Shown: in pieces, positions 1 to 64,000 of the stretch
Position numbering within the stretch: position 1 is the first letter of the stretch
Layout of the letters: each line of letters begins with the position of its first letter
From: Candidatus Hecatella orcuttiae
Lineage (GTDB): Archaea; Thermoproteota; Bathyarchaeia; Hecatellales; Hecatellaceae
DNA length: 64,000 nucleotides
Direction of reading: 5' to 3'
Assembly (NCBI GenBank): GCA_002011035.2
Contig: MTLY02000003.1
Location: 192,001 to 256,000, forward strand
Position numbers and translations under genes: made by a program
The notes under the pieces: generated by a model
What the model was told of the DNA's origin: nothing
Databases searched by the model: none
The model's input: the letters and a program-made list of their open reading frames with translations, nothing else

Positions 1-2
1 GC

Positions 3-305
3 TTGAAGGACCGGTGGAAAAAGGATAAAATAGAAAGCTTCCTGCAGCTGGTCGCGGGAGCGCGAGATGCGAAGGGGCTGAAGCTCATCAAGCTGAATGT
101 GGCCGCGGAAGCCCTGAAAGACGTGTTAGGCGTCCTCCCCTCCATGAAAAGCCCCACCATCTCCCAGCTGGCCGGAGATGGGAAGCCAGGATTCGCTGTG
201 GAGGTGGCGGTGAAAGAAAACCAAGTGGTGCAACTGATTCCCCTGTTGAAGAAGAAGGGCGCGACGGATATTCTGGAAATAGACATCGATAAAGTCATCC
301 GGTAA
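3..305 (+). CDS. hisG: ATP phosphoribosyltransferase, C-terminal part (gene begins before window)
   Basis: HisG C-terminal regulatory domain pattern LP(S)MKSPTIS...LKKKGATDILE. Confidence 0.85.
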   Translation: MKDRWKKDKIESFLQLVAGARDAKGLKLIKLNVAAEALKDVLGVLPSMKSPTISQLAGDGKPGFAVEVAVKENQVVQLIPLLKKKGATDILEIDIDKVIR

Positions 306-359
306 GTTGGACTTGCGTCCGTCGAAGATGCGGGGAGCATTCTGGAGGAGAGAAGTATT

Positions 360-743
360 TTGATCGTAGGAATAGGGGTAGACCTGATAAAAATTCAAAG
401 GATCAAGGAGGCTCTGGACAGGTCGGGTATGCGTTTCTTGGAAAAAGTTTTCACCCCCAAAGAGATAGAGCTGGCTTCCAAGGGCGAGGATAGAGCAGCC
501 TATTTTGCGACCAGGTTCGCCGCTAAGGAAAGCGTACTCAAAGCCTTCTGCACAGGGTGGGCCGGCGTTAAAGGCACAGACATTCACATAGAACCGGGGG
601 CTCGAGGGGAGCCTTTGGTAAAACTTTCAGGCGGACTGGCTGAAATGGCCTCTCAGAGAGGAGTCACCCGAGTTCTCGTAAGCCTCTCTTATGACTCCGA
701 ATATGCCATTGCCATGTGCATTCTACTCGGCAGCCGGCCTTAA
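360..743 (+). CDS. acpS: Holo-[acyl-carrier-protein] synthase (4'-phosphopantetheinyl transferase)
   Basis: GIGVDL...RFAAKES...VSLS signature motifs. Confidence 0.92.
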   Translation: MIVGIGVDLIKIQRIKEALDRSGMRFLEKVFTPKEIELASKGEDRAAYFATRFAAKESVLKAFCTGWAGVKGTDIHIEPGARGEPLVKLSGGLAEMASQRGVTRVLVSLSYDSEYAIAMCILLGSRP

Positions 744-759
744 CTGGGAAACTTTGCGG

Positions 760-1977
760 TCAGATTTTCTTTACCTTCTCCGCAATCTCCATGGTGTCGA
801 GGGCTATCATTTTTTCCTCGTCGGTGGGAACTACGAGAACTTTCACCTTCGAATCAGGGCTGCTGATGACCCCCTCAGCCTTAACTGTTTTCACGTTCGC
901 CTCCCCGTCCAGCTTAACTCCTAGGAACTCAAGGTTCTCACAGATCATTCCTCTCATCAAAGGGGAGTTCTCCCCAATGCCAGCTGTGAAAACAAGCACG
1001 TCAAGGCCTCCCATAGCCGCCGCGTAGGCGCCTATGTACTTTTTCACCCGGTAGGCGTACATTTCCAAGGCCAGCTTACACCGAGAGTTCCCAGCCTCCG
1101 CTCCTTTGATCACTTCCCTCATGTCATTGCTAACACCGGACACCCCCAGAAGGCCGCTTTTCTTGTTCAGAATCTTGTCCAGCTCCTCTACGCTCAGGTT
1201 TGCCCTCCTGTGGAGGTAGAAGATGACTCCGGGGTCTATGTCCCCGCACCTAGTTCCCATGATAAGCCCCTCCAAGGGGGTTAAGCCCATGCTGGTGTCT
1301 ACAGACTTTCCCCCCTGCACAGCGTTTAACGTAACCCCGTTGCCCAGATGGCAGATGATCATCTTCAACCGGTCTGAGGAGCTTCCCAGCATCTCCTCCG
1401 CCTTCTTCGACACGTACCGGCAAGAGGTTCCGTGAAACCCGTATTTTCTGACCCCGTACTGGATGTAAAACTCTCGGGGAACCGCGTACATGTAAGCCTT
1501 CTCCGGCATGGTCTGATGGAAAGCCGTGTCGAACACAGCTACATGGGGAACTTCAGGAAGCTGCTTTTTAGCCTCCGTGATCCCTGCGAGGTTTGCGGGA
1601 TTGTGAAGAGGCGCCAGAGGAATGCATTCCCTAATCTTTTCCTGAACCTCCGGAGTGATGAGGGCTGGCTCGGTGAAGGCGGCGCCTCCGTGCACAACCC
1701 TATGCCCCACGGCTGCTATTTCTCGAAGGTCTTTGATGACTCCGTGCTCCTCATCCAGCATGGCTTTCATAACCAAAGAGAGGCCTTCGCTGTGATTGGG
1801 GATAACTGCTTCTCTTCTAGTCTTTTTCCCTCCTGTTTCATGCTCGATGTAGGAGCCCGGCTCACCTATCTTAGCAACAGTTCCCTTGGCTATTACTTCA
1901 TCTTTTTCCATGTCCCGAAGCTGATATTTGATGGAGGAGCTTCCGCAGTTAAGGACGAGAACTTTCACCCAATCCAC
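760..1977 (-). CDS. ackA: Acetate kinase
   Basis: [49 protein letters not shown] motifs. Confidence 0.97.
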
Positions 1978-2999
1978 CTCTGCGCTTGCACAACCAGCAT
2001 GGCTATAGTGCCGGCGATATCCTCAGCCGACGCTCCCCGGGAAAGGTCGCTCACCGGCTTGGCGAACCCTTGGAGAATGGGGCCGTAGGCTTCTGCCTTC
2101 GCCAGCCGCTCAGTGAGCTTATAGGCTATGTTTCCTGCGTCCAAGTTGGGGAAGATGAGAACGTTGGCCCTCCCTCCTAACGGGTTGTCCCCCTTGATCT
2201 TCTTTCTCGCCACCTCCGGCACCAAGGCAGCGTCAGCTTGAAGCTCTCCGTCGACCAGCAACCTGGGAGCCTTTGTTTTCACGAGGTTAACGGCCTCCAC
2301 CACTTTATCCACCAGAGGGTGGGTGGCGCTTCCTTTGGTTGAAAACGAAAGCATCGCCACCCGCGGTTCCCAGCCTAACATAGTCCTTGCACTGTTGGCA
2401 CTGGCAAGGGCGATGTCGGCTAACTCCTCGGGGTTGGGGTCGATGTTCACCGAAGCGTCGGCATAGAGCAGAGCTCCCTTCTCACCGCCCTCGTAGCCAG
2501 GGACAACCATCAGAAAGAAGCTTGACGGAGCGCATATCCCCTCCTGCAAGCCGATGATCAGCTTCGCAGCGGCGATAACCTCCCCGGAAGAGTAGGTCGC
2601 CCCTGCCACCATGCCCTCCGCGTCTCCCGCTTTCACCATCATGCAGGCGAAGTTGAGGGGCTTTCTGAGGAGCGCCCGGGCCAGCCTATCGGAGGAGCCG
2701 CTTGCCTTGCTGTAGAGGGCTATGTACTCCTCCAGTTTAGGCCAAGATTCAGGTTTGGCGAATTCGACTTTCTTTAAGCTGACACCCAGCCTTTGTGCTT
2801 TTTCTTCAATTTCTTCTCTGTCTCCCACAAGAAACGGCTTAGCCACGTTTTCCTTCACAGCTATCTCAGCCGCTCGGAGAATTCGTTCATCCTCAGGTTC
2901 GGGGAGAACTATTCTTTTGGGGTTGAGAGCAGCCTTTCTTTTAAACTCCTCGATAACCTTGGGCATGCAGGTTTTCGCCTCTTTTAAAACAAGCTTCAC
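1965..2999 (-). CDS. pta: Phosphate acetyltransferase
   Basis: [33 protein letters not shown] motifs. Confidence 0.95.
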
Positions 3000-3394
3000 T
3001 TGACTTTGAAGGTGAGGATGTCCAGTCCGGCGAATTTCTTTATCTCCGCTTTCACATCCATAGGAAGCCTATCCAAGGCTTCCCTGATCTTAGTGGGATT
3101 GGATACGTCTATTCCGGTGATCATAGTCATGAAGGTGGGGCCTTCCTTGAATTTCACAAGGCCGTAGGCGTAGGGGGCGTAGTCTTGAAATTCCATGGGA
3201 GTCGGTATGGCGCTGCTGGCGAAGATTATAAGCTTCCCCTCTCCACTAAACTCCGTCCAATCCAGTTCACGGCTTGAGCATTTTTGACAGATGGGATAAG
3301 GTGGAAAGATGTACACGCCGCATTTTTTGCATTTGAAGCCCATGATTTTCCCTTCGGCCAGAAAGTCGAAAAACTTCTTCATCACCGTCATCAA
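2996..3394 (-). CDS. DUF35 family Zn-ribbon/OB-fold protein (thiolase partner)
   Basis: CKKCG...PPYPICQKC...W...GEGKL pattern; adjacent to thiolase. Confidence 0.85.
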
Positions 3395-3397
3395 AAT

Positions 3398-4666
3398 TCA
3401 CCTCCTCCTCAACACTGTAACCGTCGCTTCAACTCCTATTCCACAGGCATGCCAGAGGGCGGTTTCAGGCTCAGGCTTGATCTGCCTCTCTCCAGCTTGA
3501 CCTCTCATCTGTTTTACGATCTCGTACAAATCCGCGCCGCATGTTGCAGCGTAGGCGTTACCGAAGCCCAAGTGGCCTCCGTTGGTATTCATAGGTCTCT
3601 CACCGTTAAAGGATATCCTCTGGTCGCGGAAGGCCTTCCACGCTTGCCCTCTCTCAAAATAGCCAACTCCCTCAGGGAAGACGAAATACTCGCTCACCGA
3701 GCAGTCTCCGACCTGCAGGTAATCGATGTCCTTCGGCTCCACCCCTGCCATCTGGTAGGCGTTTCGGGCAGCTATCATCTCCACAGGCCACTCGTAGGGG
3801 TCTTTCTCGTAGAACGGATAGGGGTCGGTGCACCAGCCGAAGCCCAGAATATCCACCGGTGTGTCGGTGTATTTCTTCGCCTTCTCAGGTGTTGTGACGA
3901 TGTAAGCCGAGGCGCCGTCGGCGATGGGGGGAATGCAGCAAGCTCTCAGAGGATATGCCAGATAAGGGTTAAACTTGGATTTGTACCATTCTTTCACATC
4001 CTTGAAGCCCCGCCTAGCCGCTTGGTCCTTCAGCTCAGTTTGATGGTATGCCTTAGGGTTTCTGGAACTCGCCCTGCGAGCGTTAACGGCAATGCCGAAG
4101 AGGGCGTCTTCCACATCATCCATGGACAGCCCGTATTTCTTGGCGTAGGCGATAATCGGAATAGCCTCGAACATGGCGCTTACATCATAGGCGTGGGTCC
4201 AGTAATATTCTTGGTCCCCTCCCCACTCAGTCCACTCTAACACTTTACCTAGGTCTGCGGGCTTTCGGACAGTGGGGTTGAACGTGGGTGTGCTGCTCAA
4301 AATCTCGCAGGCAACAATCAAGACGGTATCATAGACTCCTGAAGCAATGGCCATGGCCGCCAATCCTGCTCCCGTGTTGGTGGTTGCGCAGCCTGTTGCG
4401 AAATGCAAAGCCGGCTTATACTTCATGCCGATCCAGTTGGCAACGCGGAAGGGTGAATGCGCATGAGTAGTGTTGGGGAGGTAGTGGCCGAAGAAGAAGG
4501 CGTCTATTTCCTTAGGGTCGATTCCAGCATCATCGTAGGCTTCGAAGGCAGCTTCGGAGACTAGGTCTTGGAAGCTTTTGTCTTTGAGCTCCGAGGTCTC
4601 CAGCACGCTTCCAAAACGCGTCACGCCAACCCCGATGATGGAGGCCTTACTTTTTAAAACACCCAT
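3398..4666 (-). CDS. Thiolase family protein with atypical active-site motifs
   Basis: IIGVGVTRF, GCATT (catalytic Cys), DGASA, NTNGG, QMRGQAGERQ. Confidence 0.88.
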   Translation of the reverse strand: MGVLKSKASIIGVGVTRFGSVLETSELKDKSFQDLVSEAAFEAYDDAGIDPKEIDAFFFGHYLPNTTHAHSPFRVANWIGMKYKPALHFATGCATTNTGAGLAAMAIASGVYDTVLIVACEILSSTPTFNPTVRKPADLGKVLEWTEWGGDQEYYWTHAYDVSAMFEAIPIIAYAKKYGLSMDDVEDALFGIAVNARRASSRNPKAYHQTELKDQAARRGFKDVKEWYKSKFNPYLAYPLRACCIPPIADGASAYIVTTPEKAKKYTDTPVDILGFGWCTDPYPFYEKDPYEWPVEMIAARNAYQMAGVEPKDIDYLQVGDCSVSEYFVFPEGVGYFERGQAWKAFRDQRISFNGERPMNTNGGHLGFGNAYAATCGADLYEIVKQMRGQAGERQIKPEPETALWHACGIGVEATVTVLRRR

Positions 4667-4708
4667 CTTTCTTCACCTTTCCAGTATTCGTATCTTTTTC
4701 CTTTCATA

Positions 4709-4951
4709 TTATTGTTTCTCCGCCAGTTTCTTCTCAATGTAGCTTACAGCCTCTCCTATTGTCTTGTTTTTCCGCGCCTCGACAAACGGTATGGTGATGT
4801 TAAACTCGTATTCCAGAAGAGCTATCAACTCGATGATGTTCACAGACTTCGCGTGAAGGTCTTCGACGAAGCGAAGGTTGTCAGCTAGTTCCTCAGGGTT
4901 TTTTCCGAAAACATCGGCGATTATTTCTTTAACTTTCTTTTCCACAGACAT
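4709..4951 (-). CDS. Acyl carrier protein
   Basis: 80 aa acidic ACP pattern; DLHAKSVNIIELI at the DLGADSLD position retains the Ser; TIGEAVSYI. Confidence 0.85.
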   Translation of the reverse strand: MSVEKKVKEIIADVFGKNPEELADNLRFVEDLHAKSVNIIELIALLEYEFNITIPFVEARKNKTIGEAVSYIEKKLAEKQ

Positions 4952-5138
4952 CCTTCATCCCTCTACACTACCCTGCTTTGCGGTTTTAAATGTTTCCCAA
5001 AAACCCATCCTCATCTTCAGCTAAAGCTTCAAATGGAAAATGTTCAGCCCACAAACTACGCAGTTTTCATTCGCAGGTTAAACTTTATTATTCCCTCGGA
5101 ATCTTTCTTTAAGAAATGTTGAGAAGGAGAGTGGTGCT

Positions 5139-5687
5139 ATGATGCAGACAACGGAGGAAAACCTGAAAAACGCCTTCGCAGGAGAATGTCAGGCTCGAGT
5201 GAGGTATCTTATCTTTGCCGATGTGGCCAGACGAGAGGGTTTCCCCAACGTGGCTAGGCTGTTCACCGCCATCTCAGAAGCGGAGCAGATACATGCCAAT
5301 CACCACTACCGGCTGCTGGGCGGCCTCAACGGAGGCTTCACCACAGTGGCCAAGGGAACCTTCGGCCCGGGAGAGACGAGCAAAAATCTGAGCCTCTGCA
5401 TAATGGGCGAAACCTACGAGATTGAGGAAATGTACCCTGCCTTCAGAGCTGTGGCTGAATTGCAGGGAGAGAGAGCAGCCTTCACCAGCTTCGACTGGGC
5501 GTATCAAACGGAAAAAGTTCACGCTGAACTTTACAAAAAGGCGAAAAAAGCCGTGGACGCTGGGAAAGATGTGGAGTTAGGGACCATTCAAATATGCCAA
5601 GTCTGCGGATACACACTGGAGGGGGAAGCCCCTGACAAGTGTCCCGTGTGCAGGGCCGGCCGAGAGGCGTTTAAAGCCTTTCAATAA
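5139..5687 (+). CDS. Rubrerythrin
   Basis: AFAGE, EQIHA, EKVH diiron motifs plus C-terminal CQVCG...CPVC. Confidence 0.93.
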   Translation: MMQTTEENLKNAFAGECQARVRYLIFADVARREGFPNVARLFTAISEAEQIHANHHYRLLGGLNGGFTTVAKGTFGPGETSKNLSLCIMGETYEIEEMYPAFRAVAELQGERAAFTSFDWAYQTEKVHAELYKKAKKAVDAGKDVELGTIQICQVCGYTLEGEAPDKCPVCRAGREAFKAFQ

Positions 5688-5718
5688 CTCTCCCGCAAGT
5701 TTTCTCCGCCGAAACATC

Positions 5719-6342
5719 TCAGCCTTTGATTTTCTTTGCTATTTCCGCAACCCTTCGACCTAGAGTTTTAGCTATTTCTAGATCGTTCTCGGTGGGAGGC
5801 CTGTCCGCCATGGGGCCTGAAACCGAAGAGGCCCCGTAGGGGCTTCCTCCTCCTGTCTCGAGGGAGAAGAGCCGCTGTTCGGAGTAGGGAACACCAACGA
5901 TAATCATACCTAGATGGAAGAGAGGCATCATGGAGGTGATTATGGTTGTCTCTTGGCCTCCGTGAAGGGTACTGGTGCTGGTGAACACTCCGGCTACCTT
6001 GTTTTCCAAGGCTCCCTTCTCCCAGAGGCTGCCGGTGCGGTCGATGAACTGCTTCATCTGGGCGCTCATGTTACCATATCTGGTGGGGGTTCCGAAGACT
6101 ATGCCGTCGGCTTCCGCTAAATCTTCCGGCTGGGCTGTGGGAATGCTGGAGAGTTCCTCTTTCACTTTTTTAAGCCTTTCATTGGCTTCGATCACTTCTT
6201 TGGGGATGAGTTCAGGTACCTGTTTCAGCGAAACTTCAACGCCCTCGACGCTTCCAGCCCCCTGGGCTACCGCCTTAGCAAGCTTAGCCACGTTTCCGTA
6301 CATGCTGTAGAAAACAACCAAAACCTTAACAGAATTAGCCAT
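5719..6342 (-). CDS. wrbA: NAD(P)H:quinone oxidoreductase, WrbA family
   Basis: FYSMYGN, GTPTRYGNM, HGGQETT, GGSPYG; start set at MANSVK. Confidence 0.92.
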   Translation of the reverse strand: MANSVKVLVVFYSMYGNVAKLAKAVAQGAGSVEGVEVSLKQVPELIPKEVIEANERLKKVKEELSSIPTAQPEDLAEADGIVFGTPTRYGNMSAQMKQFIDRTGSLWEKGALENKVAGVFTSTSTLHGGQETTIITSMMPLFHLGMIIVGVPYSEQRLFSLETGGGSPYGASSVSGPMADRPPTENDLEIAKTLGRRVAEIAKKIKG

Positions 6343-6403
6343 TTCTTTCACCACATTTATAATTATATATCTTTGTTTATTTAGTTTGCTGGTTACTAGT
6401 TTT

Positions 6404-6928
6404 TTAACCATTTTTCTCAGATCGCTCCTTTTTCGAGAGGACTAGAAGTTTCTGTTTCAGTCTATCCAAGTCTCCCAGCAAGTCCGGGGGAATGGGCGTC
6501 CTCCCAACCCCGTACTCGTCAAGGTAGAGAATTCGGTCCCCCACTTTCCCGAAATTGGTAGGTTTCAAATCCAGAAAGTAGCCTTTACTCTGAGCTTCAA
6601 CAATGATGGTGAGGGCGCCTTCCACCTCCTTCAGCGAACGAAAAGAAACAGGCTGAGCATATTCATGAAAACTGGCCACAGCGAGCTGAGGTTTTCCATT
6701 CCATTCCACTGCCCCTAAAATGGTGCCGAAGTACTCCGGGAAAAAGGAGAACTTCTCCCTTATCCTTTTAAGATAGTGGTGACGGGCTTTAGCAGCTTTG
6801 ACACTCTGCTCTCCCCATTTTTTAACCTTGAACACTGAGTCGTCTACCCTGTAGACGTCGGTGTGCAAGCCTTTGAGAAGGCTTTTTCTGCTCACGGCTT
6901 CAGGTTTGCCCTTTACGCAGTTTAACAA
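6404..6928 (-). CDS. Hypothetical protein with protein-kinase-like motif
   Basis: LDLKPTNF...YLDEYG resembles the kinase catalytic loop and Mg-binding Asp. Confidence 0.5.
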   Translation of the reverse strand: MLNCVKGKPEAVSRKSLLKGLHTDVYRVDDSVFKVKKWGEQSVKAAKARHHYLKRIREKFSFFPEYFGTILGAVEWNGKPQLAVASFHEYAQPVSFRSLKEVEGALTIIVEAQSKGYFLDLKPTNFGKVGDRILYLDEYGVGRTPIPPDLLGDLDRLKQKLLVLSKKERSEKNG

Positions 6929-7059
6929 GGGATCAACCGTCTTTGGTGAGTGAACTCTCCGTCTTCCCTAGGTAGATATTCCCGCGGAATATAAAGAGTT
7001 AAATCTGAGCAACCCTATCTAGGAAAATGTTTCCTCAAATAGTTTAAAGAAGCCAAGAA

Positions 7060-8175
7060 GTGAAGCTTGAAGTTCAGGGGACAGAAAAGTTGAAGCCCAA
7101 AGTCAAAGCCTTAACCCAAGAGGAAATTGAAACCTACTCTCGGCAGATAGTGCTCAAGGACATAGGCTATGAGGGACAGTTAAAGCTGAGGAACGCCAAA
7201 GTCTGCATCATCGGCCAAGGCGGCTTAGGCAATCTGGCCTCCATGCAGATGGCCAGCATGGGAGTCGGATACCTCCGCATTGTAGACAGGGATGTGGTGG
7301 AGCGGTCGAATTTGCATCGGCAGCCTCTCTACACGGTGGAGGACTTGAACTATCCTAAAGTCGAAGCGGCTGCCAAGAGGCTGAGCCGGCTGAACCCTGA
7401 CACGGAAATAGAAGCTTTACCTCTCTCTGTAAACGATGATACAGCGGAGAAGCTGGTTGAGGGAGTAGATGTGGTGGTGGACGGCTTGGATTCTATCGAA
7501 GCTAGGTACGCTGTGAACAGAGCCTGTGTGAAGCTGGGGGTTCCCTATGTTTTCGGGGCGGTGTCAGAAGTTTTCGGAAACCTTTCCACCATCATCCCCA
7601 GAGAAACGCCTTGTCTCCAGTGTTTCTACCCGGACTTCAAAGACTACATGCTTCCCGCCTGCGCCGTGGTGGGGGTTCACCCTTCCATCATAGCCGTGAT
7701 CACAAGTCTTCAAGTTTCTGAGGCAGTTCGAATCATAAAGGGGGACTCCCCCCTTCTAGCGGGGGCTCTTTTATACTGTGACCTCCGTAACCTCTCCTTC
7801 GATAAGGTGAAACTGGCCCCCCAGCCCAACTGTCCCACCTGCGGGGTGAAAGCTTCCCAAATCCGCCCCCGTGAGCAACGGGAGCCTGTGGAGGAACTCT
7901 GCGGAAGAAGTGGTAAGAGGACCTTCGTGGTCACTCCCCGAAAGGAGCTAGACCTAGACTGGAAGGCTGTGGATAGAGCTCTCAGAAAATTGAAGGCTAA
8001 GGTTAAGGTTAAAGCCAAACTTGGGGTAACCTACACTCTCAGCAAGGTTTCAGTGAACCTTCTTAAGAGCGGAATCATGATCCTCAATGGAATTAACACA
8101 AAAGAGGAAGCTCTCTCCATCTACCAGAAGCTTCTGGTGGACCAGTTGAACATCAACCACAGAGAGCTCTGGTAA
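7060..8175 (+). CDS. ThiF/MoeB/E1-like adenylyltransferase
   Basis: YSRQ, GQGGLG, DRDVVERSNLHRQ, PCLQC, CPTCG. Confidence 0.92.
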   Translation: MKLEVQGTEKLKPKVKALTQEEIETYSRQIVLKDIGYEGQLKLRNAKVCIIGQGGLGNLASMQMASMGVGYLRIVDRDVVERSNLHRQPLYTVEDLNYPKVEAAAKRLSRLNPDTEIEALPLSVNDDTAEKLVEGVDVVVDGLDSIEARYAVNRACVKLGVPYVFGAVSEVFGNLSTIIPRETPCLQCFYPDFKDYMLPACAVVGVHPSIIAVITSLQVSEAVRIIKGDSPLLAGALLYCDLRNLSFDKVKLAPQPNCPTCGVKASQIRPREQREPVEELCGRSGKRTFVVTPRKELDLDWKAVDRALRKLKAKVKVKAKLGVTYTLSKVSVNLLKSGIMILNGINTKEEALSIYQKLLVDQLNINHRELW

Positions 8176-8193
8176 TCCTATTTCAATTTTCTT

Positions 8194-8571
8194 TCAGGCT
8201 TTTAAACCGTAAACAGCCTTGCCTATTTCTACGAAAAGCTCAGGTTTTGAGGCTCCGAAGAAATTCTGCTTCAGCCACGCTACCCTAACCCCTTGCTCTG
8301 AGAGGTAGATGTTTAAGCCTTTTTTCTCCATCTTCAAACTCAGCCTCCCAGCCAAGGCTTTCACAGCCTTCACAGTGCCGGCGTCAAACTTCACCATGTC
8401 CCTTCGGTCGCTGTACATTCCGAGGATGAGGGGGTTGAAAGCGAAGAGCCTGTTCACTTTGAAGGTTCCCTCCCCAAATTCCGGGAAACCAAGCTGGATG
8501 CCAGCCTCAGTGATACCTTCTCTTTTCTTTTTTTCCACGTATTCCACAGCTTTCCTAAATGCTTCAGCCAC
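8194..8571 (-). CDS. Hypothetical protein
   Basis: 125-aa ORF with SD-like AGGTGA upstream. Confidence 0.6.
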   Translation of the reverse strand: MAEAFRKAVEYVEKKKREGITEAGIQLGFPEFGEGTFKVNRLFAFNPLILGMYSDRRDMVKFDAGTVKAVKALAGRLSLKMEKKGLNIYLSEQGVRVAWLKQNFFGASKPELFVEIGKAVYGLKA

Positions 8572-8721
8572 TTCGTGTCACCTTTCAAAATCAAAATTTT
8601 TATATCACAATCGCCTATTAAACCCGCGCTTTATCGGTGAGATAAAAGGCAGGAAATACCTAAAAACTCGGAGAAGCGGCAGCCGCTGCACTTGGCACGT
8701 CTCTTCCGGGGGCGGGCGTTC

Positions 8722-10392
8722 ATGGTTGTAATGTCTGGCGCTAAGGCTCTTGTGGAGTCGTTGAGAAGGGAAAAAGTAGAGGTGATCTTCGGCCTCCCAG
8801 GCGGAGCCATCATCCCGGTTTACGATGAGCTTATCGACTCAGGGATCCGGCATGTGCTGGTCCGCCATGAACAGTGCGCTGCCCATATGGCCGACGGCTA
8901 CGCCCGGGCCAGCGGCAGGGTAGGCGTATGCATGGCCACCTCAGGGCCGGGAGCCACTAACTTGGTCACAGGCTTGGCCACGGCTCAGATGGACTCTTCA
9001 CCTCTCGTGGCCATCACCGGCCAGGTTCCAACTCAAATGATAGGCCGGGACGCCTTTCAGGAAGCGGACATTGTGGGGGTGACGGCTTCTATCACCAAGC
9101 ATAATCTCCAACTGAGGGATGCGGAGGAGATTCCCTACGCGGTGAAGGCTGCCTTCGAGATAGCCAATTCAGGTAGGAAGGGCGTTGTTCTCCTCGACCT
9201 CCCGAAAGACGTTCAGATGACGGAAAAAGACATGGTCTTTCCGGAGAAGGTGGAGTTTGCCAGAGAGCCTCTCCTTGAACTTCCCCCCTTAGAGAATTTG
9301 AAGAAGGCTGCCCGGCTTCTGGAGAAGGCGGAGAGGCCGCTGATACTGGCTGGAGGTGGGGTGGTGGGCTCAGGGGCGCTGGAGGAGTTTCGAACCTTGG
9401 TGGAGCGGTTGAAGGCGCCGGTGGCCACGGCTCTCATGGCCAAGGGCTGCATTCCAGAAAATCACCCCCTTTCTCTAGGTTTGATGGGGATGCATGGGAT
9501 GCCTTATACCAACAGGCTTCTCTTCGAAGCGGATGTCATTCTGGCAGTGGGCTTCCGATTCTCAGACCGCACCATCGCCCCGGGAAAGACTCTGCCCAAG
9601 GAAACCAAGGTAATCCATATTGACATAGACATTTCGGAGATAGGGAAAAATGTGGAGGTAGACATTCCCCTTCAAGGAGATGCTAAAAAGTGTTTGAAAG
9701 CTATACTAAACCTGATGGAGGGTCCCCTTCAAGAAAGTCGAACCTCCGCCTGGCTGAGACATGTGGAGGAGCTTAAGCGAAGCTTCAAACCTCGGGAAAG
9801 CCCTGAAACCCCCGGCTACCTCAAACCTCCCCGGTTGATGAAGGAGCTGAGGGACATCCTTCCCCCCAATGCTATCGCCACCACCGAAGTAGGCCAGAAC
9901 CAAATGTGGGCGGCTATCTATTTTAAAACCTACCATCCCAGAACCTTCATCAGCTCCGGAGGCCTAGGAGCCATGGGCTTCGGCTTCCCCGCTGCCTTGG
10001 GCGCCAAAGTAGCCAAGCCTGAGGTGCCTGTGGTGGACATTGCGGGGGATGGAAGTTTCTTGATGAACGAGCAGGAGCTAGCCACTTCGGTGAAGGAGGG
10101 GATCCCCGTCACGGTGATCATCATCGACAACAGGATGCTGGGGATGGTAGCCCAGTGGCAGCGGGCTCTCTACCAGCGACGCTACTCTCAAGTGGAGCTG
10201 GGGAACACCCCCGACTTCGTCAAGTTGGCGGAAGCCTACGGAGCCTTCGGCTTGCGGGTCGGCTCCTATGAGGAGTTTCGGAGAGCTGTCAGGGAAGCTC
10301 TCAAGAGCGACGTGACCACCGTTATCGACGTTCCTGTTTCCCCGGAGGAAAACGTCTCCCCCATCTCCATACCCGGGGCTCCGGAAGGCTGA
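8722..10392 (+). CDS. ilvB: Acetolactate synthase large subunit
   Basis: RHEQ, TSGPGATN, GRDAFQE, GDGSFLMN TPP motif. Confidence 0.95.
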   Translation: MVVMSGAKALVESLRREKVEVIFGLPGGAIIPVYDELIDSGIRHVLVRHEQCAAHMADGYARASGRVGVCMATSGPGATNLVTGLATAQMDSSPLVAITGQVPTQMIGRDAFQEADIVGVTASITKHNLQLRDAEEIPYAVKAAFEIANSGRKGVVLLDLPKDVQMTEKDMVFPEKVEFAREPLLELPPLENLKKAARLLEKAERPLILAGGGVVGSGALEEFRTLVERLKAPVATALMAKGCIPENHPLSLGLMGMHGMPYTNRLLFEADVILAVGFRFSDRTIAPGKTLPKETKVIHIDIDISEIGKNVEVDIPLQGDAKKCLKAILNLMEGPLQESRTSAWLRHVEELKRSFKPRESPETPGYLKPPRLMKELRDILPPNAIATTEVGQNQMWAAIYFKTYHPRTFISSGGLGAMGFGFPAALGAKVAKPEVPVVDIAGDGSFLMNEQELATSVKEGIPVTVIIIDNRMLGMVAQWQRALYQRRYSQVELGNTPDFVKLAEAYGAFGLRVGSYEEFRRAVREALKSDVTTVIDVPVSPEENVSPISIPGAPEG

Positions 10393-10443
10393 GGGCCGGA
10401 AAACTCGCCCCGTGGGGCTGTACTTTTCAGTCCTAAGCTGCCC

Positions 10444-10869
10444 TTATGGCTTAGCGGGGTGGGAGCAGACGTTGTCTTGGGAAACGCAAATATCGCATTT
10501 GAAGTCCAGCGAGCCTATGTCCGTCATGTGCAGCTGGCAGAATTCGCGGCTCGACCGGATGAGGACGCAGGCTTCACAGAGGTTGAGGATGGCCTCCACG
10601 GAGGGCACTTTCCCTCCAGCGACGAAGTTGGCTATTTCCTTGACCTTCTTCCCCACTTCCTGGATTTTTTCAACCCTCACCCGGTAGCCTTTCTTGTCCT
10701 CATGCCCCCGCTTTTGGGATAGATACCAGCTGATGGCAGCCTGGGTTATACCCAGCTTCTCCGCGGCTTGGGTTTGAGTGAAGTTGTGGGTTTCGATGAG
10801 CTCCTTGGCTATCATAGCCCTCATGACGGGCAGCACGTGTTTGACCACCAGTTCGCAGGGGGGATGCAT
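10444..10869 (-). CDS. HTH transcriptional regulator (COG2522-like)
   Basis: PPCE...TQTQAAEKLGITQAAISWY; C-terminal Cys/His cluster. Confidence 0.8.
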   Translation of the reverse strand: MHPPCELVVKHVLPVMRAMIAKELIETHNFTQTQAAEKLGITQAAISWYLSQKRGHEDKKGYRVRVEKIQEVGKKVKEIANFVAGGKVPSVEAILNLCEACVLIRSSREFCQLHMTDIGSLDFKCDICVSQDNVCSHPAKP

Positions 10870-10961
10870 GAGAAACCGCCATATCTAGCCTTGAATGACT
10901 CAATGAATTTAATCGCCAAAGAAATATATAAAGAGGGGGCTTCCTTCAACGCTATCCAGCG

Positions 10962-11885
10962 TTAGGAGGCGTTTTCTCCGCAGAGGCGGAGGATCCTCTG
11001 CCAGTTTTCGTCGACGATTCGCTGGATCTCCTCCAACAGTGGCTTGTTTTCAGGTTTGAAAAGATGCCTAAACCGGCCTTGCGCCTTTAGGTATTCACTG
11101 ACCGGTATGGGCTTGGGCACTGGGAGGTTGAGCTTGTATTTTCCTTTCTCCACTTCGTAGATGGGGAAATACCTGCTCTGAACAGCCAGCCGAGCCACCG
11201 TCACGCTCTGCGCCATGTCGCTGCGCCATCCCCGTGGGCAGGGAGCGAAGACGTGGATGACCGCAGGGCCCTCTACTTCTAGGGCTTTCCTCACCTTGGT
11301 CATGTAGTCGTTCCAATAGGCCACGGAGGCTGTGGCTGCGTACTCGATTCCATGAGCCACGCAGATGCCTATGAGGTCCTTCTTCAGCTGAAGCTTCCCC
11401 GGGATGACGGAGCCCACCGGCGTGGTGGTCGTCCAAGCGGCTTTGGGTGTGGCTCCCGACCGCTGGATCCCCGTGTTCATGTAGGCTTCGTTGTCGTAGC
11501 AGATGTAGACAAAGTCGTGGCCTCTCTCCAAGGCTCCGGAGAGCGCCTGCAGTCCGATGTCGAAGGTTCCCCCGTCGCCTGAGAAGGCGATGATGTCGGC
11601 TTTTTTGGCTTTTCCTTTTTTCTCCAACACCTTCAAGGCTGCTTCGATGCCGCTGGCCACTGCCGCTGTGTTCTCGAAAGCGGTATGAAGCCATGGAATC
11701 CTCCAAGAAGTGTAGGGGTAGATGGTGGTAGCCACCTCCAAGCAGCCTGTGGACTCGGTGACGATGGTGGGGCCTCGGGCGGCTTTAAGGGCCATCCTAG
11801 CGGCCATGGAGGCTCCGCAGCCAGCGCATAGGCGGTGGCCTGGAGCCAGCGGCTCTTCTTCAGGCAGCTCCTTCAGCTTGACCAT
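10962..11885 (-). CDS. porB: Pyruvate:ferredoxin oxidoreductase beta subunit
   Basis: GHRLCAGC, GDGGTFDIG, DNEAYMNTGIQRS. Confidence 0.93.
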   Translation of the reverse strand: MVKLKELPEEEPLAPGHRLCAGCGASMAARMALKAARGPTIVTESTGCLEVATTIYPYTSWRIPWLHTAFENTAAVASGIEAALKVLEKKGKAKKADIIAFSGDGGTFDIGLQALSGALERGHDFVYICYDNEAYMNTGIQRSGATPKAAWTTTTPVGSVIPGKLQLKKDLIGICVAHGIEYAATASVAYWNDYMTKVRKALEVEGPAVIHVFAPCPRGWRSDMAQSVTVARLAVQSRYFPIYEVEKGKYKLNLPVPKPIPVSEYLKAQGRFRHLFKPENKPLLEEIQRIVDENWQRILRLCGENAS

Positions 11886-13063
11886 TATTCCCTCACCCCC
11901 ACGAAGGCGGTGGGCAGTTCTGTGATTTCCGTTTCAGCCGTCTGCAGTGCCTTCTTTAAAACTTGCTCCAGGTCTGAAGGTGTGATATCCCGGCCTCCTA
12001 GGCCGTAAACGATGCCCCAGACCCTAGGCCTCTGCTTCGCGGCGTAGAAAACAGCCTTAACGTCGCTGCATAGGGGAGCTGAGGGGGCTCCGAAGCTCAG
12101 CGCCCTGTCCAGTACGGCGATGACCTTCAGGTGGCTGGCTTTTTTCAGCAGGTCCTCCGCGGGGAAGGGCCGGTAGAGGCGGAGCTTTATGGCTCCTACT
12201 TTTTTCCCTTCCGCCCGCATCTTATCCACGACCACCCGGGCTGTTCCCGCGGTGCTCCCTGAGCACAGAACCGCGACTTCCGCATCTTCCAAAGCATGGG
12301 TGTGGAGGGCAGCATAGGCTCTCCCAGCAAGTTCGCCGAATTCTTTCCCCACCTTCTCCACTTTGGTGGGGACGCGTTTCATGGCTTCCTCCTGCTGGAC
12401 TTTAAACTCGAAATAGTAGTCGGGAAGGCAAAGGGGACCCACGGTGGAGGGTTTTTCAGGGTCCAGTTTGAAGGCGACTTCCCTTTCCGGCAGAAAACTT
12501 CTCACCTCCTCATCCCCCAAGGTTTCCACTCCTTCCATGCAGTGGGAGACGATGAAGCCGTCTAGGTTGACGGTGATGGGCAGGAGGATTTCAGGGTCTT
12601 CGGCTATCTTGAAAGCTTGAATCACCGAGTCATAGGCCTCTTGAGCGTTTTCGGTGTAGACTTGTATCCACCCGCAATCCCGGGAGCCCATCATGTCCGA
12701 GTGGTCACCGTGGATGTTGATGGGCGCGGAAAGCGCCCTGTTGGCTACCCCCATGACAATGGGGCATCTGAGGCCTGAGGCTGCGTACATCATCTCATGC
12801 ATCAGGGCTAACCCTTGGCTGGCTGTGGCGGTGAAGACCCTAGCCCCCGTAAGGCTGGCTCCTATGCAGGCGGACATGGCTGAGTGCTCAGATTCCACGC
12901 AGATGTACTCCGTGTCCACCTCTCCGTCGGCCACATATTCGCTGAATCTTTCCACGATGACGGTTTGAGGGGTTATGGGGTAAGCGGCCAACACATCCAC
13001 GTCGCACTGCTTGGCAGCGTAGGCCACGGCCTCGTCGCCGGTTAAACCTAGGATTTTCCTCAC
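11885..13063 (-). CDS. porA: Pyruvate:ferredoxin oxidoreductase alpha subunit
   Basis: AYPITPQT, ESEHSAM, TASQGL; GTG start inferred. Confidence 0.93.
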   Translation of the reverse strand: MRKILGLTGDEAVAYAAKQCDVDVLAAYPITPQTVIVERFSEYVADGEVDTEYICVESEHSAMSACIGASLTGARVFTATASQGLALMHEMMYAASGLRCPIVMGVANRALSAPINIHGDHSDMMGSRDCGWIQVYTENAQEAYDSVIQAFKIAEDPEILLPITVNLDGFIVSHCMEGVETLGDEEVRSFLPEREVAFKLDPEKPSTVGPLCLPDYYFEFKVQQEEAMKRVPTKVEKVGKEFGELAGRAYAALHTHALEDAEVAVLCSGSTAGTARVVVDKMRAEGKKVGAIKLRLYRPFPAEDLLKKASHLKVIAVLDRALSFGAPSAPLCSDVKAVFYAAKQRPRVWGIVYGLGGRDITPSDLEQVLKKALQTAETEITELPTAFVGVRE

Positions 13064-13365
13064 CGGGCTTCCTCCTCCATTCTGATGGCCTTTACAGGAC
13101 ATTCGGTGGCGCAGATTCCGCAGCCCTTACAGTAATCGTAGTCGATTTCCACAAACTTGTCCCTCCGGATGATGGCGGGTTCCGGGCAGTAAATCCAGCA
13201 GATCAGACAGTTGGTGCACTTTTCAGTGTCCACCACCGGTTTGAAAGTCCGCCATTCTCCCGTCTTATATTCTACGGAGGAGCCGGGTTCAGGTATGATG
13301 GCGGCTGCGTGCAAGGTTTTCCACCCCGGTTTTTCTGTTTTGCCGGGTTTCCGTTTTTCACCCAT
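13060..13365 (-). CDS. porD: Pyruvate:ferredoxin oxidoreductase delta subunit
   Basis: TGEWR, two 4Fe-4S motifs, DYDYCKGCGICA. Confidence 0.93.
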   Translation of the reverse strand: MGEKRKPGKTEKPGWKTLHAAAIIPEPGSSVEYKTGEWRTFKPVVDTEKCTNCLICWIYCPEPAIIRRDKFVEIDYDYCKGCGICATECPVKAIRMEEEAR

Positions 13366-13912
13366 CCGCCCTCACTTCCTCGTAGGCTCTTCGAATGGCG
13401 GCGATGTTGCTTTCCGCGATTTTTCCGGAAAACCGCTCCCGAACAACCTGGACCACCGAATCTAAGGACACTAAGTCCGCTGCTTTAACCAAAGCTCCCA
13501 GCATGGCTGTATTGAAGATAGGCCTGCCGAGGGTGTCCAAGGCTATTCTAGTGGCGTTGACCGTGAACATCTTGACGTCCCCCCGGCCGATCTGCTTCCT
13601 GAGCTCTTGAGGGGTCACGTCCGTGTTGACAACTAAACAGCCGCCTCCCTTCAACCCTTCGGCTACGTCGATTCCTCCCATGAGGGTGGGGTCGAGGACC
13701 ACGGCTACATCGGGTTCGTAGACTTGACTGTGAACGTGAATGGGTTTCTCACTGATGCGGGTGAAACCCAGAACGGGGGCGCCGGTGCGTTCAGGGCCGA
13801 ACTCTGGGAAGGCTTGAACGTATTTGCCCTCCCGGAGGGCGGCGTAGGCAAGGAGCTGGCTCACTGTCACCACGCCTTGCCCGCCTCTTCCATGCCACCG
13901 AATTTCCTTCAT
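13358..13912 (-). CDS. porG: Pyruvate:ferredoxin oxidoreductase gamma subunit
   Basis: EIRWHGRGGQG, FGPERTGAP. Confidence 0.93.
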   Translation of the reverse strand: MKEIRWHGRGGQGVVTVSQLLAYAALREGKYVQAFPEFGPERTGAPVLGFTRISEKPIHVHSQVYEPDVAVVLDPTLMGGIDVAEGLKGGGCLVVNTDVTPQELRKQIGRGDVKMFTVNATRIALDTLGRPIFNTAMLGALVKAADLVSLDSVVQVVRERFSGKIAESNIAAIRRAYEEVRADG

Positions 13913-14153
13913 CTCAGGTTTCCCACCGAAACCTTTCAGCTATTTAACTCGCCACCCTATATATAGGTTAAAACTTGAACGCCTGCGAGAAAACTGTTTT
14001 CTACGCTTAAGATGTCAAATGGAGGTGAAGGCAGAAGCTTTAATAAAGTTAGCAGTTAACAAAAGAAACAACTGGAAACCTGCCCCCAAAGTAGGCCGGA
14101 AGCCTTTAAGCTTATATAACCAGAAGCCTTGCAAACATAGGCTGGGTTCAACC

Positions 14154-14669
14154 ATGAGGGGAGGCAACTACCGCATAGGCAGAAGCATGCCCTACGTGAA
14201 GAAGGAGTACATAGGCGGAGCTCCGCCTCCGAAAATCACCAAGTTCACCATGGGAGACACTAAGGGCAGCTTCACCCACCGGCTTCAGCTTCTCTCCCAG
14301 AGGAGGGTTCAGATAAGACACAACGCCATCGAGGCGGCAAGGGTGGCTGCCAACAAGGTTCTCTTAGACAGGCTGGGGGAAACCGGCTACCGCCTCCGAG
14401 TCCGAGTCTACCCCCACGTGGTCTTGAGGGAGAATAAGATGATGGCCTTCGCAGGAGCGGATAGGCTTCAGGAGGGAATGCGGAGGTCCTTCGGGAAACC
14501 CGCTGGGCTGGCGGCTAGAGTGGAAATAGGGCAGCCTCTGCTGGAAGTGGAAGTAAACGAAGAAGGCGTTGAAGCCGCCAAAGAGGCCCTTCGCGTAGGG
14601 GCCAGTAAGTTTCCCACTCCCTGCACTGTGGAGATAACCTCAGCTTCCCCTCAGCAGCCTTCTCGTTGA
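14154..14669 (+). CDS. rpl10e: 50S ribosomal protein L10e (uL16)
   Basis: RHNAIEAAR, RENKM...GADRLQEGMR. Confidence 0.95.
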   Translation: MRGGNYRIGRSMPYVKKEYIGGAPPPKITKFTMGDTKGSFTHRLQLLSQRRVQIRHNAIEAARVAANKVLLDRLGETGYRLRVRVYPHVVLRENKMMAFAGADRLQEGMRRSFGKPAGLAARVEIGQPLLEVEVNEEGVEAAKEALRVGASKFPTPCTVEITSASPQQPSR

Positions 14670-14748
14670 GGAGCGCGCTCAAGGGGAGTCCGTCTTTCGG
14701 CTGAAGTGAAGCGGGAGTAATCGGTTAGAGTTTTGAATGCTGGTTGCC

Positions 14749-15723
14749 ATGAGCTTTAGGATTACGGCTGAGGAAGCTGTGAAAATTATCCTGCAAAAGG
14801 GAGCTCAAAGGGTGCTCCTTCAGCTACCCGACGGCCTTAAGCCCCACGGGTTTAAACTGGCTGAGGAAATCACCCGGAGGACAGGGGCGTTGGTTTATGT
14901 TTCCGCCGACCCCTGCTATGGAGCCTGCGACACCGCTTGGGAGGAGGCGGAGAGGTTGAAGATAGACCTCCTGATCCACTACGGCCACAGCCCCATGCCC
15001 ACGGAGGGGGGAGTGGAAACGGTGTATCTGGCGGTGGAGGGGGAAGCCGACTTGGAGGCGTTGGTGGAGAAGGCTCTCCCCTTGGTGGAGGGCTACAGGA
15101 AGCTGGGTTTAACGGCTGCCGTTCAGCATGTTCAAGCCTTGGGAAGACTGAAAGAAATTCTCGCCGCCCGAGGAATAGGCGCCGAAATAGGCCCTGCAGC
15201 CGGCCGAGTAGCCTACGGTGGACAGATTTTGGGCTGCGACTACACCACGGCTCAGAAGATCCGGTCTGCGGTGGATGCTTTTCTCTACTTGGGAGGAGGC
15301 CTCTTCCATCCCTTGGGGATTTTCATCTCCACCGGGAAGCCTGTGGTGGTGTTAGACCCCTACCTAGACCGGGTGATGGAGGTTTCGAAGATGGGGGCGA
15401 AGCTCATGAAGCAAAGGCAGGCAGCTGTCGCCAAGCTTCTGGAGGCGGAGAAACTGGGGATACTGGTAGGGCTCAAGCCCGGGCAGCGAAACGTCCCGCA
15501 AGCCGAAGCCTTGAAGGAGAAACTGGAAAAGCTGGGGAAAAAGGCGGTTCTCCTCTGCGTGAGGGAAGTCACCCCCGAAGTTTTAGACAACTTCCCAGAT
15601 GTGGAGGCCTTTGTGAACACCGCTTGCCCTCGAATAGGGTTCGACGACGGCTTCCGCTTCAGAAAACCTCTGGTCACACCGGAGGAAGTCTCCAAACTGC
15701 TGAGAAACCATGGAGAAGCCTAG
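14749..15723 (+). CDS. dph2: Diphthamide biosynthesis protein Dph2
   Basis: LQLPDGLK, CYGACD, GQILGCD, ACPRI. Confidence 0.93.
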   Translation: MSFRITAEEAVKIILQKGAQRVLLQLPDGLKPHGFKLAEEITRRTGALVYVSADPCYGACDTAWEEAERLKIDLLIHYGHSPMPTEGGVETVYLAVEGEADLEALVEKALPLVEGYRKLGLTAAVQHVQALGRLKEILAARGIGAEIGPAAGRVAYGGQILGCDYTTAQKIRSAVDAFLYLGGGLFHPLGIFISTGKPVVVLDPYLDRVMEVSKMGAKLMKQRQAAVAKLLEAEKLGILVGLKPGQRNVPQAEALKEKLEKLGKKAVLLCVREVTPEVLDNFPDVEAFVNTACPRIGFDDGFRFRKPLVTPEEVSKLLRNHGEA

Positions 15724-16357
15724 GTTCTTGGTGAAAAGGAAGCAGCTGGAACGTTTCCTTTCCCAAGTTAAGCCCCACCCAGCCCCCAAACTTTCCCTGG
15801 AGCAATATACCACACCGGCTCCCTTGGCGGCTGCTCTGCTCTACACGGCAGCATACACCTTCGACGACATCGTCGGCAAAACCGTCTGCGACCTAGGCTG
15901 CGGAAGCGGAATTCTCTCCCTCGGGGCAGCCTACCTGGGGGCGGAAACCGTGGTAGCCGTGGATGTGGACAAGGCGGCGGTGGAGGCGGCGAAGGAAAAC
16001 GCGGAAAGATTCGGCTTGGAGGTTGAATGGGTGGTGGGCTCCATAGAGCTCTTGAGGGGGGCTTTTCACACAGCCTTGCAGAATCCCCCCTTCGGGGTGT
16101 GGCGGAGGGGGGCTGATGTAGGTTTTCTGAGGAAAGCTTTATCCCTAGCCTCCACGGTCTATAGCATACATAAAAGCAGTGAAAAGGCTAGGAGCTACTT
16201 GGATAGGGTGGCGAGAAGCCTAGGCGGCCGGGTTACCGCGGTTTTTGAGTCGAAGCTGACCATACCGCGTCAATTCGGCTTCCACAGAAAACCTGAATAC
16301 GAGGTTAAGGTTAACGTTTACAGAATCGTGAGGGATGAAGGACGGCAGCCTACCTGA
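15710..16357 (+). CDS. METTL5-family SAM-dependent methyltransferase
   Basis: LEQYTT, DLGCGSG, NPPFG. Confidence 0.9.
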   Translation: MEKPRFLVKRKQLERFLSQVKPHPAPKLSLEQYTTPAPLAAALLYTAAYTFDDIVGKTVCDLGCGSGILSLGAAYLGAETVVAVDVDKAAVEAAKENAERFGLEVEWVVGSIELLRGAFHTALQNPPFGVWRRGADVGFLRKALSLASTVYSIHKSSEKARSYLDRVARSLGGRVTAVFESKLTIPRQFGFHRKPEYEVKVNVYRIVRDEGRQPT

Positions 16358-16911
16358 AAAGGTCTGGAAAATTTGTAACTCCCGGCGACAAGATCGGGTC
16401 CATCGAAGAATTCAAGCCTGGGAGAGGCACCTACGAGCATCGAGGAGCCATCTACTCTCAGATCACAGGGCACATCATGGTGGATAGGGATAAAAGGGAG
16501 GTCAATGTCTTCCAGAGAACTCGAACTCCGCCGGTGCCCAGAAAAGGCAACATCGTGGTGGGAGAGGTTCAACAAGTCCAAGACAAGATGGCGACCCTCC
16601 GCCTGTTTAAGGTGGGTAGAAGCGAGCTTAAGAAGCCCTTCACCGCCATCGTCCACGTGTCCCTAGCAACCCAAGGCTTTCTGAGGTCGATCTACGACGC
16701 CTTCAAGCCGGGGGACTTAGTGCGCGCTCAGGTGGTGGGGGATGAAAACCAGCCTTTCCAGTTGACCACGGTGGGAAGAGAGTTGGGGGTCATTCAGGCT
16801 TCCTGCAGCCGATGTGGAAAGCCTTTGCTCCTCAACCGAAAACAGCTGATCTGCCCGCAGTGTAGGGCTGTGGAGAAGAGAAAAATAAGTGAAAAATACG
16901 GGGAGCTTTAG
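16354..16911 (+). CDS. csl4: Exosome complex component Csl4 (probable CTG start)
   Basis: Frame upstream of the listed ATG reads SGKFVTPGDKIGSIEEF...GTYE; S1 domain and C-terminal Zn ribbon. Confidence 0.88.
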   Translation: MKRSGKFVTPGDKIGSIEEFKPGRGTYEHRGAIYSQITGHIMVDRDKREVNVFQRTRTPPVPRKGNIVVGEVQQVQDKMATLRLFKVGRSELKKPFTAIVHVSLATQGFLRSIYDAFKPGDLVRAQVVGDENQPFQLTTVGRELGVIQASCSRCGKPLLLNRKQLICPQCRAVEKRKISEKYGEL

Positions 16912-16927
16912 CTCAGGCGAAACAGCC

Positions 16928-17227
16928 ATGAACGTGCTTATCTCTAAAAAAGGAAAGAACGAGTTGGAGTTTGAGCTTCAAGGAGAAACCCACACTCTGC
17001 TCAACCTGCTTCAGAAAACCCTCCTCAAAAATAAACGCGTCGAGTTCGCAGGGTATAGGATCCCCCACCGACTTGTGGACGCAGCTGTTTTCTACCTCAA
17101 AACCACCGGAAACCTAGAGCCGGTGGAAGCCTTGTCGGAGGCTGCTGAGGAAATCAAAAACGAAGCTGAAGAGTTTAGGAGAAAAATGGCGAAGGCCTTG
17201 GACGCCTTTGAACGGGGAAAAAGCTGA
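16928..17227 (+). CDS. rpoL: RNA polymerase subunit Rpo11 (L)
   Basis: GETHTLLNLL, VEFAGYRIPH. Confidence 0.92.
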   Translation: MNVLISKKGKNELEFELQGETHTLLNLLQKTLLKNKRVEFAGYRIPHRLVDAAVFYLKTTGNLEPVEALSEAAEEIKNEAEEFRRKMAKALDAFERGKS

Positions 17228-17231
17228 GGTT

Positions 17232-17777
17232 TCACCCCATTTCTTCGAGGACTTCCCGCGTGGACATCACCGAGGCTTTATAGAATTTTTTCAGATACTC
17301 CAACCCCGATCTATGGTCTTCTTCACTGAAGGCCTCCACCCCATCTTCTGGTATTATTATCTTGTAGCCTCGGAACATGGCGTCGGCGGCTGTGTGTTTC
17401 ACGCAGCAGTTGGTATGCAACCCCGTCAGGATGACTCTGTCCACCTTCAGCTCCCTCAGCAAAATGTCCAAGTCGGTTTCGAAGAAGCCGCTGTACCTTC
17501 TCTTTTCGATGACGAAATCTCCCTTTTGCGGTTTGAGCTCGTCGATGACCTCCGCTCCCTTGGTTCCCTTGACAGCGTGAGCGCCCCACACGTCGAACTC
17601 CGCGTCCACAGCAGGGAGGTGGGCGTCGTTGGCGTAGATGACTTTGACGCCTTTTTTCCTCGCAGCCCTTATCAGTTTCCTGATCTGCGGGATGATCCTC
17701 TGAGCCCGTGGGCATTTCAGAGCGCCCTTGACGAAGTCGTTCAACATGTCGATGACTATTAATGCTGCTTTGGCCAA
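17232..17777 (-). CDS. Isochorismatase/nicotinamidase family cysteine hydrolase
   Basis: IDMLNDF, KRRYSGF, TNCCV. Confidence 0.9.
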   Translation of the reverse strand: MAKAALIVIDMLNDFVKGALKCPRAQRIIPQIRKLIRAARKKGVKVIYANDAHLPAVDAEFDVWGAHAVKGTKGAEVIDELKPQKGDFVIEKRRYSGFFETDLDILLRELKVDRVILTGLHTNCCVKHTAADAMFRGYKIIIPEDGVEAFSEEDHRSGLEYLKKFYKASVMSTREVLEEMG

Positions 17778-17934
17778 CCTGTTTCATCCTCCTATGTTGG
17801 AGTACAGTATCGACAACATGCCTGATTTATTTTTCCCTTCAGCCGAAGCCTTTCCAGCCATGTGGGCTTGGGCTGTGTTTATGTAGGTGGAGAAACAATC
17901 AGGATTTAATCCCTAGGAGAAGCTGGGTTGAAAG

Positions 17935-18627
17935 ATGGTGGAAAGACTTTCAGCGAGTAAAGCGGTCATCACCATCAGCGGCCTTCACGGAACGGGAAAG
18001 AGCACCTACGCCGAAGCTTTATCCAAAGACCTTGGGCTGAGGCACGTCTCAGCCGGAAGACTGTTTCGGCGGCTGGCTGAAGAGAAGGGGCTGAGCCTTC
18101 GAGACTTGACCTTCCAAGCTGTGAAGAGCAGGAAGATCGACAGCCTTGTGGATGCGGAGATCAAGAAGGAGGCTGAAAAAGGGGGGGTCGTCGTCGACGG
18201 TCTTCTTTCAGCTTGGATGGCTGGGGAAAACGCTTGGGTTAAGGTCTACCTCTACGCTTCCGACGAAGCGAGGTTCAAACGTATCGCTCGAAGGGATGGA
18301 GAAACCGTGGAGCAAGCTAGAAAATCAACCTTAGAGAGAGAGCGTGTTGAAAGGGCGCGCTACAAGAAGTTTTACGGCATAGACCTTGAAGACCTAACCG
18401 TCTACGACATTGTTTTGAACACGGAGCTTTTCCCCCTCAAGTCCAGCCTTAAATTATTAAGCAGCATAATAAAGGAGTACTTGAAATTCAAGTTGAAGGA
18501 GGCGGATGGCATTGTCTCTGCTGGAAGTAGGAAGAGTATGCATCAAAAAAACCGGAAGAGAAGCGGGAAAACAATGCGTGGTAGTGGACATCATCGACAA
18601 AAACTTCGTCCTCGTAACAGGACCTAA
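17935..18627 (+). CDS. cmk: Cytidylate kinase (archaeal); C-terminal tail overlaps rpl14e
   Basis: ISGLHGTGKST P-loop, RYKKFYGID. Confidence 0.88.
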   Translation: MVERLSASKAVITISGLHGTGKSTYAEALSKDLGLRHVSAGRLFRRLAEEKGLSLRDLTFQAVKSRKIDSLVDAEIKKEAEKGGVVVDGLLSAWMAGENAWVKVYLYASDEARFKRIARRDGETVEQARKSTLERERVERARYKKFYGIDLEDLTVYDIVLNTELFPLKSSLKLLSSIIKEYLKFKLKEADGIVSAGSRKSMHQKNRKRSGKTMRGSGHHRQKLRPRNRT

Positions 18628-18853
18628 AGACCTAACAGGCGTTCGCAGAAGAAGAGCCAACATCGACCACTTAGAGCCAACGGAGCAGAAGATCCCCCTG
18701 AAAAGAGGGGCTGACGACGAAACCGTCATGAAGCTTTTGAAGAAAACCGTGGAAGAAGCAGCTCCCAAAAAGAGAAAGAAGCCCTCCAGAAAAAAGGCGA
18801 AGGCTGAAGCCCCGCCGGCCGTGGAGGCGCCTGAAGAGGCGAAGGCGGGATGA
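18506..18853 (+). CDS. rpl14e: 50S ribosomal protein L14e
   Basis: GRVCIKKTGREAG...TGVRRRRANIDHLEPT. Confidence 0.93.
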   Translation: MALSLLEVGRVCIKKTGREAGKQCVVVDIIDKNFVLVTGPKDLTGVRRRRANIDHLEPTEQKIPLKRGADDETVMKLLKKTVEEAAPKKRKKPSRKKAKAEAPPAVEAPEEAKAG

Positions 18854-19859
18854 AGCGAACCCCCCTACCTTGGGAGCCTTCTAGGGAGCTCAAAGTCAAG
18901 GATGAAGCGACAACCGACAAAAAATACGGAAAACCCCCGGAAAAGAGGGAGCTGACGGAGCATCTGCGCTTCGGCTACGTCAACCTTGACAAGCCGCCTG
19001 GGCCCTCAAGCCATGAGGTAACAGCATGGGTGAAGAGGGTTTTGGGCGTAAAGCACGCCGGCCACGGCGGGACCCTTGAGGCGGATGCCGCCGGGGAAAT
19101 CCCGGTGTCACAGGCGTGCTTCCCATCGCCTTGGAGGAGGCTACCAAAACTCTCCAAGCCGTCTTGGCTGGGGGAAAGGAATACGTCGGCGTCATGAAGC
19201 TTCACGGCGAAGTGGTCTATGAGGACGTCATCAGAGCTTTTAAGGAGTTTCTAGGGGAAATCTTCCAGAAGCCCCCCCTCAAGGCCTCGGTTAAGCGAAG
19301 AGTCCGGGTTCGAACCGTCTACTACGCCCAAGTCCTTGAAGCGGAGGGAAGAACTTTCCTTTTCCAGCTGGGATGCCAAGCTGGAACCTACGTCAGAAAG
19401 ATCGTCCACGACCTCGGGGAGGTCCTAGGCTGCGGCGCCCACATGGTGGAACTGCGGAGAATCCGGGCAGGCCCCTACACAGAGGGAGCAACCCTCACCA
19501 AGCTTCAAGACCTAGCCGACGCCTACGCGGCTTGGAAGGAAGAAGGGGACGAGAGACTCCTCAGGGAGGTCATCCAGCCTGTGGAAAGCTCAGTGGCCCT
19601 ACTTCCCAAGGTCTACGTGAAAGACTCGGCGGTGGAGGCCCTCTGCCACGGAGCCCACCTGGCGGTGCCCGGGGTCTCCAAGCTGGACTCGGGCATTACC
19701 CCCCAAAGCCTCACCGCCATCCTCACCCTCAAAGGGGAGCTGGTGGCCTTGGGCAGAGCCCAGCTTTCCACCGACCAAATAATGGAAAGCAGCCGGGGGA
19801 TAGCCTTCAAGACGGAGAGGGTCATCATGCCGCCGGGAACCTACCCCAAGGCATGGTAG
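18850..19859 (+). CDS. cbf5: H/ACA pseudouridine synthase Cbf5, interrupted by a 20-nt BHB intron
   Basis: Removing 19079-19098 restores GHGGTLDPGVTGVLP with the catalytic Asp and joins the two ORFs. Confidence 0.92.
19079..19098 (+). other. Bulge-helix-bulge intron in cbf5 pre-mRNA
   Basis: GGGA/TCCC outer helix, CCCT/GGGG central helix, TGA and AAA bulges, GGCGG/CCGCC inner hairpin. Confidence 0.88.
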
Positions 19860-19917
19860 GCTAAGAGCTGGGAAAGCTTAAAACCCTCGGAAACATCATT
19901 TCCCTTCGACTTCCCCC

Positions 19918-20029
19918 GCCGGAGTCGCCTAGCGGTATGGCGCAGGCCTGGAGCCCCCTCTGAGGCTTCTGAAGCCTGAAAGCCTGTGGGCCTTCTGGGC
20001 CCCCGGGGGTTCGAATCCCCCCTCCGGCG
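19918..20029 (+). tRNA. tRNA-Ser(GGA) with a 27-nt intron at 37/38 (19954-19980)
   Basis: GCCGGAG/CTCCGGC acceptor stem, CAGGC/GCCTG anticodon stem, long variable arm, TTCGAAT T-loop. Confidence 0.88.
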
Positions 20030-20267
20030 TCAGAATTGAGGCTGGAACTTGTTGCGGGTAAGCCGCTTAATCGCCCAGTTGAATGACCCCCTTGCGAGGG
20101 GCAGAAAAAGAGTGGGAAATGATGCTACCTTTACCCACACAGGCTTTCAGTTTGAGGCCATAAAAGTTTATTAATGCCGCGGCTGGCTTCTAACTGTGCT
20201 TGTTGACCTATCTCATAGGGCAGAGGTTACTTTTTAGAGAGCAGGCTGGGGAGAGGATTTAATATTT

Positions 20268-20525
20268 ATGTCTAAAAAAGATGAAGGAGAATTCAACATC
20301 TTCAACCACGAACTCGTCCCTAAGCATATTCTCCTCTCCAAGGAGGAAGCCCGCGAGGTCCTGGACCGCTATAAGATCATGCCCTACCAACTTCCCAAGA
20401 TTAAGGAGTCAGACCCTGTGGCTAGGGCTTTAAATGCAAAGCATGGGGACATTCTCAAAATCTTGAGGGAAGGCGGGCCGGCAGGCGCGGCGGTATACTA
20501 CAGATACGTCATCAAGGAGAGGTGA
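20268..20525 (+). CDS. rpoH: RNA polymerase subunit Rpo5 (H)
   Basis: HELVPKH, QLPKIKESDPV, YYRYV. Confidence 0.95.
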   Translation: MSKKDEGEFNIFNHELVPKHILLSKEEAREVLDRYKIMPYQLPKIKESDPVARALNAKHGDILKILREGGPAGAAVYYRYVIKER

Positions 20526-20531
20526 AGGATT

Positions 20532-23500
20532 TTGGCTGTCTCCCAGAATGAAAGATACTTGCTGGTGGAAGGCTTCCTCAAACAGGAGGGACTGGTGAAG
20601 CAACATCTAAACTCCTACAACTCCTTCATAAACCGAGGTATTCAGGAGATCATCGACGAGGTTGGCGGCATCGACATTGAAGCTGAACACCGGTACAGGA
20701 TCAGGTTTGGGAAAATTGAGATTCGAAGGCCTAGAATTGTTGAGGTCGACGGCTCCGACCATGAGATCTACCCCTTAGAGGCGAGGATTCGAAATCTCTC
20801 CTATACAGCGCCCGCATACTTGGAGGTTTGGATAGAAAAGGATGGGAAGAAAAGCGTATCCTTAGACCCCGTCTACATCGGCGACCTCCCTATCATGGTG
20901 AAGTCGGAAAAATGCCACCTCTCCGAGATGAGCGAAGATGAGCTTATCTCCATCGGCGAAGACCCTAAGGACCCTGGGGGCTACTTCATCATCAACGGCT
21001 CTGAGAGGGTTATTGTCGCCCTCGAAGACCTAGCCCCCAACAGGATAATCGTCGACTACGAGGAAACTGGGACTACCGCAACCTACAGGGCTAAGATCTT
21101 CTCCACCACCGTCGGCTTCAAGGCGAGAATTGAAGTGAAGATGAGGGCGGATAAGTCCATGCACGTCTCCATCCCCGGAGTCGTCGTGGACATACCCTTC
21201 GTCGTCCTGATGAAGGCCCTAGGACTTGAGGCGGACAAGGACATCGTCGAAGCCGTCTCCCTGAAAAGGGAAGTCCAAGAGCTACTGGAGCCTTCCTTCG
21301 AAAAATCGGAGGGTATCATCAAAACCAGAGACGCCATCCTCTACATTGGAAACAGGATAGCCTTCGGCTACGCGGAGGATTACCGGATTCGAAGGGCTGA
21401 GCAGGTTATCGACAGAAACTTTCTCCCCCATCTCGGAAGAAACCCGGAAAACCGCATCGAGAAAGCCTACTTTTTGGCTGAAGTAGCCAACCGAATGATT
21501 GAGCTGAGGTTGGGGCTGAGGAAACCGGATGATAAAGACCACTACGCCAACAAGCGGCTTAGGTTGGCTGGGGAGCTGCTCGCCGACCTGTTCAGGGTTA
21601 CTTTCCGAAATCTCTGCAGGGATATGAAGTACCAGCTGGAGAGGACCAGCCTGAACCGTGTGGGCGCCGTGGGCGCCATCAACGCCGCCGTCAGACCCGG
21701 CATCATAACCGAGAGAATTCAGCATGCCTTGGCCACTGGAAACTGGGGGAGGGGAAAGGTTGGCATAACTCAGCTTCTCGACCGCACCAATTACATTTCA
21801 ACCCTGAGCCATCTTCGACGCCTTCAATCACCTCTAAGCCGAAGTCAGCCTAACTTTGAGGCTCGAGACCTTCACTCAACCCACTGGGGTAGGCTGTGCC
21901 CCAACGAGACCCCTGAAGGGTCTAACTGCGGGCTTGTGAAAAACATAGCCCTCTCAGTTTCCATTTCCGTAGGGGAGCCGCTGGAGAGAGTTAAGGAAAT
22001 TCTCGAATCCTTGGGGATGGTAGACTCAACCAAGGCTGATGAAGAGCTGAAGTCTAGGGGCGCCAAAGTTTTCGTGGACGGCCGTCTGGGATATGTCGAA
22101 GACCCCGTCGGCTTTGTTCAAAAGCTCAGAGAAATGCGGAGGAAAGGGGAGATCAGCCGGGAGATCAACGTAGCCCTCTACGAGTATACCTCCGAAGCCG
22201 GAGTCCTCCGGGAGGTTTATGTTTGCTGTGATGCAGGGAGGGTGAGAAGGCCGCTCATCATCGTGGAGGACGGAAAAGCCAAGGTTACACCCGAAGACTT
22301 GGAGAAGCTGAGGAAGGGTGAGACAGGCTGGGACTATTTCCTGGAGAAAGGCCTCATCGAGTACTTGGACGCTGAGGAGGAGGAAAACGCCTACATAGCC
22401 ATGGAGCCTGAGGACTTAACCCCTGAGCATACGCATCTGGAGATAGCTCCCAACACCATACTGGGCATATGCGCCTCCATCATCCCCTACCCAGAGCACA
22501 ACCAGTCGCCTCGAAACACCTACGAGGCCGCCATGGTTAAACAAGCTTTGGGAATATACGCTTCTAACTATTTCCTGCGGACGGAGTCTCGTTCTCACCT
22601 CCTCCACTATCCTCAAGTCCCCTTGGTTAAAACTGACCTCATGCGGATGATAGAATACGACAAAAGGCCTTCTGGCCAAAACTGCGTGGTAGCCGTTCTT
22701 TCCTATGAAGGCTACAACATGGAGGACGCTTTGGTCTTCAACAAGTCCTCGGTGGAAAGAGGGCTGGGCCGCTCCACGTTCTACCGCATCTACGACGCTG
22801 AGTCCAAGCAGTATCTGGGAGGTGAAAGAGACCGGTTTGAAACACCTGAGCCTGGAACCATAGGCTTCCGGGGGGAACATTATTACAGGTTCCTAGAACC
22901 CGACGGCATGATAAGCGTTGAAACCGAGGTCTCCGGCTCCGACGTGCTGGTCGGCAGAACAAGTCCTCCCAGGTTTTTGGAGGAATACAAGGAGTTCGAG
23001 GTCAGAGGCCCCACTCGAAGGGACACGTCCATCAGCATGAGGCCTTCTGAGAAAGGCGTGGTGGACGCTGTCCTGCTCACAGAGACATCCCAAGGGAACA
23101 AGATAGCCAAGGTGAGGGTCAGGGACATCAGGGAGGCTGAGCTTGGCGACAAGTTTGCCTCCCGCCACGGGCAGAAGGGGGTCATCGGAATGCTGGTTCC
23201 CCAAGAGGATATGCCCTTCACCGAAGACGGCATCGTTCCCGACATCATCATCAACCCCCACGCGTTTCCCTCCCGGATGACCATAGGCCAGTTTGCGGAG
23301 GCCATGGCGGGTAAGGTAGCAGCCATCCTAGGAAGACCTGTAAACGGGACGCCTTTCTCCAACGAGAAGATTTCGGACCTGAGACAATATTTGAAGAAGT
23401 TGGGCTTCCAGCATGGAGGCAGGGAAACCTTCTACAACGGAGTGACCGGTGAGAAGTTCAGGGCTGACATCTACGTGGGCATCGTCTACTACCAGAAACT

Positions 23501-23882
23501 CCATCACATGGTCGCGGATAAAATGCACGCGAGGGCGCGGGGGCAGGTTCAGATGCTGACCCGGCAGCCGACGGAGGGTCGAGCCCGAGGGGGAGGGTTG
23601 AGGTTTGGAGAGATGGAACGAGACTGCCTCATAGGCCACGGGGCTGCCATCCTGCTGAAGAACAGACTGCTGGATGAGTCTGACAAGTATACCATATATG
23701 TCTGCGAGAAATGCGGGTACATCGCCTACTATGACGCTCGGCAGCGAAAATACGTCTGTAACATTTGCGGGGAAGACGCTGTTGTTTCCGCTGTGACCAT
23801 ATCCTACGCGTTTAAGCTGCTGCTTCAAGAACTGATGAGCCTTTGCATCGCGCCTAAACTGATCTTGGAGGAGAGGACGTGA
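20532..23882 (+). CDS. rpoB: RNA polymerase subunit Rpo2 (B, unsplit)
   Basis: GDKFASRHGQKG, GLRFGEMERD. Confidence 0.98.
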   Translation: MAVSQNERYLLVEGFLKQEGLVKQHLNSYNSFINRGIQEIIDEVGGIDIEAEHRYRIRFGKIEIRRPRIVEVDGSDHEIYPLEARIRNLSYTAPAYLEVWIEKDGKKSVSLDPVYIGDLPIMVKSEKCHLSEMSEDELISIGEDPKDPGGYFIINGSERVIVALEDLAPNRIIVDYEETGTTATYRAKIFSTTVGFKARIEVKMRADKSMHVSIPGVVVDIPFVVLMKALGLEADKDIVEAVSLKREVQELLEPSFEKSEGIIKTRDAILYIGNRIAFGYAEDYRIRRAEQVIDRNFLPHLGRNPENRIEKAYFLAEVANRMIELRLGLRKPDDKDHYANKRLRLAGELLADLFRVTFRNLCRDMKYQLERTSLNRVGAVGAINAAVRPGIITERIQHALATGNWGRGKVGITQLLDRTNYISTLSHLRRLQSPLSRSQPNFEARDLHSTHWGRLCPNETPEGSNCGLVKNIALSVSISVGEPLERVKEILESLGMVDSTKADEELKSRGAKVFVDGRLGYVEDPVGFVQKLREMRRKGEISREINVALYEYTSEAGVLREVYVCCDAGRVRRPLIIVEDGKAKVTPEDLEKLRKGETGWDYFLEKGLIEYLDAEEEENAYIAMEPEDLTPEHTHLEIAPNTILGICASIIPYPEHNQSPRNTYEAAMVKQALGIYASNYFLRTESRSHLLHYPQVPLVKTDLMRMIEYDKRPSGQNCVVAVLSYEGYNMEDALVFNKSSVERGLGRSTFYRIYDAESKQYLGGERDRFETPEPGTIGFRGEHYYRFLEPDGMISVETEVSGSDVLVGRTSPPRFLEEYKEFEVRGPTRRDTSISMRPSEKGVVDAVLLTETSQGNKIAKVRVRDIREAELGDKFASRHGQKGVIGMLVPQEDMPFTEDGIVPDIIINPHAFPSRMTIGQFAEAMAGKVAAILGRPVNGTPFSNEKISDLRQYLKKLGFQHGGRETFYNGVTGEKFRADIYVGIVYYQKLHHMVADKMHARARGQVQMLTRQPTEGRARGGGLRFGEMERDCLIGHGAAILLKNRLLDESDKYTIYVCEKCGYIAYYDARQRKYVCNICGEDAVVSAVTISYAFKLLLQELMSLCIAPKLILEERT

Positions 23883-23883
23883 A

Positions 23884-26800
23884 ATGTCGGCGGCGGGAGT
23901 TTTCGAGGAAGCCACCAAGGCCATCAAGAAGATAAAATTCAGCATTCTATCCCCCCAAGAGATCAGAAAATACTCCGTGGTGGAGATCAGGGAAGCTGAC
24001 ACCTACGACGAAGACGGCGCGCCCATCGCCTCAGGCCTAATGGACGAAAGGCTGGGAACCCTTGAACCTAGAACCCGGTGTAAAACGTGCGGAAACACCG
24101 CGGCCCGATGCCCCGGCCACTACGGCCACATCGAGCTGGCTACGCCGGTCATCCACGTGGGCTTCATAAAGTACATTCACGAGCTTCTCAACGTTTTCTG
24201 CAGGGAATGCGGAAGAATTCTTCTCCCTCCGGATAAAATTGAAGCCTACGTAGCTAAGATCGAGAATGCTAAGAGGGAGACCGGAACCGATCCGGTTCAC
24301 GTCTACGAGGCTGTGAAGCATGAGGCTAGGAAGAGTAACCGCTGCCCCCACTGCATGAAGAAGCCCATGTTCGTCGAATTTTCGAAACCCACCAACTTTT
24401 TTGAGCATACCGAAGAGGGTCCTAAGCCCTTAGACCCTTCCAGCATCCGGGCTCGCCTTGAACTGATCCATGAAGAGGACCTGAAGCTACTGGGCTACGA
24501 CCCGTCCTCCTTCAGGCCTGAATGGATGATTCTGCAGGTTCTCCCCGTCCCTCCGGTGAGCGCCAGGCCTTCCATCATGCTGGAGTCAGGGATCAGGTCG
24601 GAGGACGACCTAACCCACAAGCTGGTGGACATCATCCGCATCAACAGGAGGCTGGACGAATATGCCTCCGAAGGCGGTGCCCCGCCTCTCATCTTCCATG
24701 AACTTTCAGACTTACTTCAATACCATGTGACCACCTATCTGGACAACGAAACCTCCGGTATCCCCCCAGCGCGGCATCGGTCCGGCCGGGCGTTGAGGAC
24801 ACTGTCTCAGCGGCTTAAGGGGAAGGAGGGGAGGTTCCGAAGCAACCTCTCGGGGAAGAGGGTGGACTTTTCCGCTAGGACGGTTATTTCGCCGGATCCC
24901 AACCTCGCCATCAACGAGGTGGGAGTGCCCTTAGATATTGCCATGAGGCTTACCTACCCTGAAGTGGTCACAGAATGGAACTTAGAGGAAATGCGGAAGC
25001 TGGTCACCAACGGCCCGTCGACCTATCCTGGGGCGCTGTACGTCATCAGGCCTGATGGTAAAAGAATTAGGCTGGAGTTTGTAGCCGACCGGTCTAAGAT
25101 AGCCGAAACCCTGCTGCCTCTCTTCATCGTGGAGAGGCATCTCAAGGACGGCGACGTGGTGATCTTCAACCGACAGCCCTCCCTCCACCGGATGTCCATG
25201 ATGGCCCATAGGGTCAAGGTGCTTCCATACAAGACTTTCAGGCTTCACCTCTGCGTCTGCCCGCCTTACAACGCGGACTTTGACGGGGATGAGATGAACC
25301 TGCATGTTCCTCAGACAGAGGAGGCGGTGACAGAGGCTCTTGTCCTCATGCAGGTTCAGGATCAGATTCTCTCCCCCCGCTACGGCGGCCCCCTGATAGG
25401 AGCGATAAGGGACTTTATCACAGGCGCCTATCTTCTGACAAGAAAATCCACTTACCTCAAAAAGAGTGAGGTCTGCAGCTTGCTGGCTTCCATAGGCTAC
25501 AGTGGGCCGCTTCCAGAGCCTGCGGTGACGAAGCCTGAGCCTCTCTGGTCTGGTAAGGATATCTTCAGTCTCCTTCTCCCCAAGGAACTGGACTACGTCA
25601 TGAAGTCTAACATCTGCCAGAACTGCCCTGAATGCGATGAGGAGGATTGCAAGAACGACGCCTATGTGGTGGTGAAGAACGGAAGGCTGCTCATGGGCGT
25701 CATTGACAGGAATGCTGTGGGGGCTGAAAAGTCGGAGAGCATTCTTCACAGGGTTGTGAAGGAATACGGCTCAGAGGCTGCCAAGGACTTTCTCAACGCC
25801 CTTTGCAGGATGGTGAACACCTATATTGCCATCGAAGGCTTCTCCTACTCTCTCGACGAGTTGGACATCTCCGAGGAGGTCAGAGAAAAGATAGCGGCTA
25901 GGGCTAGGGAAGCCAAAAAGCGCATAGACGAGCTGACGGAGCAGTTTAGAAAGGGCACCCTCACCCGGCTGCCGGGTCAAAGCCTCGAGGATTCCTTCGA
26001 AATTTACGCCATGAACGAGCTGGCCAAAGCTAGGGATGACGCTGCGAAGCTGGCTGACAAATACTTCGGCATGGACAACCGGGGCAGCATGATGACTCGG
26101 TCAGGGGCCAGAGGTTCCAGCTTGAACATCGGCCAGATGACCGCCTGCGTAGGTCAGCAGTCGGTTAGAGGGAAGAGGATCATCCGAGGGTACAAGGATC
26201 GGGCGCTAACCCACTTCAAACCCGGAGACCCAAGCCCCGAGGCCCGGGGATTCGTCTACTCCTCTTACCGGGATGGGCTTTCACCCTCCGAGTTCTTCTT
26301 CCACGCCATGGGAGGAAGAGAAGGCTTGGTGGACACGGCTGTCCGAACCCAGCAGAGCGGGTACATGCAGCGGAGGCTCATCAACGCCCTTCAGGACATA
26401 AGGGTAGAGTATGACGGAACAGTTCGAATGGCCACCGGCGAGGTGACCCAGTTCAGCTACGGTGAAGACAGCGTCGACCCTGCGAAGAGCGACCATGGGA
26501 AAGCGGTGAACATCGAAAGGCTTATTGAAAGGATTAAACTGACCCATGGGAAGGGAAAGCCTGCTGGCGAAAAATACGTGGAGTCCAAAGTTGAGTCTGT
26601 TAAGTCGGAGTTGACCCCTCTGCTGGTGGAGGAGCTGCGGAAAAACCTTCTTAAGGCTAAGTTGAACAAGGCGGGAGTAGATTACGCTGTGGAGACCACC
26701 GTTAACAGCTACAAGAAAGCGAAGATCGAACCCGGGGAATCCAGCGGGATCATCGCCGCCCAGTCCATAGGGGAGCCCGGAACCCAGATGACTTTGAGGA

Positions 26801-27720
26801 CCTTCCACTTCGCAGGGGTTAAAGAGAGAAATGTCACCCTCGGGCTTCCTAGAATAATCGAGCTGGTGGACGCGAGGAGGGTTCCTTCCACCCCTATCAT
26901 GAACATCTACCTGAAGAAGGAGTTGCGGAAAAACAGAGAGAAGGCTGTGGAGATCGCCCGGGACATCGTTTACACCACAGTCAACAACGTGGCTTCCAGT
27001 GTCTACATCGACCATGTGAAGGCTGCTGTTGTGGTTAAGCTGTCTAGGACAAGCCTTGAGGAGCGGGGGCTCACTGCCAAAGATGTGAAGGAAGCCTTGA
27101 AGCTTCTCGGATGCGCTGTCAAGTCTGAAGGGGACATGACCATCTTGGTGAAGCCGGCTACGGTGGAGGAGTTGCCGAAGCTTCTGGACAAAGTTTCCTT
27201 CTATCACATCAAAGGAATTCACGGCATAAGGCGGGCGCTGGTGACCTTTGACAAGGGCGAGTGGACTATTCAAACCGACGGGTCGAACTTGGCGAAAATA
27301 TTAAAAGTTCCAGGCGTGGACACCACCCGAACCACCACCAACAACATCCACGAGATAGCGGCGACGCTGGGCATAGAAGCCGCCAGAAACGCCCTGATAA
27401 ACGAGATCAAAAGCGTCCTCGACGAGCAGGGTTTGGATGTCGACGTGAGGCATGTTATGCTTGTGGCTGACACCATGACCTTGGAGGGGGAGATCATGCA
27501 GATAGGCAGGCATGGAATAAGCGGGGAGAAAGCCAGCGTCCTCGCCAAGGCTGCCTTCGAAATCACCGTCCCAACCCTCATTCAAGCTTCAGTTCGAGGC
27601 TACGAAGACACTTTAAGCGGCGTGACGGAGAACGTTATCTGCGGCCAGATGATCCCTGTGGGCACGGGGACCATAGACCTTTATATGATGCCGGCGAACA
27701 AAGGATCCAATCAGGCATGA
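23884..27720 (+). CDS. rpoA: RNA polymerase subunit Rpo1 (A' and A'' fused)
   Basis: NADFDGDEMN and SIGEPGTQMTLRTFH in one 1278-aa ORF. Confidence 0.97.
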   Translation: MSAAGVFEEATKAIKKIKFSILSPQEIRKYSVVEIREADTYDEDGAPIASGLMDERLGTLEPRTRCKTCGNTAARCPGHYGHIELATPVIHVGFIKYIHELLNVFCRECGRILLPPDKIEAYVAKIENAKRETGTDPVHVYEAVKHEARKSNRCPHCMKKPMFVEFSKPTNFFEHTEEGPKPLDPSSIRARLELIHEEDLKLLGYDPSSFRPEWMILQVLPVPPVSARPSIMLESGIRSEDDLTHKLVDIIRINRRLDEYASEGGAPPLIFHELSDLLQYHVTTYLDNETSGIPPARHRSGRALRTLSQRLKGKEGRFRSNLSGKRVDFSARTVISPDPNLAINEVGVPLDIAMRLTYPEVVTEWNLEEMRKLVTNGPSTYPGALYVIRPDGKRIRLEFVADRSKIAETLLPLFIVERHLKDGDVVIFNRQPSLHRMSMMAHRVKVLPYKTFRLHLCVCPPYNADFDGDEMNLHVPQTEEAVTEALVLMQVQDQILSPRYGGPLIGAIRDFITGAYLLTRKSTYLKKSEVCSLLASIGYSGPLPEPAVTKPEPLWSGKDIFSLLLPKELDYVMKSNICQNCPECDEEDCKNDAYVVVKNGRLLMGVIDRNAVGAEKSESILHRVVKEYGSEAAKDFLNALCRMVNTYIAIEGFSYSLDELDISEEVREKIAARAREAKKRIDELTEQFRKGTLTRLPGQSLEDSFEIYAMNELAKARDDAAKLADKYFGMDNRGSMMTRSGARGSSLNIGQMTACVGQQSVRGKRIIRGYKDRALTHFKPGDPSPEARGFVYSSYRDGLSPSEFFFHAMGGREGLVDTAVRTQQSGYMQRRLINALQDIRVEYDGTVRMATGEVTQFSYGEDSVDPAKSDHGKAVNIERLIERIKLTHGKGKPAGEKYVESKVESVKSELTPLLVEELRKNLLKAKLNKAGVDYAVETTVNSYKKAKIEPGESSGIIAAQSIGEPGTQMTLRTFHFAGVKERNVTLGLPRIIELVDARRVPSTPIMNIYLKKELRKNREKAVEIARDIVYTTVNNVASSVYIDHVKAAVVVKLSRTSLEERGLTAKDVKEALKLLGCAVKSEGDMTILVKPATVEELPKLLDKVSFYHIKGIHGIRRALVTFDKGEWTIQTDGSNLAKILKVPGVDTTRTTTNNIHEIAATLGIEAARNALINEIKSVLDEQGLDVDVRHVMLVADTMTLEGEIMQIGRHGISGEKASVLAKAAFEITVPTLIQASVRGYEDTLSGVTENVICGQMIPVGTGTIDLYMMPANKGSNQA

Positions 27721-27730
27721 AAGCTGACTT

Positions 27731-28048
27731 ATGGTGATGACTTCCGTGGTTGACTTGACGAAGGCTCTGGCGATGCTCGTCAAGACGGGGAAAGTAACCT
27801 ACGGATTCAAGGAAACTCTGGAAATGTTAAAAAGCGGAAAGGCGAAGATGATCATCTTCGCCGGAAACTGCCCGGCTGAGAAAAGAGAGCAGCTGGAAAG
27901 ACTTGCGAAGCTCTCTCAGACACCCATACTTCAATATCAAGGTTCAAGCGTGGATTTGGGTTTGACTTGCGGTAAACCCTTCACGGTTTCAGTCCTAGCA
28001 GTCAGGGAAGTGGGCGATTCAAAGATTCTCAAGCTGGTGGAAAGATAA
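27731..28048 (+). CDS. rpl30e: 50S ribosomal protein L30e
   Basis: KTGKVTYG...LGLTCGKPF; gene order. Confidence 0.93.
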   Translation: MVMTSVVDLTKALAMLVKTGKVTYGFKETLEMLKSGKAKMIIFAGNCPAEKREQLERLAKLSQTPILQYQGSSVDLGLTCGKPFTVSVLAVREVGDSKILKLVER

Positions 28049-28051
28049 AAA

Positions 28052-28489
28052 TTGTCTGGGAAGATCAAGCTCACCGCTGAGGAAATGCGCTACATAGCCC
28101 TCTTTGAAAGCATAACAGGTGCCACCGCCAAAGACTGCCTCATCGACAACCACCAGAACAAGCTTATCTTTGTCACCAAGGAGCATGAGGCAGGCTTAGC
28201 CGTGGGTAAAAACGGCGGCAAAGTGAAGACTTTGAAGAGGGTGACAGGCAGGGACATTGAAATCGTCGAGTACGCCGTCAACCTTCAAGATTTCATAAAA
28301 AACGCCTTCATGCCTGCGAGGATCAAGGAGATAAGAGTCACGGAGAGGCTTGACGGAAAAAAGATAGTGGTTGTGAAGGTTCATGAAGCCGACAAAGGAA
28401 TGGCCATAGGCAGAGGTGGAGAAAAAGCCGCCCGAACCAGGCAGCTGGCTAAGAGATACTTCGGCGTAGACAACATCGTCATCGTCTGA
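28052..28489 (+). CDS. nusA: Transcription factor NusA (archaeal)
   Basis: YIALFESITG, KH GKNG and GRGG motifs. Confidence 0.93.
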   Translation: MSGKIKLTAEEMRYIALFESITGATAKDCLIDNHQNKLIFVTKEHEAGLAVGKNGGKVKTLKRVTGRDIEIVEYAVNLQDFIKNAFMPARIKEIRVTERLDGKKIVVVKVHEADKGMAIGRGGEKAARTRQLAKRYFGVDNIVIV

Positions 28490-28551
28490 GCAACCCTGTC
28501 GTGAAAGGCTAATCTTAAATTTTTCCGAAGCGTTATCAATGTTGTAGTAGG

Positions 28552-29880
28552 ATGGTATCTTTAGAGAAAAGTTGGCTGAGTGCCTACCTACCTTATTCTG
28601 AAGAGGAAAGACGGAGGATAGGGGAATTTCTCAAGGTCCGTGTTCCCAGCTACGGGTCCCTATGCTTGCACTGCAAAGGAGGCAGAATGCTCTGCGGGAA
28701 AAGCTGCTGCCCCCTCATCGTCAAAGCTGAGAAACTGCTCGGCCAACTTAGAAGCATCGACTCGGAGAAGATTCAAGGGTCCACTCCTCCCAGCGTCTTC
28801 GTGGGGAGAATAGGCTACCCCAAGGTTTACGTAGGCCCTCTCATCCCTCCCTTCCATGGAGATACGGCTTTCTTGGACACTCCTGAAACTTGGATTGGAA
28901 GGGGACTGGAGGACATCGTAAACTTCAGAAGCACCCTAGTCAGGGGGAAGTTCCCCGTCAGCGCAGACCAGCCTCTCAGGGGAGGCAGCCTCTTCGAGAA
29001 ACTTCAGGAAATGGCCTTGGCAGCAAGGCCTGTGGACGCGGAGGCCCTTTTCGCCCAGAAGCCTCAGGGAGCCATCGTCCTGAGCGATGAAGTTCAACCC
29101 TTCGGGCCCTCTGCGCCTCTCAGGGCTTTCTGGCTTTCAAACGTCCACGCGGACAGGGTCGTGGAGAAATGCTACTACGATGACGATTTAAAGGCGGGGG
29201 AGGCTGTGCTTCAACTTTATCGGGACGGGGTTCCTGTTTCAAAGATCCAGCGCTGCTTCAGTTTGGGCATGTTCGGGGACAAGGGTAGACGGCGGGTGGT
29301 GCCAACCCGGTGGAGCATCACGGCAGTGGACGAAGCGATTTCCCTCAGCTTGCTCCGAGAGGTGCGGCGGTATCCGCCCGTCGGCGAGTACAGGGTTTAC
29401 GCCTTCAAAAACTTGGACAACATCTTCACCGCTATCTTTCTCCCCGAAGCTTGGAGCTTCGAATGGATCGAAGCTTGGTTCCCTGGGACGGTTTGGAACC
29501 CTCAAGGCCGGGAGCCGGAGCTGATGGGGGACTATGAAGGATTCAGGGGGAGAACAACCTACGCTGATGTGGGCGGCTGCTACTACGCGGCTAGGCTGGC
29601 GGCGGCTGAAGCCCTCAGCCGAGAGCGAAGACAGGCGAAAGTTCTGATCCTGCGGGAGATCCGCAACGGTTACCTTCTCCCCGTGGGGGTTTGGAATGTG
29701 AGGGAAAGCGTCCGGCAGGCCTTGAAGACCCAGCCTCATAAATTTGCCAGCTTCCTGGAGGCTCTCGATTTTGCCATGAGAAACCTGTCTGTCCCCCTCA
29801 AGGCTTGGCTTCCTAGGAGCGTCATTCTCCGGCAGGCGCTGTTTCAGAGGAAGCTGGCTGATTTTTCACCCCAAGGCTGA
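28552..29880 (+). CDS. nreA: DNA repair protein Nre
   Basis: CLHCKG..LCG, PPSVFVGRIGYPKV, VPTRWSITAVD, C-terminal PIP-like QRKLADF. Confidence 0.9.
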   Translation: MVSLEKSWLSAYLPYSEEERRRIGEFLKVRVPSYGSLCLHCKGGRMLCGKSCCPLIVKAEKLLGQLRSIDSEKIQGSTPPSVFVGRIGYPKVYVGPLIPPFHGDTAFLDTPETWIGRGLEDIVNFRSTLVRGKFPVSADQPLRGGSLFEKLQEMALAARPVDAEALFAQKPQGAIVLSDEVQPFGPSAPLRAFWLSNVHADRVVEKCYYDDDLKAGEAVLQLYRDGVPVSKIQRCFSLGMFGDKGRRRVVPTRWSITAVDEAISLSLLREVRRYPPVGEYRVYAFKNLDNIFTAIFLPEAWSFEWIEAWFPGTVWNPQGREPELMGDYEGFRGRTTYADVGGCYYAARLAAAEALSRERRQAKVLILREIRNGYLLPVGVWNVRESVRQALKTQPHKFASFLEALDFAMRNLSVPLKAWLPRSVILRQALFQRKLADFSPQG

Positions 29881-29887
29881 GCAGCCC

Positions 29888-30736
29888 ATGAGCTTCGCTG
29901 AATACGTCTGGACCCTATGCCAAAGGGCCCTCTCCCCGAGTGGTCTGCCGGGTTTAAGCTATGCTCTCAACCCTTACCAAGGCTGTGAGCATGGCTGCCT
30001 TTACTGTTATTCTCCCAGCCTTTTGGGGGACAAGGCCTTAGCCCAACGTTGGGGAAGCCTCATCAGAGTTAAGGAAAACGTGGCGGAGAAACTTCAAGAA
30101 GACCTAAGGAAAAAACGCAGAGGCCAAGTAGGGGTGGGCACCGTCACCGACCCTTACCAGCCCTTAGAAGCCCGCCTAGGGCTCACCCGTCGATGTCTGG
30201 AGCTTCTCTCCGCCTACAGGTTCCCCGTTTCCATTCAAACCAAGTCCCCCCTAGTTTTGAGGGACTTAGACCTGCTGAGGCAAGGAAGGTTCGACGTGGG
30301 CTTCACCCTGACGGCTGTGAACGAGTCAGCCCGAAGCCTTGAGCCCAAGGCACCGAGCCCTGAGGCTAGGCTTCAAGCCCTCGAAAGCCTAGCATCCGAG
30401 GGAGTGGAGACCTGGATTTTCCTAGGCCCCATCATTCCCTTTGTCAACGACGACGAAGCCAACCTCAGCTGCATTGTGAAAGCGGCAGCGTCCACCAAGA
30501 GCTCCCTCATCTATGACAGGCTGAGGCTGCACCCCGGAGTTTTGGAATCCCTCAGAGTTTTCCTCGAGGAAGTGAAGCCGAGTTTAGCCGAGCAGGTGCC
30601 CCGCCTGCTTTCCACCCGCAGCGCCTATTGGCGGGAGGTGGAGGGGAAAATTCAGAAACTCTGCCGATGGGAAGGCGTCCGCTGCGAGCCGGCCTTTCCT
30701 CCGCGTCCCCGAGAGTCTAAGCTTTTAAACTATTGA
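29888..30736 (+). CDS. Radical SAM protein, spore-photoproduct-lyase-like
   Basis: NPYQGCEHGCLYCY, TDPYQP. Confidence 0.88.
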   Translation: MSFAEYVWTLCQRALSPSGLPGLSYALNPYQGCEHGCLYCYSPSLLGDKALAQRWGSLIRVKENVAEKLQEDLRKKRRGQVGVGTVTDPYQPLEARLGLTRRCLELLSAYRFPVSIQTKSPLVLRDLDLLRQGRFDVGFTLTAVNESARSLEPKAPSPEARLQALESLASEGVETWIFLGPIIPFVNDDEANLSCIVKAAASTKSSLIYDRLRLHPGVLESLRVFLEEVKPSLAEQVPRLLSTRSAYWREVEGKIQKLCRWEGVRCEPAFPPRPRESKLLNY

Positions 30737-30765
30737 AGGACAAGCTTCACCGTGGGGAAGACCCA

Positions 30766-31884
30766 ATGTCGCTGCGGGTGGGGAAAATCATCGGGGTGGA
30801 GATAAAGCTTCACTACACTTGGTTCGTAATCTTCACCCTCGTCACCTGGACGCTGGCCCAAGGTTATATGCCCCGACAGTACCCCGGGCTGTCCCCAGCC
30901 CTCTACTGGGTTATAGGGGCAACGGCCGCCGTCATCCTCTTCGCCTCAGTTCTGTTCCATGAGCTGTGCCATTCCTACGTGGCCAAGAGGCAGGGCCTTT
31001 CCGTCCCAGCGATAACCCTCTTCCTTTTCGGAGGGGTCTCCCAGATCGCGGAGGAGCCGCCCAATCCCGACTTCGAGTTCAAGATGGCTCTCGTAGGCCC
31101 GCTGTCCAGCTTCGGCTTGGCTGCTCTGCTGGGGGTGGCGTGGTATGGGGCCCTTGGACTGAATCTGAAGCCTGAACTTGTGGCTCCTCTGCAGTACGGT
31201 GCTCTGATAAACGTTTTGCTGGGGGTCTTCAACCTCATCCCAGCCTTTCCCTTGGACGGGGGGCGTCTTCTCCGCGCTAAGGTTTGGAAGTGGAAGGACG
31301 ACCTTGTGGCTGCGACGAGGCTTTCAGTGAAGGTGTCAGAGGGCTTCGCCTACGCCTTGATGTTCACCGGCTTTTTGGTCATTCTTTTCGGAGCGTGGAT
31401 AGGCGGCTTGTGGCTGATATTCATAGGATGGTTTCTGCGAAACGGAGCTGAAGCCAGTTTAAGGCAGACCATCATAGGTCAGGCTCTCTCCGACGTGGTT
31501 GTGGGAAACGTCATGACCCCTCAGGTTGTGGCAGTGGAACCTCACCTAACAGTGGAAAAGGTGGTGGAAGAGTATTTTTACAGGTATAAGCACGGGGGTT
31601 TCCCTGTGGTTCAAGGAGGCAGATTCGAGGGAATGGTCACGGTGCACGATGTTCGGAAATTTCCTAAGGAAAGCTGGAGGGGGCTCTCGGTCAGGGACAT
31701 TATGACTCCCGCAGAGAGGATTATATCTGTTAAGCCTGACGAGCCGGCTGTAGAGGCTATGATCAAGCTTTCCCGCCATGATGTAGGCCGGCTGCCTGTC
31801 TTGAAAGAAGGCCGAATAGTAGGCATCATCACCCGCAGTGACCTTATGAAGGTGATAAAAACAAGAACCGCGCTGAGGCTTTGA
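30766..31884 (+). CDS. Site-2 (M50) metalloprotease with CBS domains
   Basis: HELCH, NLIPAFPLDGG, tandem CBS domains. Confidence 0.92.
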   Translation: MSLRVGKIIGVEIKLHYTWFVIFTLVTWTLAQGYMPRQYPGLSPALYWVIGATAAVILFASVLFHELCHSYVAKRQGLSVPAITLFLFGGVSQIAEEPPNPDFEFKMALVGPLSSFGLAALLGVAWYGALGLNLKPELVAPLQYGALINVLLGVFNLIPAFPLDGGRLLRAKVWKWKDDLVAATRLSVKVSEGFAYALMFTGFLVILFGAWIGGLWLIFIGWFLRNGAEASLRQTIIGQALSDVVVGNVMTPQVVAVEPHLTVEKVVEEYFYRYKHGGFPVVQGGRFEGMVTVHDVRKFPKESWRGLSVRDIMTPAERIISVKPDEPAVEAMIKLSRHDVGRLPVLKEGRIVGIITRSDLMKVIKTRTALRL

Positions 31885-31962
31885 GGCAGCGTCTTCAAAC
31901 AAGCTTATATAGAATTTGTTCTTGATCATACCGGTTCAGCCAAAAGCCTTCAAGGTGCTACA

Positions 31963-32388
31963 ATGCCAGGAGAGTTCGCTGCTAGAAAGCTGAGGCTTAA
32001 ACGGAAGAAAACCCGGTGGAGCGACCGAGCTTACCGACGGAGGATGCTGGGCCTCGACATAAAGTCCGACCCTTTAGAAGGAGCCCCAATGGGCCGGGGT
32101 ATCGTCCTGGAAAAGGTGGGCATTGAAAGCCGCCAGCCCAACAGCGCTGTGAGGAAATGCGTTCGAGTTCAACTCATCAAAAACGGCCATGTGGTTTCAG
32201 CCTTCCTCCCCAGAGACGGAGCCCTCAACTTCATCGATGAACACGACGAGGTTATAATTACAGGAATAGGCGGCCCTAGGGGTAAAGCCTACGGAGACCT
32301 GCCGGGAGTCCGCTATCAGGTTTTGACGGTGAACGGAGTAGCCCTCAAGGAGCTTATTTCCGGCAAAAAGCAGAAACCCTCTCGTTAA
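31963..32388 (+). CDS. rps12: 30S ribosomal protein S12 (uS12)
   Basis: [23 protein letters not shown]. Confidence 0.97.
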
Positions 32389-32397
32389 GAGAGACTT

Positions 32398-32982
32398 TCA
32401 CCGGGAAGCTAGGGCTATTCTCTCCTGCTCGTTTCTTTTGGCCACTGCGTAGCTGCGGCTGTCTTTTTGAGCTGCAAGGATTAGCTCTTCCGCCAAGCAT
32501 TCATCTACTGTTCGAATGTTTCCCATGGCCGCTTTTCTAGCTCCCTCAGCTAAGAACCTTAGGGCTAGGTCTACCCTCCGCTGAGGGGACACGTCCACGG
32601 CCACATGGTAGACGATGCCTCCGTAGCTTATCCGGGTGGTGTCCTCGCAGGGGGCTGCGTTTTCGACGGCTCGAACCAGAATCTCTATGGGATTTCTCCC
32701 AGTCTTGAGGGCTATGATTTCGAAGGCGTTCTTAACTACTTGGATTATCCTAGCTTTTTTCCCAGCGTTTTTACCGGGGCGCATTAGGTGGTTTACAAGC
32801 CTTTCTACGATGGAGATTTCTGATTTCTTGAAGCGTTGAGCCTCGTGTTTTCCGCTGGAGTGGGGGATGGTTACCGGCTTTAAATTAATGTATTTGCTGA
32901 GGCCCATGTCCTCTACTTTGATGCCTTCGAAGCTCCATTTACCGAAGAGTTTTGCCTCCTGTACCGCTGTTTTCTCGCTCAA
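32398..32982 (-). CDS. rps7: 30S ribosomal protein S7 (uS7), inverted relative to rps12 and tuf
   Basis: KLFGKWS, VDVSPQRRVDLAL, ERIALASR. Confidence 0.96.
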   Translation of the reverse strand: MSEKTAVQEAKLFGKWSFEGIKVEDMGLSKYINLKPVTIPHSSGKHEAQRFKKSEISIVERLVNHLMRPGKNAGKKARIIQVVKNAFEIIALKTGRNPIEILVRAVENAAPCEDTTRISYGGIVYHVAVDVSPQRRVDLALRFLAEGARKAAMGNIRTVDECLAEELILAAQKDSRSYAVAKRNEQERIALASR

Positions 32983-33187
32983 CTGCCACCCACGCTTAGA
33001 GTTTTTCTCTTTTTGAAGGGATAGCTCCCAGATTTAAACGTTTTCCGGGCTGGAAGACAGAGTTCTCCCACGGGAGAGGGCGACCTCTGGAAGAAAAGCT
33101 TTATAAATGTATGGAAAAACTAGATGATTGCAATACGCATGGAGGAGTCTAGAGCACTCACGAAAAAGGAGAAATGGAGGAGTAATC

Positions 33188-34486
33188 ATGCCTGAGAAAC
33201 CACATCTCAACATGGTCATAGTTGGACATGTAGACCATGGGAAATCCACCTGCATGGGTCACATCCTGTACCTGAAAGGAGTAATCAGCGAAAGGGAAAT
33301 AAAAGAATACGCTGAAGAATCGCAGAAAACAGGAGCAGGCGACACCTTCAAATTCGCCTGGGTCATGGACCGCCTCAAAGAAGAACGGGAACGAGGGGTC
33401 ACCATCGACCTATACTACACCAAGTTCGAAACCGACAAATACTCCTTCACCATCATCGACGCCCCAGGCCACAGGGACTTCATCAAGAACATGATCACCG
33501 GAGCCAGCCAAGCGGACTGCGCCCTCCTAGTTTCCTCCGCCCGGAAGGGAGAGTTTGAAGTAGGAGTGGAAGCAGGAGGCCAGACTAGGGAGCACGCCTT
33601 CCTTCTCAGAACCCTAGGCATTACCCAGCTTACCGTGGCGGTGAACAAAATGGATGACGCTTCGGTTAACTGGAGTCAAACGAGGTTCGAAGAGTGCAAA
33701 AAGCAGCTGGAGTATCTGCTGAAGACCGTGGGCTTCGATGTTTCCAAAGTCCCCATCGTTCCGGTTTCAGGTTGGACTGGGGATAACCTCGACAAACTCA
33801 GCGATAAGATGCCTTGGTACAAGGGGCCCACGCTGGTGGAGACCTTCGACTACTTCGAGGTTCCGCCCAAACCTGTGGATAAGCCGTTGAGGATTCCGGT
33901 GCAGGATGTGTACACCATTACAGGCGTAGGCACCGTTCCCGTGGGCAGGGTGGAAACCGGTGTCCTTAAGGAAGGCGACACCATCGTGTTCATGCCGGCG
34001 AACGTGAAGGGAGAGGTCAGAACCATAGAAACCCACCATGTTAAGATTCCCCAAGCGCTTCCCGGCGACAACATCGGCTTTAACGTTCGAGGAATATCTA
34101 AAGGCGACATCAGGAGAGGGGAAGTAGGCGGACATCCGTCGAATCCTCCGAAGGTAGCCAAAGAATTCATAGGACAAATCATCGTAGTTTACCATCCCAC
34201 GTCCATAGCCCAAGGCTACACACCTGTCCTTCACGCCCACACAGCCCAGATAGCCTGTAAGTTCACAGAACTCATCAGGAAGATCAACCCCAGAACCGGG
34301 GAAACCGTCGAGGAGAAGCCGGCCTTCCTGAAAACCGGGGACGGAGCTCTGGTCAGGCTCACACCGGTTAAACCCGTCGCCTTGGAAGTCTACTCCGACA
34401 TACCGCAACTAGGCAGGTTTGCCATCAGAGACATGGGCACCACCATCGCAGCCGGCATCGTCAAAGAAATAACCCAAGCAGGCTAA
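33188..34486 (+). CDS. tuf: Translation elongation factor EF-1 alpha
   Basis: GHVDHGKST, DAPGHRDF, NKMD. Confidence 0.98.
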   Translation: MPEKPHLNMVIVGHVDHGKSTCMGHILYLKGVISEREIKEYAEESQKTGAGDTFKFAWVMDRLKEERERGVTIDLYYTKFETDKYSFTIIDAPGHRDFIKNMITGASQADCALLVSSARKGEFEVGVEAGGQTREHAFLLRTLGITQLTVAVNKMDDASVNWSQTRFEECKKQLEYLLKTVGFDVSKVPIVPVSGWTGDNLDKLSDKMPWYKGPTLVETFDYFEVPPKPVDKPLRIPVQDVYTITGVGTVPVGRVETGVLKEGDTIVFMPANVKGEVRTIETHHVKIPQALPGDNIGFNVRGISKGDIRRGEVGGHPSNPPKVAKEFIGQIIVVYHPTSIAQGYTPVLHAHTAQIACKFTELIRKINPRTGETVEEKPAFLKTGDGALVRLTPVKPVALEVYSDIPQLGRFAIRDMGTTIAAGIVKEITQAG

Positions 34487-34514
34487 AATCAACTACAAGA
34501 CCGGCGTTACTCCG

Positions 34515-34826
34515 ATGGTCCAGAAAGCTAGGATCAGGCTTACAAGCGTCGACTGCCATAAACTTGATGGGGTATGCCGCGAGATCAAAGATATTTCCGG
34601 GAAGATCGGCATAAAGATCTCAGGCCCCATTCCTCTCCCCACCAAGAGGATCTTATGCCCAACTAGAAAGACCCCCTGCGGAGAAGGCACGGCCACCTGG
34701 GACAGGTGGGAGCTTCGAGTTCACAAACGCCTCATTGAAGTTGAAGCCAATGAAAGATTGATGAAGCGGATCATGCGGATTAAAGTTCCAGACGAGGTCT
34801 TTATCGAAATCAGCCTTGTATCTTGA
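34515..34826 (+). CDS. rps10: 30S ribosomal protein S10 (uS10)
   Basis: GPIPLPTK, RKTPCGEG, RVHKRLI. Confidence 0.96.
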   Translation: MVQKARIRLTSVDCHKLDGVCREIKDISGKIGIKISGPIPLPTKRILCPTRKTPCGEGTATWDRWELRVHKRLIEVEANERLMKRIMRIKVPDEVFIEISLVS

Positions 34827-35132
34827 GGCTCTGCTTATTGCGGGAATAGATAAGCGATCTGAATAATGTTTAAATCTTCTTCTTTTTCACAACCTTTATT
34901 AACTGAATGACTACGGAATGTGAAGAATTTGCCGAGGCTCATAGCCTTCGTAGTTCTCGTTTCTGAAGAAAACCTACCCCAAGAAGAAAGCAGAGAACCT
35001 GAAATGGATTTGAAAAAAGCCCTTGAAAAAATAGACTCTCCCCTAAACTGGAAGCTGAGCTCCTGCCGTGTAGTGGAAAATAAAAACTGAACAGCCTAAC
35101 TGAATCGCTGTTAGAAGCGTCTCCTCACAGTT

Positions 35133-35483
35133 TCATATTTTGTCCAGGATTCTTTGGAGGTAGTTCTGAAGGAAGTCGGCGTGCTCACGGCGGGAGGCTT
35201 CGAGGACCTCGGCGAACCAGTTTGCTCCCCGCTCGGTTAGATAGAAGGTTTCCCTTCGGCCTTCCCTCCGCCGGCTGACGAGGCCCCGCGCCTCCATGGA
35301 GTGCAAAACAGGGTAGACGGTGCCGGGGCTGAGGAGGACGTGCAGTTTGCCGTGGATCTGGGCGATGATGTCGTAGCCCCAGGAAGGCCTCTCCGCCAGC
35401 ACAGAAGCCACAATGACATCCAAAAAACTCTTAACACAACGCTCCCTAACCAGCAACTCAGTCTGACCCTTCACCCCCTTCAC
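35133..35483 (-). CDS. PadR family transcriptional regulator
   Basis: GYDII...SPGTVYPVL...YLTERG. Confidence 0.85.
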   Translation of the reverse strand: MKGVKGQTELLVRERCVKSFLDVIVASVLAERPSWGYDIIAQIHGKLHVLLSPGTVYPVLHSMEARGLVSRRREGRRETFYLTERGANWFAEVLEASRREHADFLQNYLQRILDKI

Positions 35484-35532
35484 AAAAGATCACCCCCTTC
35501 AAAGGAAGCCCAGATGGCTGAGGTTTCGAATG

Positions 35533-36183
35533 TCATACCGCAGACCTAACCTCTCGGGAAGTTTTCTCGGAGCTGAGGGGGAGTGTTTTCTCGGGGAGGA
35601 AAGGTACTCCTGAGCTGGGATTTCCCTCTTTCCCCAGCCTCTGTGAGGATGCTGTTTTGGAGGTTTCCACCTCCCTGACGAATCGGAAGCTCTTGTAGAG
35701 TTCGCCGCCTTCTCCCCTTACCCAGCGGCTTTCAAACCTTCCTCCGTACTCTTCTTCGATTTTCTCCCTCGCCCTTACCAAACGCCGGTAGAGGGCGTTG
35801 TATTTTTTAGCTTGGCTTCCCCGAGAATCAAACCTCTGACCGAAAAAACGCTCTTGAATCTCGAAGATATTGTGCTCAAAATTAGGCTTGGAGGTTATGT
35901 AGAGGATCAGGTTTTTCTGCTGGGGGATCTTCTCCTTCAAATCGATTTCTTCCGAAGGCTCGGCTTCAGGTGGTGACGGGGGGCCTCCGCTTGGAAGACT
36001 CTCCACCAGATACTTTCCCCCCACCAGCCTCTTTATAACCTCGTTTATCTCGGGCGGTGTTCCGACGCATTCGAAGAAGACTCCCTTGACTTTAAATCGT
36101 AATTTGACCGTAAGCCGACACCCGCCTATTTGTTCGCATACATCGTATATAAATCTTTTGTACGATGTACATTCATACTTCAT
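35533..36183 (-). CDS. Hypothetical protein (true start probably downstream of the listed one)
   Basis: Long ORF only. Confidence 0.5.
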   Translation of the reverse strand: MKYECTSYKRFIYDVCEQIGGCRLTVKLRFKVKGVFFECVGTPPEINEVIKRLVGGKYLVESLPSGGPPSPPEAEPSEEIDLKEKIPQQKNLILYITSKPNFEHNIFEIQERFFGQRFDSRGSQAKKYNALYRRLVRAREKIEEEYGGRFESRWVRGEGGELYKSFRFVREVETSKTASSQRLGKEGNPSSGVPFLPEKTLPLSSEKTSREVRSAV

Positions 36184-36343
36184 AAAAAAGACAAATCCCC
36201 TAGAAAAAGTCCATTTTAAGCCTTTTTCACAGCATGTTTAGCCCTCTTTTTCTAAATGTTCATCGTATGAATTTCCAACATAGAAAACTGACGCTGGCCC
36301 TTCCGCGCTTGGAACTCCTTTTCTCGGAAAGACGTAAAAATGG

Positions 36344-36548
36344 TGGTCCCGCGGGTCGGATTTTCATGGGTGGCTCCCAATTTGAACTCGCCGAGGTGAA
36401 GGGTCGTCCTTCGCCTCCCCGACGACACTCCGGTTTCTGTGCGCCTGAAAGGCTGGCAGGCCTATCCAGAGGATAAACCCTACAGCATCTCCTCTTCAAG
36501 GCTTTCGCCGTGAAGATCGGAAGCTCTTCCAGGCTGAGCTACCGCGGG
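36344..36548 (-). tRNA. tRNA-Tyr(GTA) with four BHB introns (30/31, 37/38, 53/54, 59/60)
   Basis: Removing 36487-36517, 36435-36479, 36387-36418 and 36361-36380 gives a canonical cloverleaf with encoded CCA. Confidence 0.88.
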
Positions 36549-36879
36549 ACAAGATCAGCAAACAGCCGGTAAACTTATAAGCTTTTAGCCTTCAGGCAGG
36601 CGAAGGGGAGCCCACCAGTTTTTCCATCAGAACGACGCAAACCCCTGCACTCGCCATCCGCTTCCTGAGCGCCGAGTCTTGAGGCAGAACCCTAAGGAGC
36701 GAATCAACCTCCCAGAGGTCCAAGGCCACAAAATATTCGGGTTTATGCCCTCTCAATCTTAGGATTTTCATATTTATGGTTGGATTATCCAACCATATAA
36801 ACCTTTCCATAACAAAACCCAAGGCAAGGCTTTTTCCCAGTAAAAATTATATGTTGCCGCTTTAACTTCTAAGGATGAC

Positions 36880-37025
36880 GCCCTGGTAGTATAGGCAGCC
36901 GTGATGCGGCTAGGGATACGCCGTATCCGGCTGGTAGAGTCCGGTCTAGTATGTGCGGCTGTTCCGTGGCTTTCCGGAGCCGAATCGCCCGTACGACCCG
37001 GGTTCAAATCCCGGCCAGGGCGCCA
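36880..37025 (+). tRNA. tRNA-Asp(GTC) with two introns (15/16 and 34/35); probable integration site
   Basis: GCCCTGG/CCAGGGC acceptor stem; introns 36895-36939 and 36962-36984; TTCAAAT T-loop; encoded CCA. Confidence 0.85.
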
Positions 37026-37071
37026 AACATTTAGTTTAAATCCCAAACATGTCCGATCTTCTATTAGGGCC

Positions 37072-38304
37072 TTGAAGCCGAGCAGACTCGATGTCTACGA
37101 CTACGACCGGCGGCTGGAGAGGTACTACGCCAACATCCACCGCCGCCCAGACCTGCTCCCCGCCCACAAGAGGGCCATCCTCGAGTTCGACCGCTGGCTG
37201 CAGGGCGGAGGCCTCAGCAAGCCCAGGCGGCTGAAGTACCTCCAGACCCTGCCCCAGGTCGCCAAGATGCTGGGCAAACCCTTCGAGGAGGCCGCCAGAG
37301 AGGACCTGAGGAGGGTCGTAGCCCAGCTCGACCGCAACGGCTACACCGGCGAAACCAAGGAGTCCTACAAGGCCGTCATCAAGAGGTTCTACCGTTGGCT
37401 GAGGCACGGCGACGACGAGGAGGCAGGCTACCCGCCGGAGGTCCGCTGGATAAAAATCAGGTCCGGCTACGGCGGCAACCGGCTTCCCGAAGACCTGCCC
37501 ACCGACGAAGAGGTCCGCGCCCTGGCCGAGGCGGCGGGAGGAGACCTCCGAGACCGAGCCTTCGTCGAGCTGCTGGACGACTTCGGAGGCCGCCCCGCGG
37601 AGCTGCTGACGCTGCGCCTCCGCCACGTGGTCTTCGACGAGTACGGGGCGGTGGTCTTGGTGGACGGGAAAACCGGCCAACGGCGGGTGCGGGTCATCCA
37701 GAGCGCCCCAGCCCTGGCCAACTGGGTCAGCCACCACCCCATGAAGGGCAGGCCTGAGGCGCCCCTGTGGCTGAAGAGGCGGCAGAACGGCGGGTACGGC
37801 GGGCCCCTGGACTACGTCGGCGCCAACGCCCTCCTCAAGCGGCTGTGCGAAAAAGCCCGCCTCAGGCGGAGGCTGCGCATGTACGACTTCCGCCACCGCC
37901 GGGCCACCAAGTACGCCAACATCCTCACCGAGGAGCAGATGGACGAATACTTCGGCTGGGTGAAGGGCAGCCGCCAGCCCCGCCGCTACGTCCACCTCTC
38001 AGGCCGAGACATCGACCCAGCCCTGCTCAGGGCCCACGGCTTCCAGGTTCCCGAAGGCGAAGCCGGCCGCCAGCAGCCGCCCCAGGAGTGCAGCCGCTGC
38101 CACGCCAGAAACTCGCCGCTGGCCCGGTTCTGCCACCGCTGCGGCCTGGCCCTGGACCTCCAAGCCGCCCTCGACCATGACAGGAAGACGCCGGGGGACC
38201 TCCAAACCCTGAAAGCCGAAGTATCCGCCCTCAAAGAAGAACTGGCCCGGCAGAAGGCCTTCGAGGAATACGTCCTCCAATGTCTGAAAGAAAAAGCCCA
38301 GTAA
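37072..38304 (+). CDS. Tyrosine recombinase/integrase with C-terminal Zn ribbon
   Basis: GGRPAEL, GKTG, YDFRHRRAT, FGW, RYVHL, CSRC/CHRC; TTG start after a TTTAAA box inferred. Confidence 0.92.
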   Translation: MKPSRLDVYDYDRRLERYYANIHRRPDLLPAHKRAILEFDRWLQGGGLSKPRRLKYLQTLPQVAKMLGKPFEEAAREDLRRVVAQLDRNGYTGETKESYKAVIKRFYRWLRHGDDEEAGYPPEVRWIKIRSGYGGNRLPEDLPTDEEVRALAEAAGGDLRDRAFVELLDDFGGRPAELLTLRLRHVVFDEYGAVVLVDGKTGQRRVRVIQSAPALANWVSHHPMKGRPEAPLWLKRRQNGGYGGPLDYVGANALLKRLCEKARLRRRLRMYDFRHRRATKYANILTEEQMDEYFGWVKGSRQPRRYVHLSGRDIDPALLRAHGFQVPEGEAGRQQPPQECSRCHARNSPLARFCHRCGLALDLQAALDHDRKTPGDLQTLKAEVSALKEELARQKAFEEYVLQCLKEKAQ

Positions 38305-38365
38305 GGTGGCGGCGAAGAGGGCTATAAAGGCCAGAACCGGAGGCCCTGCGGTACTGGGTGGGGTT

Positions 38366-38700
38366 TTAGGGATTTGGGAGCTGGTTGGTGGTGCATTCTT
38401 CCGGGGGTTTGTCGAACCTAACCTTGACTAGTCGGGGTTCTCTAAGGCCGTCTTTGACTCGGCTGTGGTAGGCGACCTCCACCACTATCTTGGGCTGGAT
38501 GTAGACGTATTCGCGGTCTTCGCCGGTCTTCAGCAGAGGAATCAACTTTGTGATGATCTCTCTCACCTTCCTCTCCAAGCCGCTGGAAACCTTGGAGAGG
38601 GGCCTCAAATTCTTATCCTCGTACAAACCCACTAGGTAGCTGTTGAACGGCCCCCCACGCTTGGAGCCGGGCGTCTTAGCCGCGGCCATGATGGCGGCCT
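38366..38700 (-). pseudogene. C-terminal OB-domain fragment of an ATP-dependent DNA ligase
   Basis: SYLVGLY...KVSSGL...PKIVVEV...LREPRLVKVRFDK; no adenylation domain. Confidence 0.75.
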
Positions 38701-38817
38701 TTGGTTAGGTCGACTACGTAAGCGGTTTGAGGGACGTGTCACTGGAGGCAGTCTTTCAGGCCGTAAAAGAGGGCTTGGTCTCGAAGCAACTGACCAAAGA
38801 GAAGGTCCTAGAAATCA

Positions 38818-39570
38818 TCAACCGGACTGAGGAAGACCCTCTATGTCCCTGCCCGATTTCTCACCAGCGAATAAAAGAAAGAGGCTCAGACAGCTGAGGC
38901 GGCGGATGTGTTCCACTAACCCAAGTAGTTTTTCAGCCTCGGTTCCCCGGTCTATGACAAAGGTTTCTTCGCCTGATTTGAGGGCTATCCTTCCAATGGG
39001 ATCCCTGAGGGAGGGCAGTTTTCCCCTGCCTTCCACTTCTACCTCAAGCTTCAAGGCTGTGAAGGGTGGGAGGTCGTAGTCTTCATCCCCAACAGAATTC
39101 TTGAGCTCCCATTTCACCCTCTCTCCGGTCTGCTGAGCTTCAATTCTGGCGAGGGGGAACAGCTCTTTTTCATAGAGGTACAGTTGGGCGGAAGGGATGT
39201 CAACATTGAAAAGCTGATACTTGGCATATCCCCCAATGCGCAGAATCTTCCGGGCGAAGCGGGAAAGCCTTCGACGGTCCGGGACCTCAACCTCTAACAC
39301 CGTCGACTTCTCCGGGTCCTGCAGTCTTACGTATTTCTGTTCGAACCTGTAGCCTGCAACCGATTTGCTGGCGGCTAGAACCGGAATGAGCTTTTTGAGG
39401 TCACATTCCCGGCCTGCAACGTAGACCTTTAGATTCCACCTGTCGACAAGCCTGACGCATCCCCCCTCCTTACGTTTTATCCAGAGAGTCATCTCACCGG
39501 GTTGGCTGGGATACAGGTCGATAAGCCAGCCTTCAACCCTTTTGGTCGATTCCACACTTGAGGAGTTCAT
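38818..39570 (-). pseudogene. Truncated PolB2-type DNA polymerase (N-terminal part)
   Basis: GWLIDLYP...LWIK...FNVDIP...YLYEKELFP; similarity appears to stop near LVEHIRRL. Confidence 0.75.
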
Positions 39571-39808
39571 CCAGCTTAACCCGAAGATCTTTTAGCATTA
39601 TGTGGTGGGAGAGAAGGATGGACATGAGGAGGGCCTCCGTTATTACCGGCCTAGTGGCCGCGCCAGCAGCTGAGGCGTAAAAGCGGCAGGCGTTGACCAT
39701 GTCTTGAAAAAGCTCCCGGTCTTCCTTTCTTAGTGCCCTACCGAATCTCTCCCATTTTTTCAACTCTTCCTCTAAGGCTGTCCGGTGGGAGGGTACGGTT
39801 CTACCCGT
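39533..39808 (-). CDS. PolB2-associated small protein (arCOG07300-like); start codon reads ACG
   Basis: (T)GRTVPSHRTALEEELKKWERFGRALRKEDRELF downstream of a GAGGTGA SD. Confidence 0.7.
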   Translation of the reverse strand, partial: TGRTVPSHRTALEEELKKWERFGRALRKEDRELFQDMVNACRFYASAAGAATRPVITEALLMSILLSHHIMLKDLRVKLDELLKCGIDQKG

Positions 39809-39844
39809 TTTCCATCACCTCAACCGAACGCGGCGCTGAAGATG

Positions 39845-40501
39845 TTAAGTCTTTCTCCACTTAACCGACCTCCCTCTTTCAGGCTTCTCCAAGGTGGCCG
39901 TGTAGCCTGAGCCTTTCTCCGTGATGCGGACCGCGTAGTTGCTTCTCGATAGAAGGTAGGGAGTTAGGGGTATTCTCCGCTCTTGGGAAGGGTGAGGCAG
40001 GAGGGTGGCCACTACGACCGCTCTCTTCTCCCTAGCCAGCTGGAAGAGAAACCGGACTGTCTGGTTGAAGAGACTGTGAAGCTCCTCCTTACCCATATAA
40101 GGGTCGTAGAAGAGGTTGGCTGCGTCGGAGACGACGATGAGCTTCGCGGAGTGGCTGTCCAGTAGTAGGGGGAGCTTCTCCGTGACGAGAGATACCAGTT
40201 GATGGCAGGTGAAGGCCCGAGAAACCCAAACTCCCCTTAGTGCCTCCTGCGGATTTAAGTGAAGCTGGCGGGCAAACTCCGCGACCGCGTAGGGATTGAA
40301 AATGTTGCCTCCGTCAAGGAAGACGGCTGGCGATTCCAAGCCGCCTTCATCCTCTGGTAGCTGGGCCCTCACACACAGTAGCTCCGAAAGGGTATGGCAT
40401 AAGGTAGACCCGTGCAGGGCCGTCAGGCAGCCGGCAGGCAGTCTGCCGATCAGCCTATCTAAGGCCTCAACCCCGAAGCTCAGGGACATCCGCTCTCCCA
40501 T
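39845..40501 (-). CDS. RadA-like protein of the PolB2 module (degenerate Walker A)
   Basis: SFGVEALDRLIG, RAQLPEDEGGL, DGGNIFNPY, SRAFTCHQL. Confidence 0.75.
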   Translation of the reverse strand: MGERMSLSFGVEALDRLIGRLPAGCLTALHGSTLCHTLSELLCVRAQLPEDEGGLESPAVFLDGGNIFNPYAVAEFARQLHLNPQEALRGVWVSRAFTCHQLVSLVTEKLPLLLDSHSAKLIVVSDAANLFYDPYMGKEELHSLFNQTVRFLFQLAREKRAVVVATLLPHPSQERRIPLTPYLLSRSNYAVRITEKGSGYTATLEKPERGRSVKWRKT

Positions 40502-41123
40502 TAGCAGAGGCCCAGAACTTTCTGAGATATTTTTTGGAAGATCTTCTGAGGTGTAGGAATAGATAGGAGGCGGTATTTTTCTGCACCGGTCAAACCGGAT
40601 CCTCAGCCCCCCTCCTTCCAGCGGTAGAATTATCCTTGCCTTCTTCAGGTAAATGAGAGCCTTTTTCAAAATCTTCTCTAATGCTCGAATCCATTCCGTC
40701 GAGCCTCTGGCGTATCCAACTCCACATACGGTCTTTTTCATCTCTTCTAATCCATGGAAGTGACAATATCCAACGATAAGCCTAGTCAGTTTCTTTCTGA
40801 TGTAGAAACGGGAAATGGGATCGTCCAATCTGGTAAATAAACAGATGGGTGTCGCTACCTCTTAACCATGAGAGGTTAGCGAAAGTAAGGCGAAACATGT
40901 AGCTGGGCGTTCAAAGGCTGTCTAGTTTCACATGTCGAAGGGCTCTGAGAATTTGGTCGATGTCGGCGTAGTTTCTACGGGGGAGGTGTTCGAGCAAAGA
41001 GAAGGGTAAATTCTACGCCTATATCTACCAGCATAGAAGCTAACATTGGATGCTTTCACATTTTAAGTCATCTTTAAACATTTTTAGGTAGATAGACGAG
41101 TTATATCATGGGAGGTTACTTTT

Positions 41124-43067
41124 TTGGAAGAACTTTGGTTTTTAAAATTATGCGCTTTGTTGCATGATGTTGGTAAATTAAGGTGTTGGGCTAGAGGCAA
41201 AGACTGGTCTGAACATGTCCAGTTTACTTATGAGATGTTAAAAGACGTCCTTGATAAAGAGTTGGCTATTTCAGCCATGAGGCATCACGCTTCAAGGACG
41301 TATCATCAAGATTTTCATCCTAAAACCTCTATGGAACATATTGTCCATCTGGCTGATATGGCTGCCTCCGGGGCTGACAGGGTTGAGGAAGCTTATCGGC
41401 GGTCTCCGAGACCTAAACCCCCCATAGAACTTTCCTACATTCTATCCAAAGGTTTACGTCGGTTTAGTTTTAATGCAGAGGAGCTGGAAGAGGTTTCGGC
41501 TGAGGTTTTAAAAACTTTGGAGACAAACAAGGAATTACTACATTCAGACATCCAGGCCGGTTATAGAAGGCTGTTTGAGGAGCTTTGTAACGGTCGTCTT
41601 TCTCAAATACCGGCTTATACTCAACCTCCCATAAATGATACTGACCTTTTCAGCCACATGAAGCTTACGGCAGCCATAGCCACATGCATATTTCTTTCAG
41701 GCTTCCAGCCCGGAAAGGAATTAGAGAACTACGAATTTGTCTTAGTTAGGGGTGATGCGGACAGGGTTCAAAACTACCTCAATTCCTCCAAACGTCTGCC
41801 AGATTTGACGGCTGGAAGCAGAATTATAAAGGAGGCAACAGAGGCATCGGCCAACGTTTTCGAGGAGAGGCTTGGTCCCGACTGTGTTCTTTATCGAGGC
41901 GGGGGGAATTTTTTGGCTTTATCACCACCTTTGATAGCGGAGGGGCTTCGACGGAGTTCCGAGAAAGCTTTTGAGGATTTGTCCCATGGGCAGCTTTCTA
42001 TCACAATTATTTTAAAATCTTGTGTGGGCGCGGAGCTACAGAATTTCGGTAAAATTTGGGAGGACTCCTATTGGAGCTTACGAGAGAGAAAAACTGGTAG
42101 ACCACTTTTAGGGTTTAAACCCATCACCCCTCAGTCTGAGCCCTGCGCGGTCTGCGGAGTTGAGCTTGGAACTTTTTCAGGGAGATATAAAGCGGCTGTG
42201 GATTCCTATCCTAGATTGGAGTTTCTTTGTGAAAAGTGTCTTAAAAGAAGACAGCTTGGAGAGGAGCAGAGAGGTATAGACATTGACGGCTTGGTTAGGG
42301 CGGATGAGGAGAGTGGAGGGAAAGGATTTATCGGTATCCTGAAGATGGACGGAGACCATGTGGGTAAAGTGTTCTCTGGTAAAAAACTCAAAGAAGACTA
42401 TAGTAAAAATGCAACTCCTGCTAGGCTGGCTTCGTTTAGCAGGTTTCTTCACGGAACTTTTGAGTCTGAGTTGAGAGAGTTGGTTGAGAAGAGTGGGGGA
42501 AGAACTGTTTACGCTGGTGGAGACGATCTCTTAGCTATTCTACTCGGAGGTAAGGTTTTCGATGTAGCCTTGGAGGCTGAGAGGGTATTTAGAAGAAAGA
42601 CTGGTTTAACCTTATCTGCGGGTGTAGTTCTCGCTAAAAAGGGTTATCCGATCTACTTAGCTTTAGAAGCCGTTTCTAAGCTTTTAGACAATGCTAAGAC
42701 TGCAGGTAGGAGTCGGTTGGACTACGAAATAGTTTGGAGCATCAGCTACACGGAGCAGGACTTATCTTTAGAGGGTAGCAGTAAGAGGCGACTAAGGCTT
42801 TCAGGCAGACCTTACAGCTGGGAAGCTCTAACGGAAATGTTAGACTTGGTGAGAAGGTTAAGAGAGAAGACGCCTTCAACCCAGCTCAGGGAGTTAAGCC
42901 GTCTAATCCAAGCAGAGAAGACCTTTGCTAAGGACGCTGCAGAGTTCTATTTGAGAAGACAGTTTGCTCGGGAGGTAATTAGTTGGGAGGAAATGGGTTG
43001 GCTGAAAAGCTTGGTAGAGAGGAGTATGCTTTTGGATGTGCTTGAACTTTTAAAAGTTATAACATAG
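41124..43067 (+). CDS. cas10: Cas10, compact (647 aa), with HD nuclease and intact GGDD Palm
   Basis: LLHDVGK, HLADMAASG, CAVCG/CEKC, KMDGD, YAGGDD. Confidence 0.93.
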   Translation: MEELWFLKLCALLHDVGKLRCWARGKDWSEHVQFTYEMLKDVLDKELAISAMRHHASRTYHQDFHPKTSMEHIVHLADMAASGADRVEEAYRRSPRPKPPIELSYILSKGLRRFSFNAEELEEVSAEVLKTLETNKELLHSDIQAGYRRLFEELCNGRLSQIPAYTQPPINDTDLFSHMKLTAAIATCIFLSGFQPGKELENYEFVLVRGDADRVQNYLNSSKRLPDLTAGSRIIKEATEASANVFEERLGPDCVLYRGGGNFLALSPPLIAEGLRRSSEKAFEDLSHGQLSITIILKSCVGAELQNFGKIWEDSYWSLRERKTGRPLLGFKPITPQSEPCAVCGVELGTFSGRYKAAVDSYPRLEFLCEKCLKRRQLGEEQRGIDIDGLVRADEESGGKGFIGILKMDGDHVGKVFSGKKLKEDYSKNATPARLASFSRFLHGTFESELRELVEKSGGRTVYAGGDDLLAILLGGKVFDVALEAERVFRRKTGLTLSAGVVLAKKGYPIYLALEAVSKLLDNAKTAGRSRLDYEIVWSISYTEQDLSLEGSSKRRLRLSGRPYSWEALTEMLDLVRRLREKTPSTQLRELSRLIQAEKTFAKDAAEFYLRRQFAREVISWEEMGWLKSLVERSMLLDVLELLKVIT

Positions 43068-43103
43068 CTTAACATAGAGAATGGGGTGTGAGAAATTTCT
43101 GAG

Positions 43104-43631
43104 TTGAACATTTACCATGAAGCAAACAGGTTGGCTGAGGAAGCCGCGAAGTCTGATGTTAGGAAAGGGCAGCTGGAGCAGCTTGCACGTTATGCAGAGA
43201 CCCATGATAAGGAAGGCATTCTTTTCTGGATTAGGAAGCAGGTGACAAGGGAAAGTGGAGGGCGACCCTTACTCAGCTTGGACTTCGCTTCCAAGTTGGA
43301 AGACCTCTTAGGTAGGGCTGTCCCTCGTATTTTTTCTAAAATTGTCGGAGTAGCGGCGGATTATTTAGATTGGAAGCTTCGTGAGAAGGATATAGAAATT
43401 GTTGGGCGGCGTCGGGGAGAAATCGATAAAGTAGTGAGGGAGCAACTCAGCTTGAGGAGGCTTCGGTTTGGCGGGTCTAAGCTTTTCATGGACCGTGATG
43501 GGTTTAGGCTTAGTGTCAACGTTGAGGGTAGAGTTCCCGACAGGGGTAGGCTGGCTTCGGAAATAGTTGGCGAGGTAAAGCGGAGAGTTCCTGAATTGAG
43601 GTACGTAAACCTGAAAGTTTGGTTTGAATAA
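43104..43631 (+). CDS. Putative Cas11/Csm2-like small subunit with extra C-terminal region
   Basis: Position between cas10 and cas7; helical N-terminal half (GQLEQL...FWIRKQ). Confidence 0.6.
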   Translation: MNIYHEANRLAEEAAKSDVRKGQLEQLARYAETHDKEGILFWIRKQVTRESGGRPLLSLDFASKLEDLLGRAVPRIFSKIVGVAADYLDWKLREKDIEIVGRRRGEIDKVVREQLSLRRLRFGGSKLFMDRDGFRLSVNVEGRVPDRGRLASEIVGEVKRRVPELRYVNLKVWFE

Positions 43632-43656
43632 AAGAGAAAGGAGGTGAAAGGTTAGA

Positions 43657-44346
43657 TTGGTGTTTGAAAAACTGGATAAAAGACTGATCCTAGAGGGGGA
43701 AATCGAAGCCTTAACAGCGTTGCATGTAGGCTCGGGGAAGGCTGAGTTTGAGGAAACCGTGGACCTTCCGGTGTTGAAAGACCCTAAGGGAAACCCCTAC
43801 GTGCCGGGGTCTTCCTTGAAGGGTAGAGTTCGCTCTGAAGCTGAAAGGTTGGCTAGGTCTATGGGTTATGCAGTATGCGAAGCTCCAACTGTGGAGTCGA
43901 TGTGCGGGTCGAAAGCTAAGGGAGAGGAAAGTCTTTGTATAATTTGCAAAATCTTCGGTACGGCTGGTATGAAGGGTGGAGTTTCTAGGGCGAGTAAAGT
44001 GAAGTTTAGGGATGCCCATCTGGTTGGCGGCTTGGAGAATCTGCTTAGGAGGACAGGTATAGCCTTGGACAGAGAGACAGGCACCGTGAAGCCTGGGGCT
44101 CTGTATAGCTTGGAGGCTGTTCCGGCTGGTAGTCGTTTCAGCTTGGAAATTGTGGCTGAGAACTTGACCGATGAGGAGCTTGGGTTGTTGAAGGCTGCTT
44201 TGAGGTCGGTGGAGGATAGTGCTTTAGGCGGGCAGTCTTCTCGGGGGCTTGGTAAGGTTCGTATCCGGGTGGACAGGGCTAGGGTTAGGACTGCGGAGTT
44301 CTATGTAGGGAAGGCTTCGGAGGAAGTTGTTGAACCGTGGAAATAA
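43657..44346 (+). CDS. csm3: Cas7/Csm3 RAMP
   Basis: TALHVGSG, VDLPV, PYVPGSSLKGRVRS, Zn-binding Cys, LGGQSSRGLG. Confidence 0.93.
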   Translation: MVFEKLDKRLILEGEIEALTALHVGSGKAEFEETVDLPVLKDPKGNPYVPGSSLKGRVRSEAERLARSMGYAVCEAPTVESMCGSKAKGEESLCIICKIFGTAGMKGGVSRASKVKFRDAHLVGGLENLLRRTGIALDRETGTVKPGALYSLEAVPAGSRFSLEIVAENLTDEELGLLKAALRSVEDSALGGQSSRGLGKVRIRVDRARVRTAEFYVGKASEEVVEPWK

Positions 44347-45533
44347 GAGAACAGGCCTTGGGGTGCTTTGTGATTAGGGGTACGGTGAAAGCTCAGAGTC
44401 CTCTCCATTTGGGGGCTGAGCCGAGGCTTGGAGTGGTTAAGGGAACCAAGGTTTACATTCCGGGCTCAATGCTCAGGGGAGCAGTGGGTTTAGCTTTGGC
44501 TAGGGCTGTTTGCGTTAAACCTGAGTATGCTAAGAGGCATGAGGAATGTCCGAGTCGAGAGGATTGTGACTACTTCCAGCTTTTCCAGGATGAGGGGAAT
44601 AGGGCTTCAGAGGTTTTCTTCAGGAACGCCTATCCTAGGCATGAGGGTTGCGTTGGAGGTGGAATATACTACCCTACTCCGCGAACTTTCTTTGTCTGCG
44701 AGGATTGTGGGGAGACAAGGTTTAACGGCTTTAATCCTCCTAAAGAATGCCCAAAATGCAGGGGTGTCCTTAAGCCTTATGAGGGCTATATTTGCTCTGT
44801 TTGCGGACATATTGCAAGGGCTCCGGTAAACTTGGCACGGATCACGAGGACAGCTATAGACCGGCGTCGCTATGCCGCAGCTATGATTAGGTTGCCTGGT
44901 GAGGCTGAACCTTTTGGCACTCTTCACAGCCGAGATGTGGTTGCTCAAGGTACTTGTTTTGGTTTGGAGGTTGTGGTAGGCTCTAAGGCTGAACCCTGTT
45001 TAAAGGCTTTGACTTCAACTCTAGAGAAGGCTCTGCCCGACGAGGGTTTGGGGGGAGGTAGAAGCCGGGGGTTTGGCAGGGTTTCTGTTAAGATCAGCGA
45101 GGTTAGTCGTCTAGATGCGGGAAGGTTTGAGGATAGAGCTTCGAAGCTTAACTCAGCGGATTTCGCCATAAGGCTTGTTTCAGATGCTCTGCTGGAGGGG
45201 TTAGACTTGTCAGGTCAGACTTTGGTGGCTGCGGCTAGGAGGGCTTATACTTGGATTTTCAAGGAGGGCGCTCCTAGACTTCCCAGTGTTAAGCTGATAG
45301 ACCGAAGGGTAGGTGAAGGTAGATTTAGCGGTTGGAGGCTAAAGGAGGACAGGAGAAGAGAGGTTTTGCCCACTGTAGCGGCTGGAAGCGTCTTCAGGTA
45401 TAGATCTGATGGGGTTGAAGTGTTCAGTAAGGCTTTGGCGGCTTTAGAGGTCTTGGCTGTGGGAGGCTTTAAGCCCATGGGCCTAGGCCAGCTCAGGGTT
45501 AAAAATATGTCAGGAGACTCCTTAGAGGAGTAG
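44337..45533 (+). CDS. Csx10-like double-RAMP (Cas7/Cas5 fusion) with Zn-finger insert
   Basis: SPLHLG, YIPGSMLRGA, LGGGRSRGFG, AGSVF, GGFKPMGLGQ. Confidence 0.78.
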   Translation: MEIREQALGCFVIRGTVKAQSPLHLGAEPRLGVVKGTKVYIPGSMLRGAVGLALARAVCVKPEYAKRHEECPSREDCDYFQLFQDEGNRASEVFFRNAYPRHEGCVGGGIYYPTPRTFFVCEDCGETRFNGFNPPKECPKCRGVLKPYEGYICSVCGHIARAPVNLARITRTAIDRRRYAAAMIRLPGEAEPFGTLHSRDVVAQGTCFGLEVVVGSKAEPCLKALTSTLEKALPDEGLGGGRSRGFGRVSVKISEVSRLDAGRFEDRASKLNSADFAIRLVSDALLEGLDLSGQTLVAAARRAYTWIFKEGAPRLPSVKLIDRRVGEGRFSGWRLKEDRRREVLPTVAAGSVFRYRSDGVEVFSKALAALEVLAVGGFKPMGLGQLRVKNMSGDSLEE

Positions 45534-45599
45534 AGAGGAACTGAGTTCTAGGTGGAGGTGGTGAAGGGCGTAAAGGGCTGGGCTGCCAACCCGGCATCG

Positions 45600-45818
45600 C
45601 CATACTCAGTTAATAATTGGTGAAGATGCTTGGAAGGATGAAGGGTCAATATTTCTGAAGTCATGGAAAATGTAGGTCGATGATTCTTCTGTGGGAGAGG
45701 CGGGTGAAACTGTGAACAGCGTTAAATACCCTCTGCCGGTTTTCCGTCGTTCGCGAAGGCTTGATGTAAAGAGACTGTTCACCGAAGAGTAGAAAGAAAA
45801 CGCTGAAAAATACTCCCA
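45600..45818 (+). promoter_or_regulatory. Probable CRISPR leader
   Basis: Non-coding, TTAAATA box near 45722, adjoins first perfect repeat; degenerate repeat is at the far end. Confidence 0.55.
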
Positions 45819-47397
45819 GTTTCAATGACTCAAAAGAAGAGGAGACTACAGAAACTTGGAAGATTTTTTCGCCTTGCTGTCTTTGCTGGTAGTTTCAATG
45901 ACTCAAAAGAAGAGGAGACTACAGAAACTAGGAATGAAATTTTCCATTTTAAAATTTGTAAATGTTTCAATGACTCAAAAGAAGAGGAGACTACAGAAAC
46001 ATCGGCGACCTGATACAGGACAGCGAAGGAAACTTCTGTTTCAATGACTCAAAAGAAGAGGAGACTACAGAAACAAGCCAATACGTGAAGGTAGCAACGA
46101 TTAACGCTAAAGTTTCAATGACTCAAAAGAAGAGGAGACTACAGAAACCGTGGAAAAACGCTACGCCCTACCTGCGGGCAGAGGCAGTTTCAATGACTCA
46201 AAAGAAGAGGAGACTACAGAAACGCAAAAGCCAAAATAGTTCCATCTACTGGAAATTTAGTTTCAATGACTCAAAAGAAGAGGAGACTACAGAAACGAGC
46301 AGTCATAAGAATTTCCTCGACTGCATTATTAAGGGTTTCAATGACTCAAAAGAAGAGGAGACTACAGAAACTCAAGTTTTTTTAAGATTAAATGTTCTTT
46401 CAAATCCAGTTTCAATGACTCAAAAGAAGAGGAGACTACAGAAACAGTGAATCACAAGCGTGAACCCATACTTTACAAACATGTTTCAATGACTCAAAAG
46501 AAGAGGAGACTACAGAAACACCATAACCAAGAAGAATTAAAAAAATTATATGTGTGTTTCAATGACTCAAAAGAAGAGGAGACTACAGAAACCTATACCA
46601 TAATTAGCCGCTTCGAGCATAAAATCATGTTTCAATGACTCAAAAGAAGAGGAGACTACAGAAACATCACTTCCCCGAATTTTTCGGCCTGGCGGGTGGA
46701 AGGTTTCAATGACTCAAAAGAAGAGGAGACTACAGAAACTTTTGTCATCTTTCCTTCCCATTTTTATTTTATAGTTGTTTCAATGACTCAAAAGAAGAGG
46801 AGACTACAGAAACTAAAGGATACGGCTACAGAATTAACCAGTCTAGTCGTTTCAATGACTCAAAAGAAGAGGAGACTACAGAAACCATGGGAGAGAGGGG
46901 GGGAATTTCATTCTTTCCACCTGTTTCAATGACTCAAAAGAAGAGGAGACTACAGAAACCCGTGATCCTTACTCGGATGTCGAAGGGTTTGTTTGGTTTC
47001 AATGACTCAAAAGAAGAGGAGACTACAGAAACTTATCTCTCTTTGCTGAACCCGTTTATAGTAATCATGTTTCAATGACTCAAAAGAAGAGGAGACTACA
47101 GAAACCCCAAAAAGGCATCTTCCGTATCCCATTCGGCGCCACGTTTCAATGACTCAAAAGAAGAGGAGACTACAGAAACTTTTTTCGCTTCGGTTAAGTT
47201 TTCTGCCGAACCGAGTTTCAATGACTCAAAAGAAGAGGAGACTACAGAAACTTACAGTAGGGCGTTTGTATAACCCAGCATAGGCCGGTTTCAATGACTC
47301 AAAAGAAGAGGAGACTACAGAAACTCTTAGTGGGCTTTAAGAATGTCTTTTGTCTCAGCTAAGTTTCAATGGCTCAAGAAGGAAAAAAATGGAAAAC
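45819..47397 (+). CRISPR. CRISPR array: 21 perfect 37-bp repeats GTTTCAATGACTCAAAAGAAGAGGAGACTACAGAAAC plus one degenerate terminal repeat; 21 spacers of about 35-38 bp
   Basis: Repeats from 45819 to 47288-47324; degenerate copy 47363-47397. Orientation set from leader/trailer, but the minus strand ends in ATTGAAAC, so strand is not certain. Confidence 0.97.
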
Positions 47398-47529
47398 GTG
47401 CTGCTCGAAGAAAAAAGGACGATAGTATTCGCTGATAGGTCTCACCTGTCTTATTGTCAGTTTCGTTAATTCCAAGAAACTTTTTTAGCATATTATGAGG
47501 CGTTATCTTCACAAGAAGGTCGTAAACCT

Positions 47530-48720
47530 ATGAAAAAAGCACTTATAATTCCGATTGGCACCGGCGCCAAGCCAACCTCAGAAGCTGTGGAAAGTCTAGC
47601 TCACGGAATAACCTACAGCATCCAAGCAAGTCACCCAGATATGGTCTACTTCATAGTAACCCGGGAAAGCAAGAAGCTTACCCTACCCCATATCCTCCAG
47701 AAAATAGGCGCTCAAAATTATGAAACCATAGAAATCGAAGACCCGGATAACATTCAAAACATCTACGAAACCTTAAACCAAAAATTCAGAGAAATCAGAC
47801 AAACCTACCCAATCCTCTCCGTGGATTATACTTCAGGAACAAAGGCTATGACAGGGGCACTAATCATACTTGGAACCTTCCATGAGGCTGACAGCTTAAA
47901 CTACGTGACAGGCAAACGAGTAGGAGGAATAGTCCAAAAAGGAACCGAAAGAATAAACCACATCAGACCCTACTTTGCTATCTTAGAAAAGAAACTATCC
48001 ACAGCAAAAAAATTCTTCAACCAATGTCAATATGACGCCGTGCTAACCATAATCCAAGAAATAGAAAAGGCTACCGCGGACCCCCGAATCCACCAATCCA
48101 TAACCGACCTAAAAGCCCTAGCCAACTCCTACTCGGCATGGGATAAGTTCGACCACTCCACAGCCTTCAACCACCTAAAAACCGTGAAAGACCCCCTCTG
48201 CAACCAGAACAAAAGCTTCCTCGGAAGATTACTCCACACTCAAGAAAACGAACCCTACCTCATTGCAGATCTCATAAACAACGCAAGAAGGAGAGGGGAT
48301 ATAGAAAAGAAATACGACGACGCCGTCGCCAGACTATACCGAACCCTAGAATTTCTAACCCAATACGAACTAAAAAGAAGATACTCCCTCAACGCTGGTA
48401 ATCTACCCATAGAAGAGGTGCCTCAAGACCTGAGAAAGGAATGGGGGGTGCAAGGTCGGGAACAAAAAATCAAGATAGGACTCAACAAAACCTGCCAACT
48501 CCTAGCCGAGAAACGAAATCATTTTGGAAAACAACTCACCGAAGATAAGGAGCTACTTAACCTCCTTTCCAAGAGAAACAACTCCATCCTGGCCCATGGA
48601 ACTGAACCCGTTGACCAGAAAACCTACCTAAAACTTCTTCAAAAAACCATACACTATGCTTCTCAAGTCATACCAAACCTAGAAAACCTAATCCAAGACT
48701 CCACCTTCAACCGGCTTTAA
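47530..48720 (+). CDS. CARF-HEPN ancillary ribonuclease (TIGR02710/Csm6-like)
   Basis: VDYTSGTKAMT (CARF), YDDAVARLYRTLE, RNNSILAHG (HEPN). Confidence 0.9.
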   Translation: MKKALIIPIGTGAKPTSEAVESLAHGITYSIQASHPDMVYFIVTRESKKLTLPHILQKIGAQNYETIEIEDPDNIQNIYETLNQKFREIRQTYPILSVDYTSGTKAMTGALIILGTFHEADSLNYVTGKRVGGIVQKGTERINHIRPYFAILEKKLSTAKKFFNQCQYDAVLTIIQEIEKATADPRIHQSITDLKALANSYSAWDKFDHSTAFNHLKTVKDPLCNQNKSFLGRLLHTQENEPYLIADLINNARRRGDIEKKYDDAVARLYRTLEFLTQYELKRRYSLNAGNLPIEEVPQDLRKEWGVQGREQKIKIGLNKTCQLLAEKRNHFGKQLTEDKELLNLLSKRNNSILAHGTEPVDQKTYLKLLQKTIHYASQVIPNLENLIQDSTFNRL

Positions 48721-49347
48721 GGGAATAATCAGCCTAACCGCCCATCTAGCAAGGAAGAAGCTCCGCGAGGTCTACCACCACGTAGTCTACGATGCAACCC
48801 CTAACCCGACTACGCGAAGAGTTTTTCCCCTCAATCGTTTACTAATTTTTTAATATCAAGGGAATAGTAGAAATCTCACCCTCCCCTGACAACTCCTGTT
48901 TCGTGCAACAGACCGGCGATGGTTTCGTTACGACTCTGAAAACGTCTCAGTTGAAAAGCTACCCGATATAAGACTAGATCGACCTAGGGGAGGCCGCGGA
49001 GGACCGGAGGCGGAAGCTGGTCAGGCCGCTGACCTCCGGCAGCGAGGGCAGCCTCTTCGCCGACATGAAGGGGAAAATCTACCGCGACTATCAGCCCAGC
49101 CGACTGGAGGCCTGGCTGGAGAAGGCCGCTGAAAGGGCGAAGCAGGAAGGCGGCAGCCTGAAAATCAGGGTGGGCCCCGAGGAGCTTCCCCCCGAAGACT
49201 TCTCCTACCGGTACTTCACAGAATGGGTTAGGGAGGGCTGAGCAATAAAAAGAGAAAGAAAGAACCAAAGAAAGAGAAAAACAACCAACCCAGCAATAGT
49301 TCCCAGCCTTCACCACACTAGAATATTCAAAACGGGGTTGTGTATTT

Positions 49348-49378
49348 TTCACCACACTAGTAGTACTAGTGTGGTGAA
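49348..49378. repeat. Perfect 15-bp inverted repeat with 1-nt spacer
   Basis: TTCACCACACTAGTA-G-TACTAGTGTGGTGAA. Confidence 0.9.
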
Positions 49379-49416
49379 CATTAGATACTTGTTATTGAAT
49401 TATCTCGTACTTCTAG

Positions 49417-49974
49417 GTGGTTTTAATGCCGTACTTCTTCAATAAACCTCTTACCCGTGCTTTGATGTTGCTCGGCGCCAAACTGGGCGGGTTGACATTG
49501 TGGGAACTGGTCCCCCTGGTCCTCAAGCAACGGCTGGTGCAGGAGGGGTTTCTCCTACCAGAAGAGGACTGTCTTCACGAAAACGTGTATGAAACCCAGC
49601 ATAGTAGGGTGAAAAAAATCGTCTGCCTGGACTGCGCTCAGGAATTCGCCTCCGAGGCTGTTTGGCGTCAGGCTAAGGAGGAGGCTCGGGAGCGTCTGCT
49701 GCCGCCCTTACCGGAGGACTTTCCCTTAACCAAAGGCCACAGGTGGGACATGAAAGCCAAACGGTGCACCGTCTGCGGCTTGGAGTGGGAAAACTACGAC
49801 ACTGCCGCTCCCAAGGAGGACCCTTACCGCTATGTATGCCCGCCCTGGCGCCGGGTCTTGGAGCGCATGGACGCCCGGAAGAGGGCTGAGAAGGGGCGGT
49901 CGGAGCCGCAGGAGCCGAAGGTCAAAGTCTACGGTAAACCGCCTCCGGTGGACGAATTCTTGGAGGGCGAGTGA
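49417..49974 (+). CDS. Hypothetical Zn-binding protein
   Basis: CLH..., CLDC, HRW...CTVC motifs. Confidence 0.6.
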   Translation: MVLMPYFFNKPLTRALMLLGAKLGGLTLWELVPLVLKQRLVQEGFLLPEEDCLHENVYETQHSRVKKIVCLDCAQEFASEAVWRQAKEEARERLLPPLPEDFPLTKGHRWDMKAKRCTVCGLEWENYDTAAPKEDPYRYVCPPWRRVLERMDARKRAEKGRSEPQEPKVKVYGKPPPVDEFLEGE

Positions 49975-49980
49975 CCCCCT

Positions 49981-50151
49981 ATGGCCCCGCTGACCGTGGC
50001 AGACCTGACCGTTCTCCCCTGGACCCGGGAAGCCAGAGACTACGTGGCCGGGAGAGGCTACACCCTCCAAGACTTCGCCTCCCCAAAGCTCGCCCCCATC
50101 CTTCAGCGCGCAGCCCAGAAGGTCAGAGAAGCCTCCGACTTCAACAAGTAA
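49981..50151 (+). CDS. 56-aa protein resembling the N-terminus of primase large subunit PriL
   Basis: DLTVLPWTREARDYV...LQDF...ILQRAAQKVREA. Confidence 0.45.
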   Translation: MAPLTVADLTVLPWTREARDYVAGRGYTLQDFASPKLAPILQRAAQKVREASDFNK

Positions 50152-50454
50152 CTCATTCGCTACTTGAAAAATCGGGTCCTTCTAGCCTGGTTAGGATTCA
50201 GTACTCTTTGTTAAGATTAGCCTGCTATCTTCTGCTAGGAAGACGAGTATATCTCCCTCTTTCAGAGCGAATCTTTCCCTGACCCTCTTTGGGAGGGTAA
50301 GTTGGAATTTGTAAGTGAGCTTGCTCATCCCCAAAATTTCTTTCCTTACATTCTTGGACAATAAGTGATCCCCTTGAGAAAAAGGAAACGAGGATGAGAG
50401 TCATAAGATGAGCCAAGGAAAATACATAAATTCTTGGAAAGTAAGGAATGTAAT

Positions 50455-50865
50455 ATGAAAAACAAAGAAAGCAAGCCTCAATATTCAAAAATCTCGCTCA
50501 AAGTTATTAAGCGTCTGAGAAAGTTTGGCCACCCTAAAGCTGAACAGGTTCTAAAAGCTCTCGGATTTAAAATAACCTATGAAAAAGACATTAGCTCAAA
50601 ACCTTACGACTTCATAGCGGAGAAAAATGGTGCAACCTACTATATCGACGCCAAAGTTCCATTGAAACGTTGTAGCATCAGCATCTCAGAACTAAAGGGG
50701 ATGGACCAGATTAGCCGGCGGGGAATACCCCTCTATCTGTTCATACTGCCTGACAGCAGTTATTTACTTTTTAAACTTGAAGCCTCGACGAGTATGGCCA
50801 AGGCGTCACGAAGTAAACAAAAAATAAATAAGTTTAACTCTTCAGCCTCGGCCGCCTCCGCTTGA
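50455..50865 (+). CDS. PD-(D/E)XK nuclease-like protein
   Basis: PYDFIAEKNGATYYIDAK; low GC. Confidence 0.6.
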   Translation: MKNKESKPQYSKISLKVIKRLRKFGHPKAEQVLKALGFKITYEKDISSKPYDFIAEKNGATYYIDAKVPLKRCSISISELKGMDQISRRGIPLYLFILPDSSYLLFKLEASTSMAKASRSKQKINKFNSSASAASA

Positions 50866-51184
50866 CCTGCAAGACGCCCTGCACGTAGCCTGCTCCATGC
50901 ACGTACTTGACCTTCCGACCCTCCCTTGCCCACGTCCGCCTGTCTATGCTGTCAATCTTCAGCCACCGCTCCGTGCACCGGCCGCACAGCCCCCGCTCCA
51001 GCAGCCCTCCGCACCGCCGGGCCAGCCTAGCCCACCAGTCGCCCCAGTGCCGCTCCTGCTTGTAGGCTACGCCGCAGACCTCGCAGACCAGCTGCACGAC
51101 GACCGCTCCTCCGAATCCTGCCGTTGCCATGCCTGCCATCTCCGAATAAGGCTTTGCTGAGAACATATTTAAACTTCCTACCAC
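50834..51184 (-). CDS. Hypothetical Zn-finger protein
   Basis: CEVC...GLCGRC; divergent from the array. Confidence 0.45.
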   Translation of the reverse strand: MVGSLNMFSAKPYSEMAGMATAGFGGAVVVQLVCEVCGVAYKQERHWGDWWARLARRCGGLLERGLCGRCTERWLKIDSIDRRTWAREGRKVKYVHGAGYVQGVLQVKRRRPRLKS

Positions 51185-51243
51185 CTTAAGCCTTCTTTTT
51201 CAAAAACAGGCCTTAATAAAGGCCCTAGAGCCAAAAGAAACGG

Positions 51244-51256
51244 TATATTTAAATAT
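51244..51256. promoter_or_regulatory. Palindromic TATA-like box upstream of the structured RNA and gene array
   Basis: TATATTTAAATAT, flanked by an imperfect IR (CCTTCTTTTTCAAAAA / TTTTTGAAGAAGG). Confidence 0.55.
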
Positions 51257-51304
51257 CTTCTCAGCAAAACCCTTTTTGAAGAAGGTCTCAAAGGGGGTGT
51301 TTTT

Positions 51305-51412
51305 GTGCGTTTCAAGGCGGCAGCGGAGCGGCTTTTCGAAGCCCTAGGCGGCGACGAGTGGGCCGCGGAGCAGGTGCGCATCTGGCTGGCCCTCAGGAAC
51401 GGGCGGAACTAG
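51305..51412 (+). CDS. 35-aa leader ORF
   Basis: GTG start after GGGGGTG; MRFKAAAERLFEALGGDEWAAEQVRIWLALRNGRN. Confidence 0.5.
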   Translation: MRFKAAAERLFEALGGDEWAAEQVRIWLALRNGRN

Positions 51413-51925
51413 GCCGGGCAGCCCCCGGCTTAGCCGCAGTCCGGCGTGAAGAGGCCGGAGAAGGAATGACCACCCGGAGAAGCCTGACCGGCAGGGGGGC
51501 TCAGGTTCCGGGTGCAACCGTGCCCTTGAGAGGCACAGGCCGGGTGGGGCGACCCCCGGGGCTGAGCTGAAAAGGCTGTGAACCCGGGGGCGGAAGTACA
51601 GGGAACCTTGAAGCCTCCCCGGAGGCCCGAGGCCGGCGGTAGAGCCGACGGCCTGTGAGCGGCTGAGGGGAGGCTGGGTTAGAACCCTAGAGCCGCAGGC
51701 GGTGAGGACCGCCAAGCTCCGAGCCTGCGGTCGCGGGGGCTGCCCCGAAGGGCCCCTGCGGGTAACTCGAGCATGTCAATCCCCAACATGCTTAGCCCCG
51801 CGTCTGAGGCGGTGTCTCGTAGGCCCCAAGGGGGGCTAGCGAGGTCTGTCCCCGGGCAGGCTTGGGCGACCAAGCCAATAGCCCAGCCTCCCAGGCGACT
51901 GGGAGGCGTGTCCACGGCGGGGCGA
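51413..51925 (+). ncRNA. Putative large structured non-coding RNA
   Basis: 12-bp closing stem 51416-51427/51734-51745, many hairpins, three GCGA tetraloops, K-turn-like motifs, no credible ORF. Confidence 0.7.
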
Positions 51926-51933
51926 GGGTTTGC

Positions 51934-52149
51934 ATGGCCAAACCCCAACGTCACCCTGACTACCCGGATGCACAGGCCCTTGTCGGGGTGAAGGCCTTGC
52001 AGGTTGTTCGAGTAGTGGAGGAGCTGCAGCCCGACAGCTTCACGCCAGACTTCACCTGGTGCCGGGTGGAGGTGCAGCTTCCAGACGGCTCCAGGGCGGT
52101 TTGGACGTTGCTGCTGTCGCCGGCCGAGCTCCGAAAATACGGACGTTAG
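51934..52149 (+). CDS. Hypothetical protein
   Basis: First ORF after the structured region. Confidence 0.6.
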   Translation: MAKPQRHPDYPDAQALVGVKALQVVRVVEELQPDSFTPDFTWCRVEVQLPDGSRAVWTLLLSPAELRKYGR

Positions 52150-52190
52150 TCCAAACCCCTCCTTTTTTGGCTCAATTCTCGGGGACAGCC

Positions 52191-52442
52191 ATGGAAGCCT
52201 TCACGGTGCCCAAATTCGACCTGCACATCCACGGAGGCCTGGTCCTCCGGCTCCGCGGCGGAGTGACCTTCCAGCGGCAGGGCGGCGGGTCGGCCGTCCT
52301 CATCCGCAACCACGCCTACACGGCCAGGCTCATCCGCCTGGGCGACTGCCCTTATCCGCTGCTGGTGGACGAAGACGGCGTGGTGGGCGTCGTCCCCAGG
52401 CTGCCGGCTAAGATAAGGCGGTGGCTGGGGGCGTTCCACTAG
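52191..52442 (+). CDS. Hypothetical protein
   Basis: ATG 10 nt after motif. Confidence 0.6.
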   Translation: MEAFTVPKFDLHIHGGLVLRLRGGVTFQRQGGGSAVLIRNHAYTARLIRLGDCPYPLLVDEDGVVGVVPRLPAKIRRWLGAFH

Positions 52443-52488
52443 GCCGACCCCGTGGGCCTCCCTTTTTCTGCCTCGGGGGGACCACCGC

Positions 52489-52623
52489 ATGGAGCGCTGT
52501 CCCAGGTGCGGCTACGCCTTCAACCCCAGGCCCAACTGGATGCTGACCGTCTGCCCGAAGTGCGGCGAAACCCTGGTGAGGGTTAAAGCCGGAGAAGACC
52601 GACTGGTGAAGGCTTTCGACTGA
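52489..52623 (+). CDS. 44-aa Zn-ribbon protein
   Basis: CPRCG...CPKCG; preceded by motif. Confidence 0.65.
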   Translation: MERCPRCGYAFNPRPNWMLTVCPKCGETLVRVKAGEDRLVKAFD

Positions 52624-52649
52624 GCCCTTTTTTCGGGGAAGGGGTTAGC

Positions 52650-52775
52650 GTGGTTTCATGGGTTGAGGTGGACGACCTAGCCCAGGATGTGGCTGAGAAG
52701 GCCGGGGACGACCTGGCTTCGAGGGTGAAGGAGCTGGCGGTGCGGCTGGCCGAAGAGGGCCTGACTGCCGAGTAG
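52650..52775 (+). CDS. 41-aa hypothetical protein
   Basis: Fills the gap between two motifs. Confidence 0.55.
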   Translation: MVSWVEVDDLAQDVAEKAGDDLASRVKELAVRLAEEGLTAE

Positions 52776-52796
52776 GCCCCTTTTCGGGGATTTTCG

Positions 52797-53525
52797 ATGG
52801 CTAAGGCTAAGGGTAAAGTCGTCGAGCAGGTGCTCGTTCAGGCCGCCAAGCCCGGTCAAAGACGGCAGGTGGCCGAGGAGCTGAAGAAGGCGGAGGCGGA
52901 GGGCCGGCGGTTCCACGGCTTCAAAGCCGACCTCAGGTACACCAGCCCCGAGTTCACCGTCACAACGCCCATCCGCTACGAGAAGCTCACCGCCAAGGAC
53001 GTGGAGGCCCGCATGAAGATCGTGCACCGCCACGTCAGCGGCGTCGAAGTCTCCCTCCGGCCGACACCCTACCACTGGGCGTACATGGACGCGGAGGGCC
53101 GGGAGTACCCGGAGGCCGAGGTCCGCCACTACCAGCTGCTCCCCGACGGCCGGGAGGTGGAGGTGCAACCGTTCCCCAGGACCAAGGTCTTGGAGGTCAA
53201 GAAGCTGCTGCCAGCCACCAGCCTCAGCGAGTTCCTCGTCGAAGGCCTCTACGAGGTCTGGTCCGACGCCCCAGGGCAGCTGCTGGAGTTCGCCGAATAC
53301 CTCCAACGCAAGGACGCCATGGCCGTGAGCAAGCTGAGCTTCGGCCGGGGCTTCAAGGAAAGCTACGCCCTCATCTACCCCATCTTCCAGGACGGCCGCT
53401 TCATCCTGGTGATGGCCCTGACCCAGAAGCGCGTCGAATACCGCCACTGGATGCCGGTGGAGGCTCAGGAGGCGAAGCCGAGGGAGGCTGTGCCCGTGGC
53501 CCAGTCGGTCTTGGAGGAAATCTAA
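52797..53525 (+). CDS. Ku-like DNA end-binding protein (putative)
   Basis: Pattern resembles the prokaryotic Ku core: HRH..G..V, GREY..AEVRHY, TKVLEV, YEV, AVSKLSF.RGFKESYALIYP. Confidence 0.55.
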   Translation: MAKAKGKVVEQVLVQAAKPGQRRQVAEELKKAEAEGRRFHGFKADLRYTSPEFTVTTPIRYEKLTAKDVEARMKIVHRHVSGVEVSLRPTPYHWAYMDAEGREYPEAEVRHYQLLPDGREVEVQPFPRTKVLEVKKLLPATSLSEFLVEGLYEVWSDAPGQLLEFAEYLQRKDAMAVSKLSFGRGFKESYALIYPIFQDGRFILVMALTQKRVEYRHWMPVEAQEAKPREAVPVAQSVLEEI

Positions 53526-53549
53526 GCCTCCAACCTTTCGGGGACAGGG

Positions 53550-53741
53550 TTGTCCTTATGTGTGGGCGTGAAGAGGAATCCGACGCTTGCAGTGGCCGGT
53601 GAGGGCGTGGAAAAGATGAGCAGAGACGAGCTGCTGGAGCTGGCGGGCGAATACCTGGAAACGGTCTGCTTTCTCCCGGCGAGGGTTATCAGGCGTGGGA
53701 AGCGGGCTGTCATCGTCTTGGAGCCTGAAAGCTACCCGTAG
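53550..53741 (+). CDS. Hypothetical protein, paralog of 54715-54906
   Basis: Shares VGVKR.PTL.VAGEGV.KM...EYLETV.F.PARVI.R...AVIVLEPESYP. Confidence 0.75.
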   Translation: MSLCVGVKRNPTLAVAGEGVEKMSRDELLELAGEYLETVCFLPARVIRRGKRAVIVLEPESYP

Positions 53742-53764
53742 CCGCCCTTTTTCGGGGGGGCCTC

Positions 53765-53900
53765 ATGGGATTCTGCTGTGAGCACCTCAAAGCCCAATCA
53801 GCCATGCTACCGGCTGATGTTCCTCTACTGGCTGTGCGAAGCCTGCTACAAGGCTCTCAAGGAAGGAAGCTTGGACGTGAAAATATACAGGCTGTCCTGA
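53765..53900 (+). pseudogene. Frameshifted small Zn-finger gene
   Basis: MGFCCEH... continues in another frame as CYRLMFLYWLCEACYKAL, ending just before the next motif. Confidence 0.45.
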
Positions 53901-53930
53901 GCTCCCAGGGGCTTTTCGGGGAGTCTGGAC

Positions 53931-54098
53931 GTGGCTGGGAAACGGAAGCTTAAGGAGTATGTAGTGGACCTCGAAAGCTTCACCGTGGAAGCCCGAGACC
54001 ACGATGAAGCCGTGGAGGCAACGCAGCGAAAACTCAAGCAGATGATGGCGGAGGGAAAGGTTGGCATCGACGCCGTGGTGGAGCTGAGCGACGGATGA
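53931..54098 (+). CDS. 55-aa hypothetical protein
   Basis: GTG 13 nt after motif. Confidence 0.6.
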   Translation: MAGKRKLKEYVVDLESFTVEARDHDEAVEATQRKLKQMMAEGKVGIDAVVELSDG

Positions 54099-54128
54099 GG
54101 CGGACACGCCTATTTTTCGGGGAACGAA

Positions 54129-54659
54129 TTGGAAAAGCTCTTCACCGACCTAGCCTTCGCGCTATCCCCCACCATCATCACCCACCAAGGCGGTTGGGGA
54201 GACACCGTTCCAGAGTGGCTGGTCGCAGAGATAAAGCTACAGAGGCTCGCCGAGAACCTGAGGAGGCTGAAGGGTGAAGCCGTCGAGGAGGCCGGCGACG
54301 CCGAGGCTCTGGCCTACCTGTACACGGCCTTCCTGAGCGTGCCGCCCTCCGAGAAGTGGACGAGAATCTACTCCTACCTCCTCGGTAAGGTTGCCCGCGG
54401 CAGGCTCCGGGTTCCCTCAGAAATCGAGGTCAAGGAGCTCTCAGATTACGAGCAGGAGAAGCTCCGGGAGCTGAAGCGGTGGATTTACAGGAAGCGGGCT
54501 GAAAGGGAAAGGCAGCGGCGCGGAGAGGAAGGCCTCGGAGTGCTTCAGCCCCCAAACCGGGCTTCAGCCAGCCTCAGAGCCCGCAGGGCGTGGGTTAAAA
54601 TCTACCGGAGGCGAGGCCAAGAGGATAAGGCCAAGGCTTTGGAGGAAGCCTTAGCCTAA
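54129..54659 (+). CDS. Hypothetical protein
   Basis: 176-aa ORF, TTG 10 nt after motif. Confidence 0.75.
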   Translation: MEKLFTDLAFALSPTIITHQGGWGDTVPEWLVAEIKLQRLAENLRRLKGEAVEEAGDAEALAYLYTAFLSVPPSEKWTRIYSYLLGKVARGRLRVPSEIEVKELSDYEQEKLRELKRWIYRKRAERERQRRGEEGLGVLQPPNRASASLRARRAWVKIYRRRGQEDKAKALEEALA

Positions 54660-54714
54660 ATTTCGGGCAGCGGGCGGAAACCCCGTTTATCCCCGTTCTC
54701 GGGGGCAGACCGAC

Positions 54715-54906
54715 ATGGTTTTCCGCGTCGGCGTCAAGAGGAAGCCTACGCTTCTGGTGGCAGGCGAAGGCGTCGACAAGATGGGCAGCGCCGCCCTCAT
54801 GGAGCTGGCCAGCGAGTACCTGGAAACAGTCCGCTTTGAGCCTGCCAGGGTCATAAAGCGCAGAGGCTGCGCCGTCATCGTCCTCGAGCCGGAAAGCTAC
54901 CCTTAA
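54715..54906 (+). CDS. Hypothetical protein, paralog of 53550-53741
   Basis: See paralog. Confidence 0.75.
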   Translation: MVFRVGVKRKPTLLVAGEGVDKMGSAALMELASEYLETVRFEPARVIKRRGCAVIVLEPESYP

Positions 54907-55059
54907 CCGAGGGGGTCTTTTTTCGGGGGAAGAGGGGGCCAGCCTTTGGGAAAATGCGTCGACTGCGGCAGAGAAACCGTGAGCCAGCCTGCCCGTCGTG
55001 CAGCACAACAGTCAACCTGGAAGAGGAGGAATAGTCGCCCTTATTTTCGGGGAGCAACC

Positions 55060-55374
55060 GTGGGCAGGAAGCGTTACGACTTTTTCAGGACGAGGTTCGT
55101 CGTCCAGCCCAAGAATTCGATTTTGTACGGGTCCGCCTCGAAGGTTAAAGCTCACCTCCTTGCACTCAACAGCATCTACGGTATCGGCGTCTCCGTCAAG
55201 GAGGTTCCAGGCGGAAACCTTGAAATCGTTACGAGGACTGGTCTGCCGGAGACGGCTAAAATGGACAGAAACTTCGTCCGCTACGTTCTGCAACACCATG
55301 CATATATTGTGGAGGAGGTCTTCGAAGGGCGGAGGTTTCGAGGCAGGAGGGAAATATGGGAGCCCGCGGAGTAG
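55060..55374 (+). CDS. Hypothetical protein
   Basis: GTG 11 nt after motif. Confidence 0.6.
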   Translation: MGRKRYDFFRTRFVVQPKNSILYGSASKVKAHLLALNSIYGIGVSVKEVPGGNLEIVTRTGLPETAKMDRNFVRYVLQHHAYIVEEVFEGRRFRGRREIWEPAE

Positions 55375-55403
55375 GCGAGAGCTCCCGTTTTTCGGGGAAG
55401 ACC

Positions 55404-55574
55404 ATGCCTCTGGTAGCCGTGTTTGTGAAGGAGAAGACGACGCCTGGAACTGTCCGCTACCGGGAGGAGGCCGGCGAAAACCCGACGACTCTGCGAACGG
55501 TGTACATCGAAAAATGGGCCGTGCAGAAATACGGCCTCGGAGACCGGATAAAGGTAACCGTGGAGCCGGCGTAG
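55404..55574 (+). CDS. 56-aa hypothetical protein
   Basis: ATG 10 nt after motif. Confidence 0.6.
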   Translation: MPLVAVFVKEKTTPGTVRYREEAGENPTTLRTVYIEKWAVQKYGLGDRIKVTVEPA

Positions 55575-55601
55575 CCCCCCGGTGCTCTTTCGGGGTTCGA
55601 C

Positions 55602-55838
55602 GTGAGGAGGGCTAGAACCGTCAGGGGGCTCCTCCGACAGCTGAGCCGCTGCCCGGAGTGCAGGGGAAGCCCTGCTGTGTTCTTCGGCAACGGCCTCTCC
55701 ATGTGCCAAGCCCACTGGGAAGCCTACGCGGAGGCCTTCGACTACGAGGACGGAAAATTCAAGCCCAGCGTTTTCGGGGGCGAGGATGGCGGAAAAGCGG
55801 CTGCTCAGGTCCTTCATAGCCGACCTCGAGCGGGTTAA
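55602..55838 (+). CDS. Small Zn-finger protein
   Basis: CPEC...CQAHW; GTG 10 nt after motif. Confidence 0.55.
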   Translation: MRRARTVRGLLRQLSRCPECRGSPAVFFGNGLSMCQAHWEAYAEAFDYEDGKFKPSVFGGEDGGKAAAQVLHSRPRAG

Positions 55839-56040
55839 AGACCTGCTCGAAGCCTACAACCTGGGCGAAGCCCGGCTGGCGGACGCCTGGGACTTCATCA
55901 GCCTCAGGCTTGACCAGTACAGGCTCCTGCTCAACCCACCCAAGAAACACACCGCATACCGCCGCAAAATCTGCGGCGGAACCTTCACCACGGCGGACGG
56001 AAGGGAAGGATGCACATGGCCACGCACGGCTACTCCTTGA
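55786..56040 (+). CDS. Hypothetical protein
   Basis: ATG 10 nt after motif. Confidence 0.5.
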   Translation: MAEKRLLRSFIADLERVKDLLEAYNLGEARLADAWDFISLRLDQYRLLLNPPKKHTAYRRKICGGTFTTADGREGCTWPRTATP

Positions 56041-56151
56041 AGGGGGCTGTGAAAAAGGGATACGCGGAGAAACTGAAGGAGCAAGTTTCCGCCCGGCCTT
56101 TCGGGGTTGATTGGCCGTACCCTAGTGCCCCGGACTACCGAGGTGGTTTAG

Positions 56152-56385
56152 ATGTCTATGGGACCTCCTAAATGTCCTGAATGCGGTGAACCCCTTAACG
56201 GAGTCTACTTTGATACCAGCGAATACTACGTCTTCGACCCGTCTGCCGGAACCTACCTTTCAGACGAAAAATCTGGCGAAGGCTACACAAAATGTCCCAA
56301 ATGCGACGCAGACCTTTTCGACCTATTCCCCAACGGCCCCATAAACTTCAAACCCAAACCCAGCACAAAGGGAGCGACCCGATGA
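56152..56385 (+). CDS. Zn-ribbon protein (lower GC, canonical GAGGTG SD)
   Basis: CPECG...CPKC. Confidence 0.65.
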   Translation: MSMGPPKCPECGEPLNGVYFDTSEYYVFDPSAGTYLSDEKSGEGYTKCPKCDADLFDLFPNGPINFKPKPSTKGATR

Positions 56386-56450
56386 TAACTCTAGGCTGTG
56401 CGACACTCTGGTGCACCATTCCTCTGGAGGTCATCCTTTCGGGGACAGCC

Positions 56451-57453
56451 GTGAGCATGGAAGTGGCTGAGCTTAAACCCAAACTGAAGGCTCTGCGAAG
56501 TCTCAGGGAAGTCCCGTTTACAGGCGACACGTGGCTTCAGGTGAAAGCCGACGGAGAGCTGGCCTTGGTGAAGTTTGAGGGCGGAGAGGCCGAGGCGGTG
56601 AACCGCTGGGGCACCGTCCACAGGGGGCTGCCCTGCCTCCGAGAGTTCGCCGAGGCCCTCAAGGCCAAGAGGCTTCGAAGCTTGGAGGCCTTGGCCGAGC
56701 TGTACGCGGAGGGCCTCCGCCTGCCGGAGTTCAGAAAGACCCTGACCCGGAAGCCCGAGGCGGTGAAGCTAGGCTTCTTCACCCTCCTGGCGGTCAACGG
56801 CGCCGGGGTCAAGAACGACTGGCCCTGGCAGATGGGGGAGGCTGGAGTCTTGGCTTGCAGCCAGCCGCCTGGCGGGGCCTCTGCCCTACCGGCGGGTGGT
56901 CGGCCTGCAGGAGGCGGAAGCCTTCTGGAAGGAGTGGGTGGAGGGCCGCGGCTACGAGGGCGTCGTAGCCCGGACGCCCCGGGGAGGCTTCAAAGTCAAG
57001 CCGGAGCTCACCGTGGACGCCGCGGTGGTGGGCGTCAAAAAGACCGAGCGGCTGAGGGTGGGAAGCGTGGTGACAAGCCTCCGCCTGGCCTTGATGAGCC
57101 CGGAGGGCGACCTGGTCCATGTGGGCGATGTCTCCAGCGGCATCGACCCGGAGACCGGGCGGAGGCTCCACGCCTTGGTCAAGCACTTCGCGGTGGGCGA
57201 AGACCGGGAAGCCTACCACGTCAGGCCGGTGCTCGTAGCCGAGGTGAGGTGCTTCGACGTATACCCCGGCCTGCGGCAGGTCTGGCGCTGGGACGGCCGC
57301 CGGTACGCAGCCCGGCAGCCCAGAAGCTTCTTCAGCCTCAAGTCTCCGGTGTTGGTCAGGTTCAGGGAGGACAAGCAGCTGAGGCCTGAAGACCTAGCCT
57401 TGGAGCAGATTCCCGAAGCAGGCCCTTTCTCTTTCGGGGAGGGGGAACCGTGA
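56451..57453 (+). pseudogene. ATP-dependent DNA ligase, frameshifted near the G5 run at 56834-56838
   Basis: QVKADG (motif I), AELY, GYEGVV, FKVKP, GDVSSG, VRFREDK split across two frames. Confidence 0.78.
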
Positions 57454-57572
57454 AGCTCTGCCCTCGCTGCTCCAACGCCATCCTGGACATGCGGCAGGAG
57501 CTAGACCCCATGGGGCGGCCTGTCCAGTTTTGGCACTGCTCCCGCTGCAACCACCGGTGGACGGAGACGTAA
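57450..57572 (+). CDS. 40-aa Zn ribbon, TFS/TFIIS C-ribbon-like
   Basis: CPRC...FWHCSRCNHRW. Confidence 0.55.
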   Translation: MKLCPRCSNAILDMRQELDPMGRPVQFWHCSRCNHRWTET

Positions 57573-57722
57573 GCTTCCAGTTTCGGGGAAACCGGGTCCC
57601 CTGTAAGTCCACGCCTACCCCGCTTCAACCAGCGACTAAGGTAGGCTGAAAAGTGGCGTGGGGTTTAGGGCGGTTTCAGCCCACCGGCCCCAAAGGCTGG
57701 CTCCATTTTTTTCGGGGATTTT

Positions 57723-57941
57723 ATGCCCATCTTAGGCTCGGCTGACTGCTACGAGTGCGAGGGGGAGAAAACCGTCCGGCTGGTCGTCGACGGCCGAGGA
57801 GTCTGGAGCCGGTGCTTCCGGTGCGGCTTCACCGAGTGGGAGTGGGCCCTGGGCGACAACCCCGCCTACCTGGACTGCCTGGCGGAAAAATACCGCGTCG
57901 ACAAAGAAGCCATCGTAGACGCCCTCGAAGAGGCGGGGTGA
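57723..57941 (+). CDS. Small Zn-finger protein
   Basis: CYEC...CFRCG; ATG 9 nt after motif. Confidence 0.65.
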   Translation: MPILGSADCYECEGEKTVRLVVDGRGVWSRCFRCGFTEWEWALGDNPAYLDCLAEKYRVDKEAIVDALEEAG

Positions 57942-58236
57942 CCCTGAAACAGTCAGCTATTTTGAGGTCGTCAACCCTAAGCTGGCGTCCTATAAAATCT
58001 TCTTCCCCGCGGACATATCCTGCTGGACTTGGAGAGGCGGCGAGCCCTTCCCCGACTTCATCCACCGGGTTGTCGTCGTCGCCTCCAGAGGCTGCCATCA
58101 GTGGACTTTGGATGAACTGGAAAAGCTCAGCATGGAAGCTCCTGAAAGGGAGCGGCGACGGCGGGCTGCCAGACGGGCGGCCTTGAGGCGAAGGCTGAGG
58201 CCGACCTGACCCCGGTTTTTCCTTTCGGGGACCACC

Positions 58237-59360
58237 ATGGAAGGCCGAAGTTTAACCCCAAGCCAGCAAGCCTACCTGAAGAAGCTGGGTGTCTCCGACC
58301 CCGGCCGGTTGACCGCCGGGCAGAAGGCCTACCTCACCATCCTGGGCCGTAGGGAAGGCGTCGAGCCTCCCAAGCCCGTCAAAGCCTCAGCGTACCAGCC
58401 TCTGGGCCCCGAGGAGCTGGCGGCCAGGGGTGTGGGAAGCCTCAGGTTCGACCGGGCCGCCGACCTGACCTGGGAGCGCTACGGCATCGTGGAGGTGCCC
58501 ATAGCCTACGGAGGCCAGCCCTCCGGCTACAAGGCCGTCATCCGCAAAGGCCAGCTGGTTCAGATAGCCGGCCGGGGCTACCGCCTCCTGCCCAACGAGG
58601 AGGTTGTCCAGCTGGCGGACGAGACCGCTGAAGCCCTGGGGGCCAAGCCCTTCACCGAGTTCCGAGGCCGCTGGTTCGCCCCCATGGGCAACCACGTCAT
58701 CTACAACCGGGCTGAGACGCAGGTTCACGCCCTCTACGCCTTCGACGAGCCGGTGAAGGTGGAGGGCGTCGACACGGTGCACCTGGGCTTCGCCGTGCAC
58801 AACAGCATAGACGGCAGCTGCGGCTTCGGTGTTGGCGCCTTCACGTTCCGACAGTCTTAACAGTCGCCCGGAAGTGGGTGGAAGTCTTAAAAAGGGCGGC
58901 TGTAAGACCGGAAAACGCCTGCGCCAACATGGTGCTGATGGGCCTCCGCGGCTACTCCATGCCCTTCGACGAGCGGCGGGTGCTGGCCTGGGTCTACCAG
59001 CGCCACACCTCCAGGCTCAGGGTGGACAGGCCCAGCCTCCAGGACACCATCCTCAGGGTGGTGGACCGGGGGCGGGAGGTCCTGGAAGCCTACCGGCGGA
59101 TGGCCCTCGAACGGCTCAGCGAACCCGTAGCCCGCCGGATAGCCGAGTCGGAGCTGCCCCTCCGGGTGCTGCCCGACTTCATCGAAGTCGAAACCCTCGA
59201 AGACGGCCGCAGGGCGCTGAAGGGGTTCAGCCCCCAGGCAACCCTCTGGGACGCCTACAATTCCGTCAGCGCCGCCATCTGGCACAACGCCAAGTCGGAC
59301 ATCTCCACCAAGCTCGACCAGTTCAACGTCCTCCACGCAGCCCTGCCCCTGGCACGGTGA
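58237..59360 (+). CDS. DUF932-like protein interrupted by a 62-nt BHB-type intron (353 aa spliced)
   Basis: YRLLPNEEV, NSIDGS, FR-HA-CANM after splicing, H(T)S, TLWDAYN. Confidence 0.8.
58853..58914 (+). other. Putative bulge-helix-bulge mRNA intron
   Basis: TCCG/CGGA central helix, ACA and AAA bulges, long inner stem GTCTTA-A-CAGTCGCCC / GGGCGGCTG-TAAGAC. Confidence 0.78.
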
Positions 59361-59389
59361 ACCGTGCCGCCTGTTTCGGGGGAACCTGC

Positions 59390-59617
59390 GTGAGAAACCC
59401 GGCCTCGGTTGAGCCTACGCTTGACCACGTGCCCAATCCCTTCCAAATCCTCAACGCCTGGACCTATCTGCGAGCCGTGCAAAACGCCCATCGACGCTTC
59501 CTCCTACGCCTCCTCAGCAGCCGGAGGCTCAGAAGCAGGGAGCTGGAGAGAGCGGTTCTGTGGGACGTCTACGAAGCCCTTAAAACCGAAATCGTGTTCG
59601 CCCTCCCTAAGCCTTAG
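59390..59617 (+). CDS. Hypothetical protein
   Basis: GTG 12 nt after motif. Confidence 0.55.
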   Translation: MRNPASVEPTLDHVPNPFQILNAWTYLRAVQNAHRRFLLRLLSSRRLRSRELERAVLWDVYEALKTEIVFALPKP

Positions 59618-59640
59618 CCTCGCCGTTTCGGGGAGCGCCC

Positions 59641-59757
59641 ATGGTCACAGCCCGAACGGAGCTCTGCGACCTTCAAAAAATCTTCTGGGACATCTACAAC
59701 GTAACCAGGAAAGGAAGAGGACTGAAACCTCTGCCTTACCCCAAAAAGAGGACCTGA
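59641..59757 (+). CDS. 38-aa hypothetical protein
   Basis: ATG 11 nt after motif. Confidence 0.45.
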   Translation: MVTARTELCDLQKIFWDIYNVTRKGRGLKPLPYPKKRT

Positions 59758-60061
59758 CCTGCCCTGTGCGCTGAACCCTTTTTTTCGGGGGGACGGATGC
59801 GTCCCCAGGAGGCTCGGTGATGGCTCAGACGGATTTTCCCCAGGAACTCATCGAACCCATCAAGGCTTTAGCCAACCGAACACGCCGGAAGCCCGTAACT
59901 TCGGTATCGACGCCCCTGGAACGCCCCACGACTCTCATTATGCGCTGTCAAACTTTGGGCGCAGATTACTGAAAAGCCTCATCCAGATGCTGGAGCCTGA
60001 AACGGCGTCCGCGACGAGCTGAAGCTCCTTTAGCCCTCGGCGTTTTTCGGGGAGAATCAAA

Positions 60062-60298
60062 ATGCAGGTTCAGGTTAAGACGCCTCCCGGCGTCGAGCTG
60101 AAAGACCGTCGGTCTTGCACCCGCTGCGCCCACCTCAACATCTGCGCCGTCTTCAGGGCCGTCGCCCCGCTGCTGGAAAGCTTCAAGGGCAAGGACGGAC
60201 AGGGCAAGCCGCCCTTCGACGCCAGGAGGCTGGCGGAGGTCTGCGATGAGTATCTCCCCGGCTACCGGGTGATGGAGGAGCCGAAGATCGAGCCGTGA
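60062..60298 (+). CDS. Small Cys-rich protein
   Basis: CTRCAHLNIC...C. Confidence 0.65.
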   Translation: MQVQVKTPPGVELKDRRSCTRCAHLNICAVFRAVAPLLESFKGKDGQGKPPFDARRLAEVCDEYLPGYRVMEEPKIEP

Positions 60299-60321
60299 AG
60301 GCGGCCCTTTCGGGGATGACC

Positions 60322-60498
60322 GTGGCCGACACCATCACCGTCTACCATCCGAAGACAGGGAGGAGGCTGAGGCTGGAAAGAACGGGCTCAGACCGGAAGC
60401 TGGGCATCTGCTACTACGCTGACAGGAAGCAGGGCGTCTACGTCGAAGACCGGTCTTCCTTTGACCAGGAAAACGAAATCGAAATCATCTTTCACTAG
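60322..60498 (+). CDS. Hypothetical protein
   Basis: GTG 10 nt after motif. Confidence 0.55.
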   Translation: MADTITVYHPKTGRRLRLERTGSDRKLGICYYADRKQGVYVEDRSSFDQENEIEIIFH

Positions 60499-60522
60499 CC
60501 CCGCAATTTCCGGGGAACCGTC

Positions 60523-60804
60523 TTGAAATGTGCGGCTAAAAGCCTCGTCGAAGACAGGGGTCTGAGGCTGTGCCCGCACGGGCACTCCCTCGAAACCGTG
60601 GACAGGCCCTCCCGGCGGCTGTGCGGAGGCTGCGAGTTTCTGAAGCCCTCCAGGTTCGCCGTGGTCACCGAGGTTGGAGGGCGGAGGCTGACGGCGGCCT
60701 ACTACGACAGCTTGGAGGAAGCGGAGAGGGCGGCTGCGGCCCTGACCGAGGGCAGCATGAGCAACCCTCGGGCTGGATGCGTCTACAGAGTGGAGGAAGC
60801 TTAG
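60523..60804 (+). CDS. Hypothetical protein
   Basis: TTG 11 nt after motif. Confidence 0.6.
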   Translation: MKCAAKSLVEDRGLRLCPHGHSLETVDRPSRRLCGGCEFLKPSRFAVVTEVGGRRLTAAYYDSLEEAERAAAALTEGSMSNPRAGCVYRVEEA

Positions 60805-61072
60805 GGAAGGCGGCCGCCTGACCTTTCGGGGTTAGGAAAGTTCCACACCGTCGGGGGTAGTCTTGAGCTTCAAAAAATATGAAGCCCAGTTCACCGCTTT
60901 AGCTAAACTCTTCAGGTCCTACGCCGACAGAAGGCACGTCGAGAGGCTGAAAACTTCCATTCGGAAGAAAATAGCGTGTTCTCCGAAAGAGTACGAACAG
61001 TTTGTGAGGAAAGCGAGTGAAAGTATCACAGAAACATCATAAACTATATATCTAAGGATATTATATTATACT

Positions 61073-61255
61073 TTGAGAGGCTCAAGGGTATTGAAAAGAG
61101 TCTTAGTCTGCTTACCTGAGGGTGTTTGGGAAGTCATAGAAAAGGAGTTTAAAGGTAAGCTTGGAGGAAAAAGTTCTGAAATTTTAAGAAACATAATAAT
61201 GGCTTACCTTTCAGAAAAAGGTATTCTCGAGAAGGTTAGGGAGGTCAAAGCTTGA
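61073..61255 (+). CDS. Ribbon-helix-helix regulator (possible R-M controller)
   Basis: KRVLVCLPE...SEILRNIIMAYL. Confidence 0.7.
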   Translation: MRGSRVLKRVLVCLPEGVWEVIEKEFKGKLGGKSSEILRNIIMAYLSEKGILEKVREVKA

Positions 61256-61296
61256 GCAAGAGAAGAAACTCCCTTAGAGAGCTAGATTAAGAGAAA

Positions 61297-62253
61297 TTGA
61301 ATAATGGGGAAAATAGTATGTGGAAAGTTTATCTTGCGGATTGTTTTGAATGGATGAAGAAATGTGAACCTAACGAGTTTATAGCCATAGTTACTGATCC
61401 ACCCTACAGTCTAGAAGAGTTTAAACGTGAAAACTTAGAGAAAATGAAACGTGGGAGCGGAGGGGTATGGCGTATACCACCTAAAATAGGGGGGGTTGAG
61501 AGGAATCCATTACCTCGCTTTACAGTTTTCTCGGCAGAACATCATAAAATTATGTTTAACTTCTTTCACAATTGGGCTAAACTGGCTTATAGGGTGCTTG
61601 TACCTGGCGGGCATCTTGTAATAGCCTCAACACCAATTTTTCTTCCTACGGTTGCACATGCCATCATAGAAGGGGGGTTTGAGCCTAGAGGCGTAATAGT
61701 CAGACTTGTTCAAACGTTAAGGGGAGGATTTAGACCCAAAAATGCAGAAGAAGAATTTAAGGAATTGTCTACGATACCTAGAGCACATTGGGAGCCTTGG
61801 GCGATATTCCGAAAACCTATCGAGAAAGGGTCAACAGTGGCGGAGAACTTGAAAAAATGGAAGTCCGGGGCCTTAAAAAGAGAACCCGACGGAAGACCGT
61901 TCCCTGACGTTATACCGAGTGAAAGAACCCCCAAAGAGGAGGAGGCTATAGCACCCCACCCTACACTTAAACCCCAAAGTTTTATGCGTAGAATAATACG
62001 AGCAGTAGTGCCACTTAATGAAGGAAAAGTGCTTGATCCATTTTGTGGAGCTGGTTCAACCATAGCGGCTATCGAAGCCCTAGGTTTTGACGGTATTGGC
62101 ATAGAGGTTAACCCTGAATATTATGAAATGGCCCTTAAAGCTATTCCTCAATTAGCGAGGGTAAATGTTGACCCATGGCTCTTTGAAAGGAGAATAAATA
62201 AAGGGAGTAAAATGTTAGTGTTAACAGAATTTCTGTTAAAAGAAGGATGCTAA
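61297..62253 (+). CDS. DNA N4/N6 methyltransferase (beta class)
   Basis: TDPPY, HPTLKP, LDPFCGAGST. Confidence 0.93.
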   Translation: MNNGENSMWKVYLADCFEWMKKCEPNEFIAIVTDPPYSLEEFKRENLEKMKRGSGGVWRIPPKIGGVERNPLPRFTVFSAEHHKIMFNFFHNWAKLAYRVLVPGGHLVIASTPIFLPTVAHAIIEGGFEPRGVIVRLVQTLRGGFRPKNAEEEFKELSTIPRAHWEPWAIFRKPIEKGSTVAENLKKWKSGALKREPDGRPFPDVIPSERTPKEEEAIAPHPTLKPQSFMRRIIRAVVPLNEGKVLDPFCGAGSTIAAIEALGFDGIGIEVNPEYYEMALKAIPQLARVNVDPWLFERRINKGSKMLVLTEFLLKEGC

Positions 62254-62814
62254 GTTACTTTTCCCAAGATTACGTTCAAAGACTTTTTTCATCTTTTTAT
62301 CCCAAGATTTTTTCTCAACAGAAGCCGTTATCGTCCTCTTGCTTTCATCGCTTCTTCCACGCCATATGAAGTCGTCTTCAGATAATTCTCCAAGCCAAAC
62401 TACTCTAAAACTTGGTAGTCCTCTATCATCTGTGTCATATTCAGCTACAAGAAACCAACCGCTTGTAACGTTATGTCCTACAGTACTCCAAGGGCTTCTC
62501 ATCGTAGCTTTAACTTCGATTCCTACGCCAGTAGTCGGATTCTTCAGGTCTGGAAAAGCCGTATTTGGAAGTTTTTTAAACCCGCTTAACCTATCTAGCA
62601 ACCTTGTCATAAAATCGCTAACTAAGCCACTATATTGATTATGTCTAATTAATTGAGCAAGAGGTGGAATGTCATGAGTTGCTGAGCCATCATTTATTGC
62701 CTTAAATATTTTCTTAACTTCTAACAGTGTTTTCTCTAAATGTTCTATTGTAAGTCCTTTAGGCATAGGTACATCATAGAAAATGCCATCAAGCATTTCT
62801 GACCTCTTATTCAT
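62236..62814 (-). CDS. Putative type II restriction endonuclease
   Basis: FPDL...GIEVKAT PD-(D/E)XK motif; convergent with the MTase; low GC. Confidence 0.75.
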   Translation of the reverse strand: MNKRSEMLDGIFYDVPMPKGLTIEHLEKTLLEVKKIFKAINDGSATHDIPPLAQLIRHNQYSGLVSDFMTRLLDRLSGFKKLPNTAFPDLKNPTTGVGIEVKATMRSPWSTVGHNVTSGWFLVAEYDTDDRGLPSFRVVWLGELSEDDFIWRGRSDESKRTITASVEKKSWDKKMKKVFERNLGKSNLASFF

Positions 62815-62985
62815 TTATCATCTCCTTTAATTAATAACGGTAGCAAAATATTTAAGTCATCATGACAAAGTTCACAGAACCGCCTTAAAGAATCTATAAC
62901 TTCCTTTCGGGGATCGAGGAAAGTGCTGGAATGGGTGAAAGCTTAAACAGAGCGACCCAACCCTTTTTTCGGGGGATGAAACAGG

Positions 62986-63420
62986 TTGGTGCATTTTCTG
63001 GAGAGAGATGAAAGCGAGGAGGTCCACAGCTACGACCTGCCGTTGGGCTACCAGTCCTTCAAAGACGCCAAGAGCCTGTATGTGAGGGAGAAGATCAAAA
63101 AAGCCGAGTGGAAGGACCGCTGGTACATCGTCGACCTGCTGTGGCTTGAGGCCTGCGTCCTAGACCCCCCGCGCTCGTGGGCCTATGGCATGAAGTGCGA
63201 CCACCTCATCCAGAGGTACTTCGACGACTGGCTGGCCATCCTCCAGGAGCTGAGACCCAAAGACTGGCGGAAGTTCGTGGAAGAAGAGAAAAAGTGGAAC
63301 CCCCACCTCTTCGAGTCTGAGGAAGAGCGCAGGCGGAAGCTGGAACGGCAGCGCGAAGAAGAGCGGCGGGAGACTGAGAGAATCAAGCGGAGCTGGATAG
63401 AGCTCGGCGGTAGGGAATAA
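62986..63420 (+). CDS. Hypothetical protein
   Basis: 144-aa ORF after motif. Confidence 0.65.
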   Translation: MVHFLERDESEEVHSYDLPLGYQSFKDAKSLYVREKIKKAEWKDRWYIVDLLWLEACVLDPPRSWAYGMKCDHLIQRYFDDWLAILQELRPKDWRKFVEEEKKWNPHLFESEEERRRKLERQREEERRETERIKRSWIELGGRE

Positions 63421-63922
63421 GCTCCCTGGGCACCGGACCCTCCCCCTCAGGAGGAGATATACTGGTTTCGCTCACCGGCTCCGTCCAGAAAGCCGGCACC
63501 TTTTCTCCCACCGCCGCCTCGTTGTATTCCCTCAGAGCCTTCTCCAGCTCCTTGCCTACGCCGTCGTTCGGATAGTCGTAGAAGACCACCGTTATTACCG
63601 TGTTCCCTTCGACGTCGCGCCTCCACTTCCCTACGCTGTCCCACTGTGTGTAGGCCTTCAGGAACTCAAAGAGCTTCTCCTTATGCTTGGGAACCACTAC
63701 GGTAAGCCTTTCGGGCTTCGTTTTAAACTCGTCCTTTACGAAGAGGAAGCTGAAGATTTTTTTCCTAGCCTCCAAAGCCTTCGGGGAAAGCCTGTCGAAG
63801 GAAGGTGGGGCCGCAGCCTTCTTCAACAGCCCGTGCTTTACCAGAAACTTTCCCCCAGCCTTCCGCCGGGGCGCAAGCTCTCTGAAACTTTTTCTGAGCC
63901 GCTCGGAGAAGGTTCTGCCCAC
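63383..63922 (-). CDS. Hypothetical protein
   Basis: 179-aa ORF with AGGTGA SD. Confidence 0.6.
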   Translation of the reverse strand: MGRTFSERLRKSFRELAPRRKAGGKFLVKHGLLKKAAAPPSFDRLSPKALEARKKIFSFLFVKDEFKTKPERLTVVVPKHKEKLFEFLKAYTQWDSVGKWRRDVEGNTVITVVFYDYPNDGVGKELEKALREYNEAAVGEKVPAFWTEPVSETSISPPEGEGPVPRELIPYRRALSSSA

Positions 63923-64000
63923 GGCTGCTCACCTGAAAAATTCGGGGATGCGCCGTGTTCGAGGAGCTGGGCGACGAGGAGCTGAAGAGCCGCTACCTCA

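Follow-up and report, generated by a model that had tools for sequence, protein, structure and literature searches.

The large structured RNAs of unknown function that have been described are rare and mostly bacterial, and several of them reside on prophages. OLE RNA is chromosomal, is widespread in Firmicutes and shows strong covariation, and the phi29 packaging RNA is encoded near the end of a mobile genome, is made from an early promoter and forms part of the element machinery. OLE RNA (about 600 nt, from extremophilic bacteria) needs a k-turn for its protein partner (PMC9723947), and GOLLD and ROOL are reported to form RNA-only assemblies (10.1101/2024.12.08.627333). Archaeal mRNA leaders bound by L7Ae carry a k-turn consensus upstream of the start codon (PMC6298567, PMC5539422). 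In Rfam and the literature searched, we have found no large structured RNA tied to an archaeal virus or plasmid.

In the window, i.e., the whole stretch of 64,000 nt that was analysed, a region on the plus strand (51413-51933) looks like a new, unclassified structured RNA, known from a single sequence. Its closest counterparts in kind would be the large ornate RNAs of bacteria and prophages, i.e., GOLLD, ROOL, and OLE. Like GOLLD and ROOL, it is several hundred nt long, has many helices, is borne by a putative mobile element and is unsettled in function, and like OLE it would be a large extremophile RNA with a k-turn. On the other hand, it is different from all three in host domain, composition, and k-turns, and it fails their Rfam models. 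Actually, it matches neither GOLLD nor ROOL in Rfam, its host is archaeal and its GC content is 70%; moreover, its k-turns point to a protein partner, and only one copy is known. Likewise, there is no OLE match in Rfam, and a protein-family scan shows none of the OLE partner proteins in the window. The L7Ae-bound operators are single short stem-loops, whereas here two k-turns lie in a 520-nt multi-domain fold, the nearer of them about 275 nt from the next start codon. Compared with the phi29 packaging RNA, with which it would share the position near one end of the element, the early promoter and the role in the element machinery, the region is about three times larger and has no Rfam match, and no packaging genes are recognisable in its surroundings by protein-family scans. 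Rolling-circle hairpin origins are similar in being non-coding, hairpin-rich and part of an integrated archaeal element with an integrase nearest to those of pleolipoviruses, but the region is much longer and GC-rich, has RNA-type loops on one strand, and comes with no Rep that we could find.

A 9.6-kb high-GC island (about 51300-60900; roughly 62% GC, vs about 52% in the rest of the window and 35–40% in the immediate flanks) carries the region at its 5' end. The region is read on the plus strand like all genes of the island, and the island itself is probably a mobile element that has integrated into an archaeal genome. Its ORFs are almost all ORFans in Pfam, PHROGs, NCBIfam, and PADLOC, the exceptions being a ligase and a Ku homologue. 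The features around the region are as follows.

51153..51270, no strand assigned: putative AT-rich divergent promoter region with two near-identical inverted arms (self-blast)
51305..51412, plus strand: 35-codon ORF with a GTG start and GGGGGTG five bases upstream, ending 1 nt before the structured region
51934..52149, plus strand: 71-codon ORF, doubtful as a coding sequence, with a long hairpin running through it; it may belong to the RNA
52163..52168, plus strand: T6 run, candidate transcript end or partial termination site
52797..53525, plus strand: divergent Ku homologue of 242 aa, 870 nt downstream
56400..57453, plus strand: ATP-dependent NHEJ-type DNA ligase, frameshifted and split over two reading frames

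The structured region is exactly the 521-nt gap between the 35-codon and the 71-codon ORF. Its first helix begins 4 nt 3' of the stop codon of the former, and its last helix stops 1 nt 5' of the GAGGG-N5-ATG with which the latter starts. A second copy is absent from the window according to self-blast.

An earlier reading made from the sequence only had proposed that this stretch is non-coding, and the composition agrees with it. The GC content by codon position is flat over 51400-51850 (0.66–0.73 in all three phases), and GC3 of the downstream genes reaches up to 0.95. With a codon table trained on the clear genes of the island, all six frames of 51413-51933 have negative scores (-0.32 to -0.46 bit per codon), and so does every ORF inside it (-0.20 to -0.35), while the 13 other ORFs tested are without exception positive (+0.07 to +0.58). 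A conserved protein-coding frame was also looked for, and none was found: a search of 1.84 billion representatives with the longest internal ORF (123 aa, minus strand) gives only two matches, both to long proteins and of the low-complexity or repeat type, and none of the seven internal ORFs tested shows a Pfam match at E<=1. That is, neither codon periodicity, codon usage nor frame conservation marks the region as a protein-coding gene. In addition, TTCGGGG, the gene-start motif of the island, has no plus-strand copy between 51251 and 52175.

Of the two flanking ORFs, the 35-codon ORF, which may be translated, has a codon-usage score of +0.40 bit per codon, and no family match in domain and family searches. 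For the 71-codon ORF the score is only +0.11, and it lacks the TTCGGGG that precedes 15 other ORFs; its GC content by position (0.71/0.51/0.74) leans to coding, its amino-acid make-up is protein-like, and the only relatives found are itself and identical or 98% identical copies. A hairpin runs through it, with z = -5.5 for 51950-52129 and z = -3.4 in a separate fold. Since this ORF is doubtful, the structured and possibly non-coding stretch may reach the T6 run at 52163-68.

The unusual degree of structure that had been proposed for the region is supported by folding statistics. On the plus strand, 51405-51935 has a minimum free energy of -298.2 kcal/mol (z = -4.76), and 0 of 100 dinucleotide shuffles are as good; for the reverse strand, RNA folding gives z = -3.84. 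We have tiled the island with 57 tiles of 180 nt (50870-61129, 20 shuffles each). Four adjacent tiles covering 51410-52129 show plus-strand z values of -4.4, -2.9, -3.4, and -5.5, respectively, and just one of the other 53 falls below -2.1 (58070-58249, -3.2). As these tiles stand out within a high-GC island, the excess structure is local and not a property of GC content. The low-z stretch continues past the gap to about 52130, i.e., into the 71-codon ORF.

Every helix that the sequence-only reading had named is present, and the region can be described as two helix-closed domains. The elements are listed below; the inner stems and the 3' closing helix are given as read in the sequence.

51416..51745, plus strand: 5' domain, closed by a 12-bp helix
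51416-51427 (GGGCAGCCCCCG) with 51734-51745 (CGGGGGCTGCCC), plus strand: closing helix of the 5' domain, a perfect 12 Watson-Crick pairs
51440-59, 51471-514, 51520-36, 51546-55, 51553-90, 51612-75, 51676-87, and 51692-731, plus strand: hairpins of the 5' domain
51440-45 (TCCGGC) with 51454-59 (GCCGGA), plus strand: inner stem
51471-78 (CACCCGGA) with 51507-14 (TCCGGGTG), plus strand: inner stem
51553..51590, plus strand: k-turn-like hairpin 1, with an 8-bp stem, a 3-bp C-stem and the loop GAAAA
51612..51675, plus strand: k-turn-like hairpin 2, with a 9-bp lower stem, found by pattern scan
51612-20 (AGCCTCCCC) with 51667-75 (GGGGAGGCT), plus strand: inner stem
51693-700 (CCGCAGGC) with 51723-30 (GCCTGCGG), plus strand: inner stem
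51743..51749, plus strand: CCCCGAA at the junction of the two domains, exact complement of the island gene-start motif TTCGGGG
51769-93, plus strand: hairpin preceding the 3' domain
51795..51923, plus strand: 3' domain, with hairpin 51815-44 and two GCGA-capped hairpins (51859-76 and 51886-907)
51795-801 (GCCCCGC) with 51917-23 (GCGGGGC), plus strand: closing helix of the 3' domain

The GCCCCGC/GCGGGGC helix lies one base to the left of the position that follows from a strict reading of its first description.

Long stems are in excess over shuffled sequences. There are seven Watson-Crick stems of at least 8 pairs with a span of at most 130 nt, vs 2.08 +/- 1.6 expected (2 of 200 shuffles reach seven), and the island tiles have between 0 and 4 of them; a 12-bp stem, observed once, is expected 0.04 times and occurs in 7 of 200 shuffles. 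The three GCGA-capped stems that had been proposed are likewise there, with loops at 51549-52, 51866-69, and 51895-98 closed by 3, 7, and 9 pairs, respectively. Only 0.07 of such stems are expected on the plus strand, and 0 of 1000 shuffles reach three; for GNRA caps in general, the three observed compare with 0.49 expected (9 of 1000 shuffles), and the minus strand has none.

The two k-turn-like elements noted earlier also match the consensus at the sequence level, i.e., a C-stem, a 3-nt bulge and tandem G.A/A.G pairs followed by the NC-stem, with UGU as the bulge and GA/GA as the tandem in both. In site 1, GA (51564-65) and GCU (51566-68) face GGC (51574-76), UGU and GA (51580-81); it is missed by the strict pattern because its C-stem has only two Watson-Crick pairs plus a G-U. 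In site 2, GA (51629-30) and GGCCG (51631-35) face CGGCC (51649-53), UGU (51654-56) and GA (51657-58). By simple count the patterns are not significant alone (four on the plus strand vs 1.68 expected, with 31 of 300 shuffles reaching four), and the minus strand has 0. At both sites -1b:-1n is C:G, and neither 3b = C nor 3n = G is present. As PMC6298567 links 3b = C or 3n = G to protein-free folding of k-turns, these two are predicted to fold only with protein, in which they resemble the L7Ae-bound leaders.

In the model, pair probabilities at 85 °C stay at 0.7 or higher in the closing helix, in the GCGA hairpins and in the two k-turn hairpins. The global two-domain minimum-energy fold shifts when the ends are moved by 5 nt, and repeated GCCTCCC/GGGAGGC and C5GG/CCG5 blocks offer alternative pairings, e.g., 11 bp between 51668-78 and 51882-92. 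For one choice of ends only, the ribosome site in front of the 71-aa ORF pairs with the 5' strand, and this pairing was discounted.

This ambiguity bears on the view that the region has no function, being either a GC-rich spacer or what is left of a decayed gene, and that its stems simply follow from its composition and from short internal repeats. Such a view is helped by the frameshift in the ligase, which makes decay of the element plausible, by the lack of a known homologue, and by simple hairpin counts that match shuffles (14 short-loop hairpins of at least 6 pairs with G-U allowed vs 12.45 expected; 37% of 300 shuffles reach 14). Nevertheless, we regard it as quite improbable, since z values of -4 to -6 (dinucleotide shuffles) set the region apart from the remainder of an equally GC-rich island, since three identical GCGA caps and a perfect 12-bp closing helix are so rare in shuffles, and since neither residual codon periodicity nor protein similarity is left.

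Membership in a known RNA class was checked with Rfam. At the gathering score, the whole window contains one tRNA only (19918-20029), and the structured region is unmatched, as the earlier reading had expected for a novel RNA; a tRNA-like site at 36700-37200 has no Rfam match. A permissive scan of 51150-52200 (1051 nt, E<=10) gives 15 weak matches, none near its cut-off, and the best of those overlapping the region has 23 bits vs a cut-off of 93. RNase P, SRP, and group I or II introns, none of which the sequence-only reading had recognised, do not appear even at E<=10, and no family of Rfam 15 (GOLLD, ROOL, OLE, HEARO, and C/D and H/ACA sRNAs included) accommodates the region.

Two archaeal classes were further considered by structure. 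For a bulge-helix-bulge intron we required two 3-nt bulges with a 4-bp helix between them at both ends, and splicing that joins the flanking frames. Among about 57,600 position pairs there are eight relaxed matches, none at 51413 or 51933, and in the best pair (51341-42 / 51988-89), checked by hand, the flanking ORFs are out of frame. In an H/ACA guide RNA, a hairpin with an internal pocket has a k-turn 5–6 bp above that pocket, and an ACA box follows the pocket at a distance of about 14 nt; hairpin 51612-75 does have a k-turn, but only 1–3 pairs between loop and k-turn, and this candidate was rejected. In the sequence as read, C and D boxes are missing, and neither k-turn hairpin is followed by an ACA box. 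That the models overlooked a divergent representative of a known class (RNase P, SRP, group I/II or bulge-helix-bulge intron, H/ACA or C/D RNA) is hardly to be expected: the resemblances are loose (closing helix, k-turns, GNRA loops, and, towards the 5' end, a CCCGGCTTA string that may recall RNase P), and they are outweighed by the permissive scan, by the weak and misplaced bulge-helix-bulge matches, by the missing boxes, and by the fact that the 71-aa ORF has no longer homologue within 39–125 aa hinting at split exons.

Searches for relatives of the region and of its neighbours were equally empty. A 'distant' blastn with the region gave no match in 50,697 phage and 72,556 plasmid records, and tblastn against phages or plasmids gave none for the 207-aa protein, the 242-aa protein or P0010, a relative of the ligase. 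In 185,579 species genomes, an anchor from the Ku-like alignment returned 159 pattern stretches and one from the ligase alignment 77, and 0 were confirmed in either case. Two pleolipovirus genomes show no similarity to the structured region, nor to any tested island protein; a 499-nt gap in one of them was looked at as a candidate and rejected, being not GC-rich and reading like small zinc-finger ORFs.

The sequence upstream gives hints on how the region might be expressed. Each of the inverted arms (51153-76 and 51245-70) carries a TATA-like box and TTCTCAGCAAA, and their TATA-like runs are the strongest in the island according to the A/T-run list. The right-hand box (51244-56) faces the RNA region and the leftward one a 116-aa zinc-finger ORF, so that the pair, by its sequence, suggests divergent promoters. 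In archaea oligo-T acts as a terminator, and the T6 at 52163-68 is the first run of at least five T after 51304, with none in 51305-52162. Within the region, the TATA-like and T-run lists show no promoter or terminator of its own.

These features could also be read as those of a cis-acting leader or intercistronic structure, with or without L7Ae, which sets the translation of the next ORF or, in the manner of the nut and put sites that follow early phage promoters, read-through into the rightward operon, and has no role as a free RNA. L7Ae controls translation via a k-turn in the 5' leader (PMC5539422 and PMC6298567). The exact fit of the region between two ORFs and its lack of an own promoter or terminator are in line with such a role, and in the hairpin GGGTTTG/CAAACCC (51926-45) the ATG is looped out while the stem takes up part of the ribosome site. 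In addition, the rightward operon crosses many T5–T7 runs with few internal TATA-like boxes. Nevertheless, we think this unlikely. Known translational operators or put-type elements need far less structure than is present here, with two closed domains, some 16 helices and GNRA loops that occur three times in identical form; the hairpin at the ribosome site melts at 70–85 °C in the model, and the 71-codon ORF to be controlled is itself doubtful.

Whether the structure belongs to RNA or to DNA is a separate question. The sequence-only reading had argued that GNRA loops and k-turns favour RNA over single-stranded DNA. This holds for the motifs, which occur on the plus strand only, but not for the energies, which are equal under DNA parameters (z = -5.01 on the plus and -4.24 on the minus strand); as DNA parameters give the same signal, folding energy cannot separate the two. 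For the 5' domain, z is -5.1 on the plus and -5.2 on the minus strand at 37 °C, and -6.2 vs -3.2 at 75 °C; for the 3' domain at 37 °C it is -3.7 and -2.6, respectively. The strand-specific motifs, the strand bias of the 5' domain at 75 °C, the co-orientation with all genes of the island without an intervening T-run, and the promoter-like box upstream speak for a plus-strand RNA. On the other hand, the equal strands of the 5' domain at 37 °C and one tile (51770-51949) that favours the minus strand are against it.

If the hairpins acted as DNA, the mobile element would have here a replication origin, a single-strand origin, or inverted repeats to which proteins bind, and the repeated GCCTCCC/GGGAGGC blocks could be such binding sites. 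Besides the equally exceptional folding with DNA parameters, an AT-rich stretch that contains inverted repeats lies next to the region, and the island genes are all on one strand. The tyrosine integrase to the left of the island adjoins an intron-bearing tRNA gene and has a GC3 of about 0.9 like that of the island; its closest relatives in the phage collection are from Archaeoglobi pleolipoviruses (33% identity), which encode rolling-circle Rep proteins, and for such an archaeal virus a hairpin-forming DNA element has been put forward as the origin (PMC13107129). We hold this origin-like role to be rather unlikely, because no Rep or replication initiator is recognisable in the island by Pfam, PHROGs, NCBIfam, and PADLOC (where most ORFs have no assignment and may include a novel Rep), because neither the region nor any tested island protein has a counterpart in the two pleolipovirus genomes, and because the GNRA loops and k-turn signatures, which are typical of RNA, keep to one strand. 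Known archaeal origins are AT-rich, and 70% GC over 520 nt is unlike them.

The explanation that we favour, though we would put it a little short of an even chance, is a new, element-encoded large structured RNA of the plus strand, probably bound by L7Ae. L7Ae should be present, since the host is marked as an archaeon by its intron-bearing tRNAs and an archaeal XerA-type integrase, and PMC5539422 calls the protein universal in archaea. Against this explanation stand the empty homologue searches, the equal signal under DNA parameters, the shifting global fold, the k-turn count, the missing 3b = C or 3n = G of both k-turns, the frameshifted gene of a perhaps decaying element, and the lack of a promoter or terminator belonging to the RNA. 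For this RNA we infer the following course. Rightward transcription from the TATA-like box at 51244-56 would place it in the first transcript of the element, in the order of the short ORF, the RNA of about 520 nt, and the 71-codon ORF or a tail of the RNA, up to the T6 at 52163. After processing, the plus-strand RNA would fold into two helix-closed domains, whose core stems are predicted to survive 85 °C; host L7Ae may bind both k-turns, and the three identical GCGA loops may form tertiary contacts. The outcome would be a compact, heat-stable ribonucleoprotein that serves the element itself and not only one neighbouring gene, perhaps as a scaffold or co-factor for its DNA handling by the Ku-like protein and ligase encoded downstream, or in the control of the rightward operon.

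Taken further, and here we are speculating on something that is probably not the case, archaeal mobile elements would have here their first large 'ornate' RNA. Made from the first promoter of the element and bound by L7Ae, this RNA of ~520 (up to 750) nt would form a heat-stable ribonucleoprotein, which would act together with the Ku-like protein and ligase on DNA ends, or through CCCCGAA on the shared TTTCGGGG gene-start signal. The complementarity of CCCCGAA may be chance, as it is a single 7-mer (about 0.08 expected by a rough estimate). If a k-turn-bearing RNA particle of this kind is real in a hyperthermophile-type element, the class of large structured RNAs would extend to archaea, and the particle would offer a compact, naturally heat-stable RNA fold for structural work and point to an RNA co-factor in a little-known element family that carries a Ku and ligase pair. 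If the region is a DNA origin or a leader instead, it would still show where an element not described before has its control region.

For other parts of the neighbourhood, a type III CRISPR-Cas locus (Cas10, RAMPs, Csm6, 21 repeats) lies to the left of the island, and 0 of its 20 spacers match the island. The 207-, 176-, and 83-aa proteins have nothing below E 0.19 against PDB sequences, and the 63-aa paralogue has no match in the ESM Atlas. The 242-aa Ku-like protein has an AlphaFold pLDDT of 43.6, and for this reason its model was left out of the fold search. The sole relatives of the Ku-like protein and the ligase are metagenomic (5 and 2 proteins, respectively), and the ligase was aligned with its two. 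Four of the five known members of the Ku-like family match Pfam Ku, with a best E of 3.8e-4, and the profile of the family finds bacterial Ku in PDB at E 0.21.

Throughout the island, the high-GC block that is probably an integrated archaeal mobile element, the motif TTTCGGGG(A) recurs at gene starts. Within positions 51251-60950 of the window, the + strand holds 26 matches and the - strand a single one. Of the 26, 15 precede an ORF start in our own ORF list by 6-18 nt. Over the remaining 54 kb of the window, 13 matches fall on the + strand and 10 on the - strand. In the island, a T stands directly 5' of the exact TTCGGGG in all the copies (23/23). The sole - strand match there corresponds to CCCCGAA on the + strand at 51743-49, within the tentatively proposed structured RNA at the 5' edge of the island. 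The features in and beside the island are as follows.

51153-51270: pair of inverted, nearly identical arms, both with a TATA-like box and TTCTCAGCAAA
52797-53525: 242-aa ORFan and divergent Ku homologue
53550-53741 and 54715-54906: pair of paralogous ORFs inside the island, 63 aa each
56400-57453: ATP-dependent (NHEJ-type) DNA ligase, split over two reading frames
59361-60061: ORF-poor stretch of 701 nt, with no convincing ORF in our gene list
61297-62253: type II N4/N6 DNA methyltransferase, in the AT-rich stretch directly right of the island

Since the ORF-poor stretch contains three TTCGGGG motifs, it probably holds small genes that our list lacks; its folding z-scores are ordinary.

The assignment of the 242-aa protein to Ku is drawn from profile comparisons. 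Four of the five known members of its family match Pfam Ku, with a best E of 3.8e-4. Against the PDB, the profile of this family matches bacterial Ku at an E value of 0.21. Together with the ligase, this Ku homologue gives the element an end-joining pair. About 25 residues of the two metagenomic relatives of the ligase (331-337 aa) have no counterpart in the island protein. The gene may be frameshifted or recoded, or its split may be a sequencing error. The paralogous 63-aa ORFs received no family assignment and have no ESM Atlas neighbour.

The inverted arms are separated by a 68-nt AT-rich spacer, and they lie between a leftward 116-aa zinc-finger ORF and the rightward candidate RNA. Judged by its sequence, this region resembles a symmetric promoter or operator for divergent transcription.

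Three further loci lie to the left of the island.

19918-20029: tRNA of 112 nt, with insertions of 22 and ~24 nt relative to the model
36880-38304: intron-bearing tRNA gene directly upstream of a 467-aa tyrosine integrase
41124-48720: type III CRISPR-Cas locus with Cas10, RAMP proteins and Csm6

The integrase carries a zinc ribbon at its C-terminus, and its GC3 of ~0.9 is similar to that of the island 13 kb away. For the adjacent tRNA, whose 3' half contains GGGTTCAAATCCC and CCA, the ARAGORN call covers 36939-37025 only, and the sequence to the right yielded no direct repeat of the tRNA end. In the CRISPR-Cas locus, Csm6 combines CARF and HEPN domains, and the array (45819-47324) consists of 21 repeats of 37 nt each, with none of its 20 spacers matching the window. 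As for the tRNA at 19918-20029, which ARAGORN did not call, the two insertions relative to the model suggest that it contains two introns.

Follow-up and report, generated by a model that had tools for sequence, protein, structure and literature searches.

The window, the whole stretch of 64,000 nucleotides from Candidatus Hecatella orcuttiae that was analysed, contains a tRNA gene with an adjoining integrase gene and, further downstream, a run of small + strand genes preceded by A/T-rich boxes.

36880..37027, + strand: intron-bearing tRNA gene, its 3' end CCCGGCCAGGGCGCCAAA (37010-37027) repeated at window coordinate 89500
36901..38304, + strand: tyrosine-recombinase (phage integrase family) gene adjoining the tRNA (Pfam PF00589, E 3.7e-10)
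51165..51256, no strand: A/T-rich boxes ATATTTAAA, TTAATAAA and TATATTTAAATAT, upstream of the + strand gene run

The two copies of CCCGGCCAGGGCGCCAAA are putative att sites of an integrated island of about 52.5 kb that holds the block of motifs listed below. Only part of the tRNA, at 36939-37025, is recognised by ARAGORN, and the true start of the integrase is probably downstream of 36901. Ku-like and PCNA-like proteins are among the products of this mobile element, which may be of viral or plasmid nature; Pfam and PHROGs were blank for nearly all of its proteins and no candidate RNA-binding protein was identified among them. The A/T-rich boxes point to 51165-51256 as the candidate promoter region of the + strand gene run, and the intergenic gaps of 52-60.8 kb hold nothing comparable. 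A search for a conserved upstream box found none. In Crenarchaea the first gene of an operon tends to lack a leader, and the internal genes use Shine-Dalgarno (SD) signals. The genes of the run are closely packed, with a median intergenic distance of 40 nt in our own gene list. They are given here with the motif TTTCGGGG and its variants, the distance in nt being that from the first G of the motif to the start codon.

52176..52442, + strand: variant motif TTCTCGGGGA, first G 10 nt before ATG 52191; 83-aa gene
52631..52775, + strand: TTTCGGGG before GTG 52650 (distance 15); 41-aa ORF
52782..53525, + strand: TTTCGGGG before ATG 52797 (distance 11); 242-aa Ku-like protein
53536..53741, + strand: TTTCGGGG before TTG 53550 (distance 10); 63 aa, paralogue of 54715-54906 (71% identity)
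53750..53953, + strand: TTTCGGGG before ATG 53765 (distance 11); 62 aa
53914..54098, + strand: TTTCGGGG within the 3' end of the preceding gene, before GTG 53931 (distance 13); 55 aa
54115..54659, + strand: TTTCGGGG before TTG 54129 (distance 10); 176 aa
54697..54906, + strand: variant TTCTCGGGGG before ATG 54715 (distance 14); 63-aa paralogue of the 53550 gene
54921..55374, + strand: motifs at 54921 and 55045 ahead of a single reading frame, before TTG 54946 (distance 21) and GTG 55060 (distance 11; 104 aa)
55390..55574, + strand: TTTCGGGG before ATG 55404 (distance 10); 56 aa
55588..55838, + strand: TTTCGGGG before GTG 55602 (distance 10); 78 aa
55772..56040, + strand: TTTCGGGG within the preceding gene, before ATG 55786 (distance 10); 84 aa
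56099..56385, + strand: motif leading only to a 4-codon mini-ORF (56111-56125); the next gene, a 77-aa zinc ribbon starting at ATG 56152, is led by canonical GAGGTGG and not by the motif
56437..57389, + strand: TTTCGGGG before GTG 56451 (distance 10); 312 aa
57432..57572, + strand: TTTCGGGG before GTG 57450 (distance 14); 40-aa ORF with two CxxC pairs
57581..57588, + strand: orphan motif, no start codon 5-21 nt from the first G
57710..57941, + strand: TTTCGGGG before ATG 57723 (distance 9); 72 aa, CxxC pairs
58223..58860, + strand: TTTCGGGG before ATG 58237 (distance 10); 207 aa
59374..59617, + strand: TTTCGGGG before GTG 59390 (distance 12); 75 aa
59626..59757, + strand: TTTCGGGG before ATG 59641 (distance 11); 38 aa
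59783..59972, + strand: motif before a mini-ORF of seven codons (59797-59820); its stop overlaps the start (GTG 59817) of a 51-aa ORF, which has a CAGGAGG signal of its own
60045..60298, + strand: TTTCGGGG before ATG 60062 (distance 13); 78 aa, homologue of 80 aa in L020
60308..60498, + strand: TTTCGGGG before GTG 60322 (distance 10); 58 aa
60505..60804, + strand: variant TTTCCGGGGA before TTG 60523 (distance 12); 93 aa
60824..60831, + strand: orphan motif, 35 nt before TTG 60863
60863..62900, no strand: motif-free insert of lower G+C (about 0.50) with an N6/N4 DNA methyltransferase (61297-62253) and one - strand ORF
62905..63420, + strand: motif at 62905 before a 7-codon mini-ORF; motif at 62967 before TTG 62986 (distance 15; 144 aa)
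63780..63786, + strand: TTCGGGG after a C where others have T, lacking a start codon and probably there by chance
63941..64000, + strand: ATTCGGGGA before GTG 63955 (distance 11); 66-aa ORF crossing the window end

Beyond the window, up to coordinate 71609, there are seven more copies, one before a 625-aa PCNA-fusion gene and another before a DUF5131 gene. Certain genes inside the block carry ordinary GAGGTGG or AGGAGG signals, so TTTCGGGG is not obligatory. The motif predicts tiny ORFs of 37-56 aa (38-56 aa in the initial annotation), and several tiny motif-led ORFs carry paired CxxC motifs.

That annotation had counted 27 exact copies of TTCGGGG and about five one-mismatch variants on the + strand. 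The count is exact, with 27 copies on the + strand at 52632-63947 and none on the - strand of the same stretch, and five start-linked one-mismatch variants of TTTCGGGG without an exact TTCGGGG are found in the window (starts 51997, 52191, 54715, 55356 and 60523). Both strands of the whole window contain 39 copies, compared with a mean of 17.0 and a maximum of 31 in shuffles, none of 100 reaching 39. The other 12 copies are scattered over 1-51749, four on the + and eight on the - strand, and the first 36 kb hold seven of the 12. The array continues past the window end to 71609 with a total of 34 copies and is the sole TTCGGGG cluster genome-wide. The exact 8-mer TTTCGGGG, TTCGGGG with an extra T, occurs 30 times in 20 kb, all on the + strand, where 1.56 (sd 1.32, maximum 7) would be expected. 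The 20-kb block that was set against the rest of the genome holds 31 copies. In the remaining 1.69 Mb there are 57 copies on both strands, making it about 90-fold rarer outside the array in this 1.75-Mb archaeal genome. What the initial annotation had observed is confirmed.

The motif is sharper than an ordinary SD signal: single-substitution variants of TTTCGGGG occur 0-2 times each on the + strand of the 20-kb block against 31 exact copies. In that block no other base stands in place of the C that separates T-run and GGGG (TTTAGGGG, TTTTGGGG and TTTGGGGG are each at 0 on the + strand). CGGGG follows T-runs of 3-7, with as many as 9 in L020, and 29 of 34 copies have pyrimidines at positions -2 and -3.

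Of the 34 copies, 26 are followed, 8-15 nt after the first G, by an ATG, GTG or TTG that opens an ORF of 37 aa or more. The distance is 10 nt in ten of these and 11 nt in eight, the mode of 10-11 agreeing with the initial annotation. Eight of the 34 have no such ORF at the right distance, and three of the eight lead only mini-ORFs of 4-7 codons. Elsewhere in the genome 35 of 290 TTCGGGG copies have a start codon at 8-15 nt, with flat distances. The statement that most copies lie just after a stop codon holds for 12 of the 26 motifs (7-29 nt, own gene list) and fails for the rest, two being embedded in upstream coding sequence and the others lying 43-2979 nt beyond the upstream stop. The anchor of the motif is the start codon and not the stop codon.

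Host signals were compared in 2809 ORFs of at least 100 aa. These use GGAGG- and GGTGA-like signals. Beside those peaks, counts of GGGG rise to 33-47 per position where the first G is at -14 to -10, from about 8-17 at -30 to -17, and GGGGA is concentrated at -12 to -10. The SD-like spacing described earlier places the GGGG of the start-anchored motif where the host has its GGGG/GGGGA peak. The host GGAGG peak is at -13/-14 and the GGGG of the element starts 2-3 nt nearer the start codon, a spacing that would be atypical for the host if the GGAG register were used. Pairing of GGGG with CCUC of the 16S tail gives -5.7 kcal/mol in Duplexfold. For 24 motif-led starts (own list), the upstream 22 nt bind the 16S tail with a mean of -8.05, whereas 519 host ORFs reach -6.76 and random 22-mers -5.58. 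TTTC is not pairable with the mature 16S tail, and the mature anti-SD leaves it unexplained, as had been suspected. TTTC is not enriched ahead of the 2809 host ORFs, and TTCGGGG is found within 30 nt upstream of only seven of them, with no positional peak. The motif is therefore neither equally frequent before host genes nor fully explained by the anti-SD.

Metagenomic relatives were found with the Ku-like protein as marker: two independent ones (L019 and L020) and one variant (L022), L021 being near-identical to L020 and not counted separately. Proteins of the element are 54-57% identical to those of L019 and L020. Exact TTTCGGGG occurs three times in L019 (G+C 0.40) and five times in L020 (G+C 0.50), all eight copies on the + strand and 10-13 nt ahead of ATG, GTG or TTG. 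The 8-mer is kept at orthologous junctions whose flanks have diverged and are unalignable; the 83-aa gene at ATG 52191 has a conserved counterpart in L020, with TCGTCGGGGA at the junction. L022 (44% identity) has TTTCGGAGG, in which the G-run is tied to the canonical GGAGG register and TTTC is retained. In more distant relatives TTTCGGGG is absent, and in four metagenomic runs only the same sequence was found, with no variants of more than 90% identity.

Lying about 10 bases before the starts of nearly all small genes of the element, TTTCGGGG looks like a private ribosome-binding signal that ordinary ribosome pairing explains only by half. A motif with this position, enrichment, strand specificity, conservation and SD-compatibility is, on balance, probably a lineage-specific start-associated sequence, TTTCGGGG(A), consisting of an SD variant with an unexplained extension and serving as the ribosome-binding signal of the internal cistrons of the element. 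These cistrons, in one or a few long + strand operons, would use it for ribosome binding. The GGGG half would be an SD variant pairing with CCUC of the 16S 3' tail (G-C, G-C, G.U, G-C) 6-7 nt before the start, while the TTTC half and the exactness of the 8-mer would be under selection and not read by the mature anti-SD. From the geometry we infer that the motif acts at translation; we also take it that a second reader probably exists besides the anti-SD. The 8-mer would then be read as RNA at initiation by something beyond the anti-SD, most likely an RNA-binding factor encoded by the element or by the host, or else a contact in the mRNA exit path of the ribosome.

A dedicated reader would be superfluous if an oligo-T tract, acting as an archaeal pause or termination signal or as an unstructured U-rich leader, merely abutted a GGGG SD and the 8-mer were a locally optimal ribosome-binding site. 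The T-runs and the pyrimidines at -2 and -3 fit such a composite, GGGG by itself is an SD that the host can use, and a hairpin is followed by a T-run at about eight + strand sites. However, terminator-like sites number 27 against 26.2 in shuffles, the motif is tied to the start and not to the upstream stop, and the C before GGGG is unreplaced. The exact 8-mer is also kept at 40% and 50% G+C, where a U-rich leader requires no selection, and ordinary SDs are degenerate while this motif is not. The composite is unlikely.

Repression at the DNA level, likened to that of mycobacteriophage L5, is distinctly unlikely. A repressor of the element would bind asymmetric double-stranded DNA at about 30 stoperator-like sites, block transcription of the operon and silence the integrated element. 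The element is indeed integrated, and the roughly 30 short asymmetric sites have one orientation to transcription and lie mostly in short intergenic gaps. A DNA operator needs no near-constant 10-11 nt to a start codon, though, and these sites hold a host-type SD at the host SD position. No copy is found in the candidate promoter region at 51165-51256, and no DNA-binding domain was recognised in the element proteins, which is weak evidence because small archaeal repressors are often missed.

It is very improbable that the motif is chiefly a recombination junction, where single-gene cassettes would be exchanged, lost, duplicated and reshuffled through the microhomology of a shared 8-15 nt; such a role might at most be a by-product. 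The gene directly after the Ku-like gene is a homologue of the 58237 gene in L020 and of the 56451 gene in L019, and the window has about 13 extra motif-led genes between the Ku-like gene and the positions of those homologues. The 56-aa gene at 55404 has a motif-led homologue of 56 aa on the opposite side of the Ku-like gene in L020, where the 207-aa gene (58237) is also fused with the next gene (58878-59360) into a 397-aa ORF. The motif-led 63-aa gene is duplicated, and junction repeats share up to 14-15 identical bases. The gains and losses, the one relocation and the one duplication all concern whole motif-led genes, as breakage at the motif would have it, but the mosaicism of any compact genome would produce the same pattern; a breakpoint at a gene border therefore has no diagnostic value, and at about 55% protein identity DNA breakpoints are beyond resolution. 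A recombination site requires no fixed distance to a start codon, an inverted repeat or attC-like structure is absent, and the sole recombinase is 15 kb away at the tRNA att site of the island.

An extended anti-SD can hardly be the answer. UUUCG would pair with CGAAA one base past CCUCCU in the 16S 3' trailer, UUUCGGGGA giving a duplex of nine pairs with one bulged A that needs a longer, immature or alternatively processed, 16S 3' end. Both 16S copies read CCTCCT followed by ACGAAACC, though they diverge directly afterwards; Duplexfold gives -8.2 kcal/mol with the trailer, in exactly this structure, against -5.7 without it; and a family-level relative reads CCT then TCGAAAT. However, the trailer reads AAGAAAA or TAGAAAA in most relatives in the class, so that a match between a purine-rich trailer and a pyrimidine tract can easily arise by chance. 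Host GGAGG shows no extended complementarity upstream (A is enriched at -1, with no G at -3 and no C at -4), and an A follows GGGG in only three of the eight sites in relatives. In archaea for which it is known, the 16S 3' end lies directly after CCUCC.

An endonuclease cutting the polycistronic transcript at or beside UUUCGGGG, to give monocistronic mRNAs with short leaders, has just as slight a chance. The motif is regularly placed between cistrons and as sharply defined as a nuclease recognition site, but two copies lie within upstream coding sequence and there is no conserved hairpin or other structure (GGGG finds an upstream partner at 31 of 42 sites, where shuffles predict 31.4). Among the functions that the initial annotation had offered (translation, termination, processing or recombination), translation gains support from the anchoring to starts at SD distance and termination finds none, the distance from the upstream stop ranging from -66 to +2979 nt with no excess of hairpins over shuffles.

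If the motif is indeed a start-associated ribosome-binding signal, it would give a common translational handle on the roughly 30 genes of the element. SAS motifs are described in Cluster K mycobacteriophages and in Cluster EF Microbacterium phages (PMC3203893, PMC7302621), and the first of these papers sets SAS against the L5 stoperators. The motif of the element has the same anatomy, and TTTCGGGG is best read as the archaeal counterpart of these actinobacteriophage SAS motifs.

The window contains 39 copies of the heptamer TTCGGGG, where 17.0 copies are expected, and 39 or more copies were reached in 0 of 100 shuffles. The 27 copies that the initial annotation had counted on the plus strand were recovered between positions 52632 and 63947, with 0 copies on the minus strand of the same stretch. 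This cluster is unique within the genome, and the array runs beyond the window to coordinate 71609 with 34 copies in total. The full motif is the 8-mer UUUCGGGG / TTTCGGGG, composed of a TTTC half and a GGGG half. There are 30-31 exact copies of TTTCGGGG in the 20-kb block, all on the plus strand and none on the minus strand, compared with 1.56 expected, and 57 in the other 1.69 Mb of the genome when both strands are summed. It is the most frequent 8-mer of the block (31 copies, the next unrelated 8-mer having 12), and each of its single-substitution variants is found 0-2 times on the plus strand. A matrix of the 34 sites gives the consensus yyTTTCGGGGa, with a T directly 5' of TTCGGGG in 31 copies, pyrimidines at the two preceding positions in 29 and an A directly 3' in 22; no position beyond -3 is informative.

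The first G lies 8-15 nt before the ATG, GTG or TTG of an ORF of at least 37 amino acids in 26 of the 34 copies. The distance is 10 nt in ten cases and 11 nt in eight, so that the gap between GGGG and the start codon at this mode is 6-7 nt. For the rest of the genome, 35 of 290 TTCGGGG copies are start-linked and their distances are flat. The 26 motif-led genes begin with ATG (10), GTG (12) or TTG (4). Distances from the upstream stop codon to the motif range from -66 to +2979 nt in the gene list compiled here; 12 of the 26 motifs start 7-29 nt past the upstream stop and two are embedded in the preceding coding sequence. The motif belongs to the downstream gene and not to the preceding one, because its distance to the start is fixed while its distance to the stop is variable. 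Eight copies have no assigned gene:

56100, 59784 and 62906, plus strand: three copies leading mini-ORFs of 4-7 codons
54922, plus strand: one copy before a TTG (distance 21) that is upstream of and in frame with the motif-led GTG at 55060
66454, plus strand: first member of a tandem pair
57582, 60825 and 63780, plus strand: three copies without a start

The three motif-led mini-ORFs could encode leader peptides or act as coupling devices. Their copies (56099-56125, 59783-59820 and 62905-62946) lie shortly upstream of genes with a canonical Shine-Dalgarno (SD) sequence of their own (GAGGTGG, CAGGAGG).

The 3' end of both 16S copies is GGATCACCTCCT. The mature tail GGAUCACCUCCU has no partner for TTTC, nor for the flanking C and A, and thus the motif is not fully explained by the host anti-SD; the initial annotation had named a full explanation of this kind as one that would overturn its proposal. 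Upstream of 2809 host ORFs (minimum length 100 amino acids, 30 nt examined for each), the first G of GGAGG peaks at -15 to -12, GGTGA at -12 and -11, GGGGA at -12 to -10, and GGGG at -14 to -10, with 33-47 occurrences per position compared with about 8-17 at -30 to -17. The host peak for GGGG indicates that this is an SD variant usable by the host and placed as in the element. Compared with the host GGAGG peak, the beginning of the element GGGG is shifted by 2-3 nt towards the start codon. Pairing of GGGG with CCUC amounts to -5.7 kcal/mol (Duplexfold). For 24 motif-led starts taken from our own list, the preceding 22 nt bind the 16S tail at a mean of -8.05; the corresponding values are -6.76 in a set of 519 host ORFs and -5.58 in random 22-mers. 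Complementarity to the 16S tail 5-10 nt before the start, as in a canonical SD, is provided by the GGGG half alone. A canonical SD in the sense of a degenerate family explained by the anti-SD was rejected, since 31 exact copies stand against 0-2 per variant and TTTC is left unaccounted for.

On balance, the motif is probably a lineage-specific, start-associated ribosome-binding signal, in which the GGGG half would serve as an SD variant and the TTTC half would be read by something besides the mature anti-SD.

The motif block is part of a larger structure. The genome (1.75 Mb in three contigs, the window being on contig 3) belongs to an archaeal host with intron-bearing tRNA genes; one of these (19918-20029, 112 nt) appears in the Rfam scan and not in the ARAGORN output. 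The last 18 bases of the 3' end of another tRNA gene are repeated at 89500 (L004:5500-5517), 52.5 kb downstream, and together with an adjoining tyrosine recombinase gene this repeat indicates an integrated island of about 52.5 kb that is compositionally mosaic. The repeats are likely the att sites of a large composite island, and the range in G+C (0.39-0.66 in 2-kb windows) suggests nested insertions. Its main features are as follows.

36880-37027, with its end at 37017-37027: intron-bearing tRNA gene, adjoined by the tyrosine recombinase gene
First listed from the tRNA end: RadA-like gene
41124-48720: type III CRISPR-Cas module with an HD-domain Cas10, RAMP proteins, a Cmr3-like protein and a Csm6 CARF-HEPN gene
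About 45.8-47.3 kb: CRISPR array of 21 repeats (37-nt repeat)
Listed next after the motif block: PCNA fusion gene and DUF5131 gene
L003:559-2436, window coordinates 64559-66436: the PCNA fusion, 625 amino acids, with PCNA at residues ~20-255
L003:7898-14770, ~71.9-78.8 kb, minus strand: cluster of Rad50/Mre11/HerA/NurA type, ~0.40 G+C
After this cluster: SNF2-DnaJ fusion helicase gene and restriction-enzyme-like gene

A very strong G+C skew (0.30-0.33) extends across 42-46 kb. The 20 CRISPR spacers gave no match to the element or its relatives except for one of 14 nt. The motif block has a G+C of about 0.62 compared with about 0.53 for the host, and is interrupted by a methyltransferase insert without the motif. 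Pfam and PHROGs are blank for nearly all proteins of the block. Language-model features and the Atlas model provide a lead that the 242-amino-acid protein at 52797-53525 resembles Ku, with a feature score of 0.92, 179 shared features and structural rows that give PF02735; Pfam is blank for it, and its predicted structure (pLDDT 43.6) is too poor for use. A Ku-like protein would fit an element with linear DNA ends. The PCNA part of the 625-amino-acid protein is 33-37% identical to PCNAs of the host family, and the C-terminal region of ~370 amino acids has no detectable relatives. Searches with the fusion returned only itself among 5.8 billion proteins (at similar lengths) and ordinary host PCNAs only among 61 related genomes.

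Homologues of the Ku-like protein with 42-67% identity are present in public protein sets, and five metagenome contigs encode one. Three exact copies of TTTCGGGG were found in contig L019 (G+C 0.40) and five in contig L020 (G+C 0.50); contigs L020 and L021 are counted as one lineage because they are near-identical over their shared part. All eight copies are on the plus strand, and an ATG, GTG or TTG follows 10-13 nt after their first G. The motif is found at both orthologous and non-orthologous junctions in L019 and L020/L021, that is, in two independent relatives, to which a variant in contig L022 can be added. At the orthologous junctions (before the Ku-like, 56-aa, 207/397-aa, 78/80-aa and 312-aa genes) the 8-mer persists between spacer and upstream sequences that cannot be aligned, and the 83-aa gene has the variant TCGGGGA upstream in both the window and L020. 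L022, with a homologue of 44% identity, has TTTCGGAGG six bases before ATG; the G-run is therefore tied to the register of canonical GGAGG, with TTTC kept. The motif is absent from six more distant homologues found among 400 other genomes of the same class; one of the distant homologues (L031) has AGGAGG or TAGGAGG signals. A further relative, L035, is syntenic and comes from the family of the host; it is without the motif as well. Since near relatives keep the motif and distant ones are without it, it is a conserved innovation of a sub-lineage that spans 40-63% G+C.

Wider searches returned little. A megablast against the phage collection found no close DNA relatives, the PCNA-fusion and 312-aa proteins have no relatives in viral contigs, and alignment of the Ku-like protein gave no match in the viral_contigs or genome_contigs collections. 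Two scans of viral_contigs for triple motifs gave 3 loci, all tandem repeats inside genes, and 0 loci. The same scan of genome_contigs gave 109 stretches; those analysed, a subset, consist for the most part of periodically spaced repeats of tandem or CRISPR-like type, without any start-linked gene array of the present kind. A contig of 6.1 kb from a Woesearchaeota MAG (L047) carries 16 copies of a repeat of ~35 nt, ...ACTCTCTACAATTATTT-N5-TTTCGGGGAG, which on the opposite strand reads CTCCCCGAAA-N5-AAATAATTGTAGAGAGT and lies ~40 nt upstream of minus-strand ORFs. It looks like the repeated BRE/TATA promoter of another archaeal element, and neither its position nor its strand logic relates it to the motif.

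That a dedicated element protein reads the 8-mer on about 30 mRNAs is a tentative idea with a minority chance; if true, it would be the first such translational regulon in an archaeal mobile element. A plain composite of a U-tract and an SD is less probable still. Pyrimidines do precede the core. TCGGGG and TTCGGGG have no positional peak upstream of the 2809 host ORFs, and 7 of these ORFs have TTCGGGG in the 30 nt examined, which contradicts the other outcome named against the initial proposal, that the motif is equally frequent upstream of host genes.

A DNA operator of the stoperator type is slightly less probable than such a composite. Stoperators act on DNA through a repressor, have no fixed distance to starts and are accompanied by a related operator at the early promoter. 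In this element the candidate promoter region (51165-51256) contains no copy of the motif, and no repressor was recognised among the element proteins with Pfam and PHROGs. The likeness to the stoperators of mycobacteriophage L5 and Cluster A phages lies in about 30 short asymmetric sites that occupy short gaps, follow the direction of transcription and belong to an element that is temperate or integrated (PMC3203893). The difference is that the distance to the start is fixed here and that the site doubles as an SD.

The initial annotation had also proposed a recombination site for cassette shuffling, which is improbable. The gene order in L020 is 83 aa, 56 aa, Ku-like, 397 aa (corresponding to the window's own 207 + 160 aa) and 80 aa. 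Between the Ku-like and 207-aa genes the window has ~13 extra motif-led genes compared with L020, the 56-aa gene is downstream of Ku in the window and upstream in L020, and the 312-aa homologue directly follows Ku in L019. All differences in gene content thus consist of whole motif-led genes, which fits cassette-like turnover and is not diagnostic of a recombination function. Sites of the integron attC type are imperfect inverted repeats that fold, with an adjacent dedicated integrase and attI; this candidate was rejected, as the motif has no inverted repeat and the sole integrase is at the tRNA att site, 15 kb away. In four metagenomic DNA runs, examined over 20 kb, the sequence is unchanged and fragmented, and structural variants that could locate indel breakpoints are absent. 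Contigs of three runs share sequence with the element either from 53341 (L015:1841) onward or up to 58651 (L015:7151), and outside this match they are unrelated to it. Both match ends are inside genes and may point to chimeric contigs or to a variant element.

An extended 16S tail as the pairing partner is very improbable. The trailer after both 16S copies is ACGAAACC, UUUCG is complementary to CGAAA, and UUUCGGGGA could form nine pairs, with one bulged A, at -8.2 kcal/mol. UUUCGGGG(A) would then be an extended SD that pairs with CCUCCU and, one base further, with CGAAA, and the element genes would be translated preferentially by small subunits with a 16S 3' end longer than the canonical one, immature or alternatively processed, which would constitute a private ribosome pool. 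However, host genes have no extra complementarity upstream of GGAGG, purine-rich trailers (AAGAAAA, TAGAAAA) are frequent in the class, and the trailing A is not kept in the relatives. Against the archaeal SSU model the 16S scores 1416.9 bits, and it contains an insertion. One of the two sequences is full, has an insertion of ~665 nt and is on contig 2 (G000:C2:464353-466521, L001); the other is partial and opens contig 3, on which the window lies (G000:C3:4-640, L002). They are 87-91% identical over the shared 3' part, and identical in the 3' tail and the first 8 trailer bases. The two types are either divergent rRNA operons or the result of a chimeric bin (contamination estimate 4.25%).

A processing site is as improbable as the extended pairing. 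The motif as ALTERNATIVES was tested as a hairpin, a terminator, an upstream box and an rRNA complement. Upstream pairing in a hairpin that sequesters GGGG was found at 31 of 42 sites compared with 31.4 in shuffles, and terminator-like sites number 27 compared with 26.2, which is no excess. The archaeal oligo-T intrinsic terminator is a T-run, usually of at least five, shortly after the stop of the terminated gene; the motif was rejected as such because of the variable stop distance, the fixed distance to the next start and the T-runs of often 3-4. Complementarity elsewhere in rRNA was also rejected, as the copies of CCCCGAA and CCCGAAA there are ordinary GAAA-tetraloop hairpins. The 34-site matrix contains no conserved upstream box, so that there is no promoter per gene. 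Promoter-like A/T-rich boxes are found at 51165-51256, with none comparable in the gaps of 52-60.8 kb, and the median intergenic distance is 40 nt, which together point to one or a few long operons.

In practical terms the motif is a dependable marker of gene starts, which exposes genes of 37-56 aa that are lost to ORF-length cut-offs. The tiny ORFs of the block look genuine: a metagenomic relative contains homologues of those of 56 and 78 aa that are likewise led by the motif, those of 40, 72 and 77 aa have paired CxxC motifs, and a 63-aa ORF has a paralogue 1.1 kb away that is 71% identical. Some of the genes revealed encode zinc-ribbon mini-proteins. The element lineage is uncharacterised, and the motif can also be used to spot more of its members in metagenomes; it is a compact experimental target of 8 nt.

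Full-text literature searches gave, among the top results listed, no description of this motif. The motif resembles a canonical SD in position, in the complementarity of GGGG to CCUC and in its use before internal operon genes. It differs in being invariant and element-specific, in that half of the conserved positions (TTTC) are unpaired with the mature 16S tail and in that the flanking C and A avoid pairing. Phage T4 encodes RegA, a single reader that acts on many phage mRNAs at their ribosome-binding regions; its sites are degenerate and rich in A/U, and they overlap with the start codon. By analogy, one reader for many mRNAs is the kind of mechanism that might apply to the TTTC extension, although no RegA-like protein was detectable among the element proteins.

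The closest parallel is the start-associated sequence (SAS), known in actinobacteriophages since 2011 and still lacking a mechanism. The SAS of Cluster K mycobacteriophages (GGGATAGGAGCCC) has 13 bp and 11-19 copies located 3-7 bp before starts, in one orientation, with an SD core between unpaired conserved flanks, and is nearly absent from the host (PMC3203893). Microbacterium phages of Cluster EF have the same kind of motif, GGGAAAGGACCCC (PMC7302621), and both sources give the function as unknown (PMC3203893, PMC7302621). The archaeal motif shares with it a short, asymmetric form, many copies (10-19 SAS per genome) in virtually one orientation, a ribosome-binding position few bases before starts, an SD core with conserved flanks unable to pair with 16S rRNA, a conservation far above that of normal ribosome-binding sites, near absence from the host genome, and conservation in relatives before unrelated gene families (PMC3203893, PMC7302621). 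The differences are also clear. The motif is found in an integrated element of an archaeal host, has 8-9 nt and not 13, shows no sequence similarity to GGGATAGGAGCCC or GGGAAAGGACCCC, and has more copies (31-34 in 20 kb). Its unexplained part is solely 5' of the SD. Compared with the SAS, its SD core is the wobble variant GGGG and not AGGAG, there is no preference for ATG, and the upstream inverted-repeat extension (ESAS, at about half of the SAS sites) is absent, with upstream pairing not above that of shuffles. The motif thus has the operational features of the SAS class, which is an operational class and not a homologous family. It adds an independent and unrelated example in an archaeal element, with more copies and a shorter and sharper motif in which an SD-like half is cleanly separated from an unexplained one. 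This suggests that mobile elements resort repeatedly to 'private' ribosome-binding signals and that these are not a quirk of one phage cluster.
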